Source: Torpedo marmorata | Taxonomy: Eukaryota | Direction: 5' to 3' | Assembly: GCA_977017645.1 (NCBI GenBank) | Contig: OZ360238.1 | Coordinates: 76,446,001 to 76,510,000 of the forward strand | Length of the DNA: 64,000 nt | Shown here: one piece after another, positions 1 through 64,000 of the stretch | How the letters are laid out: each line of letters starts with the position of its first letter | How positions within the stretch are numbered: the first letter of the stretch is position 1 | Translations under genes and position numbers: made by a program | Notes under the pieces: generated by a model | Seen by the model: only the letters and a program-made list of their open reading frames with translations | Database searches by the model: none | What the model was told of the DNA's origin: nothing

Positions 1-1180
1 GAAAACCTGTGCCAACCAACTAGCTGCAGTGTTCATGGACATTTTCAATCTCTCATTGCTGCAGTCGAAGGTTCCCACCTGCTTCAAAAGGGCATCAATC
101 ATACTGGTGCCCAAGAAGAGCCGAGTGAGCTGCCTCGATGACTATCTTCCAGTCGCACTCACATTTACTGTAATGAAATGCTTTGAGAGGTTGGTCATGG
201 CCAGATTTAACACGTACCTGAGAAAAGATGTGGACCCACTGCAATTTGCCTTTCGCAATTGTTCCACAGCAGATGCAATCTTGCTGGCTCTCCACTTAGC
301 CCTAGATCACCTGGTCAACAGCAACACATACATCAGGCTACTTTTCATTGATTACAGCTCAGCTTTCAACATCATGATCCCCTCAGTACTGGTCAGCAAG
401 CATCGAAACTTAGGCCTCTGCACCTCCCTCTGCAACTGGATCCTTGACTTCCTCTTCAGAAGACCACAGTCAGTACGGATCGATAAGAACATCTCCTCCT
501 CACTGAACATTAACACAGGCGCACCTCAAGGATGCATGCTTAGCCCAATGCTCTATTCTCTCTACACCCATGACTGAGTGGCTAGGCACAATTCAAATGC
601 TATCTACAAATTTACCGATGTCACCATGGTCGTCAGCAGAATCACAGACAGCAATGAGCAAGCATATAGGAGTGAGATAGATCAGCTCGTTGAGTGGTGT
701 CACAACAACAACCTTGCACTCAACGTTAGCAAAACTAAGGAACTGATTGTAGACTTCAAGAGGGGAAACCAGGAAAACCAGGAAAGTGGAAAGGGTAAAG
801 AACTTCAAATTCCTGGGTGTCAACATCTCTGAAGATCTATCCTTGGGCCATCATGTTGATGCAAACATGAAGGCTCGCCAGCAGCTATATTTTGTTAGGA
901 GTTTGAGGAGATTTGGTTTGTCACCAAAGACTCTTGAAAATTTCTACAGGTGTACCGTGGAGAGCATTGTGACTGGTTGCAACACTGTCTGGTATGGTGG
1001 TGCCAATGCACAGGACAGGAAAAGACTACAGAGGGTTGTAAACTCGCCCAGTGCCATCATGGGCATCAGTCTTCACTCCATCAAGGACATCTTTAAGAGG
1101 CAGTGTCCAAAGAAAGCAGCCTCTATCACTGGGAACCCTCACCACCCAGGCCATGCCCTTTTCTCACTGCTACCATCAGG
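1..1180 (+). mobile_element. Rex1/Babar LINE, degenerate RT (5' part; continues at ~6955)
   Basis: Broken ORFs with [39 protein letters not shown] and the KARQQLYFVRSL C-terminal region; interrupted at ...ctaccatcagg by a CR1. Confidence 0.9.
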
Positions 1181-3103
1181 AACCATATAACCATATAACA
1201 TTTACAGCACAGAAACAGGCCAGTTCGACCCTTCGAGTCCATGCCAAACACATTCTCCCACCTAGTCCCACTGACCCGCACCCGGCCCATAACCCTCCAC
1301 ACCTCTCTCGTCCATATACCTATCCAACTTTTCTTTAAACATTAAAATTGAACCTGCATCTACCACTTCGGCCGGAAGCTCGTTCCACCCTCCTACCACC
1401 CTCTGAGTGAAGAAATTCCCCCTCATGTTTCCTCTAAACTTTTCCCCCTTCAATCTCAATCCATGCCCTCTTGTTTGAATCTTCCCCTCTCTCAATGGAA
1501 AAAGCCTGTCCACATTGACTCTATCTTTCCCCTTCATAATTTTAAATACCTCTATCAAATCACCCCTCAATCTTCTACGCTCCAGGGAATAAAGTCCCAG
1601 CCTGTTCAACCTTTCCCTATAACTCAAACCCAGAAACCCTGGCAACATTCTTATAAATCTCCTCTGCACTCTCTCTATTCTGTTTATATCCTTCCTGTAA
1701 TTTGGCGACCAAAACTGAGCACAATATTCCAAATTTGGCCTCACCAGTGCCTTATACAACTTCAACATGACATCCCAACTCCTATATTCAATACTCTGAT
1801 TTATGAAGGCCAACATACCAAATGCCTTCTTCACCACCCTATCCACGTGTGACTCAACTTTCAGGGAATTATGTACCAGAATTCCTAAATCCCTCTGTTC
1901 TACTGCACTTCTCAATTGTCTTCCATTTAACATGTATGACCTTTGCTGATTAATCCTACCAAAATGTAGCACCTCACATTTATCAGTATTAAATTCCATC
2001 TGCCATGTTTCTGCCCACTCTTCTAACAGTCCAATATCCCCCTACAAGCTTTGATATCCTTCTTCACTGTCCACAACACCACCAATCTTCATATCATCTG
2101 CATACTTACTAATCCAATTTACCACCCTATCATCTAGATCATTAATATATATGACAAACAACAATGGACCCAGTACTGATCCCTGAGGCACTCCACTAGT
2201 CACCGGCCTCCAATTTGACAAACAATTTTCCACCACTACTCTCTGGCATCTCCTATCCAACCATTGTTGAATCCATTTCACTACTTCGTCGTTAATACCT
2301 AATGCTTGAACCTTCCTAACGAGCCTCTTATGCGGAACCTTGTCAAATGCCTTACTAAAGTCCATATAGACAACATCCACAGCCTTCCCCTCGTCAACCC
2401 TCTTAGTAACCTCATCGAAAAACTCTATGAGATTTGTCAAACATGATCTACCACGAACAAAACCGTGTTGACTACTCCTAATCAATGCTTGTCTTTCCAA
2501 ATAACTGTATACACCATCTCTAAGAACACTCTCCATTAATTTACCCACTACCGATGTCAGACTCACAGGCCTATAATTTCCAGGTTTACTTTTGGAGCCC
2601 TTCTTAAACAGCGGGACAACATGAGCTACCCTCCAATCCTCTGGCACCTCCCCCGTGGCCAGTGACATTTTAAATATTTCTGTCAGAGCCCCCACTAATT
2701 GTACACTAACCTCCCTCAGGGTCCTCGGGAATATCCTGTCAGGACCTGGAGATTTATCCACCTTTATACTCTTTAAAATAGCCAATACTACCTCCTCATT
2801 AATCTTTATATTATCCATGACCTCCCTGCCAGATTGCCTTACTTCACCTGGCTCAATATTCCTTTCCTTTGTAAATACTGAAGAAAAAAATTCATTTAAA
2901 ATCTCCCCCATCTCCTCTGACTTCTCACATAGCCTACCCGTCTGATCCACAATGTCCCAATTTTATCCCTCGCTATTCTTTTGCTTTTAATGTACCTGTA
3001 GAAACCCTTTGGATTTATTTTACCTTGCCTGCCAAAGCAGCCTCATATCTCCTTTTAGCCTTTCTAATTTCTTTCTTAAGATTTTTTTTTTACACTCCTT
3101 ATA

Positions 3104-4142
3104 TCAGAATCAGAATTTATTGTCATGAACAAGTCATGAAATTCGGTGTTTTGCGGCGGCATCATAGTGCAATTAACATTCATATTAACCATCTAACGAC
3201 ATTACTATAAAAAATTATAAACAATAGTGCACGAAAAGTAAGGCAGTGTCTTTGGTTCATTGATTATTCAGGAATCTGATGGCAGCGGGGAAGAAGCTGT
3301 CCTTGTGCCGTTGAGTGCTCATCTTTAGGCTCCTGTACCTTTTTCCCGATGGAAGAAGAGTGAAGAGGGCATGGCCTGGGTGGTGGAGGTCTTTGAGGAT
3401 AGAGGCTGCTTTTTTAAGACACCGCCTCATGTAGATGTCCTCGATGGAGTGAAGTTTGGTGCCTGTGATGTCACAGGCCGAGTTAACAACCCTCTGGAGT
3501 TTACTCTTGTCCTGGGTGTTGGCACCTCCATACCAGGCAGTGATGCAACCAGCCAGAATGCTCTCCACGGTACACCTGTAGAAGTTTACAAGAGTCTTTG
3601 GTGACATACCGAATCTCCGCAGACTCCTCACAAAGTATAGCCGCTGACGAGCCTTCTTTGTGATTGCATCAACGTGGATGCTCCAGGACAGATCCTCGGA
3701 GATGTTGACACCCAGGAATTTGAAGTTCTTGACCCTCTCCACGACTGAGCCCTCGATGAGGACTGGGGCGTGTTCCCCTGACTTCCTCCTGAAGTCCACA
3801 ATCATCTCCTTGGTTTTGCTGACGTTGAGCTCAAGGTTGTTGCCATTACACCATTCAACGAGCTGATCTATCTCCCTCCTGTACGCTTCCTTATTGCCAT
3901 TTGTGATTCTGCCGACAACTGTGGTGTCATCGGCAAACTTGTAGATGGCATTGGAATTGTGTCTGGCCACACAGTCATGGGTGTATAACGAATAGAGCAG
4001 TGGCCTAAGCACGCATCCTTGGGGTGCGCCTGTGTTGATAATCAGTGAGGAGGAGATGTTGTTTCCAATTCGTACTGACTGTGGTCTTCCGATGAGAAAG
4101 TCAAGGATCCAGTTGCAGAGGGGGGTACAGAGGCCTAGAGTT
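3104..4142 (-). mobile_element. 5'-truncated Rex1/Babar LINE inserted in CR1 ORF2
   Basis: Open RT C-terminal half ([15 protein letters not shown]...KFADDTT...[10 protein letters not shown]) and the tail tgacaataaattctgattctgat. Confidence 0.92.
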
Positions 4143-6250
4143 TCCTCAAGGACCTCATCTATTCCCTGCTGTCTATACCTGTTGTACACATCCCTCTTCC
4201 CCCAAACCAAATTCCCAATATCCTTTGAAAACCAAGGCTCCCTATATTTTCTAACTCTTCCTTTAATCCTCACAGGGACTCTGTACTCTCAAAATTTCCC
4301 CTTTGAATATCCTCCATTTATCTGTGACATCCTTTCCTAACAATAAATTATCCCAATCCACACCCTGTAAATCCTTCCTCATCTCCTCAAAATTTGCCTT
4401 ATTCCAATCAAGAATCTCAACCTTAGGCCCAGCCCTAACCTTCTCCATTATCAACCTAAAACTAATGGTATTATGATCACTAGACCCAAAGTGTTCCCCA
4501 ACACAAACCTCTGTCACCTGACCTATCTCGTTCCCAAATAGGAGATCCAATACTGCCCCCTCTCTCGTCGGTTCTTCTATGTATTGATTTAGAAAACTTT
4601 CCTGAACACATTTGACAAACTCCAACCCATCCTGCCCTATTACAGTATGGGCGTCCCAGACAATATGTGGAAAGTTAAAATCACCTATAATCACCACCTT
4701 ATGCCTATTACACATATATTCTATCTCCTTACAAATTTCCTCCTCTAATTCCCTCTGCCCATTCGGTGGTCTATAATACACTCCCATTAGTGTTTTCATG
4801 CCTTTCCCATTCCTCAATTCCACCCAAATAGCCTCACTGGACGAGCCCTCCAATCTATCCTGCCATAGCACCGCTGTAATGGTTTCTCTAACAAGCACTG
4901 CGACCCCTCCACCTTTTATCCCCCCTGTTCTATCACGCCTAAAACAACGGAATCCAGGAATATTTAGCTGCCAATCACGCCCCTCCTGCAACCAAGTTTC
5001 ACTGATGGCTACAATATCATATTTCCATGTATCAATCCATACTCTAAGCTCATCCACCTTTCTTATAATGCTTCTTGCATTGAAATATATACACTTGAGA
5101 GAATGTCCCCCACATACACTCCTTTGATTACCCTCTCCTTCATTAACTTTAACATTCTGGTTCCTCTCTTCCTTCAAATCTATGTGTTCTTCTACCCTAC
5201 TCTCCGCATTCACATTCTGATTCCCACCCCCTTGCCAAACTAGTTTAAACCCTCCCCAACAGCTCTAGCAAACCTACCTGCCAGGATATTGGTCCCCCTC
5301 CAGTTCAAGTGCAGCCCGTCACTTTTGTACAGGTCAGACCTTCCCCAGAAGAGATCCCAATGATCCACAAATGTGAACCCCTGCCCCCAGCACCAACTCT
5401 TTAGCCACGCATTCATCCTCCACATCTTCCTATTCCTACCCTCTCTAGCGCGTGGCACAGGCAGCAATCCTGAGATTACCACCTTGAGGTCCTGCTTTTT
5501 AACTTCCTTCCTAACTCCTTATATTCCTTCTTCAGGACATCACCCCCATTTCTTTCTATGTCATTGGTCCCCACGTGGACCACGACACCTGGCTGCTCGC
5601 CCTCCCCCTCCAGAATGCTGAGTACTCGATCAGAGACATCCCTGATCCTGGCACCTGGAAGGCAACATACCAACCGGGAGCTCCGATCTCGTCCAGCAAA
5701 CCTTCTATCTGTTCCTCTAACCAGCGAGTCCCCAACTACAAAAGCTCTCCTCTTTTCCCCCCTTCCCTTCTGAGCCGAGGGGCCATCCCCCGTGCCAGAG
5801 ACCTGACCCCCGCGACTTGTCCCTGGTAGGTACCCCCCCCCCAACAGCATCCAAAACAGTATACATATTATTGAGGGGAACGGCCACAGGGGTTCCCTGC
5901 ACTGTCTGTCTCCCCCCCTTCCCTTTCCTCAGTCACCCAGTTAGCTGACTCCTGTCTATTTGGGGTGACTGTCTCCCTATCTATGACTACCTCTGCCTCC
6001 CTCATGATCCGAAGTTCATCCAGCTGCAACTCCAGTTCCCTAACATGGTCTTGCAGGAGTTGCATCTGGATGCAACTTTTGCAGGTCTGGTCATCAGGAA
6101 CATTTGTGATGTCCCTGACCTCCCACATCCTGCATTCGGAACACATGACTAACCCAACTGCCTCCATAACCCCTCTTAACTACAACTAGATTAAATAGGA
6201 ATAAACTTAACCTTACTGGTAGTACTTCCTCAGCCTCTTCTCTCTGAAGC

Positions 6251-6619
6251 CTCTTGAGCCAAAGCCTCAGAGCTCCACTCCTTCCCTGTGCCTCCTGAGC
6301 CAAAGCCTCAGTGCTCCACTCCTTCCCTGTGCCTCTTGAGCCAAAGCCTCAGAGCTCCACTCCTTCCCTGTGCCTCTTGAGCCAAAGCCTCAGAGCTCCA
6401 CTCCTTCCCTGTGCCTCTTGAGCCAAAGCCTCAGAGCTCCACTCCTTCCCTGTGCCTCTTGAGCCAAAGCCTCAGAGCTCCACTCCTTCCCTGTGCCTCT
6501 TGAGCCAAAGCCTCAGAGCTCCACTCCTTCCCTGTGCCTCTTGAGCCAAAGCCTCAGAGCTCCACTCCTTACCTGTGCCTCTGGAGCCAAAGCCTCAGAG
6601 CTCCACTCCTTCCCTGTGC
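6251..6619. repeat. 41-bp tandem repeat, 9 copies, in the CR1 5' UTR
   Basis: Unit ctcttgagccaaagcctcagagctccactccttccctgtgc; copies nearly identical. Confidence 0.95.
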
Positions 6620-6740
6620 CACTCACTCACTGGGCCGCTCCTCACTGGCTGCTCCCTCTACTTCCCTTCCTTTTATAGGTCACTGCTAATTAACTCTAAT
6701 ACCCAATTTCTTACTACTACTAATCACCACTTAACCTAGC

Positions 6741-6954
6741 CCTAGGCCCGAAAAAGCTCCCTTTTTAAACAAGTTTACAACTCCAAAAATACTTACTCAC
6801 AAAGCACCAGTCACCAGTCGCTCCTCCCACTCCAACACTGCAAAGCAACTGAAAAGACCTAGGCCCGAAAAAGCTCCCTTTTTAAACAATTTTACAATTC
6901 CAAAAATACTCACGAAGCACCAGTCACCAGTCGCTCCTCCCACTCCAACACTCC
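6741..6954. repeat. ~115-bp direct duplication at the CR1 5' end
   Basis: cctaggcccgaaaaagctccctttttaaacaa...cactccaacact occurs twice (starting ~6741 and ~6858). Confidence 0.88.
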
Positions 6955-7225
6955 AAAGGAGGTACAGGAGCCTGAAGATGCACACCCAACATTAAATAAA
7001 CAGCTTCTTCCCCTCCGCCATCAAATTTGTGAATGGACAATAAACCTATAGATACTATCTCACTTTTTTCTCTTTTTTGGACTAATTATTTATTTTTAAA
7101 TATTGTATTCACAGACTGTAACTTATAGCAATTTTGCACCTTTAATGAACAATACTACTGCCGCAAAACAACAAATTTTGTGACGCATGTTCATGACAAT
7201 AAACCTGATTCTGATTCTGATTCTT
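6955..7225 (+). mobile_element. 3' remainder of the Rex1 element at 1-1180
   Basis: aggaggtacaggagcctgaag continues the sequence broken at 1180; ends tgacaataaacctgattctgattctgatt. Confidence 0.85.
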
Positions 7226-7499
7226 TTAGACAGAATGTGCGGGAGGTGGAGAGTCACATAAAAGGAGAGACTACTGGGAAGGGGGGTGGGGGAGAGGGAA
7301 GTTAGAAACAAACGTAAGTACAGGAGTAGGTAAAGAAGAGATGGAAACAGTGGAACCAGTTGGAGGTATTTGTTTACATTTTTACGCTGTGTACAGTCTT
7401 TTTGCACTACCAATAAGTGGTAATTCTGCCTCGCCCGCAGGAAAAAGAATCTCAGGGTTGTATGTGATGTCATTTATGTACTTTGACAATAAATCTGAA

Positions 7500-8525
7500 A
7501 TCTGAGGTGGGAGTTAACTAAAAGTAGAAAAATTGATGTTCACGCCATTAAGTTTAAGGCTGTCCAGGAGAAATATGATGTGTTGTTCCTCAAATTTATG
7601 TTTGGCCTCACCCTGACAATGGACGGGACTGGGGCGGACATGTCATTACAGGAATGGATGGGGAGTTGATATGGTGTTCAGTGCAGCAGTCAACTAATCT
7701 GTCTTTGGCCTCACCGATGAAGAGGAGGCCACACTGAATACACCAAATGCAGCAGATGAATTTGGATGATGTACATGTAAAACTCTGCTTCACCTGGAAG
7801 ATCTGTGTTGGGACCCTGGATGGAAGTGAGGGAGAAGATGTAGGGACAGGTTTTGCACTTTCTGCAATTACATTGGGAGGTGCCTAAGGAGGTGGAAGCA
7901 TGCGTGGGGAGGGAAAAGCAGACGAGGGAGTCTTGGAGAAACTATTACCTGCAAAAAAACGGATAGGGGCAGCAAGAGGAAGATGTGGCTGGTGGTGGAT
8001 CGTGCGGAAGTTGGCAGAAGTGTGGGAGATTAATGTGTCAGATGCGGAGTCTGATGGGGTAGAAAGTGAGGACCAGAAGGACTTTGTCCTTGTTCTGCCT
8101 GAAGAGAAGTGGGGTGAGGACAGATGTACGAGAAATGGAGGAGATATGGGTAGATGCTTTATCAAAGACAGTAAGGGGGAATCCACATTTATTAAAGAAA
8201 GTGGATATTTCTGATGTCCCCTTGAACAAGTTAATCATCCAACCTAACCTATTGCATTCGGTGTTCTCAGTGTGGCCTCCTTTATATCGGTGAGACCAAA
8301 TGCAGATTGTGTGACCGCTTCACTGAACACCTACACTCTCTTTGTGGATCTAAGCTTGAATTCCTATAGTCAACCATTTCAACTTCCCCAACCATTCCTA
8401 CACAGTCCTTGGCCACATCCATTGTCAGGATGAGACCAAATGTAAACTTGAGGAAGAAACATCATATTACTCATGGATAGCCTTTGACCTAATGATATGA
8501 ACATCAATTTTTCTACTTTCAGGTT
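7500..8525. mobile_element. Old Penelope-like (PLE) fragments in both orientations
   Basis: Degenerate FTCTSSKFICCIWCIQCGLLFIGE (GIY-YIG region) and STFFNKCGFP...LVLTFYP on the minus strand; similar remnants on plus at 8240-8520. Confidence 0.7.
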
Positions 8526-8587
8526 ACCCATACCCATACGATCGTTTCCCAGTGGCTGGTGGAGAAGCTGTCCTCGCTGGGACTCAA

Positions 8588-9308
8588 TACCCCGGCACCA
8601 TCCCCTGTGCCCGCAGGAGGTGCAACACCTGCGCCGACACCTTCCCCTCACCAAGGTCCAGGGCCCCAAACAGACCTTCCAAGAGAAACTACACTTCACT
8701 TGTACATCCAGAGAACTTATTTACTGCATCTGGTGCTCCCTTTGTGGCTTTCTCTACATCGAAGAGGCTGAGCACCTCCTCTCCGTCCGCAACAACAGTG
8801 ACCTCCCAGTAGCCAACCATTTCAATTCCGGGTCACACTCCCACACTCACATGTCTGTCCATCGCCTTATGTACTATCCCACCCAGACTACCCACAAATT
8901 GGAGGAACAACATCTCATTTTCCGTCTCGGCACTCTCCAGCCAGATGGCATTAACATTGACTTTTCTGCTTTCCACTAAACCTGCTTGTCGTTTCCTTCC
9001 CCTCCCCCCTCACCTGTCCTTCCTGTTTTTCTCCACCCACCCAGCCATCCCTCCTCCCCCTCTTTGCTGCTGTCCCCTCCCTCCTTTCTTCACCTATCAT
9101 CTCCTGCCTTTGCCACTCCCCTTCCCCCTTCACTCTTTTGTTCGGACGCCTGCCGGCATTTTCTCATACTTTGATGAAGGGCTCAAGCCCGAAACGTCGG
9201 TTATGTATTTCTACCTTTGCTGCATAAAAGACACTGTTTGACCTGCTGAGTTTCTCCAGCATTTGTGTTTTTTACTTCAACCACGGTTTCTACAGATTTT
9301 TGTGTTTT
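8588..9308 (+). mobile_element. 5'-truncated Neptune-type PLE (GIY-YIG end + pLTR)
   Basis: HFTCTSRELIYCIWCSLCGFLYI...KLEEQHLIFRLGTLQPDGIN; 3' region nearly identical to the terminal repeat of the element at 48873-53010. Confidence 0.9.
9165..9205 (+). ncRNA. Minimal type I hammerhead ribozyme motif (PLE-associated)
   Basis: catact-TTGATGA-a-GGGC tcaa GCCC-GAAA-cg-TC-ggttatg: core (C3U variant), stem II, palindromic ACGT minimal stem III, and stem I pairing catact/ggttatg with one bulge. Confidence 0.75.
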
Positions 9309-10385
9309 ACCCCTCTCTGTAATTGGATCCTGGACTTCCTAACGGAAAGACCACAGTCTGTCCGGGTCGGTAGCAGAATATCGAGCACCGTCATGCTGAG
9401 CACTGGCACACCTCAGGGCTGCGTGCTCAGCCCGCTCCTGTTCACGCTACTGACCCACGACTGCATCGCCAGATCCAGCTCCAATAGTGTCATCAAGTTT
9501 GCAGATGACACAACATTGGTTGGCCTCATCAGCAACAATGATGAGTCGCACTACAAAGATGTGGAAAATCTTGTGAAATGGTGTGAGAGTAACAACCTGA
9601 GTCTCAACATGGACAAGACGAAGGAGATGATCGTGGACTTCAGGAGGACCAGGAACGACCACCCTCCACTACACATTAACAACTCTGTAGTAGAGAGAGT
9701 GGAGAGCACCAAGTTCCTTGGAGTTCACTTAACTAGTGACCTATCATGGACACTCAACATCTCCTCACATTTCCTTGTCAGGAAGGTGCAACAGCAACTG
9801 CACTTCCTGAGAAGACTGAAGAGGGCAAGGCTACCGGCCACCATTATGTCAACTTTCTATAGGAGCTCTATCGAGAGCGTCCTGGCCGGCTGTATCAGTG
9901 TGGTGCGGTTGCTGCAGAGAAATGGATCGGAGGACAATCCACAGTTCCATAAGAGTGGCAGAGAGGATCACTGGAGTCTCCCTCCCCCCATCATACCGGG
10001 ATCGTTGTCTGAAGAGGGCACGTAAAATCATTGAGGACCCCTTCTACCCTGCACACAGCATCTTTCAGCTGCTCCCGTCGGGGAAGAGATACAGGAGTAT
10101 CAGAGCCAGCACCACCAGGCTGAGAAACAGCTTCTTCCCATGGGCAGTGAGAATGCTGAACGACCAAAGGAACTGCTCACACTAACCATCCGAGACTCAT
10201 CTGTACAAAACAATATTTATTTATTTATTTTTATAGATAAAATACTTGTCCTGCATATGTATTATTTGTCTGTATGTGTGTTATGTCTGGTTGTATATCT
10301 GCATGTTTTGCACCGAGCACCAGAGAATGCTGTTTCATCGGGTTGTACTTGTACAATTGGATGACAATAAACTTGACTTGACTTG
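9309..10385 (+). mobile_element. Rex1/Babar LINE 3' part (second subfamily)
   Basis: [31 protein letters not shown]; tail tgacaataaacttgacttgactt. Confidence 0.9.
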
Positions 10386-10433
10386 GCTTGATATCTGGTT
10401 CCACTGTTTCTATCTCTTCTTTACCTACTCCTG

Positions 10434-11307
10434 TAGGCAGTCCCCAGGTTAAATACGAGTTCCGTTACCTAGGTCTGTCTTTAACTAAAATTTGTATTTA
10501 AGTCGGAACAAGTACATACGGTCCTGATTTAGCGTCAGTTAGTCAAATGTTTATCTTAGTATATAGCATATATAGTATATATTTTACCTTCCTATGCATG
10601 TAAAACACTTAAGAAACACTTCCAAATACACTACAACATCTTAAACATACTAATACAGTACATAATTGGATGATGTAGGAGAAGATGATGGAGAGATGGC
10701 GACTGTTGGAGAGGGTGGACCTGGTGCTGAAGAGTCAGGGTTTGATTCCCATGCTGGAGGGGGGGTTTACTACTGGAGTCAATTTCTTGAAGTAGGCATC
10801 AAGGGAGGTTTGTACAGAGCTTTTCTTTTTCCCATCATAAATGGCCTTAAATCCCCTGGTAGATTTGGTACAGTACAAATACAGTGCAGGTGTATTAGGA
10901 TTTTAGCCACGTGAAACTTGGAGGTGGAATCAGCTGCAAAGAAGCATCTGTTCATTTTTTGCTGCCTTTAACCCAAGTAGGCAGTAAAGAGTCACCAAAC
11001 TGTTGGTTCACGAGTCACTTGTAAACCAGACAAAATAAGAGTGTACAGTACTGTACAGGTGCGATGTTCAAATGCGTACTTTTCAATTTCGAATCTGTTC
11101 CCGCGCCTGCGATTTGCGGTATGCTACTCTCTCGCGATGCTGGGCGATGGCAGCATCGAGCAAGAGTATCGTACAGCATACTCTCTCACGATACTGACTC
11201 AACCACGCTCGAACCGGAAGTTGATGGCATTCTACTTCCGGCCGGCTTGTCGGTTCGTAAGTACGAGTTGTTCGTAAATCGGACGTTTTTAACCCAGGGA
11301 CTGCCTG
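10434..11307 (-). mobile_element. Tigger/pogo-like non-autonomous DNA transposon
   Basis: TIRs taggcagtccccaggtt / aacccagggactgcctg followed by TA; minus-strand remnant IYDGKKKSSVQTSLDAYFKK resembles a Tigger transposase C-terminus. Confidence 0.75.
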
Positions 11308-11454
11308 TACTTACTTTTGTCTCTAACTTAAGTGGTTGCTTTGTCCACCTGTCTCTCCACCTCTCTCATCTTCTGTCCAATACTCTGACGTTTCTTGGGC
11401 CCTCCCAAACTTCTTTCCCTCTTTATATACACAATATCACTCCCTTTTTAATAA

Positions 11455-12748
11455 CAAACTCACCTGGTCCATCTCCGATAACACTCTCCCCTTCCTGGAT
11501 CTCTCTGTCTCCACCTCGGGAGGCAAGCTTTCCACTGACATTTACTACAAACCCTCCAACTCCCACAACTATCTGGACTACACTTCTTCACACCCTGTCC
11601 CCTGCCAGGATTCCATCCCCTTCTCTCAATTTCTCCGTCTCCGCCGCATCTGCTCCCAAGATGAGGTCTTCCAGTCCAGATATTCTGAAATGTCTGCCTT
11701 CTTCCACAAACGTGGCTTCCCCTCCACCACCATCAACTCAGCCCTCACCCGCATCTCCTCCATTTCCCGCTCATTTGCCCTGGCCCCCTCTGCCCCCAGA
11801 TGCAACAAACATAGAATCCCCCTCATCCTTACCTACCACCCCACCAGCCTCTGCATCCAACACATTATCCGCCGGAATTTCCGGCACTTACTACAGGATC
11901 CCACCACCAGACACATTTTTCCTTCTCCTCCCCTCTCGGCCTTCTGTAGGGACCGCTCCCTCCGCGATTCCCTCATGCACTCATCCCTCCCTACCCATCG
12001 CACCCCCGGCACCTTCTCCTGTGCCTGCAGGATGTGCAACACCTGCGCCCACACCTCCCCCCTCACCACGGTCCGGGGCCCCAAACAGGCCTTTCAAGTG
12101 AAGCTACACTTCACTTGTACATCCAGAGAACTTATTTACTGCATCCGGTGCTCCCTTTGTAGCATTCTCTACATCGGAGAGACCGGTCATAGATTGGGAG
12201 ATCGCTTTACTGAGCACCTCCTCTCTGTCCGCAACAACAGCGACCTCCCAGTAGTCAACCATTTCAACTGCGAGTCACACTCACGTCTGTCCATGGCCTT
12301 ATGTACTATCCCACCCAGACTACCCGCAAATTGTAGGAACAACATCTCATTTTCCGTCTGGGCACTCTCCAGCCAGATGGCATTAACATTGACTTTTCTG
12401 CATTCCACTAAACCTGCTTGCCTTTTCCTTCCCCTCCCCCCTTACCTGTCCTTCCAGTTTTTTTCCACCCACCCAGCCATCCCTCCTCCCCCTCTTTGCT
12501 GCTGTCCCCTCCCTCCTTTCTCCACCTATCATCTCCTGCCTTTGCCAACCCCCCTACCCCCCCTCACTCTTTTGTTCGGACGCCTGCCGGCATTTTCTCA
12601 TACTTTGATGAAGGGCTCAAGCCCAAAACGTCAGTTATGTATTTTCTACCTTTGCTACATAAAAGACACTGTTTGACCTGCTGAGTTTCTCCAGCATTTG
12701 TGTTTTTTACTTCAACCACAGTGTCTACAGATTTTCGTGATTTACTTT
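11455..12748 (+). mobile_element. 5'-truncated Neptune-type PLE
   Basis: LPFLDLSV, SQFLRLRRIC, CxxxxCxxC linker, IYCIRC..C..LYIGETG; pLTR with a hammerhead motif at 12599-12639 (GAAA mutated to AAAA). Confidence 0.92.
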
Positions 12749-13094
12749 TTTCACTCCCTTTTTACTTTAGTCTTGATAAAGGGCCCTGACCCAAAACATT
12801 GGCCATTTATATCCATGGATGCTGCCTGACCTCCTTGCGTTCCTCCAGCAGCTCATTGTTTGCTCAAGATTCCAGCATCTGCAGTTACTGTGTTTCTTTA
12901 CAGTAGGCTTTGTTGGAACAGTGCAAGATGCCTCAGAGAAGATAGAGCACAAATGAGTGGAAAACATCAAGTGGTATGCAACTGAAAGCTCAGGATTGTC
13001 CTTGTGGACAGAATGAATGTGCTCTGTGAAGCCATTTTGCATTGGTTTCTCCAACACAAAGGAGAACGCATCTTTAGCTCCAAAATGCAGTAGT

Positions 13095-14515
13095 CAAAGA
13101 GCACACAACAGGTCCTTCACTCCAACTCATCCAAGCTGACCAAGTTGTCATTTGGGCTCATCACATTTGGTCCATAGCCTTCCAAACACTCCCTATTCAT
13201 ATATCTGTCCAAATGTTTTTTGAACATTGTAATTGTACCTGCTTCCATAGCTTTCTCTGGCAGCTTGTTCCGGATTAACCACCCCCGGGGTGAAAAGGTT
13301 GCCCCTCGAATCCCTCTTAAATCTCTCCTCTCTCACAATAAACCTATGCCCTCTTGTTCCAGAATTGTCTGTACTGGGCAAAAGACTGTAAGCATTCACT
13401 TTATCCATATGCCCCTCATGATTTTATATACCTCTATAAGGTCACCTCAGTGTTCTACACTCCAGCAAATGAAGACCCAGCTTAACACTATTACTCAAGC
13501 CTTCCATTCCCTGCAACATCCTGGTGAATCTCACCTATAACCGTTCCAACGTATTGACATCCTTCCTATAGGTGAGTGACCAGAATGACACCGTTCTCCA
13601 AGTGTGGTCTCACCAATGCTTGTGTAGCTGTAATGTGATGTCCCAACCTTTGTACTCGATACCCTGCCCAATGAAGTCAAGTGTGCCAAACATCTTCTTC
13701 ACCACCCTGTCCATATGAGTCCCTCTTACAGGGATCTATGTACCTATATTCCTAGGTCACCCTCTTCTACAACACTCTCCACACCTCTACCATTTACTGT
13801 GTAAGCCTTGCCCTGCTTTGACTTTCCAAAGTGCAACAACTCACACTTGTCAGAATTAAATTCCATTTGGCCCATTTTCCCAAGTGATCTCGCTCCTGTT
13901 GTAAACTTCAATATTGTTTTAAGGTTCTAAATTTAGGTTCTAGCCATGCAGCTTCACTGGATGATTCCTCAAGAATATCCTCTCCAAGCACGAATCTTAT
14001 GTCCTCCCTCATCAAAGAAGCATCCTCCCCCTCTTCCCTGCACCTCTATCACGCCTGAAACATCTATACCCTGGAACAATAACTTGTCAGTTTCTGTTAA
14101 GGGTATAAGATTCCAGTCCCCCGAGTCAATCCATGCTGAGTTTGTCTGCCTTATCTGTTAGCCTTGCATTGAAATAAATGCAATTTAAACCACCAGTCCA
14201 TCCCCTCTCTTTGACTTTTTGGCCCCAACTACCCATCGGCCTCATCTCTGCTTTGGCCCCACTCCTTGCCAATCTAGTTTCATCCCTCCAAGTAGCACAA
14301 ACTATCCCTGCCAGGGTATTGTTCCACCCTCAGTTCAATCCATTCATCTTGTACAGGTGACATCTGCCCCAGAAGAGATCCCAATGATTCAAGAACCTGA
14401 ATCCCTGTCCCCTGCATCAGCTCTTTATTCCATGCATTCATCTGGCCTAACCCTCTACTCTTCATATTCCTTCTATGTACCAGTACATGAGATTGGAAGA
14501 AATCCAAGTGAATCG
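13095..14515 (-). mobile_element. Old CR1 fragments (RT 3' end and ORF1/APE remnants)
   Basis: Degenerate TRGHRF..RGNLFT segment and esterase-region similarity to the CR1 at 1181-6954. Confidence 0.7.
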
Positions 14516-15336
14516 CTGCTTCACACTTGAAAGGAATGCCTGGGCCCTTGGAGGTTAGGAAGGGATGAGGGAAAAGAGCAGGTGTTGCATCTACTACAAT
14601 TGCACAGGAAACTGTTGTGAGAAGGGGAATGATTGATTAACTGTTTTCCCTTCCATGGATGTTACCTAATCTGCTGTGTTACCAGCATCAAAATGAATTT
14701 ATGTAAAGGAAATGTTGCACTTGTTATTTGTAAAAATGTGTCCTTCCTTCTCTTTTCTTGGTGTCCAGCCACTATAAGTGCAATTGTTCTTCTATGACCC
14801 TAACCTGAGCCATCCCACTGCTGGACTTCACGACCCCTGCTCCATTGAAAAGCACTCAGAAATTTACACTTTGATGCAAAAGACATGAAGGTATAGAGAA
14901 AATCTCTTTTTATTTTCCAGAGAAGGATACAGCAACAGATTGTACATTTTCTAAACAAGTTTACTTGGAAATATTTCCAGCATCTGCTGTGCTGGGTTTG
15001 TCTGAAGGACATGTGGGATAATTTATTCCCAGATATCTCTTCTACTTTTTCCTGTGAGCAAGCATTTCCTTTGTTGAATACTCTTAATAAAAATCCACAG
15101 AAAAACTAGGATATGGTCATAAAAAAACTCAGTGTTAAACAGATCTTCAAATTTAAAAGAACACAAGAACAGTAGTTAGCCTTCTCATCCCATTGAGCAT
15201 GCTCTGCTATTCAGCAAGATCACAGCTAATTTTCTACTGCAATGATAATTTTCCTGCCTATTCTCACATCCTTCGCTTCCTTTAAATATCCAGAAAATCT
15301 ATTCCTCTCTGTTTTGAATACAATCAATGACTGGCC

Positions 15337-16005
15337 ATGCAAGTGGTAAAGAAGGTGTATGGCATGCTTGCCTTCATTGGTCTGGGCATTGAGTATAAGA
15401 GTAAGGAAATCATGCTGCAGCTACACAAAACTTCGGTTGGGTTGCACTTGGAATACTGTGTGAAATTCTGGTCACCCCATTACTGGAAGGATGTGGAGGC
15501 TTGGGAAAGAATACAGAGATTTACCAGGATACTGTCTGGATTAGAGGGTATGAATTACAAGGAGATGTTGGATAAACTTGGGTTTTCTTCTCTGGAGTAT
15601 TGGAAGCTGGTAGAAGTTTATAAAATTATGAGCGGCATGGATAGGCTAGACAGTCAGAATCATTTCCCCAGGAAAGAAATATCAAATTCAGTAGGACATT
15701 TGTTTTCGGGTGAGGGCCGGGGAGGGGGAGAATAGAAAGGACATGTGCATGGCAAGTATTTTTTTTTTTAAATTTTTTTTTTTTTTTTACACACAGAGTG
15801 GTAGGTGCTTGGAATGGGTTGCCAGGGGGAGTGGTGGAAGCACATATGGTAGTTGTGTTTAAGATGCTTCTGGATGGACACAGCAGGGAATAGAGGGATA
15901 TCTGCCATTTGCACGCAGCAGTTTTAGTTTAATTTGGCATCATGTTCGGTGCAGACATTGTGGGCTACAGTGTCTGTTCCTCAGGTGTACTGTTCTATTT
16001 TCTAC
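15337..16005 (+). mobile_element. Old CR1 3' fragment
   Basis: VVKKVYGMLAFI..GIEYKS..LEYCVKFWSPHY; CR1-type 3' UTR. Confidence 0.85.
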
Positions 16006-17544
16006 GAGTCTGCACAGCTTATGCAAAGTTATTTTGATATTTTTACCTTTTTGATGGAAATTGGGGATGAAATAGCTATTCTACTCTAGTCAGTTCTTGA
16101 TAGAGAAAAAGACAGATCTAAAGGACAACTTAAATAATTTTGTATCTATTTCCAGCATTGAGGTTGCACATAAATTAATATTAACCAATATTTTATATTG
16201 AGACATCTAAAACACACACCCAGTGACACCCAGAAATGTTTAGGCTTCACACTATCTCACAGGACCAAATTTTCTCATGTTCAAAACTGATGCACCTTTA
16301 CTTCTGCACAAAAAGTGTAATTTATTCTTTTGCACATTTCCCTTCCTGCATTACTATCAGTGACATTGTGATGGAGAGATGTTATGATTGTCTAACTGTT
16401 AATCCACAGAAAACAAGAATTTATATTGATCTGAACACAATGTCTCAAATTCAGATGACCAAGCACATTTCTATGCCAATAGTTACAGGTTTCTACAGTG
16501 CCGAAACAGCCCCTTTGGCCCCACTTGTCCATGTTGTCCATCTGCCTATGTTCGGCCCATATGCTATCAATATTCCATTTAAAAGCAGCAGTCATTTTGC
16601 AGGTAGATTCTATCCCCATATTTAGTGAAATCAATCCTTCCTTCAAAATAACTCTTTTCCCTTGAGGTTCAGCCATTTTAAGTAGCATTTTACAAATAAA
16701 AATTATTTCCATGAACTAAAACAGTGGTTAAATTAAATTTGCATATCAATCTTATAAAAGGTATTTTTTTCAAGTAGTACTACAATATGACAAAAGTTAT
16801 AGCAGCTGAATTGTACCAGAAGACTCAGCTCCGTTAATAGCAAACTGAATTGACAATTTCTTAAAATAAATTTTAGATCATCCTTAAATATTGTGCATTA
16901 ACATTTGTTTACATATTACTTTCAATACAGGAAACATCAATTCTATTTAATATAAGAGAATAAAAACAATTTCACTCTACATCAAAGATGGTTTTGTGCA
17001 TCTTGCAAGTTGACAAGAGATCAAAGATAGGAATGTGAGGAATTCACTCAAATAAATAGTAAAAACTGCTTGTGAATGGTTGCTCTCTTCATTTGTGTAC
17101 ATTTACCATTCACTGATAGTTCTTTCAGGCATCATTTTGTTGGCCAAGTGGCCTTTCTTCTTTCTATACAACAGTAACAAGTAACACAACCACACTTCAG
17201 ATTGCTATGTTACAGTAGTGAGTAAAATACAAGAAATAATCACGAGAATATTTTTCAGAGGTTACATTGCAGCACATAACTAATCTTTACCTCAACTGAG
17301 TCAGGGTCAACTAAAAAATATGCACAGCACTTTTTCACTACCACATTGAGAAAACTTTACAATCTACAACCTAGATGCAGCAATCAGAATTATTTGCAGC
17401 CAGTATACATATTTAGCATTATAATTAGATTAATTGTATTTTTATATCTCTTAACAGATCTGCATGTTTAAATTCCCCAACCACAAAGAAAACCAACGTA
17501 AGATAAAGATTTGAAGCCAACTACGCGGTTTCTACGCACTACGC

Positions 17545-19126
17545 ACCTATGCCCATTTTGAGAAGAACCAAACAGTGCCTACTAGAATCCCAGAAAAGGC
17601 TGAGGACACTGTGATATCTGACTCTGAGGGCGATGTCAGTACATCATTCAAGAGGGTGAACCCTCGCAAGGCCTCAGGCCCTGATGGCGTACCTGGCAGG
17701 GTACTGAAAATCTGCGCCAACCAACTAACCGGAGTGTTCACGGACATTTTCAACCTCTCAGTGCGGCAGTCAGAGGTTCTCACCTGCTTCAAAAGGGCAT
17801 CAATCATCTCGGTACCCAAGAAGAGTAGTGTGAGCTGCCTCAATGACTACCGCCCAGTAGCACTAACTTCTACTGCGATGAAATGCTTTGAGAGGATGGT
17901 CATGGCCAGAATTAACACGTACCTAAGCAAAGATCTGGACCCAATGCAATTTGCCTATCGTCTCAATTGCTCCACAGCAGATGCAATATCGCTGGCTCTC
18001 CACTCAGCTCTGGATCACCTCGAAAACAGCAATTCATACATACGGCTGCTCTTCATCGACTACAGCTCGGCCTTCAATACCATTATTCCCTCAGTGCTGG
18101 TCAAGAAGCTACAAACTCTAGGCCTCTGTACCCCCCTCTGCAACTGGATCCTTGACTTTCTCATCAGAAGACCAGTCAGTACTATTTGGAAACGTCTCCT
18201 CTTCACTGATTATCAACACAGGCGCACCCCAAGGATTCGTGCTTAGCCCACTGCTCTACTCGTTACCCACCCATGACTGTGTGGCCAGGCACAATTCCAA
18301 TGCCATCTACAAGTTTGCCGATGACACCACAGTTGTCGGCAGAATCACAAACGGCAATGAGGAAGTGTACAGGACGGAGATAGATCAGCTCGTTGAATGG
18401 TGTAACGACAACAACCTTGCGCTCAACGTCAGTAAAACCAAGGAGATGATTGTGGACTTCAGGAGGAAGTCAGGGGAACACGGCCCAGTCCTCAGTAGTG
18501 GAGAGGGTCAAGAACTTCAAATTCCTGGGTGTCAACATCTCCGAGGATCTGTCCTGGAGCCTCCACGTTGATGCAAACACAAAGAAGGCTCACCAGCAGC
18601 TATACTTTGTGAGGTGTCTGAGGAGATTCGGTATGTCACCGAAGACTCTCCTAAACTTCTACAGGTGTACTGTGGAGAGCATTCTGGCTGGTTGCATCAC
18701 TGCCTGGTATGGAGGCGCCAACTCTCAGGACAAGAATAAACTCCAGAGGGTTGTTAACTTGGCCTGTGACATCACAGGCACCAGACTTCACTCCATCGAG
18801 GACATCTACACGAGGCGGTATCTTAAAAAAGCAGCCTCTGTCCTCAAAGACCCCCACCACTCAGGCCATGCCCTCTTCACTCTGCTACCATCGGGAAAAA
18901 GGTACAGGAGCCTAAAGACGGGCACTCAACAGCACAAGGACAGTTTCTTCCCCGCTGCCATCAGATTCCTGAATAATCATTGAACCAAAGACACTGCCTT
19001 ACTTTTCGTGCACTATTATTTATATATTTTTTATAGTAATGGTTATAATATGAATGTTTGCACTACGATGCTGCCGCAAAACACTCAATTTCATGACTTG
19101 TTCATGACAATAAATTCTGATTCTGA
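17545..19126 (+). mobile_element. Rex1/Babar LINE, 5'-truncated, frameshifted
   Basis: [35 protein letters not shown]; tail tgacaataaattctgattctga. Confidence 0.93.
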
Positions 19127-19741
19127 CCTGACTATTGCTCCATAGATTTTAACATGTTAAAAATTGTGGATGATTGTAGTGAAATGCCTGTGATATTTAA
19201 CTCGGTTACGTCTGAATCATTTCACACAAATTAGAAATAAAAAGACAATACAACTCTCAAGGAAATATTCTTATCTTTGATACTGCTGAAAAACTCAAAG
19301 ACATTGTCATCTTATCTTTAGAATAATATTGTTGAGGATGTTCAAAGAATATCAACAACAATAATTTAACGACATAGGTAGCATTAAGGGGAAAACTCCT
19401 CAAAGAATTGTGTCATTCAAGAAATCAATTATTGAATTCTCAGAAATAATAAGCAACTGTTTATGTAGTGTTTCTTCAACAGGTTGAAGATATGCAAAAG
19501 CTAATTTTAATAAAAAAGTTAAATCCTGAACAGTTTCTTTAAAACGGATGGATCCTAACTCTTTGCACTTCAGTTTATTTTCTTCTTCGGTTAAAATCAT
19601 ACAAGGATTCTGCTAGCCTTAAACAGGGTAGAATACGCAAACACTCCAGAAATAAATAACAACCAGGTAAGTAGTTTGAGATAATTTTCCTAAATTCAGG
19701 GGCTGATTCCATTCAACAAAAGGATTGAACCTGTTTTCCAG

Positions 19742-19875
19742 AATCCTGACGATGGGCTCAGGCCCAAAAAGTTGACTGCCTTTTACTTCCTATGAATGCT
19801 GTGTGACCTGCTGACTTTCTCCAGCACTTTTGTGTATTGCACTCGACCCCAGCATCTGCAGACTTTCTTGTTTAA
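19742..19875 (+). mobile_element. PLE pLTR-derived short repeat with a degenerate hammerhead
   Basis: cCTGACGAt-GGGC-tcag-GCCC-aaaa..ttgac followed by tgacctgctga..tttctccagca. Confidence 0.65.
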
Positions 19876-20856
19876 CAACAGAGTGCGAACCCCAAAGGCT
19901 CCATTTACTTAAAAATGACAACGTGTCTGCTTCCCCATTGCCAATCAAACTACTCCCACCAAGTATTTCAGAGCTGATTGCACTGTATGAAGCATTCTTT
20001 CATCCTGGGGTTTGGATCCACAAACAATGGCTACTCTCCAGTATACTGTACATCTGATTCATTAACGACTCATGACTGAGAGTGGCAGCAAGTGATTTAA
20101 TTGTGGAGGAGTCAATGCCAGGCACAAAAAAAAAATCAGCTAAAATTTAGTCCCTCCCCAACTCCAGTAGGAAGTGAAAAACCTTGACCAATCTTCCCTT
20201 CCAAAGCTTGCGACGCTGTGGGAATTTGATGCTTTTTCCTGCTGACAACAGCTGACAGCATGGATTAAATGTTCCTGTAATAAATCATTCAATCACATTC
20301 TGCACGAACCAGCTGCTTGTTATTGCTCACAGTTTATGCACATTTACTCATTAAACATGTTCAAACAAAATGAATTACAAAAAGGATTACAATGGACAGG
20401 AATCTACAAGGTATTCAAAACAAAGTTTTGACTTTAAAGAACCAGTCATGCACATATATTTATCTGAAGAACTCCCATCTCAAAGTATGCCTGGAGGCCC
20501 AATTAGGAAGCCAATCTAATTGGGTGATTTTTAGATTTTAGTGCCAATTACAGCCAGGACTGTACAAGGGCACAAGGGCTCAACAAATTTAAGAAAAGGT
20601 GAAATAGAGAAATCAACATATAAACATTAAAAGCACATCAAATGCTCTTTACCCAGGTGTAGCATTAGACCACCAAGTCCCTTTCTAATAAAAGGATCAT
20701 ATGATGACTTTTGAACAAATCTTGAAATGATGGAGCAATCTTCACCTTCAAGGTAAACGGAAATAATTCCAAGAAAATAGCTGACTTTGGAGTATGTAAC
20801 AATGCCTCCTTTGCTTGTCCTTTTGTGCGTTTTTCTTAAGGAGCTTAACTTTCTTA

Positions 20857-20912
20857 TTATGAAGTTTGAGGTACCACCTCCAAAATCTTTTGACTGAAAA
20901 TAGTAATGGAAT
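20857..20912 (-). CDS. SLC7A5: SLC7A5/LAT1-like terminal coding exon (exon 10) including stop
   Basis: ctttcttgcag|AT TCC ATT...ACT TCA TAA TAA; (D)SITIFSQKILEVVPQTS*, comparable to the LAT1 C-terminus QKLMQVVPQET*. The 3' UTR end could not be determined. Confidence 0.92.
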
Positions 20913-21392
20913 CTGCAAGAAAGGTGAAAACCATGTTACTGATAAACGAACAAAATGCTAGTATTCAAGTTAATAAGGCAGTAACAGCCTCAAAGGGGCA
21001 AAGGTGGACAAGAGCCCAATACCTATCACCCATTTGGTCCCTGCTTTTTTACAGGAGTTGATTGCTGAAGAACCTGCTGGTTTCCCACTTTTAATGTAGA
21101 AGCTAGGGAAATGAAACAATGACTGCCATTTTAGGATGGAATGGTTCAACTGGGATATAGATTCACTCACCAATTTTATTAGCAACAGAGCTGAAGAAAC
21201 ATCAAAAAGTATTTTTCATGGACCTGAGTATAGATAGATAGTTTCTTCTGCTGTATTCATGTCAATTCTTGAACACCATTGTCCTGAATTTCACCCTTCA
21301 TCTAAACACAACCCTAACTCTTCCTCCCACATCCTCCCATGACCATTTTTAAAATTTAAATATTTTTAAAATGTTTTTTTTTTATTTTTTAA

Positions 21393-21628
21393 ATTTAGAC
21401 ATCCAGCACGGTAACAGGCCCTTCTGGCTCACGAGCCCGTGCCGCCCAAATACCCCAAATAACCTACAACCCCTGTACTTTTTGAAAGGTGGGAGAAAAC
21501 CGGAGCATCTGGAGGAAACTCACGCAGACGCGGGGAGAACGTACAAACTCCTTACACACAGCGCCGGATTCGAACCCGGATTGCTAGTGCTGTAATGGTG
21601 TTGCGCTAACTGCTATGCTAACCGTGCC
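21393..21628 (-). mobile_element. V-SINE (HE1-like) in SLC7A5 intron 9
   Basis: tRNA-like head with B box GGTTCGAATCC, V-domain gagtttgtacgttctccccg..tgcgtg..tttcctcc, and CR1-like tail gggcctgttaccgtgctg. Confidence 0.85.
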
Positions 21629-22526
21629 TTTGACAGGAGTTACCTTACTATTAACCAGATCCCTCTAAGCTGAACTCGATCAGAAATGTTCTTTTGCTGC
21701 AACAGCCTCCTTGTCAGAAAACAGCTATGAACTCTTCACTGTTGAACCAGGCAGTCAGCCAGTATACAGCACTGGTCACCCAACCAAAGATCAAAACCCA
21801 AGTAGATGTCTTACATGGAACAATCTTCATTGATCAAAATGGACTCTGAACAATAAAGTTCAGAGAGCAAGTCTCCATTGCTACTACTGACAATATAACC
21901 TATAAAATACAACGAAATGCTCCAACTCCATATCAATATGTTGTAATTTTGATAACACCTTTGGGGAGCACACTTTTTCTTTGTGTATGTTTCAGGACTG
22001 GCCGTTTCTGCTAATCATCATTTTGGCTGTTTTCTTGTTTCGTACGATCTACTCTATATTCCACAGCCTTATTATTAGCAACACATTACACAGGTTAAGA
22101 AGTTTAATTTGGCCTTAACTGCTACTTAATTGTCACACTAATTCATCTGGTCTAACCCTATCATCGATGTTTCCTTTATTCTACTCATTCTCCCACATTT
22201 TCTCTGCTACCAAAAATGAAGGAATTTTTCTCTTTCCCATTTCTGATGAAACATCCCAGAACTAAAAGGGTAACTGTTTCTTTTTCTACAGATGTTGCCT
22301 GCCATTTTCCTATTTTATTTCAGAACGGAGTGTTCTCCATCCAAAATTTATGAATAACACAACATGCTAATATTATAAAAATGTATCTTTTGAAATATCA
22401 AATAGCGAAAAGTTATTGGTGATAGTGTATAAAGGATCAGCTTGGTTGACACATATGAGCCCAAAAATAAAAACATACAATTAATCTTACTAATCACAAT
22501 TTTTTAAAAATCTTAAACATGCATAC

Positions 22527-22704
22527 CGATTGCATTTAAAAGCCACTTGGGTTTGTTTTTCCAGTGAACTCCTATATAATAGACCGGAATTCCAGAGAGG
22601 ATGATGGCAAAACCAATGGCGCATTCCACAGGTGTCGTCCATATGGATACAACAATCAAAAAGATGCAAGCAAGCACAAAACTAATTGGGAGGAGGATGT
22701 TGAA
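22527..22704 (-). CDS. SLC7A5: SLC7A5/LAT1-like coding exon (exon 9)
   Basis: ttacag|TTCAAC...GCAATCG|gtatgc; 178 nt; [59 protein letters not shown]. Confidence 0.95.
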
Positions 22705-23475
22705 CTGTAAGAGACAAGAACGAGATTACAATTTCCTTTTACACTTCATTACAATTAAACTTTTTTTATTGAATTGTTTCCTCATCCTCATTTACCTTCT
22801 CAGACTGAAATTAGGGAGAAAACCAATTCTCTGCAATTCACTGAATTTTCCCCATTCTTGGCATAAAACTAATTATGCAATTTTAACGCAAGAGCTGGAG
22901 AAGGATGGTTAAAATTAACGCACACAAGGACGTTGACATTCGAAAACAGCTATATAATTTTCATTATGTTTCCATCAAATTTGAGTTTTGCTCCATGGAA
23001 TAAACAAAGGAAGTTCCAACATTTCTAAAAAAATATTACTTTGAGCCAAATAATATGCCTCAGGACTGAACACAGATGGCCTTGATTTTATAAATCCGCC
23101 TTTGCTTTGCATGGGTACCTGGTTGGTGACTAGATGTTCAAATCCCAAGTCTCTTTCAAAGCAGTTCAAGAACTCATAATCAAGATCTGTGCTAAGATTG
23201 TGACAGGGCAATAGGCTGATTTAAGACTCAGTCCCCTTTCCCTGTTGTGGGAAATGCCTTTACGTCTATTTAGCGAAGCTCCTGTAATGGCCAAATCATG
23301 CTAATTATTCTTGTAACAACTGCCATTGGGAATCTAATGGTTTGATAACCTATTTTTATAAATATTTTTATAAAGTCACTCAAATTGATGAATTATGCTC
23401 ACAGGGTAAACGTGATTGAACATTGCTGCCTTTGTATTTGAGTGAAATGAACCAGCACTGCAGCTGCCCAATTAC

Positions 23476-23625
23476 CTTTATTGGCCGTTCCAATTCTGGT
23501 TTCTTGTAACGCAACCACATCATTCCAATAATAGCTAATCCAATGCACAGCCAGTTGAAGAAACTGAAGAAGTTAATTACAGAGTATATATCGACAGAGA
23601 ATGCATACATCAAAGTCATCCAACA
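23476..23625 (-). CDS. SLC7A5: SLC7A5/LAT1-like coding exon (exon 8)
   Basis: ttacag|TGTTGG...ATAAAG|gtaatt; 150 nt; [62 protein letters not shown] is LAT1-type rather than LAT2-type. Confidence 0.96.
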
Positions 23626-23776
23626 CTGTAAAACAGGAACAAAAAGCATTATCAGCAAAGAGTTGTATATTTAATCAAATTCTTCTTCTGCCAAAGAACA
23701 ATTTAAAATTTGATCTGGAAGTAGTAATGACAAAAATGGCAGCCTACCTGAAAATTAAGTCATGAAATACAAATAA

Positions 23777-25175
23777 AATCAGAATCAGAATTTTTTTTCA
23801 TGAACAAGTCATGAAATTCGGTGTTTTGCGGCAGCATCATAGTGCAAACATTCATATTATTACCATCTTACGACATTACTATAAAAAAAATATATATAAA
23901 TAATAGTACACGTAAAGTAAGGCAGTGTCTTTGGTTCATTGATTATTCAGGAATCTGATGGCAGCGGGGAAGAAGCTGTCCTTGTGCCGTTGAGTGCTCG
24001 ACTTTAGGCTCCTGTACCTTTTTCCCGATGGAAGCAGAGTGAAGAGGGCATGGCCTGGGTGGTGGGGGTCTTTGGGGACAGAGGCTGCTTTTTTAAGACA
24101 CCGTCTCGTGTAGATGTCCTCGATGGAGTGAACTGGTGCTTGTGATGTCACAGGCCGAGTTAACAACCCTCTGGAGTTTATTCTTGTCCTGAGAGTTGGC
24201 GCCTCCATACCAGGCAGTGATGCAACCAGCCAGAATGCTCTCCACGGTACACCTGTAGTTTACGAGAGTCTTCGGTGACATTCCTAATCTTCTCAGACAC
24301 CTCACAAAGGATAGCTGCTGGTGAGCCTTCTTTGTGATTGCATCAACGTGGAGGCTCCAGGACAGATCCTCGGAGATGTTGACTCCCAGGAATTTGAAGT
24401 TCTTGACCCTCTCCATTACTGAGCCCTCGATGAGGACTGGGTCATGTTCCCCTGACTTCCTCCTGAAGTCCACAATCATCTCCTTGGTTTTGCTGACGTT
24501 GAGCGCAAGGTTGTTGTCGTTACACCATTCAACGAGCTGATCTATCTCCCTCCTGTACGCTTCCTCATTGCCGTTTGTGATTCTGCGGACAACTGTGGTG
24601 TCATCGGCAAACTTGTAGATGGCATTGGAGTTGTGCCTGGCCACACAGTCATGGGTGTATAACGAGTAGAGCAGTGGACTAAGCACGCATCCTTGGGGTG
24701 CGCCTGTGTTGATAATCAGTGAGGAGGAGACGTTGTTTCCAATTCGTACTGACTGTGGTCTTCCAATGAGAAAGTCAAGGATCCTGTTGCAGAGAGGGGT
24801 ACAGAGGCCTAGAGTTTGTAGCTTCTTGACCAGCACTGAGGGAATAATGGTATTGAAGGCCGAGCTGTAATCGATGAAAAGCAGCCGTATGTATGAATTG
24901 CTGTTTTCGAGGTGATCCAGAGCTGAGTGGAGAACCAGCGATATTGCATCTGCTGTGGAGCGATTGTGACGATAGGCAAATTGCAGTGGGTCCAGATCTT
25001 TGCTTAGGTACGTGTTAATTCTGGCCATGACCAGCCTCTCAAAGCATTTCATCACAGTAGAAGTTAGTGCTAACTGGGCGGTAGACGTTGAGGCAGCTCA
25101 CATTACTCTTCTTGGGTGATTGATGCCCTTTTGAAGCAGGTGGGAACCTCTGACTGCCGCAATGAGAGGTTGAAA
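23777..25175 (-). mobile_element. Rex1/Babar LINE, 5'-truncated
   Basis: 320-aa RT ORF at 24093-25055 with the canonical motifs, plus the Rex1 tail. Confidence 0.93.
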
Positions 25176-28100
25176 ACAGAGAACGATGGAAATACTCAGC
25201 AAATTAGACAGCTGTATCCTAGCCACCGCCAAGAATAAAATTCTTAACATGGTAGTGCCCACCAATGAAGTGGAAACCCAGAGCTTCGTTGGCCTCTTAG
25301 GCTACTGGCAACAACACATTCCCCACCTTACAATGATACTCTGCCCATTATACCACGTCTCCAGGAAAAAAGCTACCTTTCAATGGGGTCCCGAGAGGCA
25401 AATGGCTTTCGACACGGCAAAACAGGCCGTTGAGCAGGCACTGCCACTAACCCCCCCACCCCCCGCCAGACAGGGTTCCCCTTCGAGCTACAGGTTTCTG
25501 CCATCACTACAATGGCTGAGTGGAGACTCTGGCAAAAGATGAAAGGTTGCAGAGTCCCACTCGGCTTCTGGACCAAGACCCTCCCTGAGACCGCCTCTCG
25601 CTAGAGCCCATTTGAGCGCCAGCTGCTAGTGTGCTAACTAGCACTCCTCGCCACCGAGCACCAAACGACAGGCGAGACCATCACTCTCCGACCTCACCTC
25701 CCCGTCATGTGATGGGTGAAGTCCACTGATGCCACCCACAACCAGGGTCGGGCCCAGCGGTGCTCCATTGTAAAGTGGAAGTGGTACATCGCGGACTACG
25801 CCGACCGAGGCTGGCTCTGAGGGGGTGAGCCGACTACACGAGCAGGTAATGTCCCTCCCCGAAAACGACACTCCCCCTCCCCATGTCCCTACAGTATCAC
25901 CCTCCCCAGGTCCCTGCAGTACACCCCTCCCCCGTAGCCTGGGGCCAGTATTTCGACACCAGCAGTATTCCAGACCAGCAGTAACAGGCCTGATTCGCAG
26001 ACGGCTCCAGCCGGTGGAAGAGAGGCAAGCACCTTAGGAAGGCAGTGGCGCTACACCCCGCCACGGGTAAGACACACAATAGGGGGCTGGCCGAGCTGGC
26101 CACGGTAGCACTCGCTCCGAGAAACCACAGGCCCTATCCGTATTTACACTGACTCCTGGGCAGTGGCCAACGGCATGGCTGTATGGATGGCCCAGTGGCA
26201 CGACATGGGCTGGAAAATTCAGTTCGCCCGCTCTGGAGTCAGCAGCACTGGCGGTTTATCTGGGGGCAGGCTGGGCAGAGTGCGCTCACGGTGCACCATG
26301 TGGACGCGCACAACAACAGAGACACGGTGGAGGCTGCACACAATGCTGCCATAGACCGCGCAGCACAATTTTGATCAGCCACCCTGCACCCCGATCACAC
26401 TGACCTCAGTGCACTGGAACATGGACGCACTGCAAGAGTGGGCATTTGGGGTCCCACGGCATGCGACGGTGGGAAGAGGGTCGAAAGGTGGCACTGATGC
26501 ACGACGAGGCTAGAACCGCAGTGGACAATTGCCCCACCTGACAGCATGTCAAACCGCTGGGCTGGCCAACGGGTCCACCGGGTCACCTTCGCTGCAGCAC
26601 GAGGGCAGGCCAGGTATGGCAAGTTGACTATGTCGGGCTGCTCCTAGGCCAAAATAAAAAGCAGTCCATCCTCACTATAGTCGACACATACTCAGGTGTC
26701 CTGGTGTCAGTGCCCTGCCAGAGAGCCGACCAGGACAGTCCCGTTCAAAGGCTGCAATACCTCTCTTCCATTCATAGGAGGTACAGTCCGACTAGGGGAC
26801 TCACTTCACGGAGGAGGTACAGTCCGACTAGGGGACTCACTTCACGGAGGAGGTACAGTCCGACTAGGGGACTCACTTCACAGAGAAGGTACAGTCCGAC
26901 TAGGGGACTCACTTCACGGAGGAGGTACAGTCCGACTAGGGGATTCACTTCACGGAGGAGGTACAGTCCGACTAGGGGACTCACTTCACGGAGGAGGTAC
27001 AGTCAGACTAGGGGACTCACTTCACGGAGGAGGTACAGTCCGACTAGGGGACTCACTTCACGGAGGAGGTACAGTCCGACTAGGGGACTCACTTCACAGA
27101 GGAGGTACAGTCCGACTAGGGGACTCACTTCACGGGGGAGGTACAGTCCGACTAGGGGACTCACTTCACAGAGGAGGTACAGTCCGACTAGGGGACTCAC
27201 TTCACGGGGGAGGTACAGTCCGACTAGGGGACTCACTTCACGGGGGAGGTACAGTCCGACTAGGGGACTCACTTCACGGAGGAGGTACAGTCCGACTAGG
27301 GGACTCACTTCACGGAGGAGGTACAGTCCGACTAGGGGACTCACTTCACGGAGGAGGTACAGTCCGACTAGGGGACTCACTTCACGGAGGAGGTACAGTC
27401 CGACTAGGGGACTCACTTCACGGGGGAGGTACAGTCCGACTAGGGGACTCACTTCACGGAGGAGGTACAGTCCGACTAGGGGACTCACTTCACGGGGGAG
27501 GTACAGTCCGACTAGGGGACTCACTTCACGGAGGAGGTACAGTCCGACTAGGGGACTCACTTCACGGGGGAGGTACAGTCCGACCAGGGGACTCACTTCA
27601 CGGAGGAGGTACAGTCCGACTAGGGGACTCACTTCACGGAGGAGGTACAGTCCGACTAGGGGACTCACTTCACGGGGGAGGTACAGTCCGACTAGGGGAC
27701 TCACTTCACGGAGGAGGTACAGTCCGACTAGGGGACTCACTTCACGGAGGAGGTACAGTCCGACTAGGGGACTCACTTCACGGAGGAGGTACAGTCCGAC
27801 TAGGGGACTCACTTCACGGAGGAGGTACAGTCCGACTAGGGGACTCACTTCACGGAGGAGGTACAGTCCGACTAGGGGACTCACTTCACGGGGGAGGTAC
27901 AGTCCGACTAGGGGACTCACTTCACGGAGGAGGTACAGTCCGACTAGGGGACTCACTTCACGGAGGAGGTACAGTCCGACTAGGGGACTCACTTCACGGA
28001 GGAGGTACAGTCCGACTAGGGGACTCACTTCACGGAGGAGGTACAGTCCGACTAGGGGACTCACTTCACGGAGGAGGTACAGTCCGACCAGGGGACTCAC

Positions 28101-30562
28101 TTCACGGAGGAGGTACAGTCCGACTAGGGGACTCACTTCACGGGGGAGGTACAGTCCGACTAGGGGACTCACTTCACGGAGGAGGTACAGTCCGACTAGG
28201 GGACTCACTTCACGGAGGAGGTACAGTCCGACTAGGGGACTCACTTCACGGAGGAGGTACAGTCCGACTAGGGGACTCACTTCACGGGGGAGGTAATGTC
28301 CGACCAGGGGACTCACTTCACGGAGGAGGTACAGTCCGACTAGGGGACTCACTTCACGGAGGAGGTACAGTCCGACTAGGGGACTCACTTCACGGGGGAG
28401 GTACAGTCCGACCAGGGGACTCACTTCACGGAGGAGGTACAGTCCGACTAGGGGACTCACTTCACGGGGGAGGTACAGTCCGACTAGGGGACTCACTTCA
28501 CGGAGGAGGTACAGTCCGACCAGGGGACTCACTTCACGGGGGAGGTACAGTCCGACTAGGGGACTCACTTCACGGGGGAGGTACAGTCCGACCAGGGGAC
28601 TCACTTCACGGGGGAGGTACAGTCCGACTAGGGGACTCACTTCACGGAGGAGGTACAGTCCGACCAGGGGACTCACTTCACGGAGGAGGTACAGTCCGAC
28701 TAGGGGACTCACTTCACGGAGGAGGTACAGTCCGACTAGGGGACTCACTTCACGGGGGAGGTACAGTCCGACTAGGGGACTCACTTCACGGAGGAGGTAC
28801 AGTCCGACTAGGGGACTCACTTCACGGAGGAGGTACAGTCCGACTAGGGGACTCACTTCACGGAGGAGGTACAGTCCGACTAGGGGACTCACTTCACGGA
28901 GGAGGTACAGTCCGACTAGGGGACTCACTTCACGGAGGAGGTACAGTCCGACTAGGGGACTCACTTCACAGAGGAGGTACAGTCCGACTAGGGGACTCAC
29001 TTCACGGAGGAGGTACAGTCAGACTAGGGGACTCACTTCACGGAGGAGGTACAGTCAGACTAGGGGACTCACTTCACGGAGGAGGTACAGTCCGACTAGG
29101 GGACTCACTTCACGGGGGAGGTACAGTCCGACTAGGGGACTCACTTCACGGAGGAGGTACAGTCCGACTAGGGGACTCACTTCACGGAGGAGGTACAGTC
29201 CGACTAGGGGACTCACTTCACGGAGGAGGTACAGTCAGACTAGGGGACTCACTTCACGGGGGAGGTACAGTCAGACTAGGGAACTCACTTCACGGAGGAG
29301 GTACAGTCAGATAGTGGACTCACTTCACGGAGGAGGTACAGTCCGACTAGGGGACTCACTTCACGGAGGAGGTACAGTCCGACTAGGGGACTCACTTCAC
29401 GGGGGAGGTACAGTCCGACTAGGGGACTCACTTCACGGAGGAGGTACAGTCCGACTAGGGGACTCACTTCACGGAGGAGGTACAGTCAGACTAGGGGACT
29501 CACTTCACGGAGGAGGTACAGTCCGACTAGGGGACTCACTTCACGGAGGAGGTACAGTCCGACTAGGGGACTCACTTCACGGGGGAGGTACAGTCCGACT
29601 AGGGGACTCACTTCACGGAGGAGGTACAGTCCGACTAGGGGACTCACTTCACGGAGGAGGTACAGTCCGACTAGGGGACTCACTTCACGGAGGAGGTACA
29701 GTCCGACTAGGGGACTCACTTCACGGAGGAGGTACAGTCCGACTAGGGGACTCACTTCACGGAGGAGGTACAGTCCGACTAGGGGACTCACTTCACGGAG
29801 GAGGTACAGTCCGACTAGGGGACTCACTTCACGGAGGAGGTACAGTCCGACTAGGGGACTCACTTCACGGAGGAGGTACAGTCCGACTAGGGGACTCACT
29901 TCACGGAGGAGGTACAGTCCGACTAGGGGACTCACTTCACGGAGGAGGTACAGTCCGACTAGGGGACTCACTTCACGGGGGAGGTACAGTCCGACTAGGG
30001 GACTCACTTCACAGAGGAGGTACAGTCCGACTAGGGGACTCACTTCACGGGGGAGGTACAGTCCGACTAGGGGACTCACTTCACGGAGGAGGTACAGTCC
30101 GACTAGGGGACTCACTTCACGGGGACAGAAGTACAGAATTGGGCGGGTGGAGGCTGGTATCTCGTGACTGCTGCACATCCCCTACCACCCACAGGCATCT
30201 GGCTTAATAGAACGTATGAATGGTCTACTTAAAGAGAATATTTGTACACTGACGCCCAAACATACATTGCAGGGGTTGCTCAGTGTGCTCCAGCAGGCAG
30301 TACACCAGTTAATTTAGCGCCCCACCAGGTAGGGGGGTTCCCCACTCTCACACTACCGGGCATCCTCCGATGCCCCCAAAACTGACGAAGTCGACATGCA
30401 AGACTCTGAGGAGTGCGTAGAGTGTGGGTGCAGCAGCCACAGGGTCCACTGTTAAAAGGGGAGATCATTGCACTTGGTCCGGGTGATACGCGATGGGTCG
30501 CGATACCGGGTGAATCAAACCTTTCATGTTACCATACTAACCAACTCACCAGACATGAGTGA
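25176..30562 (+). pseudogene. pol: Endogenous retrovirus pol remnant, ERV-L/class III-like (RT thumb, tether, RNase H, integrase)
   Basis: SFVGLLGYWQQHIPHL..PLY..RKKATFQWGPE; PLGFW..LP; SIVKWKWYI; IFTDSWAVANG; VHHVDAH; WQVDYVG..TIVDTYSG; after the tandem array HFTGTEVQNWA..HIPYHPQASGLIERMNGLLKE. Many stops and frameshifts; no LTR recognised. Confidence 0.88.
26777..30123 (+). repeat. 36-bp minisatellite, ~93 copies, derived from the integrase core
   Basis: Unit gaggtacagtccgactaggggactcacttcacgga(g/ggg variant), head-to-tail with no spacers; one reading frame gives EVQSD(*/Q)GTHFT(E/G). Confidence 0.97.
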
Positions 30563-30599
30563 GTTCTCCCAGAACCCCCCCCCCCCCAATCCAACAGAA

Positions 30600-31560
30600 G
30601 AAGACTACCCTTCAAGCTGCTCCTTTTCCAGCCTACGCTGATCAGCGCTGTGGGAGCCTACGAATACGTATGCAGCACCACCACACCAGACTGCGGCACC
30701 TGCATCACTTCTCCGGCAGACACAGCTGAGGGTCTTCCACCTCTGCTGACCCTGTTCGACGACAACTACAGGAGCTGCTTGCATGGACTCTTTTATCCAA
30801 AATGTTTTGGTAATGACGGTGTTCTTCCACTCCCCTCACCACTTTACCACCTCACTTCCAATAATCCTTGCTGGGGTGGGTGCTTCGGGAACTGATTTAT
30901 TTTTCCCCTCCATACAATTTGGCACACAAACAGTCCTGACTCTCCCAGTGGGTCCACAAAGGGAAGCACGCCTTGGCAACGTGGTGCACCTAGTTCAGTC
31001 AGCACCAGTCTAAGCAATCAGTGGGAATGCGAGCAGGAACAGCATTCTGGCATGATACGGCTGACAGTCCACAGCCCAGCTAACGGGGGTGCACCTATGA
31101 GAATACCGGTACGTCCTAGATGTGCACCTGCTGGGCCGACCCCTGGCTTCCCACGGGACGGCATGGCGTTGGCCATCCGGGATGCATGCCTCCAAACGAT
31201 GGGGGAAGCACCCGGTAGGATGGCCACCGCAGTGGATACGCTGGCCAAAGAAAGGGCTGTGGTACTTTAGATTCAGGGAAAGCCGGATGACCTTGTACTA
31301 CCTGCTCGCAGACGAAGGTGGTACCAGTGCTGTTGTCGGTGAGACGCGCTGCACACACATCCCGGGAAAGTCAGTGAGACCATATATGAGAGTCAGTTAC
31401 TGACAAAAAACAGATAGGGGGCCAGTTCCCGCAGTACGACACTCCATGGGGAGAACAATGACGCTTTCGGTCTGTGGGGAGTTGGTACGCCGTTGTAATT
31501 TTCTGAAACAATACCTTCACCCTTCTGTTGTGCCTATCCATTTATTCACCAGGCACTTCG
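30600..31560 (+). pseudogene. env: ERV env remnant (gamma-type TM)
   Basis: Decayed furin site RPR(C), heptad-like region MATAVDTLAKE, then SRMTLYYLLADEGGTSAVVGETRCTHIP, which resembles the immunosuppressive domain plus CX6CC (NRMALDYLLA.EGG.CA..G..CCTYIP). Confidence 0.75.
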
Positions 31561-31699
31561 ACTGTAACAACGTATTTACCTTTTGTAACAATGTATTAAT
31601 TTTTTTTTGTAATAATGTTTTTACTTGTTTTTTTAATGACTGCCTATTGGTTTGAGAAAAAGAGCTAATACTTTAGATCAATGAGCTTTCATCTCAGAG

Positions 31700-32533
31700 T
31701 GATAGAGTTATACAACATGGAAAAAGGCCCTTTGGCCCAACATTCATGCTGTTAAAGGAGTCTTCCTGACTAGAACCATTTGCCATCCTCTAAATCTTTC
31801 CTATCTACATTCCTATTCAGATGTCTTTTCAATGTAATTGTTTCTGTGTCTACCATTTCTTCTATCAGCTCTTTCCTTTGTGTGGGAAAACGTGCCACTC
31901 AGATCCCTTTTTAATCTTTCTCCTCTCACCTTAAACTATGCCCAGTTTTAGACTCCCCTACCCTTAAAAAAAAGCTGTGACCATCTATCTTGTTTATGGC
32001 CCTCTTGATTTTATCAACCTCTATAAGTCACCCCTGAGCCTCTTTCGTTCGATGGAAAATAGTTCAAGCCTATACAGTCTCTGCTTATAGCTGAAATCCT
32101 TTGGTCCCAGTGACATCCTTGTGAATCTCTTCTGTACCCTCTCTCTAGCTTATTCACATCCTTCCTATGGTATGGTGACCAAAACTACACACAATATTAC
32201 AGGTGATCACCAAAGCCTTGTACAGCTGTAATACGCCATCCCCACTCTTGTACGAAATGCCACATCTGTGCCACATGCCATCTTAACCATCTTGCTACAT
32301 GTATCGCCACTTTCAAAGGACTATGTACAACACTGCAAAGGTGCCTGTCACTCACTATGTATCTCCTGCTCTAGTCTAACTTCCCAAAATGTATTACTTT
32401 GAACTGATCCGTTAAATTCCATCTGGCATTCCTTGGGGCACTTTCCCAGTTGATCTGGATCCTGTGGTAGACTCAGACAATCTTCTTCAGTGTCCACCAC
32501 GCCACCAATTTTGGTGCTATTCATAAATTTACT
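31700..32533 (-). mobile_element. Old CR1 3' fragment
   Basis: TKIGGVVDTEE..CQMEFN remnant and a CR1 3' UTR. Confidence 0.75.
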
Positions 32534-33032
32534 ACAGTGGAAGTCCAAAAATCCAGATGCCAGAAATCTGAACCACCTGAGAATCCGGACTTTTCGAAAA
32601 CTCTCAAACTTATTAAATTTAGTGGGCTTTTGTGTGTGTGCATGCGTGCGTAAGCGACACAGATGCACAGCGGCAACAAGCGACCATAAAATAACTTCTG
32701 CTTTCATTTGTATATTCTATTTTTCTTCTCCAATGTTCATTTTTAAACATAATTTCAAGCATTACATGCTCTTTTTTATGTAGTGAAAACATTTTATGTT
32801 TACATTTTTGTCAAGTGCCACCGCCACACGTCTGAACACCTGAGGGGGTGTTGGAAGTAAATTGGCATTCTCCCTATGTGGTAATTAGAGTCACATTTAG
32901 CTCTTCGAATTTTGTATTCAATTATTTTGCATAATGTACTGAATTATTTCCCTACACAGAATTTCTAGGCCACTACACAAATCTTTGAGTTGTTATGTTC
33001 ATAGTTGATTGCAGTCAAATTTCTGCACCTCT

Positions 33033-33739
33033 ATGTGCCATATCGTCTTGCCTTAAAACTCTGGGCTTGTTCTTTCCATTTTGTTTTTACAAAGTCTAGA
33101 TTCAATTTATTGTCATAGTAATAACCAGAGGACGGGAAGATCACCCCCGTCTGAGAAGGAGAAGCAGAGGAGACGACCCACGGGACGGTGACCAGGGCGG
33201 TGGACCGGTGAGGGGATCTGAGGCTGAAGGACCAGTGCATGCGGCGGGTTGCTGGCGACTCGAGGCGAGGAACCCGCGGAGGCTGTGGGCTGCTGGAGAC
33301 TGCTGTCGGGGGACTCACACCGGGCTGCGGACTGCTGGAGGCTGGCTCGAACTGGCTGGAGGAGTACCAGGTATCGGAACCGGGATGCGAGGGGGTGCCG
33401 AGGGCGACCTAACCGTGTTGGAGGTTCGGATCTGGAGCTCGGGATGCCGATCATTTGGACTGGACTCTGTGTGGCTGCGGAAGCGCTGGAGGCGAATCTA
33501 TGGACACTTGGTGACTGGGGGGACTTTTTTTTGCTTCTCTTTCTCTGACTGTAAGGAATGTTAGACGCGCTTAGGCAATTTCTGCCGGTGGCGAATCTGT
33601 CTGCCTTGCAGCAGGCAAAAATAAATTTCATGGAATATGACACTGTCTTATTACTATGACAATAAATTGAATCTAGACTTTGTAAAAACAAAATGGAAAG
33701 AACAAGCCCAGAGTTTTAAGGCAAGACGATATGGCACAT
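33033..33739. repeat. Perfect 92-bp inverted repeat (arms 33033-33124 and 33648-33739)
   Basis: atgtgccatatcgtc...ttgtcatagtaataa is the exact reverse complement of ttattactatgacaa...gacgatatggcacat. Confidence 0.95.
33125..33673 (+). mobile_element. GC-rich non-autonomous retroelement with a Rex1-type tail
   Basis: CpG-rich body with no recognisable RT; ends tgacaataaattgaatct like the Rex1 3' ends in this window. Confidence 0.6.
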
Positions 33740-34462
33740 GGAAATAAAACAAAGTGGGGGATTGTAGACTGCGAAGTAGGGAAGGGTTAGTTTGATCGTG
33801 GAGTTGGTTTATATTGGTTGGCACAACATTGTAGGCTGAAGGGCCTGTACTATACTGTTCTATATACATTTTACATACAAATTTAATCATTAGATTCAAA
33901 CCTATGTGTTAGTTCAATATATTTTTTGATGATTTTCAGAGTTTGGCGCAAGAACATGAAATGGAAACATCACTGCATGTAACCCACAACTCCGCTGTCC
34001 AAGGTGGATACAAATAACACCAGACAGCATTTGGAAGAAAAGGCAGACAGCTTTCCCTTGTGATGTGACCAAAACTGATGCCTCACTCAGTACAGGTATT
34101 ACCAAACTGAAGTATCCAGTCAATATGATATTGCTGGTGTGGGAGCTTGCTGTGAATAAACTGCATGGCACATTTCCTGTATTACTGCACTTCAAATAAG
34201 TATTCCTCTGGTTGAAAGCACTTTGGAGCATTTTATTGGAGATTCGGAGAACTATAAAATTGCAGGTGCTTTTTTAAAAAATTCTCCCCCTTGCACAAGC
34301 TCACGTTGTTTTTGTTTACATTCATCAGAATATCATCAATAAATGGTCCCATTTCTACGGTGATAGATTCCATTTCAGCAAATGGGATTGCATCAGGCAC
34401 CAGTATAACCATGTTCCAGATTAAATCAAGAATAAAATTACTGCAAATGCAATAATGAATTT

Positions 34463-35887
34463 AAAAAGGGTTCAAGGAGGAAGCCTGGCAATTATCGGCC
34501 TGTAAGTTTGACGTCTGTGGTAGGTAAATTAATGGAGAAAGTTCTCATAGATAGGACTTATAAATATCTGGATAGGCAGGGTCTGATCGGGAACTCTCAA
34601 CATGGATTTGTGAGCGGAAGGTCCTGTTTGACAAATCTGATTGAATTTTTTGAAGAGGTGACTAGGACTGTGGATGAGGGTAGTGCAGTGGATGTTGTCT
34701 ATATGGACTTCAGTAAGGCCTTTGATAAGGTTCCGCATGGAAGGTTAGTGAGGAAGGTGCAGTCTTTAGGTATAGATTCTGAGATAGTCAAATGGATTGA
34801 ACATTGGCTGGAGGGGAGAGGCCAGAGAGTGGTAGTGGATAATTGTTTGTCAGGTTGGAAGCCCGTGACAAGCGGTGTGCCTCAGGGATCTGTATTGGGC
34901 CCATTGTTGTTTGTTATATATATCAATGATCTAGATGATGGGGTGGTAAACTGGATTAGTAAATATGCAGATGATACCAAGATAGGTGGAATAGTGGATA
35001 ATGAAGAAGGTTTTCAAGGATTGCAGAAGGATTTGGGCTGCTTAGAAAAGTGGGCTGAAAAATGGCAGATGGAGTTTAATGCTGATAAGTGTGAGGTGCT
35101 TCATTTTGGAAAGAAGAATCAGAACAGGACATATGTGGTAAATGGGAGAGCATTGATGAATACAGAAGAGCAGAAAGATTTAGGAATAACGGTGCATCGT
35201 TCCCTGAAGGTGGAAACTCATGTGAATAGGGTGGTGAAGAAGGCTTTTAGTATGCTGGCCTTCATCAATCAATGCATAGAATATAGGAGTTGGGAAGTGA
35301 TGTTGAGATTATATAAGGCTTTGGTGCGGCCTAATTTAGAGTTCTGTGTGCAGTTCTGGTCGCCAAATTATAGGAAGGATATCAACAAAGTGGAGAGAGT
35401 GCAGAGAAGGTTTACCAGAATGTTACCTGGGTTTAAGAATTTAGAGTACAAGGAGAGATTGAGCAGATTAGGTCTTTATTCTTTGGAGCGTAGAAGGTTG
35501 AGAGGGGATTTGATAGAGGTATTTAAAATTATGAAAGGGATAGACAGAGTGGATGTGGATAGACTATTTCCATTAAGAATAGGAGAGATTGAAACAAGAG
35601 GACATGAGCTAAGAGTTAAGGGGCAGAGGTTTAGAGGTAACATGAGGGGGAACTTCTTTACTCAGAGAGTGGTAGCTGTGTGGAATGAGCTTCTGGGAGA
35701 AGTAGTGGCGGCAGAGTCAATTTTAGTATTTAAGAAAAAGTTGGACAAGTATATGGATGAGAGGGAAGTGGAGGGTTATGGGCAAGGTGCAGGTAGGTGG
35801 GACTAGATAGGAATGTTTTGGTTCGGTGCGGACTGGAAGGGCCTAATGGCCTGTTTCCGTGCTGTAATTGTTATATGGTTATATGGA
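34463..35887 (+). mobile_element. Young 5'-truncated CR1 with an uninterrupted RT ORF
   Basis: 432-aa ORF 34508-35806 ([25 protein letters not shown]); tail gttatatggttatatgg. Confidence 0.95.
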
Positions 35888-36104
35888 ATTCATAAAACCA
35901 TGCTCTGCCATTTGAATGTGGTGTCATTTTGTATTTGTAACTTATGCTTCCAGACATACAAATTACTGCACAGCTTTTTGAATATCCACTTAAATCTCAG
36001 CAAAGTATTTTGAGCTGTTCTTTGAAAGCATATTGAAAACAGTATTCCAGCAATGATATGGCTTCTTGACCATACAATAAAATATCAACACAAAAGATAC
36101 TTAC

Positions 36105-36201
36105 AGTAAATATTAATGACGGTAGAGGGGTAAAGTGTCTTGGGTGAATCATTGCGAGGAGGTTGGGCAAATGACCCTCTCTTGCTCCCACAAAGAATAA
36201 T
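36105..36201 (-). CDS. SLC7A5: SLC7A5/LAT1-like coding exon (exon 7)
   Basis: ttacag|ATTATTC...TTTACT|gtaagt; 97 nt; [32 protein letters not shown]. Confidence 0.95.
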
Positions 36202-37087
36202 CTGTAACAAAAGAAGGAGCTATTGAAAATTTAAAGAGCAAAAATGCAATGGGGAGGCAAGCATTTACTGTTACCAACAATTAAGTTCAATTTTCTGCAA
36301 CATACCAATGAATCTTCAGGATGTTAACAATATTGTGGTGGCATAGCTGTAAAATTACTGGACTAACAACCCAGTGCATCCAGGTTCAAATCCCAATAAA
36401 ACAGCCATGAAATTTATTTTTAGTTATGGAGGGAGTAAATAATGACCATTAAACGACAGAATGATGGTCAGAAAGATCTATCTGCTTCACTCACGTTGTT
36501 CAGGAAGGAAATATGTCATCCACACCTGAAATGGCCAAGATGTGATACCAAACCCACTAAGGCAATGACTCTGAAATGGCCTAATGTTGGACCAGGAACA
36601 GTGCCTGGAATTCCTGAAAATGAAGGGCCAAAGTGGTGAAGCTATAGTATAAAATGACAAGCATGCTAAACTACAAACACAGCACGCAATAGACAGGACG
36701 AAGTGATTCTGCAATCATCTGATCACATTGAAGGTCTGCCTGTGCAGGCCTACCACATCAGCAGAGGACACTCCAGCCCAAATCCTGGAACTCTCTTGTT
36801 AACATACTAAACTTCCACCAAAAGGACAGCAACAGTTCAAGAAGGTAGCTCACCATGATCTTCTATAGGGCTAATACGCATGGGCAATAAATTCCAGTGC
36901 CAATGACGTTCAGAAAGGATAAATAAATCAGCTGGTTGTCCACCCAGCTAAATTTCAACTCTGCAGAATTTTCTGGAGGAATCCAAAACAACCAATCTAT
37001 AGTCTGGTTTCACCTGTATTTTCCAAAGCTCTAATGAAACCCTTTGGATGTTTGGGTAGAATATAATAGGAGAATAAAGAGAGGGCG

Positions 37088-39255
37088 AATAAGAACATAA
37101 GAAACAGGAGCAGGAGTACGCCATTCGGCCCGTCGAGCCTGCTCCGCCATTCAATGAGATCATGGCTGATCTGATGATATGCTCATCTCCACCTACCTGC
37201 CTTTTCCCTATATAGGTAGTTCTTGACTTACGACCATAATTGGGACCGAAGAATTGGTCGTAAGTCGGATTCAATCTGCTGTGCATATCTGCTACCACCC
37301 CTACTACCATCAACATTATTTTCAATTTAAAACCTGGTTTCCAGCTCTAGTTGTTGTATTTACTTGAATTCTGGTCCTAGCTAATTCAAAGGAAACCCAT
37401 CTTTATGGAACAGCTCACCCACCCGAGCACCCGACGCCCCGACCGCCTACCCATCCGAGCTCCCGACGCACCAGCCACCCGCTCATCAGAGCTCCAGACG
37501 CCCCGACTGCCCACCCACGCGAGCTCCCGACGCCTCGGCCACCCGCCCACCGGAGCTCCCGATGCCCCCGACCGCGGATCCTTGCCTGGGCCGCCCGTCC
37601 ATCCGAGCTCCTGACGACCCAGACATGTCTGTTACCCATAATCCCCCACGCAGCTCTGCGTTTCCCTGGCAGCTGCGTGGGGGATTATGGGTAACGAAGA
37701 TGGCCATTGATCCTGCATTGAGCCGCCGCTCCTGTCCGAGTCCAATGATTACTTCTAACGAGTTTAAACACACTGCTGAGCAGCGTTAAGCTGTGAGCGT
37801 TCAGCGTCGTCGCACACTTTATTATACGATTTTTATGCAGGTGGACGTAACTCTCGTAGGTCGTAAGTTGAGGACTATCTGTATCCCTTAATTCCCCTAC
37901 TATGTAAAAATCTATCCAACCTTGTCTTCGATATATTTGTTGAGGTAGCCTCCACTGCTTCAATGGGCAGCGAATTCCAGATTCACCACCCTCTGGGAAA
38001 AGCAGTTCCTCCACATCTCCGTCCTAAATCTACTGCCCTGAATCTTGAGGCTATGTCCCCTAGTTCAGGTCTCCCCCACCAATGTAAACAACTTACCTAC
38101 CTCTATCTTATCTATGCCTTTCATAATTTTATTTGTTTCTATAAGATTCCCTCTCATTCTTCTAAATTCCAGCGAGTAAAATCCCAGACGATTCAATCTC
38201 TCCTCATAGGCTAACCCCCCTCATCTCTGGAATCAACCTGGTGAACCTCCTCTGTACCGCCTCCAAAGCCAGTACATCCTTCCTCAAGTAAGGAGACAAG
38301 AACTGCATGCAGTACTCCAGATGCAGTCTCACCAGTACCTTGTACAGTTGCAGCATAATCTCCCTGCTCCTAAACTCAATCCCTCTAGCAATGATGGCTA
38401 ACATTCCATTTGCCTTCTTGATAACCTGCTTCACCTGCAAACCGACCTTTTGCGATTCATGCACAAGCACTCCCAAGTCCTTTTGCACGGCAGCATGCTG
38501 CAATCACTTGCCATTTAAATAATACTCTCATCTTCCATTTTCCCTTCCAAAGTGGATAACCTCACATTTACCAACACTGTACTCCATCTGCCAGACCCTT
38601 GCCCACTCAATTAACCTATCTATATCTCTCTGCACTCTCCATATCCTCTGCACAATTTGCTTTTCTTCTCAATTTAGTGTCATCAGCAAACTTAGATACA
38701 CTACGCTCTGTCCCCTCTTCCAGATAGTTTATGTATACCGTGAACAGTTGTGGGCCCAGCACCAATCCCTGCGGCACTCCGCTCACCACTGATTGCCAAC
38801 CAGAAAAACACCCCTGTACCCCAACTCCCTGCTTTCTATTGGTTAACCAATCCTCTATCCATGCTAATACATCACTCCCAACTCTATGCATCCTTATCTT
38901 CTGTACAAGTCTTTTATGCGGCACCTTATTGAACACCTTCTGGAAATCCAGGTAAACAACAGCCATATGGTCTCCTCGATCTACCGCGCTCATTATATCC
39001 TCAAAAAACTCCAATAAATTTGTCAAATAGGACCCGCCTTTGCTGAATCCATGCTGCATCTGCCATTTTGCTCCAGCTTCAAGCATTTTCCCAACTACAG
39101 ATGTTAAACTAACCTGCCTTTTGCCTACATCCTTTTTTAATAGTGCCGCGACATTCGCCGTATTCCAATCCACTGGAACCTGCCCAGAGTCCAGAGAACT
39201 TTGGTAAATTATCACCAAAGCCTCGACTATAACTTCTGCCATCTCCTTTAACCTT
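37088..39255 (-). mobile_element. CR1 LINE 3' part (different subfamily), interrupted by a MITE
   Basis: RT remnants YLDFQKVF, GVPQG, KFADDTK; tail ttcttatgttcttat. Confidence 0.85.
37213..37881. mobile_element. Tc1/Tigger-like MITE
   Basis: TIRs taggtagttcttgacttacgacc / ggtcgtaagttgaggactatctg flanked by TA; splits the CR1 3' UTR; GC-rich degenerate internal repeats. Confidence 0.85.
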
Positions 39256-39259
39256 TCCC

Positions 39260-39885
39260 CTCTCATGCTACGCTGCTCGGCTTTGCTTTGTAGTCCGTGA
39301 TAGCGTGCATACCCTGCCATGCCGTGTGTCTGTGAGGTTCTCTTGGGACTCAAACTTGGTATGATACCATTTCTTGGCTTCCCTGATGGCCTCGTGGACA
39401 TCGTACTTGGATTTCTTGTAGAGAGCCAGGTCTCCTGACTTTAACACCTCTAATCTGTCCTTCAGCAGTGAATCAATTATGTGGCTCATCCATGGTTTCC
39501 AATTGGGGAATGCCTTTATTGTCTTCTTGGTCACACTGTTTTCTACACACTTACTGATGAAGTCGGCGTGGGCAGTGGTGTATTCATTGAGGTTGTTTGT
39601 CGAATCCATGAATACAGACCCGTCTGCTGACTCACAGTTACGTAGGATGTCGTCTGCATCCTCAGACCATCACCTAATGACTTTCACCACTGCCCCCCCC
39701 CCCCCCCTACCCCTTCAGCTTCTGCTTGTATGCAGGTAGCATCAGTACAGCCCAATGGTCTGACATGCCAAGTACGGGTGTGGGATGGAATGGTAGGCAT
39801 CCTTTATAGTTGTGTAGCAGTGGTCAAAGGTTTTGGGGCCTCTGGTGGGACAGGAGACATGCTGATGAAACCTGGGTAGGACACT
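39260..39885 (-). mobile_element. Rex1 internal fragment (endonuclease-RT linker)
   Basis: NEYTTAHADFISKCVE...FPNWKPWM...KYDVHEAIREAK. Confidence 0.7.
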
Positions 39886-40132
39886 GCTGACAGTAGCTTG
39901 GTTGATGCAACTGCCTATTATAAATGCTGCCGTGGGAACTTCGCTTTGAGATATGAATTGCTATACAGCATGAATGAAGACAAATTTCTGTATTATTTAT
40001 GAACAATTGCAACAATGAAGCATTGGTTTTCTGATCTATATGCAACAAATATTTAAAAAAAAATCAAAAAGTCAATCACTATAGATATTTACATACATTA
40101 AATCTAAAGTTATGACATTTTCATCAGTCTAC

Positions 40133-40236
40133 CTGGATGAAGTGAAGAGAGATCCATTGACAGAACCAAAACAGGAGAGCCCTACAAATACAGGGATAAT
40201 CCAGGACATGACTCCCAAGTGGACATTACCAAAGTC
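40133..40236 (-). CDS. SLC7A5: SLC7A5/LAT1-like coding exon (exon 6)
   Basis: gtgcag|GACTTT...TCCAG|gtagac; 104 nt; [35 protein letters not shown]. Confidence 0.95.
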
Positions 40237-40627
40237 CTGCACAAATGAGAAACAGAGAAATTATACACTCCAGTTTGGAAATAATGCACCATAAAACAAA
40301 GTAATAAAAGTTGCTTTAGATTTTGTGGATCTATTCACCTGTTTACTTCAAAGAATGTCTCACTTTGAACCAATAAAAAAAATTCAAACGTTCTATAATT
40401 TTAAAATTGTTTTATTTTATTGACAGGACTCTATGTTTTGTGTGGATGAAGCTGGAGAAAAAAACATACCGTACTTCTCCAACTAACAGAAATATGTTGT
40501 CATGCATGCTTCCAATATTACTCTTGAATCAGGAAGATACAAGGAGACTTCTTCCCAAGAGGGATGGACTCAGGGCTGAATCCTACTTAATGCAGGATGT
40601 TGAAAGAAGTGCCAGGCAATGAAAAGG

Positions 40628-40790
40628 AAACCCAGCTCTGTAGTTAAGTGCACCAAACTAAACCCAGCTCTGTAGTTAAGTGCACCAAACTAAACCCAGC
40701 TCTGTAGTTAAGTGCACCAAACTAAACCCAGCTCTGTAGTTAAGTGCACCAAACTAAACCCAGCTCTGTAGTTAAGTGCACCAAACTAAA
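40628..40790. repeat. 32-bp tandem repeat, 5 identical copies
   Basis: aaacccagctctgtagttaagtgcaccaaact x5. Confidence 0.95.
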
Positions 40791-41869
40791 CTCTGACTTT
40801 AATCACAATACAATCAGTTATGAACATTTTATAAAATCCAGATTATGCCATTCTTTTCAAAATGTTGATTTAAATGTAAGTTGTACGTGGTGACAATGGA
40901 ATGGATGGCACTAAGGGTTTGCTTTTATAACCAATATTAGCTGAGTGCTAAATCCTTTGTTGGTCAAATTAACACCAAAATTCATGGAATATCAGGAATA
41001 TCTACATAATTCTTAAACAGCTTGAAAAATTGAGCATTGATTTTATATTTTATATGCTGCAAATAAAAAGCTCATCGCTAAAGATGTTTTATGCTGGATA
41101 ATTTCCATGGCTGACCAGAGAAATCAACGGTAGAGTCTTATAAACTGTCAGAAATAGCAGTAGGATTGGAAACATTTAAGAAATGAGCAAAGGAAGACCA
41201 ACAAAATCCAAAAGAAAATAACATGAAAATAAGTTTATAAGAACCAAAACAGAGTTTATGAACTTCTCTCGATACATTAAAAGCAGGACACTAGTAAAGT
41301 AAACTGTGGATCCTTCACAGAGAGCAAATTTGTTAATAAGGAAAAGACAGAGAGATTACGGTATATTCTGTTTTAGTCTTTAGAAAATAAAACAAAAATC
41401 CTGCTAAAAGTACGAGAGCACCAAGTCTCTCAAGAATGAGGAACTAAAAGGGATTAGTAATGGTGATTAAAAAAAGAGTATTAAGACAAGTTGGTGGGAA
41501 CGAAAGACAATAATTCCAAGGATCCAATTATCTACATCCCAGAATATTGTGAGAGGTGTATGGAGATGGCGGATGTTCTGATTTTCAACTTCCGAAATTC
41601 TATATAATCTGGTTTGGTTCCTGCAAATTGGAGGTAGCAAATATGTATTTACTATTTAAGAAAGGAAAGAGAGCAGACAGGGAACTACTAACCTGTTACT
41701 AATGGGGAAAATGCTTGAACCTACAATGAAGAACTAATAACATAATACGAGAAAAAGATTATGCTTGAGCAGTCACAATGGATTTATGAAAGAGAAATCA
41801 TGTTTGATTAATCTATTTTGTTAAAGATGTGATGATTAGAAAAGATAAATAAGAACTAAAAGGGTGGCA

Positions 41870-42200
41870 AAGGGGAACAGCAAGCAGAGCGGTTAACTTG
41901 CAGCTCCAGAGATCCAGGATCAATCCTGATCTTGGCACTGTCTGTGTGGAGCTCTTATGTTCTTCCTGTGACTACATGGGTTTCCTCTGGGTGCTCTGGT
42001 TTCCTCCCACAAGGCCACATGCAGGTTGGTTGGTTAATTGGCAACAGTAAATTATCCCGTGCAGATGAATGGTAGAGTCTTGGAGGTGCTCATGGGAATG
42101 TGGAAAGAACAGAAAATGGGATTTATGAAGGATTGGTGTAAATGAGTGGTTGATGGTTGGTGCAGACTCAGTGGGCTGAAGGGTACATATCTATGACTGT
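41870..42200 (+). mobile_element. Degenerate V-SINE
   Basis: ctgtctgtgtggag..tgttcttcctgtgact..tgggtttcctctgggtgctctggtttcctcccaca core. Confidence 0.7.
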
Positions 42201-42257
42201 TAGAGTTGGGGTATTTAGATTTGTAAGAAGTCTTTCAATAAAGTGGCTGTGATGCTT

Positions 42258-43870
42258 CACTACCCAATGAGCTGAACACCTATGCTCGCTTTGAGAAGAA
42301 GAACTCAACAGTGCCAATGAGAATCCCTGCAGAGGCTGAGGACCCTGTGATATCTGTCTCTGAGGCCGATATCAGAACATCATTCAAGAGGGTGAACCCT
42401 CACAAGGGTTCAGGCCCTGACGGCGTACCTGGCAGGGTACCGAAAATCTGAGCCAACCAACTAGCCGGAGTGTTCACGGACATTTTCAATCTCTCACTGC
42501 TGCCGTCGGAGGTTCCCACCTGCTTCAAATCAATCATCCCGGTCGGTGCCCAAGGGCAGAGTGAGCTGCCTCAACGACTATTGCCCAGTAGCACTCACAT
42601 CTACTGTGTTGAAATGCTTTGAGAGGTTGGTCAAGCCAGAATTAACATGTACCTAAGTAAATGTCTGGACCCACTGCAATTCGCCTACCGTCACAATCGC
42701 TCCACAGCAGACACACTATCACTGGCTCTCCACTCAGCTTTGGATCTCTGAGACAACAGCAACTCATACATCCAGCTACTCTTCATCTATTACAGTTCAG
42801 CTTTCAACACCATTTTCCCCTCAGTGCTGGTCAACAAGCTCCAAACCCTGGGCCTCTGCTCCCCCCTCTGCAACTGGATCCTTGACTTCCTCATCGGAAG
42901 ACAACATTCAGTATGAATTGAAAACAATGTATCCTCCTCACTGATGATCAACCTCAAGGATGCGTGCTTAGCCCACTGCTTTACTCACTCTACACCCATG
43001 ACTGTGCGGCTTGGCACAATTCAAATGCTATCTGCAAATTTGCCGATGACACCACGGTTGTCGGCAAAATCATAGACGGCAATGAGGAAGCATACAGGAG
43101 GGAGATAGATCAGCTAGTTGAGTGGTGTCACAACAACAACCTCGCACTCAACGTTTTCAAAACCAAGGAGATGATTGTGGATTTCAAGAGGAAATCAGGA
43201 GAACACAAACCAGTCCTCAGTGAGTGGTCAGCAGTGGAGAGGGTCAAGAACTTGAAATTCCTGGGTATCAACATCACTGAGGATCTGTCCTGAAGTCTCC
43301 ATGTCGATGCAATCACAAAGAAGGCTCGCCAGCAGCTACACTTTGTGAGGAGTTTGAGGAGATTCGGTATGTCACCGAAGACTCTCGAAAACCTCTACAG
43401 GTGTACCGTGGAGAGCATTCTGGCTGGTTGCATCACTGCCTGATATGGAGGTGCCAACGCTCAGGACAGGAAAAAACTCCAGAGGGTTGTTAACTCGGCC
43501 TGCGACATCACGGGCACCAGTCTTCACTCCATCGAGGACATCTACAAGAGGCGGGGTCTTAAAAAAGCAACCTCTATCCTCAAGGACCCCCACCACCCAG
43601 TCCATGCCGCCCTGGCCATGCCGTCTTCACTCTGCTACCATCTGGAAAAAGGTACAGGAGTCTGAAGATGAGCACTCAGCGGCACAACTTCCCCTCTGCC
43701 ATCAGATTCCTGAATGAGCAATGAACAACAGACACTACTTCACTTTGTCTTTTTCTTGCACTATTTTTATTTATTTTGAAATGTGGTTTACATAGAAATA
43801 TTTGCACTGTGATGCTGCCGCAAAACAACGAATTTCATGACATGTTTATGACAATAAATTCTGACTCTGA
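42258..43870 (+). mobile_element. Rex1/Babar LINE, degenerate, inserted in an old CR1 (~41140-44350)
   Basis: RT motifs with stops and frameshifts; Rex1 tail at ~43850. Confidence 0.9.
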
Positions 43871-44367
43871 AGTCTCATATTAGAAATTGCTTAACAAAGT
43901 TAGAGCAAGTGGAACTGGGGCCAATCTACTGGCATGGACTGACAACGGATTAATGTACACATAGCAAAAAATAGGAATAAACTCGTCTTTCTTGGTTGTC
44001 AGGCTGTGTCTAAGAGTATCACAGGGATCTATGCTCAGGGCTGAGCTATTCACAATCTATATCAATCATTTGGCTGAGGCATTAAATGTCATATTTCCAA
44101 GTTTGGAAATTATTGTAGTTGGGGAGGATGCTGTAAACAAGTTCAAGAAGATATAAAAAGGCTGTGTGAACCATGTAAAGTCATCTAACTTTTGCACAAA
44201 ACAGAAGGTAGAGTATTTTCTAATTGGTGACATATTGGTAAATGTTAATATTCAAAGGGAATATTCAAAGGGACCCATGTGTCCTTGTATACAAGTCATT
44301 GAAAGTTACATGCAAGAACTCAGGAAAGCAAATAGTGATTGGCCTTAATTATAAAATTTTAATTTTA

Positions 44368-44575
44368 TTTACAGCACGGCAGAAACCAATCCTGGCTATT
44401 TAAATCCATGTCACCAAATTACACCCAAATTAACCTGCAACCCCATACGTTTTGGAGGATAGGAGGAAGCTGGAGCACCCGGGGAAAACCAACGCAGACA
44501 CGGGGAGAATGTACAAACACCTTCCAGACAGCACCGGATTCGAACCTGGGTTGCTGGCACTGTAACAGCGTCACA
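44368..44575 (-). mobile_element. V-SINE
   Basis: Same head, B box (ggattcgaacc on plus) and core as 21393-21628. Confidence 0.8.
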
Positions 44576-44856
44576 CAAATGATTTAAATACTGTATATGG
44601 GTGCTAAATTATGTCGGCCTTGATTCTGACAAACAGCACAGCAGGCCTGAAGGGCCACACATATCCACTTGTTCCTGTTTTTCTTTGTTCTCATCGCACT
44701 TCATGTTGGAAACAATTGAGAAATATAGCTTGTACTACTTTCCTATTCTATTAACATAAACTTGACCATTCACTAATTTTGGTTGCAAACAGTTTCATCA
44801 TGCAAAGCATATACAATTATATTTAAGGAGTAATGGAATGTTTCTTGATTACTAAC

Positions 44857-44980
44857 CACAGCTACTGCTTGTGAATGCAGCATTTGCTTAGGAGACAGGG
44901 TAGTAAAATATGCCAGGTTGGTCAACACGTAAACAGATGTCACAACTGGCATGGAGATTATAATAGCACGAGGCAAATTC
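44857..44980 (-). CDS. SLC7A5: SLC7A5/LAT1-like coding exon (exon 5)
   Basis: ttccag|GAATTTG...GCTGTG|gttagt; 124 nt; [41 protein letters not shown]. Confidence 0.95.
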
Positions 44981-45082
44981 CTGGAAAACAATGAAAGGTT
45001 GTTGAAGGTGAAAGTCCTCATACAAATCATTTCACATGTCATGAAAATTATGTGTTTAAGATCCACAGTTAAAATTCACTGG

Positions 45083-46310
45083 AGCAACAAACAATCTCCT
45101 GGAGGAACTCAGCCAGTACAGCAGCATCAGTGGGAGAAAAATAAATTGTCAACATTTCAGGCTGGAACCCCTGACTGAGACTGAGGGTAGGTAGCCAATA
45201 TAATGTGGACAAGGTGAGAGGGATTGAACAATGAACCAAGGAGGGGTGAAGGATGACACACACAGGCAGTTGATTGGCAGGTGCCAGACAAAGGGAGAGA
45301 GAGAGGCAAGAAGAGAGAAAGGGATCAGTCATACAGGGTGGAGTGGATTGATTAGTGGAGACAAAGACTGCCAGTGCTGGAATCTGAAAAAAAAAATAGC
45401 GAGGTAATGAGAGCTGTTGGGGAAGAACTGTTAGAGAAGGTCAGATGAAACCAGATGGACCCAAAGAGGGGTGGGGGAAGAATCCAGGGGAATTGTCAGT
45501 AAAGTGGCTACAACGGGATCACCAAATGCAGTAGATGAGGTTAGAGAGATGCATGTGAATCTTTGCCTCACGTGGAAGTGTTGCTTAGGTCCCTTGATGG
45601 CAGTGGGGGAGGGAGAAAGAGCAAGCATCGCACCTCCTGTGGTTTCAGGGTAAAGTACCAGGGGTCACAGAGAGGTAAATAGGGAGAGATGAGTGGACAA
45701 AGGAGTCACAGAAAGAGTGGAAGGCAAAGGGTAGGGAGGGAGAATGTGGCTGTTTGTGGGGTTCAGTTGCAGCTGGTGGAAATGATGTGCTGAATGTGGA
45801 ATCTGGTGAGGTGACAGGACAGGGGAACCCTATCCTGGTTCTGTTTGGAGGAGGGGCAGTGAGAGAACTCTGAGAAATGAAGGAATTGCAGGTGATGGCT
45901 CTATTGACGTCATCCTTCACCAGCTTTCACTGGCCCCTGTCATACCTCTCACACCCTGTCCTCATTATACTGGCTATCTCCCGCTGCAGTCTTGATGAAG
46001 GTTTGAGATGTTGACTATTTCTCCTACTGATGCTGTTCAACCCACTGAGTTCCTCCAGCAATAAAATGCAAAAGTGTGAAGACACCTTGGTTGAAGTAAA
46101 AACACAATGCTGGAGAAACTCAGCAGGTCAATGTACTTTATGAGATGAAGGGGTCAAGCCCAAAACGTTGGTTATGTATCTTTATCTTTATTAAATAAAG
46201 TACACTGTTTGACCTGCTGAGTTTCTCCAGCATTGTGTTTTTAATAATTCCTCCAGCAGATTGTTTGTTGCTTTAGATTCCAGCATCTACAGTCTCCTGT
46301 GTGTCTCTAG
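45083..46310. mobile_element. Old PLE remnant with inverted pLTRs, 13-bp flanking direct repeat and a nested foldback mini-PLE
   Basis: taaaattcactgg at 45070-45082 and 46311-46323; ends agcaacaaacaatct.ctggaggaa / ttcctccagcagattgtttgttgct are inverted; internal KGPKQHFHVRQRFTC. Confidence 0.72.
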
Positions 46311-47385
46311 TAAAATTCACTGGTTGCACAGTTTTCAGATTAGCAGTACTGTTTATATCCAATACAATAAAGTTCCAAAATTTTAACAATCATGAATTAA
46401 CATTGCAAACAGTAGGCCCACATGCAATGCTCCACAGAGTTCTTTAGAAAACAAGAATGTTGAGCTCCTTATGTAGGAGGAACGTTGTTTCATTTGAGAT
46501 TTCAAGTGAAGCAAAGCTAGCCAGTTTTACAGGCAATTAACATTTTTGGAAGCCAGCCTGTCATTTTCCAGTTTGTTAAAAATGAAAAGGAACACACAGT
46601 GTACAAGAGTTAGCCAAGGAACCAGAGGAGCCTATAAAATTAACACAAAATGTTGGAGCAGGTCAGGCAGCATCCATGGAAGGCAAAAGATAGTTGACAG
46701 AACCTATTAGAATATCTGGAAACATCACTGGTTTTCAAGCACAGTTTTACCAAAGTTTTGTAAATAAGGCCATCAGATTAGTATTGACAAATCTCAGGGT
46801 CAACCACTGTATATATTTCTGGGAACATTTTCAGAATGTCATCTTAGATAAAGTTTACCAGGTTAAAACCAGGTGAATGTTATATGAATAAAGTGATGAA
46901 CCTAGGATTGTTTGCTTTCGAGCAGAAGAGCAGAGTTGTCATACAGCTACGAAAAATCATAAGGGGTTTAGATACAGCAAGTCAGCAACCAGAGATTTAA
47001 GTTAGTCTTTTTTTCCCCATAGAGGGTACACATGATTTGATGAATTATGGATAAAATTATTCATGATGTTAGTAAGATTGGAAAACCAGCAGGATTTGTC
47101 AAGGCAAATACTTTAATTTTTGAAGAGCTAAAACACAATGGATTGAGGAATGTCCATAAATGGCATTTTAAACTGATATCTTTACAACATTTGATAAAGT
47201 TTTTCCATAGTAAGCATCTGGCTAAAGTTTAAAGGGTTAGAAATTCTTCATTTCCTGTAAAACTGTTTAAACATGCATTGCCAGGCATTCCAATGAATAT
47301 CTATCGTCAAGGATCCAGTGCTGCAAAATACTATTAGGGATTAAGACAGCTAAAAGTCAACTAAAAGTTGACCACATCACTTTAG

Positions 47386-47630
47386 GGCAGCACGGCTAGT
47401 GAAGCAGTTAGCGCAATGCTGTTACAGCGCCAGCGATCGGGACCAGGGTTTGAATCCTGCGCTGTGTGTAAGTTTGTACGTTCTCCCCGTGTCTGCGTGG
47501 GTTTTCTCCGGGGGATTTGGTTTCCTCCCACCGTTCAAAACGTACCGGGGGTTTAGGTCAATTGGGTGTAATTGGGCGGCACGGGCTCATGGGCCGAAAG
47601 GGCCTGTTACCATGCTGTATGTCTAAATTT
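47386..47630 (+). mobile_element. V-SINE
   Basis: ggcagcacgg..agcagttagcgcaa head, V core, and CR1-type tail gggccgaaagggcctgttaccatgctgtat. Confidence 0.85.
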
Positions 47631-48302
47631 AAAAAAAAATTAAAGACACCATGCAACCACAAGGGCCTTTCCTTTGGGGTTTGCACTTCTGTAGAGCTTG
47701 TAAAATAGATAGGTTCATTTCTGGATTGTGAGCCTGTGGTAATGGGTGACAGGCAGTAAAGGTCAAGGGATAAACTGGTAGAATTGGAAGCTCTGGTGTT
47801 GGAGATGGAGAGGGGTGAGATTGGCAACTGGAGGGAAGAGGGATGCCATTGAGTTGAAAGTGGAGATTGTGAACAGGAAAAAAAACCATGGTCTTGAGGT
47901 GCTACTGTGGGAGTTGAGTTCTCTTTGTGAAACACTGGACCTACTCAGACAGGCCTCCTTTAAATTAAGACAAAACTGGCCTTGCGTGTCTTTTGAAGGC
48001 CCGATGAAGCGTGAATCGCCCACGTCATCTGCAAGTCAAGCTTGTGGTAATGAAATTTATGGAAGTAGAAATGAATAAAAATAGAAGCTGGACGAGACCA
48101 TGTGGCTCCTCAATCTTGCTGTCATTTGATACCATCTTGGCTGATATTCTATCACAGTAACATATTCTTGTTCTCTTTTCATATGCCTCAATGTCATTTG
48201 TGTTTGGAAATCTTCTTCTTAAATATACTAAGTGACTTAACCTCCACTGCACTCAGCAGTTAAGGATTCCATAAGTTTACTATCTTCTTCCCACGGGCAG
48301 TG

Positions 48303-48706
48303 AGCAGCAGCAATCATCAAAGACCCATACCACCCAGCACAAGCTCTGTTCTCGCTGCTGCCATCAGGAAAGAGGTATAGGTGCCACAAGACTCGCACCA
48401 CCAGGTTCAGGAACAGCTGCTACCCCTCCACCATCAGACTCCTCAACGACAAACTCAATCAGAGACTCATTTAAGGACTCTTACTTGTGCACTTTATTGA
48501 TTTTCTTATTGTTCTCTCTGTTTTGCACAGTTTGTTTACATTTGTTATCTGTTTACGGTTCTTTGTTTGTTTACATGTTTTACGCTGTGTAGAGTTTATT
48601 TTTTGCACGACCAATTAGTGGTAATTTTGCCGTGCTTGCAGGAAAAAGGAATCTCAGGGTTGTATGTGATTTCATATATGTACTCTGACAATAAATCTGA
48701 AATCTG
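48303..48706 (+). mobile_element. Rex1 3' end inserted in another Rex1 3' end (host 48283-48776 + 53262-53422)
   Basis: Nearly identical to 63080-63475; the host sequence cttcttcccacgggcagtgag|ctgaacgaacaaagg matches 10131-10170. Confidence 0.85.
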
Positions 48707-48976
48707 AACGAACAAAGGAACTGCTCACACTAACCATCTCATATGTACAAAACAATACTTATTTATTTATCTGTATCAGTGGTTTTCAAACTGCCCCCCT
48801 AAACACATATTCCACCTTAAGCAATCCCTATGCCATAATTGCTCTGTGATTAGTAAGGAAAAAAAAAAAAAAAGTAAACACGAAAATCTGTAGACACCGT
48901 GGTTAGAGTGAAAAACACAAAAGCTGGAGAACTCAGCAGGTCAAACAGTGTCTTTTATGTAGCAAAGGTAGAAATA

Positions 48977-49017
48977 TATAACCGACGTTTCAGGCTTGAG
49001 CCCTTCTTCAAAGTATG
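48977..49017 (-). ncRNA. Minimal hammerhead ribozyme in the 3' pLTR
   Basis: catact-TTGAAGA-a-GGGC tcaa GCCT-GAAA-cg-TC-ggttata on the minus strand. Confidence 0.72.
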
Positions 49018-49202
49018 AGAAAATGCCGGCAGACGTCCGAACAAAGGAGTGAGGGGGGGAGGGGGGTGGCAAAGGCAGGAGATAATAGGTGGAGAAAGGA
49101 GGGAGGGGACAGTAGCAAAGAGGGGGAGGAGGGATGGCTGGGTAGCTGGAGAAACACAGGAAGGACAGGTGAGGGGGGAGGGGAAGGGAACAACAAGCAG
49201 GT

Positions 49203-51383
49203 TTAGTGGAAAGCAGAAAAGTCAATGTTAATTCCATCTGGCTGGAGTGTGCCGAGACGGAATATGAGATGTTGTTCCAACAGTTTGCGGGTAGTCTGGG
49301 TGGGATAGTACATGAGGCCATGGACAGACATGTGAGTGTGGGAGTGTGACCCAGAATTGAAATGGTTGGCCACTGGGAGGTCGCTGTTGTTGCGAACCGA
49401 GCGGAGGTGCTGAGCGAAGCGATCTCCCAATCTACGACCGGTCTCTCCAATGTATAGAAAGCCACAAAGGGAGCACCGGATGCAGTAAATAAGTCCTCTG
49501 GATGTACAAGTGAAGTGTTGCTTCACTTGGAAGGCCTGTTTGGGGCCCTGGACTGTGGTGAGGGGGGAGGTGTGGGCGCAGGTGTTGCACCTCCTGCGGG
49601 CACAGGGGAAGGTTCCGGGGGTGCGATGGGTGGGGAGGGACGAGTGCACGAGTGAATCACGGAGGGAGCGGTCCCTACGGAAGGCCGAGAGGGGAGGAGA
49701 AGGAAAAATGTGTCTGGTGGTGGGATCCTGCAGCAAGTGCCGGAAATTCCGGCGGATAATGTGTTGGATGCGGAGGCTGGTGGGGTGGTAGGTGAGGATG
49801 AGGGGTATTCTATGTTTGTTGTGTCTGGGGGCAGAGGGGGCCAGGGCAGATGAGCGGGAAATGGAGGAGATGCGGGTGAGGGCTGAGTTGATGGTGGTGG
49901 AGGGGAAGCCACGTTTGTGGAAAAAGGCAGACATTTCAGAAGATCTGGAGTGGAACACCTCATCTTGGGAACAGATGCGGCGGAGGCGGAGAAATTGAGA
50001 GAAGGGGATGGAGTCCTTGCAGGGGACAGGGTGTGAGGATGTGTAGTCCAGATAGTTGTGGGAGTTGGAGGGTTTGTAGTAAATGTCGGTGGAAAGCTTG
50101 TCTCCCGAGATGGAGACAGAGAGATCCAGGAAGGGGAGAGTGTTATCGGAGATGGACCAGGTGAGTTTGAGATCGTGGTGAAAGTTGGATGCGAAGTGGA
50201 TGAAGTTGACAAGCTCATCGTGGGTGCATGAGGCAGCCCCGATGTAGTCGTCGATATACCGGAGGAAGAGATGAGGGGTCTTGCCTGTGTAGGCTTGCAG
50301 CATGGATTGCTCCACAAAGCCCACAAACAGGCAGGCGTAGCTGGGACCCATGCGGGTACCCATGGCTACTCCTTTGATTTGGAGGAAGTGGGATGAGTTG
50401 AAGGAGAAGTTATTGAGAGTAAGGACAAGTTCTGCCAGGCAGAGGAGGGTGGTGGTAGAGGGTGACTGGTCGGGTCTTTGGTCCAGGAAGAAGCGAAGTG
50501 CTTTCAGACCTTCTGTGTGGGGGATGGAGGTATAAAGGGATTGGACATCCATGGTGAAGATGATGCGGTCCGGTTCAGGGAATCTGAAGTCATTGAGGAG
50601 ATGGAGGGCATGTGAGGTGTCGCGGATGTAGGTGGGGAGGGATTGGACCAGGGGAGAAAAGATGGAGTCAAGGTAAGATGAAACTAGTTCGGTGGGGCAG
50701 GAGCAGGCAGAAACAATGGGTCTGCCCGGATGGTTGGGTTTGTGTATCTTGGGTAGAAGGTAGAAACGGGCAGTGCGGGGGTGGGGGAGAATGAGGTTGG
50801 TGGCCGTGGAGGGGAGGTGACCGTAGGTGATGAGGTCGGAGATGGTGTTGGAGACAGTGGCTTGATGTGCTGTGGCGGGATCCTGTGGGAGGGGTCGGTA
50901 GGAGGAGGTGTCTGAGAGTTGTCGACTGACCTCGGCAAGGTAGAGGTCAGTGCGCCAGACCACAACCGCACCGCCCTTGTCTGCGGGTTTGATGGTGAGG
51001 TTGGGATTGTTGCGGAGAGAGTGGAGGGCAGAGCGTTCTGAGGAGGTGAGGTTGGAATACGAGAGGGGGGTGGTGAAGTTGAGACGGTTGATGTCTCGGC
51101 GGCAGTTGGAAATAAAAAGGTCCAGAGCGGGCAGCTGGCCAGGGCGGGGTGTCCAGGAAGAGGAAGAAGGATTGAAGCGAGAGAAAGGGTCTTGGGTGGG
51201 GGGTGGAGAATCACGGTCATGGAAGTGAGCACGGAGGCGGAGGCGACGGAAGAAGAGTTCGGCATCATGGCGTGCGCGGAACTCGTTGAGGTGTGGGCGG
51301 AGGGGGACGAAGGTGAGGCCTCTACTGAGGACGGAGCGCTCCGTCTCAGAGAGGGGAAGGTCGGAGGGGATAGTAAAAACCAA
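49203..51383 (-). CDS. PLE reverse transcriptase + GIY-YIG endonuclease (C-terminal reading frame)
   Basis: PADKG, LPKIHK, GRPIVS, MDVQSLYT, GVAMGTRMGPSYA, RYIDD, FLD, Cys linker CARRRCNTC, LIYCIRCSLCGFLYIGETGR..R..H..HF..E..N; no stops in 726 codons. Confidence 0.95.
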   Translation of the reverse strand: MVFTIPSDLPLSETERSVLSRGLTFVPLRPHLNEFRARHDAELFFRRLRLRAHFHDRDSPPPTQDPFSRFNPSSSSWTPRPGQLPALDLFISNCRRDINRLNFTTPLSYSNLTSSERSALHSLRNNPNLTIKPADKGGAVVVWRTDLYLAEVSRQLSDTSSYRPLPQDPATAHQATVSNTISDLITYGHLPSTATNLILPHPRTARFYLLPKIHKPNHPGRPIVSACSCPTELVSSYLDSIFSPLVQSLPTYIRDTSHALHLLNDFRFPEPDRIIFTMDVQSLYTSIPHTEGLKALRFFLDQRPDQSPSTTTLLCLAELVLTLNNFSFNSSHFLQIKGVAMGTRMGPSYACLFVGFVEQSMLQAYTGKTPHLFLRYIDDYIGAASCTHDELVNFIHFASNFHHDLKLTWSISDNTLPFLDLSVSISGDKLSTDIYYKPSNSHNYLDYTSSHPVPCKDSIPFSQFLRLRRICSQDEVFHSRSSEMSAFFHKRGFPSTTINSALTRISSISRSSALAPSAPRHNKHRIPLILTYHPTSLRIQHIIRRNFRHLLQDPTTRHIFPSPPLSAFRRDRSLRDSLVHSSLPTHRTPGTFPCARRRCNTCAHTSPLTTVQGPKQAFQVKQHFTCTSRGLIYCIRCSLCGFLYIGETGRRLGDRFAQHLRSVRNNSDLPVANHFNSGSHSHTHMSVHGLMYYPTQTTRKLLEQHLIFRLGTLQPDGINIDFSAFH

Positions 51384-52744
51384 GCAGGGGTTAGAGTGGG
51401 GATCGGTGTTGTGGAGGGTGTTGGGGGGAGGGTTGGGGAGGTCAGAGGGGGGAGGTGGAGGGTGGGGGAGGTTGGAGGGAGGGGGAGGGGGGGTCGGAGG
51501 AGGGAGGTGGGGGGTAGGGGAGGTGGGAGGGTGGGAGAGGGGGGTAGGGAGGGTAGCCAGAGAGAGGGGGGGGGGATGGAGGGAAGGGAAGGGATGAGGT
51601 CTGAGGGTTGGGGAGGAGAGTGGGGCAGAGAGGGGGAGATGGGGGTGGAGTAGGGAGAGGTGTGGGAGGAGAAGGAAGGAGTAGTGAGGGGGATAGGTAA
51701 GTGGGATCTTGTTGCGAGATGAGGACTCCAGTGGCAGTCAGCGTGGGAGGCTCCAGCAGGTAACAGTCTGTGTCGGGAGTCAGCGGTGGAGGCATCGGGA
51801 ACTCTGGTGAGTAGAGGCTCGGGGTCCGGGCTGGGGTTGGCGGCCGTAGCGTCGGGAGTACCGTCGTGTCGGCGCCCGGGGTGCGGGTAGGAGCAGGCGG
51901 CTGCGGCGTTGGGAGCTTCGGTGAGTCGGCGGCCGGCGCCCAGGGTCGGGTCGGCAGCCGTCGCGTTGGGAGCTCTGGTGAGTCTGCGGCCGGGACCAGG
52001 GATCGGGTCGGCGGCTGCGTCGTTGGGAGCTCCGTTGAGTCGGCGGCTGGGGTCCAGGGTCGGGTCGGCAGCCGTCGCGTTGGAAGCTCCGGTAAGTCGG
52101 CGGCTGGGGTCCAGGTTCAGGTCGGCGGCTGCGGCGTGGGGAGCTCCGGTGAGTCGGAGGCTGGGACCAGGGATTGGGTCGGCGGATGCGGCGTTGGGAG
52201 CTCCGGAGAGCAGGCGGCCGGGGCCGAGATGGGGATCCACGTGGAGGGTTGCAGAGGCTGCAGTTTCAAGGGAGGCAAGCTTACGGTTCTTGATGGATGC
52301 CAGGTAGGTGTAGAGCCGGCGGTTGAACGCGTGGATCCGGCGGCGGATGTAGTATAGGAGGGGTCCGCTGCAGGCCATGGCCAGCGAGGTCCGGAGCTGT
52401 GGCAGGGAGAGGGCGAGTTGCCGCTGGTATCTCCGCATCGAGGTGAGGGTGGTGCGGAGGAGTCTTTGGGAGAAGCGGAGAGAGCAGCAGTCGATGCTGT
52501 GGAGGTACCTGAGATCTTTGTGGGGGCCAAACTGCGAGGCCTGGAACCGAAGCTGGAAACCACGAGGCACAAGATGATGGCGGAGGCAAGTAGCAAGGAA
52601 GGCAACGTGGCTGTGGAATCGAGTCTGGGTGAGTACATGGTCATAGAGCTTGAGAGCAGCAGGGGTTGCAGATGGGGAGCAGTGAGAGAGAATACCACAG
52701 AACTCCCTTCGGAGAGCAAAGGCGAACTTCTTCAGGGTAGGCAT
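51384..52744 (-). CDS. PLE N-terminal domain (ATG at 52744), joined to RT by a net -1 frameshift in a C-rich tract
   Basis: HVAFLATCLRHHLVPRGF matches the H..FL..C....L.P.G N-terminal PLE motif; followed by 19-aa repeats and a Pro/Ser-rich linker; ATG-to-RT-stop span is 3542 nt (3n+2). Confidence 0.75.
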
Positions 52745-52887
52745 CCCTCAAAGAGTTTTCACAGAGTTGTTGTAGAATTTAAAAGTAAACACGAAAATCT
52801 GTAGACACCGTGGTTAGAGTAAAAAACACAAAAGCTGGAGAACTCAGCAGGTCAAACAGTGTCTTTTATGTAGCAAAGGTAGAAATA

Positions 52888-52928
52888 CATAACCGACGTT
52901 TCAGGCTTGAGCCCTTCTTCAAAGTATG
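52888..52928 (-). ncRNA. Minimal hammerhead ribozyme in the 5' pLTR
   Basis: catact-TTGAAGA-a-GGGC tcaa GCCT-GAAA-cg-TC-ggttatg on the minus strand. Confidence 0.72.
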
Positions 52929-53437
52929 AGAAAATGCCGGCAGACGTCCGAACAAAGGAGTGAGTGGGGGAGGGGGGGTGGCAAAGGCAGGAGATAATAG
53001 GTGGAGAAAGGAAGAAAAAGTTTGAAAACCACTGTTTTAATCGTTCCTAATTGACCGTTATGTGCACGGTTTCATAACTCCAAAGGAAATGGGCCAATGA
53101 CAATTTTTTTCAAGCAAAATATTTCAGTAACAATTGGGTCTAGAGCAGTGGTTCCCACTCACATACCACCTTAAGCAATCCCTTACTAATCACAGAGCAC
53201 TTATGGCATAGGGATTGCTTAAGGTGAATGTGAGTTTAGGGGGGTAGTTTGAAAACCACTGATCTGTATAGATGAAATACTTGTCCTGCATATGTATTGT
53301 TTGTCTGTATGTGTGTTTATGTCCAGTTGTGTGTGTCTGCAGGTTTTGCATCAAGGACCGGAGAACGCTGTTTCGTTGGGTTGCACTTGTACAATCAGAT
53401 GACAACAAACCTGACAACTTGAAACCAATTCTCTGCC

Positions 53438-54755
53438 ACTCATCCACTTCGCATTTAACTTCCACCACGATCTCAAACTCACCTGGCCCATCTCCGATAA
53501 CACTCTCCCCTTCCTGGATCTCTCTGCCTCCATCTCAGGAGACAAGCTTTCCACCGATATTTACTACAAACCCTCCAACTCCCACAACTATCTGGACTAC
53601 ACTTCCTCACACCCTGTCCCCTGCAAGGATTCCATCCCCTACTCTCAGTTTCTCTGTCTCCGCTGCATCTGTTCCCAAGATGAGGTCTTCCAGTCCAGAT
53701 CTTCTGAAATGTCTGCCTTTTTCCACAAACGTGGCTTCCCCTCCACCACCATCAACTCAGCCCTCACCCACATCTCCTCCATTTCCCGCTCATCTGCCCT
53801 AGCCACCTCAGCCGCCAGATGCAACAAACATAGAATCCCACTCATCCTCACCTACCACCCCACCAGCCTCCGCATCCAACACATTATCCGCTGGAATTTC
53901 CGGCACTTACTACAGGATCCCACCACCAGACACATTTTTCCTTCTCCTCCCCTCTCGGCCTTCTGTAGGGACCGCTCCCTCCGCGATTCCCTCGTGCACT
54001 CATCCCTCCCCACCCATTGCACCCCCGGCACCTTCCCCTGTGCCCGCAGGAGGTGCAACACCTGCCCCCTCACCATGGTCCGGGGCCCTAAGCAGGCCTT
54101 TCAAGTGAAACTACACTTCACTTGTACATCCAGAGAACTTATTTACTGCATCCGGTTCTCCCTTTGTGGCTTTCTCTACATCGGAGAGACCGGTCGTAGA
54201 TTGGGAGATCGCTTTGCTGAGCACCTCCTCTCCGTCCGCAACAACAGCGACCTCCCAGTAGCCAACCATTTCAATTCCGGGTCACACTCCCACACTCACA
54301 TGTCTGTCCATGGCCTTATGTACTATCCCACCCAGACTACCCGCAAATTGGAGGAACAACATCTCATTTTCCGTCTAGGCACTCTCCAGCCAGATGGCAT
54401 TAACATTGACTTTTCTGCTTTCCACTAAAACCGCTTGTCTTTTCCTCCCCCCCCCCTCACCTGTCCTTCCTGTTTTTCCACCCACCCAGCCATCCCTCCT
54501 CCCCCTCTTTGCTGCTGTCCCCTCCCTCCTTTCTCTACCTATCATCTCCTGCCTTTGCCACCCCCCCCCTCACTCTTTTGTTCGGACGCCTGCCGGCATT
54601 TTCTCATACTTTGATGAAGGGCTCAAAACCGAAACATCGGTTATGTATTTCTACCTTTGCTACATAAAAGACACTGTTTGACCTGCTGAGTTTCTCCAGC
54701 ATTTGTGTTTTTTTACTTCAACCACGGTGTCTACAGATTTTCGTGTTTTACTTTT
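53438..54755 (+). mobile_element. 5'-truncated Neptune-type PLE, inverted relative to the full-length copy
   Basis: ORF 53709-54428 nearly identical to the C-terminus of 49203-51383; pLTR with a mutated hammerhead at 54605-54645. Confidence 0.93.
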
Positions 54756-55157
54756 TTTAATCCATCACATCCCCACTGATTTTCTGGTCATCCATCAATA
54801 TTAGGTTTAAGTTGCCAATAAACCTACCAGCATGTCATTGGGATATGACAGGAAAACAAGAGTATCTGGGAGAATCCCACACATTCACAGGAAGAATGTG
54901 CAAATTCCACTAAGAACCCGATTGCTGCAGATGTGCAGCGACAGCACGAGTTGCTTAACCGCTAGGCCTGACACTTTAAAAACTGAAGGAATTGGGGAAT
55001 TCTCCAAACCACTGACTGAAAGTTGCATGGTCCCACTGTAAGAATTGTCTCACAACTTCAAAATGTTTCCAACAATCACTATCAACCACAGTGTTCAGTT
55101 AAGATCAGTTCTGTAATGTCAGGACAGGCCTGATTATCTTCTCTGTCAAATACAGAT

Positions 55158-55999
55158 GGAATTCATAAATCAAGATTAAATTGGGAAAAAGATTTGAATA
55201 TAACAATAGATGAAGAACACTGGAAAAAATTATGTAAACAAAGTATGACGAAGATTATTAATGTTAGATATAGATTGGTGCAATATAATTTTTTTCATCA
55301 ACTATATTTAACACCTAAAAGACTAAAGAAATTTAATCCGACATTATCTGGTTTATGTTTTAGATGTAATAAAGAGGAAGGTTCTTTTGTACATTCTACA
55401 TGGTTTTGTCCAAAAGTTTATGAGTTTTGGTTGAAAGTTAAAAATTTTTTAGCTAAAGTATTAGGAACTACACTTCCAATGGATCCTATGATATTTTTGT
55501 TTGGAGATATTGAAGGAACCAGTGTTGGAGTGAAATTGAATATGTACCAGGCGGAGTTTTTGCGTGTTGCTTTGGCCGTTTCTAAGAAATGTATTGCCAC
55601 TACATGGAAATCGGATGTAGATTTGGGGTTGGAAAGATGGCACGCAGAATTGCGTTCTTGCATACCACTCGAAAAAAATTACATATAATTTACGTGATAA
55701 GTATCATTTCTTTTTGGAAGTATGGAGCCCATATATAAAAATTGTGGGTTTAAAGATTTGAAGATCTCTGGCTGGCGAGCCTATCCTCCACAATAAGATC
55801 AGTTTATAGTTGTTCTTTTTAGATTGACATTCTCCTTACTCTATCCTTTTCTTCTTCTTTCTTTCTTTTTGGGAGGGTTAGGGAGGGGAGGGTGGGAGGA
55901 AGTGGGGGGGTGAAAATGTATCACATGTAATTTGAGAAATTTGCGTTTTAAACTGTGTATTGTGTGATTTAAAATTTTTAAATAATTTATTTTAAAAAA
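55158..55999 (+). mobile_element. L1-clade LINE 3' fragment with TSD
   Basis: ORF2 C-terminal CCHC region (CFRCNKEEGSFVHSTWFCP), A-rich tail, and TSD AAATACAGAT at 55148-55157 and 56000-56009. Confidence 0.88.
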
Positions 56000-56174
56000 A
56001 AATACAGATTTTACTCTGCCTACTGTTTTTAATTGGACTGAGAAGCAAATCTCAGATGCAGATCCATTTTGGCCTCCTCATGTAGGGTATACTCAGTATC
56101 AGTTGGTGATCAAAAGCTTAGCCTAAGGCTTAATGCAAGACAGCACAATTTTAAGAACAAACATCTGTACTCAC

Positions 56175-56219
56175 TTAAATGGCTCAATCATTTCTTCTGT
56201 GACAAAATTCAAGTAATTC
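56175..56219 (-). CDS. SLC7A5: SLC7A5/LAT1-like coding exon (exon 4)
   Basis: ttgtag|GAATTAC...CCATTTAA|gtgagt; 45 nt; NYLNFVTEEMIEPF(K); phase compatible with both flanking exons. Confidence 0.95.
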
Positions 56220-56349
56220 CTACAATTAACAGAAGAGTTGCATTAAAATTCATCAAATAAAATTTTGCAAGAGAACAAAATTGAGACCACAATGGGGTAG
56301 ATCTTATAAATTTGTACTTTTAAGTTTTCTTCAATACCAATGACATCGA

Positions 56350-58485
56350 CAAGATAGCAATGTCACGAGAAACAATTTGCTTGGAAGCGTTCTGGTACCA
56401 GACTCCTGGCAAATCGCATAACGAGGTCTGTAGATATGGCTTTAAACTAACTGGTTGAGGGGGGTTGCAAACGTTTGGGAAAAGTAAGGATAAAGCTAAA
56501 GGGAAGGACGCAGGACAGGTTATTGAAGTCTCCTGAATGAAAAATAGGACAGAAAGTTTTTAGTAAAGGATAAGAATTTAAACTCGGGCAACAATGAGAC
56601 AAGTGTGAGAAGGGTGCTGAACACAGGGCTGAAGGTGTGTGTTTGAATGCACAGTGTACAAAGCAAGGTAGATGAGCTTAAGGTGCAGTTAGAAGTTGGC
56701 TGGTCCGACATTGTCGGCATAATGGAGACGTGGCTAAAGGAGGATCATGGCTGGGAACTAAATATCCAAGGATACACATCCTATCAAAAAGACAGGCAGG
56801 TGGGCAGAGAGGGTGGGTTGCTCTGTTTGTAAAAAATCAAATCAAATCCTCAGCAAGAATCAGAATCAGAATTTATTGTCATGAACAAGTCATGAAATTC
56901 GGTGTTTTGCGGCAGCATCATAGTGCAAACATTCATATTATAACCACCTTACGACATTACTATAAAAAATATAAATAATAATGCACGAAAAGTAAGCCAG
57001 TGTCTTTGGTTCAATGCTTATTCAGGAATCTGATGGCAGCGGGGAAGAAGCTGTCCTTGTGCCGTTGAGTGCTCGACTTTAGGCTCCTGTACCTTTTTCC
57101 CAATGATAGCAGAGTGAAGAGAGCATGGCCTGGGTGGTGGGGGTCTTTGAGGACAGAGGCTACTTTTTTAAGACACCGCCTCATGTAGATGTCCTCGATG
57201 GAGTGAAGTCTGGTGCCTGTGATGTCACAGGCCGAGTTAACAACCCTCTGGAGTCTAATCTTGTCCTGAGAGTTGGCGCCTCCATACCAGGCAGTGATGC
57301 AACCAGCCAGAATGCTCTCCACGGTATACCTGTAGAAGTTTACGAGAGTCTTCGGTGACATACCGAATCTTCTCAGACACCTCACAAAGTAGCCACTGGC
57401 GAGCCTTCTTTGTGATTGCATCAACGTGGAGGCTCCAGGACAGATCCAGGATCCTTGTTGGCAGAGTCGAGAAACTGCAAGGGTAAAAAGACCCTGATGT
57501 GAGTTACATTCAGGCCTCCAAATAACAGCCAGGATGTAGGGTGCAAATTAAAACAGGAGTTGGAGAAGGCATGTAAGATAGGCAATGTAACGGTGGTCAC
57601 AGAGAACTTCAATATGCAGGTAGACTGGGAAAATCAGTTGGCGCTAGATCCCAAGAAAAAGAATTTGTGGAATGCCTACTGGATCCCTTTTTAGAGCTGC
57701 TTGTGGTTGAGCCCACAAAGGAAAAGGCAATTTTGCGTTTGGTGCTGTGCAATGAACTGGATTTGATAAGGTAAAGGAACCCTGAGGAGGTCGTGATCAT
57801 AATGCGATAGAATTCACTTTGCAGTTTGAGAGGGAGAAGGTAAAGTCAGATGTGTCGGTGTTAGTAAGAAAGTCAAATGCAATGATAGCATTCATTTTGA
57901 GAGGACTAGAATATGTGTAATGCTGAGTCTTTAGAAGGCATCGGTCGGATCACATTTGGTGTACTGTGAACAGTTTTGGGCCCCATATGTAAGGAAAGAC
58001 GTGCTGGCGTTGGAGAGGGTCCAGAAGAGGTTTACAAGAATGATCCCGGGATGCCCACGTTCATGCACTTCCCCCTAACCCAACCATTCTATTGCCATAA
58101 TGAAAGCATATAGAATACCTGCCTTCATTAGCCAGGGAACAGAACGTAACAGTAGGGAGGTTCTTGTACAATTTTATAAAACATGCTTCAATTACAGCTG
58201 GTGCATTATGTACAGTTAAGGTCACCAGATTATAGGAAGGACATGTTTGCATTGAAGAGGTGACAGAGGAGTTTCACCAGGATGGTGATTGGGATGCAGC
58301 ATCTCACTGAGGAGAGACTAGGTAGGCTGGACTTGTTCTGCAAGGAGTGGATATATAAAATAGATAGGGTACATGGGTATATGGTATGATTTCTCCCCCC
58401 ATATCAGAGGTATCTAAAACAGAGGCATAGATTTAAGGCTCGGGGCAGGAGGCTTAGAGGGAATTCAAGGAAGAATTTTTTCACC
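56350..58485 (+). mobile_element. Old CR1 fragments (APE and RT end)
   Basis: KVDELKVQL..DIVGIMETWL..WELNIQGY; RT C-terminal remnants at 57860-58480. Confidence 0.75.
56856..57447 (-). mobile_element. Rex1 3' fragment
   Basis: [13 protein letters not shown]...[10 protein letters not shown]; Rex1 tail. Confidence 0.9.
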
Positions 58486-58489
58486 TCCT

Positions 58490-59963
58490 CCAAATGACCA
58501 GGCGGTGTCTCACAGTGGCCGATGTGAGGAAAGTGTTAGGCAAGGTCAACCCACGGAAAGCTGCTGGTCCGGATAACATTCCCGGCAGAGAGCTCGGAAT
58601 GTGCGGCTCAGCTGGCAGATGTTCTCACCGACATCTTTAACATCTCCCTGAGCAGTGCCGTGGTACCAACATGCTTCAAAGCTGCCACCATCGTCCCCGT
58701 GCCGAAGAAGTCGACAGTGTCCTGCCTCAATGACTACCGCCCTGTCGCACTCACATCTACTGTCATGAAGTGCTTCGAGAGGCTCGTCATGGGGCACATC
58801 AAGCTTCTGCTGCCCCCCTCACTGGACCCCCTGCAGTTCGCATATATAATCCAACCGCTCTACGGACAATGCCATCACCACCACCCTCCATCTAGCCCTC
58901 AACCACCTGGAAAATAAGGACACGTATGTTACCTGATAGGGAAGTTGAGCCGGCTGGGCCTAAACAACACCCTCTGCAATTGGATTCTAGACTTCCTGAC
59001 GGGGAGACCTCAGGCAGTCCGGATTGGAAACAGCACTTCTAAGAACATTACACTGAGCACGGGGGCCCCCCAGAGCTGTGTGCTTAGTCCATTGCTGTTC
59101 ACTCTGCTGACTCATGACTGTGCAGCAAAACACAGCTCGAACCACATCATCAAGTTCGTTGATGATATGACCGTGGTGGGCCTTTATCAGCAAGAACGAT
59201 GAGTCAGCGTACAGAGATGAGGTGCAGTCGCTAATGGACTGGTGCAGAGCCAACAACCTGCATCTGAATGTAAATAAAACAAAAGAGTTGGTTGTCGACT
59301 TCAGGAGGGCCCGGGGGATCACTCTCCACTGACCATGGACGGCTCTACCATTGAGGTCGACAAGAGTTCCAAGTTTCTTGGAGTGCACTTGGCGGAGAAT
59401 CTCACCTGGTCCCTCAACACCAGTTCCATAGCCAAGAAAGCCCAGCAGCGCCTCTACTTCCTGCGAAGGCTGAGGAAAGTTCATCTTCCACCCTCCATCC
59501 TTACTACATTCTACAGGGGATGTATTGAGAGTATTCTGAGCAACTGCATCACCGCTTGGTTTGGAAACTGTACCATCTCAGACCGTAAGACCCTGCAGAG
59601 GATAGTGGGGTCAGCGGAGAAAATTATTGGGGTCTCTCTTCCCACCGTGACGGACATCTACAACACACGATGCATGCGGAAGGCAAATAACATTGTGAAG
59701 GACTTCTCACGCCCCTCTTGTAAACTTTTTTCCCTTCTGCCATCTGAAAGGAGGTACCGTAGCATTCGGGCCCACACGTCCAGATTGTGCAACAATTTTT
59801 TCCCCCAAGCCATCAGGCTCCTCAATTTTTAAGATATATATGTGTCATAGTTTTTTTTTATTGTATTATGCTATTTATGTAAATTTGCTCATGGTCCTGG
59901 AGAAACGCTATCTCGTCTTTACTGTGTATATGGTATGAACGACAAATAAAGGTGACTTGACTT
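58490..59963 (+). mobile_element. Rex1/Babar LINE (third subfamily), internally deleted
   Basis: [45 protein letters not shown]; tail gacaaataaaggtgacttgactt. Confidence 0.9.
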
Positions 59964-60074
59964 GTTAGAATCTGGAACACACTGCCTGTGTGGGTGCTGG
60001 AGACAAATACTTTCATGATACTTAAGAGGCATTTGATTCGCCAACATGTTGAAGGCTATAGACCAGGTCAAGTA

Positions 60075-60677
60075 CAGGTCGAATACCCCTTATCCGAAGT
60101 TCCGAAAACTGAAAAGATCCAAAAACCGATGTCACGTTGAAAAGAATTCACCACCTGACTTGCCCATGTGGGGCTCTGACGCTCTGTTGGCGCAAGTTTG
60201 GTAACAACAGGGATCTGTGGTACAAAACAAAATCTTTGCTTCTGGCCGGGAAGATGCCAAACGGAGCTGGGTCCAAGTCTTCAGCATCGGCTGCAGCCAG
60301 AGTCGGCGACTCCATTCTCAACATCGGGTGCGGTGCCGTCCACATCGAAGAAGCCGCCTCGGGCTCCCGGGCAGGAGTGGGGACCGTAGTCGGGGACCGG
60401 CGGCGGTGGAGAGGTGGTCTTCTTTTGTAAGCAGAGATCATGTTTTTTTTGGTAAGTACTAAACATTATTTCATGTGAATTTTCCACTTGTGGCATCATG
60501 TCGGCACTCAAAAAGCCTGCCGTTGTTTGTTGTTGCTGTTTAACCGCTGATACAGGTATTTTGCTGATGCTACTGTGCTGCTTAGTTCCATTGTTCCAAA
60601 ATCCGGAAAAAAAAAGAAAAAAAAAAACCGGAAAAACATCTGGCCCCAAGCATTTCGGATAAGGGGTGCTCGACCTG
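60075..60677. mobile_element. Tigger/MER2-like MITE
   Basis: TIRs caggtcgaataccccttatccgaa / ttcggataaggggtgctcgacctg with TA TSD. Confidence 0.85.
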
Positions 60678-61445
60678 TATAGGAAAATGAGATTAGGAGA
60701 TGGGTACTTGATGGTCGCTGTGGCATGGTGAGCTCAAGGGCCTGTTACTGTGCTGTGCGACTCAATGACCAACTCTTCCAACTTTTGATATTTGCGACTG
60801 CTACATAATTTGTAAGCTGTACCCTTGTACATAGAAATTTCAGAGGGTGATGGTGTAGGGTTGTTTTAGATCAAGAATACCTAGAAAATCTATTAAAAGT
60901 TTTAGACAGCAAAGCTCACTCGACCAAAATATCAATCTTTTTGATTTCTCTCTTCAGAAACCGATCAACTTTCTTTCAAATCAATCCACGCCATCTATTT
61001 CAATGAACCTTCCCACCAATTTATTTGATCATATAACAGAGTTAGAATTGTCTGAATTTTCAGTTCCCAAACCTCTGTGACCTTTTGCTGCAACTTTTCT
61101 AAATTCTCCATATTTTTAAATCAGTATATACATATATACATCTCAAAAATCCATTCAAAAGACTAGCAATTTCAACCCCCCCTCAAATATCACCCTTTAA
61201 AAAAAGCAATGCCATAAAAGGTCATTTTTCTGTACTTTGATGAGAAATGCCTTGAAATATTGAGACTGGAAGCTCACAAGCATTTATTAAACAATTGGAG
61301 CAAAATAATGAGCATTTACTTGTACTTCCCAATGTAGCACATATTCTATTGACAATATCAGCTTTCAATGACATTTTATTTCCCTGTTATGTAAATTAAC
61401 AGTGGTTAATTTCTATAAATGATAATAAAACAGTTGTTGCCTCAC

Positions 61446-61551
61446 CAGCCACCATATGCAAAGAGGCCACTGTACAATGCCAATACAGTTTTTCCCACAT
61501 CTGTTGTTGTCCCTTCAAAGGCTCGTTTTGGTTCCAAGTAAGGAGTATCGC
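61446..61551 (-). CDS. SLC7A5: SLC7A5/LAT1-like coding exon (equivalent to exon 3)
   Basis: Minus strand tctgtacag|GC GAT ACT...GGT GGC TG|gtgag; 106 nt; translates (G)DTPYLEPKRAFEGTTTDVGKTVLALYSGLFAYGGW, matching the LAT1 TM6 motif LALYSGLFAYGGW. Confidence 0.95.
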
Positions 61552-61689
61552 CTGTACAGAGCAAACAAACTCAAAATGACATTCAAACAGCTAATATCAA
61601 GTGAAACCACTTAAGACATGATGGTCACACCCATCTAAAATTCCTCTTATTTTCCATGAGGAATTTACTTCCGGATGAAAATGGAAACA

Positions 61690-63476
61690 ACAAGGGACAC
61701 CTGACAGCTGTGGCAGGGCCTAAATGCCATAACCTGTTACAAAACCAAATCTGGTAAAGCAGCAGACGGCAAAGCTTCTCTCCCAGAGGAATTCAATGCC
61801 TTCGACGCCCGATGTGACGACAGTAACAGCGAAGAACCACCCCTCCGCACCCCCACGTCCCCTAATGATCGCATCCTGTCCGTATATGAGGACGTCATGC
61901 GTGCTGCCTTCAGGAGAGTGAATCCGAAGAAAGCATCCTGCCCAGCTGGAGTACCTGGCCGAGTATTAAAGATCCGTGCTGACAACTGACCAAGGTATTC
62001 ACGGATATCTTCAATATCTCACTCCAGCAGGGCGTAGTACCCACCTGTTTCAAACAGGCGTCAATCATATAAGAGTGTAGTTGCCTGCCTTAATGACTAT
62101 CGACAGTGATGAAGTGTTTTGAAAGGCTGGTGATGAAGCATATCAGCTCCTGTCTGAGCGGTAACATGGATACATTCCAGTTCGCCTACCGTAGTAACAG
62201 GTCTACGGCGGATGCCATCTCACTGACTCTACACAAAGCCCTGGAACACCTGGACAGCAAAGATGCATACATCAGGATGCTCTTTATCGACTACAGTTCG
62301 GCATTGAACACCATCATCCCCTCAAAACTGATCAGCAAACTCCAACACCTGGGAGTTAACACCACACTGTGTAATTGGATCATGAATTTCCTCATCTCCA
62401 GACCACAATCAGTGAAGATTGGTAAGAACATCTCTTCCACAATCTCCATCAGTACCAGAGCACCACAGGGCTGTGTTCTTAGCCCCCGGCTCTACTCACT
62501 TTAGACCTACGACTGTGTAACTCGGTACGACAATAACACCATCTACAAATTTGCCAACGATACCACGGTAGTAGGTTGTATAAAGGAAGGGGATGAGTCA
62601 GCATACAGGATGGAGATTGAAAACTTGGCTGAATGGTGTACCAACAACAACCTTGCACTCAATGTCACCAAAACTAAGGAGCTGATTGTTGACTTCAGGA
62701 AAGGAAAGCCAGAGGTATACAATCCAGTGATCATTGGGGGATCAGAGGTGGAGAGGGTGAGCAAATTTAAGTTCTTGGGAGTCACTATCTCGGAGGATCT
62801 TTCCTGGACCCAACACACCAATGGCATCGTGAAGAAAGCACATCAGCGCCTCTACTTCCTCAGGAGTTTGCGGAGGTTTGGTATGACACCAGAAACCCTG
62901 GCAAATTTCTGCAGAGGTGTGGTAGAAAGTGTGCTGACTGGCTGCATCACGGTCTGGTATGGGAACACCAATACCCCTGAGCGTAAAGTCCTCCAAAAGG
63001 TAGTGGACACAGCCCAGGACATCACAGGCAAAACCCTCCCCACTATTGTGTACATCTATAGGGAACACTGCCGTTGGAGAGCAGCAGCAATCATCAAAGA
63101 CCCACACCACCCAGCACATGCTCTGTTCTCGCTGCTGCCATCAGGAAAGAGGTATAGGTGCCACAAGACTCGCACCACCAGGTTCAGGAACAGCTGCTAC
63201 CCCTCCACCATCAGACTCCTCAACGACAAACTCAATCAGAGACTCATTTAAGGACTCTTAATTGTGCACTTTATTGATTTTCTTTTGTTCTCTCTGTTTG
63301 TTTACATTCGTTATCTGTTTATAGTTCTTTTATTTGTTTACATGTTTATGCTGTGTACAGTCTATTTTTGCAATATCAATTAGTGGTAATTCTGCCGCGC
63401 CTGCAGGAAAAAGGAATCTCAGGGTCCTATGTGATGTCATGTATGTACTCTGACAATAAATCTGAAATCTGAAATC
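61690..63476 (+). mobile_element. Rex1/Babar LINE, degenerate
   Basis: [39 protein letters not shown]; tail tgacaataaatctgaaatctgaaatct. Confidence 0.92.
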
Positions 63477-64000
63477 TACTTTAAATAAATTATCATCGCT
63501 AAAATAGCACAAAGCAGTATTTCGCAACCTGTGTGGGATGGCAGTGATGCAATGAAGGTAAATATTACTGAAAAATAAATAAGCAATATGTAAAACAAGA
63601 TTACAAATTCCATAACAAAAAAACCCCAAAAATTGTCAATTTTTTTTCCCCACAGAACAAAAATCCTGTTGATGCCTGGGAAGGGGCTGGAACTTGCCAA
63701 CCCACTCCCCACTGGTTATTCGTGGATTTGCTGTAGGTTGTCCACTGTAAGTAAAAGAATATTTAAGGTGGTTTATGAGGAACATAACATTGAAAACCAA
63801 TGGCTAAGAGGATTTTGAATGATCATGTTCAAAATTTATACCCTGGAATGCCACAGACAATATTCATGGACTAACCTACAATATTTAACATATGAATAAA
63901 AAACTAGAACAATTTTTCTTCAAAGGTATGTGCCACAATTCTGTAAATGTTAACTGTTAATTGTTGAACTATTCACTTTACTTTGCCAGTGTAGCTGTAA

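Follow-up and report, generated by a model that had tools for sequence, protein, structure and literature searches.

What is the origin of a 36-bp sequence that is repeated head to tail about 93 times inside a retroviral integrase gene, and how could such an array have formed? The question was addressed in a 64,000-nt stretch of Torpedo marmorata DNA (contig OZ360238.1), hereafter called the window, whose numbering is used throughout. An earlier note, made from the sequence alone, had proposed that the repeat arose from the active site of an ERV-L-type integrase and expanded recently within an SLC7A5 intron. The analysis favors a neutral, putatively single-locus minisatellite derived from an endogenous retrovirus (ERV), to which we assign a probability of about 0.8. 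The features on which the argument draws are the following:

23476 to 23625, minus strand: SLC7A5 (LAT1) exon downstream of the intron; LAT1 is the best PDB match, AG and GT boundaries
23936 to 25097, minus strand: retroelement reverse transcriptase (RT) reading frame, LINE-like by eye; Pfam RVT_1, E 7e-30
25228 to 25811, plus strand: RT connection/tether remnant, the first recognizable part of the provirus; tblastn with residues 519-593 of XP_072911374.1 (Hemitrygon akajei)
25901 to 26416, plus strand: frameshifted RNase H remnant; tblastn with named relatives, Pfam RNase_H, E 0.16
26404 to 26775, plus strand: N-terminal part of integrase and its core up to the left junction; Pfam rve 2-52 of 102, 63% identity to XP_059827331.1
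26776 to 26777, plus strand: left junction and frame break, with about 10 nt fewer between the first and second Asp than in relatives
26776 to 30124, plus strand: minisatellite, 36 bp x 93; TRF, unit decomposition and tblastn with relatives; in-frame stop in 86 units and lacking in 7
30125 to 30547, plus strand: rest of the integrase core (Glu codon at 30210) and C-terminal domain; 109 nt against 36 codons, one extra base
30128 to 30136, plus strand: near-copy (8 of 9) of the first 9 nt of the unit, at an offset of 39 and not 36 nt from where the last unit starts
30560 to 31500, plus strand: probable broken env, TM-like stretch at about 31100-31400; translation by eye
36105 to 36203, minus strand: 3' part of the upstream SLC7A5 exon, donor at 36104; LAT1 is the best PDB match

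The array and its integrase origin

The array was delimited by TRF at 26776-30122, with a period of 36, 93.0 copies, 97% matches and 0% indels, which places it among minisatellites, that is, head-to-tail repeats of 10-100-bp units. Decomposition into units gave 93 units of 12 types, with 52 units identical; 92 units are 36 bp long, and one, near 29298, has 35 bp. These values agree with the unit, the copy number and the translation given in the earlier note. Compared pair by pair, the 92 full-length units differ by 2.4% on average. A blastn search did not find the unit in the remainder of the 64-kb window. Open frames of 584-877 amino acids which run across the array were rejected as genes, being by-products of the 36-bp period; the reading frame shifts inside the array and again about 30 nt past it.

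An in-frame stop is present in 86 of the 93 units, including both end units. The seven stop-free units are internal (nos. 23, 37, 43, 46, 49, 51 and 53, with the variable base at 27585, 28089, 28305, 28413, 28521, 28593 and 28665), each within 1 nt of the position at which a coding unit had previously been noticed. The previous impression that they are clustered in the middle was also borne out, as they span 31 of the 93 units (P = 0.004) and their mean pair distance is short (P = 0.002; 200,000 random draws), so that P is about 0.003. The other three recurrent unit variants did not cluster when compared with random placement (P 0.09-0.97). The commonest dimorphism, at unit position 35, is found in 23 of the 93 units; one of its states resembles the left boundary of the array and the other the right boundary, which could reflect exchange reaching into the array edges, or alternatively a plain transition. 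The stop-free units were not significantly associated with a preceding position-35 variant (4 of 7, P = 0.054). Apart from the stop-free cluster, the order of units could not be distinguished from a shuffled order by the longest repeated string (P = 0.21) or by the most informative repeat (P = 0.55). Higher-order block duplication was considered and rejected, as no long duplicated block of variant units was seen.

To locate the unit within the integrase, we used protein relatives. A search with the left flank matched 19 of them; ten were looked up and the other nine left out, and eight of the ten are named proteins, from stingray, bichir, caecilian, marmoset, frog, turtle, seahorse and bilby. 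The counts given below rest on 13 named proteins, which are these eight and five cluster members; unnamed matches, one from a further search and two of the ten looked up, were excluded. Each of the 13 was compared with the unaltered window by tblastn. In 13 of 13 the matches inside the array, covering 10-17 residues, fell on the relative's own second catalytic Asp, and the flanks matched the adjoining parts of the integrase in order, so that the gene is collinear across the array. Each unit thus corresponds to 12 codons of integrase around the second catalytic Asp, as had been claimed, and the array lies between the first Asp and the rest of the enzyme. The profile searches point the same way, although at scores below the curated Pfam cut-offs: the left flank (26542-26775) matched rve 2-52 of 102 with E 3.2e-5, and the right flank (30168-30314) matched rve_3 10-51 of 67 with E 6.1e-5. 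A PDB search with the right flank gave retroviral integrases (best E 3.4e-4), and one with the left flank gave nothing meaningful; Pfam gave no match to the unit, or to the last unit with its flank, these pieces being too short.

The spacing of the catalytic residues adds to this picture. The first-to-second Asp distance is 58 codons (174 nt) in 9 of the 11 relatives resolved by the pattern and 59 codons in the other 2, and the second Asp is followed by Glu after 36 codons in 9 of 9 resolved relatives. This agrees with DX58DX35E, the integrase spacing listed for ERV-L and XtERV-S (PMC8278194, Table 2). In the window the triad is present in order, with the first Asp codon at 26626, an Asp in every unit and Glu at 30210, but its spacing is broken: the first Asp and that of unit 1 are separated by 164 nt, which is 10 nt short of the relatives and out of frame, and the Asp of the last unit and Glu by 109 nt, which is one base too long. 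The integrase frame of the left flank accordingly differs from that of the array. Judged from these sequence comparisons, the derivation of the unit from the second-Asp segment of a class III, ERV-L-related integrase is supported.

The provirus and its host intron

The provirus occupies about 25228 to about 31500 of the plus strand. In the residues listed above, its RT connection shares 69% identity with XP_072911374.1, and the Pfam RT_RNaseH match in this region is weak. The RT core of the same protein found nothing significant in the window by tblastn, and gag, protease, RT core and LTRs were not found within the 64 kb; in an LTR search the 3' tail and the flanks had no second copy in the window, as paired LTRs would. 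The minus-strand RT frame adjoins the truncated 5' end. The closest relative of the integrase is XP_059827331.1 of Hypanus sabinus, in which a gap after the second-Asp motif could reflect a deletion, an intron of the gene prediction or a further repeat. The kinship of the RT connection and the integrase to proteins of these two species points to a ray as the probable host. Nine stops in 580 aligned codons of pol and eight frame changes confirm the earlier description of a heavily decayed provirus. The env-like stretch had no match in Pfam, PDB, a protein search or Atlas, and Rfam gave 0 matches in the whole window.

The domain order, with RT connection, RNase H and integrase in succession, is shared with the class III ERVs ERV-L, ERV-S and XtERV-S (PMC8278194). 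In four of the eight named relatives scanned, a dUTPase follows the integrase core, and in this respect the provirus differs from these four lineages. No dUTPase lies between its integrase core and C-terminal domain: residues 213 and 360 of the Callithrix protein map to 30413 and 30422, and its dUTPase, residues 229-349, is skipped, there being no room for it between these two positions. The lack of dUTPase, together with an env-like sequence recognized by eye, is the layout given for ERV-S (PMC8278194). Strict ERV-L membership, which calls for a dUTPase in pol after the integrase core and for the lack of env, was rejected because there is no dUTPase at that place, and of the earlier label "ERV-L-type" only the broader part is retained: "class III, ERV-L-related" is a fair description of the provirus, as judged from the domain layout of its relatives and the triad spacing, class III being defined by RTs that cluster with those of ERV-L, ERV-S and foamy viruses.

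The earlier proposal that the array lies in an SLC7A5 intron is also upheld. Three minus-strand exons match LAT1 best among solved structures, and two of them are consecutive and enclose the provirus. The exon at 23476-23625 scored 93.5 bits against LAT1 and 50.1 bits against the next family member, and that at 36105-36203 scored 52.8 versus 49.5 bits. Between them is an intron of 12,479 nt (23626-36104) with GT-AG boundaries, in which the array lies 3.2 kb and 6.0 kb from the exons and the provirus is antisense to the gene. With orthology judged from the best matches among solved structures, the assignment of the site to an SLC7A5 intron is supported. This intron holds, in antisense orientation, a class III, ERV-L-related provirus that has accumulated stops and frameshifts and has lost its 5' half. 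The 12-codon segment of its integrase with the second catalytic Asp occurs 93 times in tandem, and to the left and right of the array the remaining parts of the gene keep their order.

Initiation and growth of the array

The earlier note had attributed the first duplication to slippage at GGAG/GGGG microhomology. The junctions do not bear this out, as no 4-nt match is present in register: the left flank matches the unit over 2 nt, the right flank over 0, and the two flanks share 1 base with each other at the junction. These values also depart from the model of Haber and Louis, in which direct repeats of 5-10 bp flank the unit in register. The model and the locus agree in a duplication that would arise locally and then be amplified by slippage, conversion or unequal exchange, and in a near-repeat that brackets the region (PMC6947457, PMC3389668). 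They differ in that the in-register homology of the flanks is at most 2 nt, and in that the near-repeat at 30128 would seed a 39-bp unit, so that a further loss of 3 nt would be needed to arrive at 36 bp. This near-repeat was noticed after the fact, and matches of 8 of 9 nt occur at 12 of 60,621 plus-strand positions. The shortfall of about 10 nt at the left junction may stem from the founding event, or may have removed the evidence for it, and the present flanks no longer reveal the initiating step.

Instability driven by DNA structure was considered as the driver and rejected: canonical G-quadruplex patterns, with G3 or G2 runs, gave 0 matches. The G4Hunter maximum was 1.44, with 6% of array windows and 0.8% of flank windows at 1.2 or above, which is a weak G-skew, and the hairpin energy of the unit was no better than that of shuffled units.

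We suggest that the first duplication was a local error of replication or repair with little in-register homology, which the near-repeat 39 nt away may have aided and which may have occurred together with the loss of about 10 nt at the left junction, as part of one event. Slippage, unequal exchange and conversion between units are established processes of array growth. Once at least two copies existed, such processes, described as acting after initiation (PMC6947457), would have produced both the growth of the array and its homogeneity. The internal cluster of stop-free units would represent local spread of one variant, which is either a retained ancestral state or a later arrival. The array would yield no useful protein, and it would be tolerated because it lies deep in the intron.

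Two further claims of the earlier note are not established by these data. A recent origin had been read from the near-identity of the copies, but concerted turnover also keeps units alike, and unit homogeneity therefore dates recent turnover and not recent birth. The exact ancestral unit had been held to be identifiable; both end units carry the stop, the left junction is short and out of frame, and the relatives vary at the stop/Gln position, with three different residues among the 8 displayed.

The coverage of a catalytic codon would be a coincidence. By computation, a 36-nt stretch drawn at random from the retained pol would include one of the three catalytic codons of integrase in about 5% of cases. 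An alternative, which we regard as quite improbable, is that the integrase position is a hotspot of the ERV family or that the array was inherited, the duplication having arisen or recurred there and spread by retrotransposition or reinfection, as with LTR12-internal repeats. XP_059827331.1 departs from the other relatives just past the second-Asp motif, where it is without about 9 residues, and then ends where the window has a stop; in the family a similar tripeptide is also encoded ahead of the unit start and again 13 residues beyond it, which gives rise to the near-repeat in the window, and multilocus repeats and hotspots have been described (PMC3389668). On the other hand, this protein is a predicted gene model whose gap may be a predicted intron, the other seven relatives displayed are unduplicated through the region, and an element carrying the array could presumably move only with help in trans.

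It is less probable still that the array affects its host. Each unit presents a splice-donor-like GTRAGT on the sense strand of SLC7A5, through which array length could modulate splicing or U1 binding; this hexamer occurs 92 times in the array and 4 times, the true donor included, in the remaining 9,131 nt of the intron. However, it is a by-product of integrase codons, and the exonic side of the donor-like site departs from the donor consensus. Acceptor-like sites (YAG with pyrimidines in at least 10 of the 14 positions upstream) number none in the array and 38 elsewhere in the intron. That intronic VNTRs can alter splicing is known, for example, from ABCA7 (PMC8327921). A bolder formulation, in which the copy number of the roughly 92 donor-like sites tunes LAT1 splicing or expression in rays, or else the integrase position is a rearrangement hotspot of a ray ERV family, is likewise unlikely. 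Finally, although a near-identical 3.3-kb array is hard to assemble, inflation of its copy number or mis-assembly is scarcely credible in view of the 12 unit types, the internal 35-bp unit, the clustered variant, the lack of a long duplicated variant block, and flanks that are collinear with relatives on both sides.

Relation to known repeats and significance

The neutral, ERV-derived minisatellite favored here belongs to a known class. In human, 7,276 minisatellites (23%) are derived from transposable elements (TEs), and 1,597 tandem repeats are associated with ERVs (Ahmed and Liang 2012, PMC3389668). That study requires a unit of at least 20 bp, a GC content of at least 40%, units at least 95% alike and TE overlap of at least one period; the present array, with a unit GC of 0.587, a unit difference of 2.4% and a location inside an ERV integrase, falls within this definition and, like the human examples, combines near-identical units with an ERV setting. 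ERV-L internal regions account for 95 rows of its tandem-repeat supplement. Row 2450 (ERVL-E-int, 68 bp, 2.01 copies) starts with QVDYIG, by eye the first-Asp motif of integrase, where the present array covers the second Asp, and rows 1444-1445 (HERVL-int, 48 bp, 2 copies) start with VHYIDD, the RT active site. The overlap with an active site is thus a curiosity with two-copy precedents, which chance alone would produce in a few percent of cases. What stands out is the number of copies: 93 here and 2-10 (maximum 10.25) in 30 of the 95 ERV-L rows, on which the comparison rests and beyond which the remaining rows may hold larger arrays. In a shallow search of the openly accessible literature, the titles and abstract openings of the top-ranked papers showed no large integrase-derived minisatellite. 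Intronic human VNTRs such as that of ABCA7 (PMC8327921) are similar in unit size (median 34 bp), intronic location and mosaic of variant units; that set excluded retrotransposon-associated repeats, whereas the present array sits in an ERV.

The known models of initiation fit only 6% of human TE-derived repeats and leave 94% unexplained (PMC3389668); for the present array, initiation could be examined in paralogous copies of the ERV in ray genomes. Here, protein homology shows from which sequence a large minisatellite arose, and its unit boundaries can therefore be set against unexpanded relatives. If its copy number differs between alleles or individuals, of which the window represents one haplotype, the array would be the VNTR that the earlier note thought probable, and it could serve as a marker in population studies. 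About virus biology it teaches nothing new: repeats commonly grow from retroviral relics, and this one is unusual for its size.

Integrase relative and env-like region

In the predicted Hypanus sabinus protein XP_059827331.1, which is the closest integrase relative of the provirus, about 9 residues are missing directly after the second-Asp motif (residues 233-244; counterpart in the window, 30150-30167), and the end of this protein coincides with a stop in the window. The region 30560-31500 appeared by eye to be env-like, with a TM-like stretch, and it gave no match in any searched library.

Splice-like signals in the array

On the SLC7A5 sense strand (the minus strand of the window), 92 donor-like GTRAGT hexamers were counted in the array (26776-30124) versus 4 in the remaining intron, while a search of the array on the same strand found 0 acceptor-like sites.

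Other repeats and retroelement frames

Other tandem repeats noticed were the following:

6249-6620, minisatellite, 41-bp x 9.1, 97% matches
37416-37575, GC-rich degenerate repeat, 32-bp x 5, 72% matches
40628-40791, perfect repeat, 32-bp x 5.1, flanked by SLC7A5 exons
within a 687-aa frame upstream of the 844-aa RT frame listed below, repeat, 57-bp x 5.8

A search of the window gave no further copies of the 41-bp unit.

Several long reading frames for RT or endonuclease, belonging to LINE-like elements, were noticed, two of them inside the SLC7A5 intron that holds the array; they are listed here together with the 844-aa frame:

1262-5264, minus, LINE-like frame(s)
23936-25097, minus, LINE-like, in the intron
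34436-35806, plus, LINE-like, in the intron
49203-52747, minus, 844-aa frame, matching RT (E 1.8e-6) and, weakly, GIY-YIG (E 2.5e-4)

The presence of both the RT and the weak GIY-YIG matches marks the 844-aa frame as Penelope-like. Pieces of similar appearance were noticed by eye near 11300-12700 and 53400-54400.

Follow-up and report, generated by a model that had tools for sequence, protein, structure and literature searches.

The 64,000-nt stretch of Torpedo marmorata DNA analysed here (the window) carries on its minus strand an endonuclease-bearing (EN+) Penelope-like element (PLE) that has a Neptune-like linker and belongs to a high-copy elasmobranch family. It is a full-length, partial-tandem insertion arranged as pseudo-LTR (pLTR), ORF and pLTR, and as assembled the copy is frameshifted. 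Taken as a whole, we consider it quite probable that the element entered a presumably hAT-like MITE, that reverse transcription started in tandem or read-through RNA, that its hammerheads are weak and dispensable, and that slippage broke its reading frame. The open reverse transcriptase (RT)-EN frame of 844 codons (49203..51737, minus strand) encodes a PLE-type RT with DKG and the core motifs including YIDD, a Zn-finger-like linker (CARRRCNTC, i.e. CX4CxxC) and, following the EN+ PLE definition in PMC8557442, a C-terminal GIY-YIG endonuclease with CCHH, in which LIYCIRCSLCGFLYIG, FAQH and NHF are found. Profile matches lie slightly below the cut-off for RVT_1 (E 1.8e-6, 28.3 bits; cut-off 29.6) and below it for GIY-YIG (E 2.5e-4, 21.7 bits; cut-off 22.6). 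The linker fits CX2-5CxxC, which is also present in 106 of the 120 homologues listed, and the best named homologues among these matches are shark and ray proteins (66-78% identity). A PDB search gave 0 matches and a search of viral contigs 0 relatives. Neptune-clade EN+ PLEs (PMC8557442), including Neptune of Acropora digitifera (PMC4209133, Table S1 and Fig. S3), share the layout, DKG, RT, CX2-5CxxC and C-terminal GIY-YIG with CCHH, and the Acropora hammerhead is alike in its 4-bp stem II opened by GGGC and in having CGUC around the cut; this element differs in its ~300-codon linker, its broken frame and U3 in place of C3. We use the term "Neptune-like" because the CX2-5CxxC linker is also a Nematis feature and the likeness to the Acropora hammerhead is only a lead. 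The sequence-only identification of a PLE with a minimal hammerhead in each pLTR and an uninterrupted RT and GIY-YIG frame is borne out by the domains and the published hammerheads (PMC4209133); the element is EN+, and its Zn linker is of the Neptune/Nematis type.

The earlier claim of near-identical direct repeats, each with a minimal hammerhead, is likewise confirmed. The 5' pLTR (52781..53012, minus strand, 232 nt) represents the 3'-terminal part of a tandem unit truncated at its 5' side, and the 3' pLTR (48870..49100, minus strand, 231 nt) ends in a T-run 114 nt past the predicted cut. The two are identical at 228 of 232 positions, differing by three substitutions and one indel, and both carry changes that are absent from the other three copies in the window. 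The element sits within a host MITE, the left part of which (53013..53261, minus strand) contains a terminal inverted repeat and is bordered by an 8-bp target duplication at 53269-53262, and the right part of which (48777..48858, minus strand) is bordered by the duplication at 48776-48769; contig joints lie at 53012/53155. From the 8-bp duplication, we take the MITE to be hAT-like. Where it meets the PLE, the MITE arm lacks about 25 nt, and the PLE itself is not flanked by a target duplication.

The 5' minimal type I hammerhead (52888..52928, minus strand) and its 3' counterpart (48977..49017, minus strand) are predicted to cut after 52895 and 48984. C17 falls at exactly these positions, 3911 nt apart, as had been proposed from the letters alone. 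Each repeat contains U3 followed by UGAAGA (U3·G8, A7), an extra A after A9, a 4-bp stem II closed by G·U, GAAA and a palindromic ACGU; the 3' motif has the same core and has lost the outer stem I pair (C·A). The full motif occurs three times in the window compared with none in 200 mononucleotide shuffles. An Rfam search returned no hammerhead match at E values up to 1, and the call draws on pattern, context and literature. The pLTR hammerheads of metazoan PLEs (Cervera and De la Peña 2014, PMC4209133) are also type I motifs without loop 3, with a palindromic 15.2-16.2 and an extra nucleotide between 9 and 10.1, and occur once per pLTR at ~3-4 kb spacing. The extra nucleotide, GAAA, the palindrome and an NUH triplet are all present here; the hammerheads are true homologues of the published minimal PLE motifs. 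The G10.1-C11.1 pair, described there as highly conserved, is missing from this element: both repeats have G10.1·U11.1, compared with G-C in the other three window copies. Given this change in both motifs and the missing stem I pair of the 3' motif, the element's hammerheads are, as judged from their sequence, poorer than those of the sister copies. Folding of the monomers gave -6.5 (5') and -4.0 (3') kcal/mol for the hammerhead fold compared with an MFE of -11.5 kcal/mol, and the MFE fold is predicted to sequester the core and the cut site; in each whole pLTR, the stem I pair probability is 0.00, although such predictions leave out protein and tertiary contacts. The modelled folds and the analogy with other PLEs suggest that the hammerheads are probably weak, dependent on a dimer or on protein, and dispensable for mobility. 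The published in vitro activity of PLE hammerheads is low, for dimers too (PMC4209133).

The core itself departs from the usual C3-G8 or compensated U3-A8 pair: U3·G8 is present in all five family pLTRs of the window. The sequence-only reading had taken U3 as fixed in all family copies, and this holds for the window, which is the scope of the count, and not for family-wide fixation; position 52922 lies outside the 40 of 599 variants listed, which are uninformative on U3 either way. The alignment in PMC4209133 lacks a chondrichthyan; here, all five repeats that a high-copy family has in the window carry U3·G8. When metagenome contigs were scanned for the motif, C3 was present in 117 of 128 matches, including 20 of 20 matches across the 19 loci with a PLE ORF match; because C3 dominates, U3 is a departure from the norm. 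A 'GGCAY' motif was seen 5' of the core in 10 of the 128 control matches, a lead that came to nothing. Many PLE hammerhead variants, which may already include U3·G8, are reportedly covered by Lünse et al. (RNA Biol). Among the 56 representatives in Fig. S3 of PMC4209133, one, Saccoglossus kowalevskii (1), has the identical UUGAAGA core, and two have U3-A8. Single changes in the CUGA turn led to low activity in one hammerhead (PMC9901934).

These observations raise the question of whether the hammerheads are dead relics carried within a pLTR that serves as a promoter or protein-binding site, with U3 marking a function lost before amplification. We regard this as possible though doubtful. U3·G8 occurs without a compensating A8, four of the five window copies have further hammerhead damage, and Naiad PLEs proliferate well without a hammerhead (PMC8557442), all of which would fit a relic. 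Two-sided changes are found in none of the 10 stem I/II pairs, but the five rows are near-identical and too alike to reveal covariation either way. Moreover, U3·G8 has also been published for a hammerhead of another PLE family, so this state arose more than once, and the least damaged copy (9171) retains an otherwise intact core. That a strongly amplified U3 family retains its core, stem II and palindrome may reflect selection on cleavage. According to PMC8557442 and PMC11167929, the role of PLE hammerheads is not settled; this family, being very abundant and having an uncompensated U3·G8 core, offers material for a copy-population test of core selection. If the hammerhead of this amplified lineage is inactive or nearly so on its own, the lineage would naturally test whether Penelope elements need their hammerheads.

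The 3' ends bear on which RNA served as template. All four family 3' ends in the window stop at one T-run; this T-rich site lies ~114 nt past the hammerhead cut, and 36 nt separate it from the ATG downstream. Because these ends lie past the cut, the template was either uncleaved or re-ligated; a doubly cleaved linear RNA of 3911 nt is disfavoured, since it would be missing the 114 nt present at all four ends. We consider a template uncleaved at both sites the likely form and one re-ligated into a circle an unlikely one. A comparable case is PAc, a Poseidon element of Anolis carolinensis (PMC11167929), which shares the tandem organisation, a pLTR hammerhead near the ORF start and a constant 3' end of insertions at an internal position 3' of the hammerhead. 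PAc is of a different clade and has its ATG inside the hammerhead, with reverse transcription starting 111-118 nt into the ORF, whereas in this element the ATG is 150 nt past the cut and the 3' ends are 36 nt before it. In the Anolis element, the one PLE reconstituted in vitro, hammerhead cleavage was dispensable and required the protein; the template was predominantly unprocessed RNA, and RNA-seq showed no ends at the cut (PMC11167929), data that come from another clade (Poseidon). By analogy, the GIY-YIG domain would nick the target, and reverse transcription would start at the U-rich site within a tandem or read-through transcript. It would then copy the hammerhead, the whole ORF and the second hammerhead and stop 118 nt upstream of the second cut site, and the cDNA would be joined to the target at a 3-nt microhomology with loss of ~25 nt of target.

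An alternative is that the two hammerheads pair through ACGU and excise the 3911-nt unit, the ends of which ligate, and that reverse transcription over more than one lap of the circle yields pLTR-ORF-pLTR. The geometry agrees, as one lap plus 232 nt equals the insertion; palindrome and core are kept, and the same model has been proposed in print (PMC4209133). The changes that set this pLTR pair apart from the three other window copies would also fit, but are equally expected from a tandem parent. Against it, the stem III duplex between the two hammerheads amounts to only -3.1 kcal/mol for sites 3.9 kb apart, and U3·G8, G·U at 10.1-11.1 and competing folds all burden cleavage; the dominance of unprocessed template in Anolis, with 0 reads ending at the cut, speaks against it as well. 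We therefore judge excision through a circle to be rather unlikely. The excision and circle idea in the sequence-only reading stands in that the anatomy fits it equally well, yet nothing favours a circle over uncleaved template. Judging from the anatomy, the predicted circle junction would equal the sequence of any tandem genomic pLTR, so RT-PCR across it would not be diagnostic. PLEs with two hammerheads are already described in PMC4209133, among them Neptune elements of fish and coral, as are the dimer model and the idea of a circle.

Returning to the element with its uncleaved template as the likely route, its coding unit is not intact. The N-terminal PLE domain (52250..52744, minus strand, ~165 aa), which has homologues at the N-termini of PLE polyproteins encoded by one ORF, begins at ATG 52744 in a frame that stays open to 50684 and is not the RT frame: the ATG sits 1007 nt (mod 3 = 2) 5' of the RT frame, the first Met of which is residue 396. 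N-terminal domain, RT and EN are therefore not in a single ORF in this copy. In contrast, the domain shares an ORF with RT in 65 of the 120 homologues listed, and in 57 of the 62 of those with at least 850 aa. The linker from N-terminal domain to RT spans ~300 codons compared with a median of ~32 residues in homologues; it contains 57-nt degenerate tandem repeats (51896..52225, minus strand, 5.8 copies, 78% matches) read in the N-terminal frame and a C-rich, Pro-rich part holding the frame break (51405..51709, minus strand), with a C10 run at 51575-51566 that varies in length among family contigs. Slippage within the C-rich linker is the most likely source of the break, as an indel that is either real or an assembly error, and because of it the full polyprotein cannot be made from the assembled copy. 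Splicing as a frame fix was rejected, since the best donor (52284) yields an intron length of 0 or 1 mod 3 whichever acceptor 3' of the RT-frame stop is used, and neither restores the frame. Programmed frameshifting is disfavoured, as no structure was predicted 3' of the C10 run (MFE 0.0). No majority frame-restoring indel was present among the 12 of 17 indels listed. The description of the element as near-intact thus applies to its full-length anatomy and not to its coding unit.

The frame split could instead be a conserved shark and ray feature, bridged by recoding or slippage, which would make the copy coding-competent and, if true, would add a recoding step to Neptune biology; we found no description of such a two-frame design for Neptune elements in the literature. 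Two gene models, P0126 (Hemiscyllium) and P0127 (Chiloscyllium), likewise pass from the N-terminal domain into the wrong frame of RT that this copy shows, but the N-terminal frame is open far into RT, so gene callers preferentially report that direction of shift. Similarly, no full-length fused elasmobranch protein occurs among the 120 homologues listed or the 115 matches to the N-terminal part, yet in the ray model P0128 (Hypanus) a single frame leads from N-terminal domain to RT, and a single ORF is the rule in the long homologues. Narcine model P0209 was set aside as uninformative because of its several frame switches. In contigs of run X1, the frame-neutral -3 form of the C10 run (31) outnumbers the -2 form (13); these contigs cannot settle the frame, because depth over 51409-51552 is ~20-fold under the next bin. 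With no stimulatory structure and only C-runs as 'slippery' sites, we find a conserved split improbable. The further proposal of a very high-copy, Neptune-like shark and ray lineage that combines a near-inactive U3·G8 hammerhead with N-terminal and RT-EN frames joined by C-rich-linker slippage is more doubtful still.

The family to which this slippage-broken copy belongs has a high copy number with 5'-truncation. In run X1, 329,802 contigs were placed on the element, using a stretch with a single pLTR, with depth ~30-fold higher at the 3' end than in the N-terminal region; the contigs cannot show RNA ends. An index-free search with the N-terminal part gave the 115 matches, and the blanks from word-indexed searches reflect insensitivity. 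The family variants at positions 51956, 51785 and 51782 cause no amino-acid change when read in the N-terminal frame. Four residues depart from conserved columns (C433, S557, N558 and F611), and the last three are not private damage, as they are common to both long window copies. Among the 40 of 599 variants listed, 13 coding positions differ from at least 90% of X1 depth, nine of them synonymous and four non-synonymous. This 9:4 excess points to a recently selected lineage rather than a long-dead copy; of the proposal that the element is young and possibly recently active, the recently amplifying lineage is retained, and the copy itself, being frameshifted, is probably not autonomous.

Two direct repeats bound the element on the minus strand, a 5' repeat of 232 nt (53012-52781, -) and a 3' repeat of 231 nt (49100-48870, -), and three substitutions and one indel separate them. 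Each repeat contains a minimal type I hammerhead motif comprising U3-U4-G5-A6-A7-G8-A9, an extra A, a 4-bp stem II, GAAA, an ACGU palindrome and C17. The C17 residues lie at 52895 (5' hammerhead) and 48984 (3' hammerhead), confirming the 3911-nt spacing of predicted cut sites given in the sequence-only reading. The complete motif occurs three times in the window versus 0 times in 200 mononucleotide shuffles, and searching Rfam up to an E-value of 1 matched no hammerhead. By all structural tests run, the element is an EN+ (endonuclease-bearing) Penelope-like element (PLE). Its Zn linker is like that of Neptune but is also found in Nematis (PMC8557442), and its hammerhead resembles the Acropora Neptune row in Fig. 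S3 of PMC4209133; together, the linker and the hammerhead suggest that it is Neptune-like. Shark and ray proteins with 66-78% identity are its best named homologues, and from these we infer an elasmobranch host.

The U3·G8 combination departs from the canonical hammerhead core, and U3 is indeed present in every family copy of the window (5/5 repeats), as had been claimed. When metagenome contigs were scanned with position 3 left free as a control, at least 128 matches in at least 122 loci were obtained; among the matches listed, position 3 was C in 117, U in 5, A in 4 and G in 2, and at the 19 of these loci that also had a PLE ORF match, 20/20 matches carried C3. In Fig. S3 of PMC4209133, which covers 56 representative hammerheads, the UUGAAGA core recurs in the PLE-linked row Saccoglossus kowalevskii (1), and U3-A8 is found in two rows from Schistosoma. 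A U3 core plus an insertion is known from a saltern ribozyme (PMC7151607). Given the predominance of C3 in the control scan and these precedents in print, U3 is unusual but not new. A literature text search, outside of which Lünse et al. fell, turned up no discussion of a PLE family with U3·G8. Hammerhead-like relics of other pseudo-LTR (pLTR) families were seen at 19746 (+), with C3, and at 12773 (+), with U3 and a damaged core.

Judged from their sequence, the ribozymes of this element would be worse than the best of the family. Stem II is closed by G10.1·U11.1 in both hammerheads, against G-C in the other three window copies, and the 3' hammerhead has lost one stem I pair. The hammerhead fold is predicted at -6.5 (5') and -4.0 (3') kcal/mol versus an MFE of -11.5 kcal/mol, the predicted MFE fold sequesters the core and the cut site, and the predicted pair probability of stem I within each whole repeat is 0.00. 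Two-sided changes were seen in 0/10 stem pairs in a covariation check of five near-identical rows. A deep scan of a different hammerhead found low activity for CUGA-turn changes apart from a C-G swap (PMC9901934).

In the window, the four insertions of this family all terminate at the same T-run, 114 nt past the predicted cut site, and the 5' repeat extends 118 nt upstream of its own predicted cut site. Reverse transcription thus copied across both sites, and the sequence beyond the cut sites on both insertion ends excludes a doubly cleaved linear RNA as template. The ~3.9-kb unit previously proposed as excisable and circularisable therefore fails in its linear form, and its circular form is retained as a rather doubtful alternative. 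The insertion ends are also compatible with a ligated circle, an idea that is not new, being the published hypothesis of PMC4209133; however, the same source reports low activity of PLE hammerheads even as dimers, and in the Anolis Poseidon element reverse transcription begins internally and hammerhead mutants leave insertion unaffected (PMC11167929). The Anolis ribozyme cleaves only with protein, and no RNA-seq reads ended at its cut (PMC11167929). Because of the low activity in PMC4209133, the Anolis results and the CUGA-turn scan, we reasonably favour an uncleaved template over a circle; this would be a tandem or read-through transcript, primed internally, and the predicted ribozymes would be weak and dispensable.

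The PLE lacks its own target duplication at this insertion, and its 5' junction shows 3-nt microhomology. It is nested in a small element with inverted repeats (53261-48777), whose 8-bp target duplication is intact and which we take to be hAT-like. The other arm of this host element, and joints present in all four runs, indicate that ~25 nt of target was lost at the PLE insertion.

The interval between the repeats contains an 844-codon open frame (51737-49203, -). Its product includes DKG, the RT motifs, a CX4CxxC linker and a CCHH endonuclease; the RT and GIY-YIG matches score slightly below the Pfam cut-offs. A second frame starts at ATG 52744, 36 nt past the 5' repeat and offset from the RT frame by 1007 nt (mod 3 = 2), and its first ~165 residues form the N-terminal PLE domain. 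This domain and RT share one ORF in 65/120 homologues, a figure that becomes 57/62 among those of at least 850 aa. This copy lacks the single ORF of an autonomous copy, running from the N-terminal domain through RT and EN; with that domain out of frame and an RT frame whose first Met comes only at residue 396, its description as a near-intact coding unit does not hold.

Two positions at which the family varies, 51710 and 51713, show synonymous changes when read in the N-terminal frame, and in the RT frame the 51710 variant creates a stop codon. This places the frame break on the 3' side of 51710, within the C-rich linker. The C10 run there varies in length; among the 12 of 17 indel rows listed, contigs of the sequencing run X1 mapped on the element show a -3 form (31) and a -2 form (13). 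As 12 of 17 rows are listed and X1 depth over 51409-51552 is ~20-fold lower than in the next bin, these counts are at most a tentative guide to the family state of the C10 run. No frame-restoring acceptor was found for the best splice donor, and no structure is predicted in the RNA 3' of the C10 run, which counts against classical -1 frameshifting. The Hemiscyllium (P0126) and Chiloscyllium (P0127) gene models enter the same wrong RT frame, as they would if the split were conserved rather than private to this copy; yet the Hypanus model (P0128) is in frame, and gene callers prefer a shift in this direction because the N-terminal frame has no stop until deep within RT, and we regard a conserved split as quite improbable. 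The Narcine model (P0209), with several internal frame shifts, was set aside. P0126 and P0127, shark models labelled 'mucin-2-like' or uncharacterised, consist of a PLE N-terminal domain followed by off-frame RT, like window 52744-50684.

With 40 of 599 variants listed, there are 13 coding positions at which the copy disagrees with ≥90% of the X1 depth, 9 synonymous and 4 non-synonymous (23 of the 40 were scored, including all at ≥90%). Mismatches to the two long window copies number 61 in 328 codons and 62 in 318 codons. It deviates from 4/154 strongly conserved columns; three deviations are common to both long copies, and the fourth is C433. The earlier view of a young copy is partly upheld in that the lineage looks recently selected, but the two repeats of the copy differ at four places, so either it is not brand new or its parent had unequal repeats.

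The family is very abundant, with 329,802 X1 contigs mapped on 49105-53400. X1 depth at the 3' end is ~30 times that of the N-terminal region, a profile repeated in three other runs, and this is the usual 5'-truncation gradient. Three 5'-truncated copies in the window are 89-92% identical: 8590-9307, 11455-12751, which has a 14-bp target duplication, and 53440-54758 (+), which retains an open 333-codon RT/EN part. The last lies inverted relative to the element, 430 nt upstream, with the end of the host MITE and its target duplication between, and is therefore probably a separate insertion. In a single X1 contig, N-terminal coding sequence is joined directly to the 3' UTR (49139-52456, 3316 nt skipped), which possibly represents an internally deleted derivative.

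A related PLE pLTR left a palindromic stump at 46071-46242, in which an inverted 3' piece stands head to head with a hammerhead-bearing piece whose core is damaged. Degenerate 32-nt repeats at 37416-37575, weakly similar (E about 1e-4) to the 57-nt linker repeats of the PLE, are perhaps a relic linker; no PLE domain match was found near them. The tandem array at 26776-30122 (93 copies of a 36-nt unit, 97% matches), in which each strand carries long open frames, is probably a minisatellite. Non-LTR (LINE) fragments at 1262-5264, 9228-10025, 17515-19031, 23887-25097, 34436-35806, 38616-39440 and 62167-63251, which as a group give RT, AP endonuclease and PF09004 matches, are ordinary repeat background.
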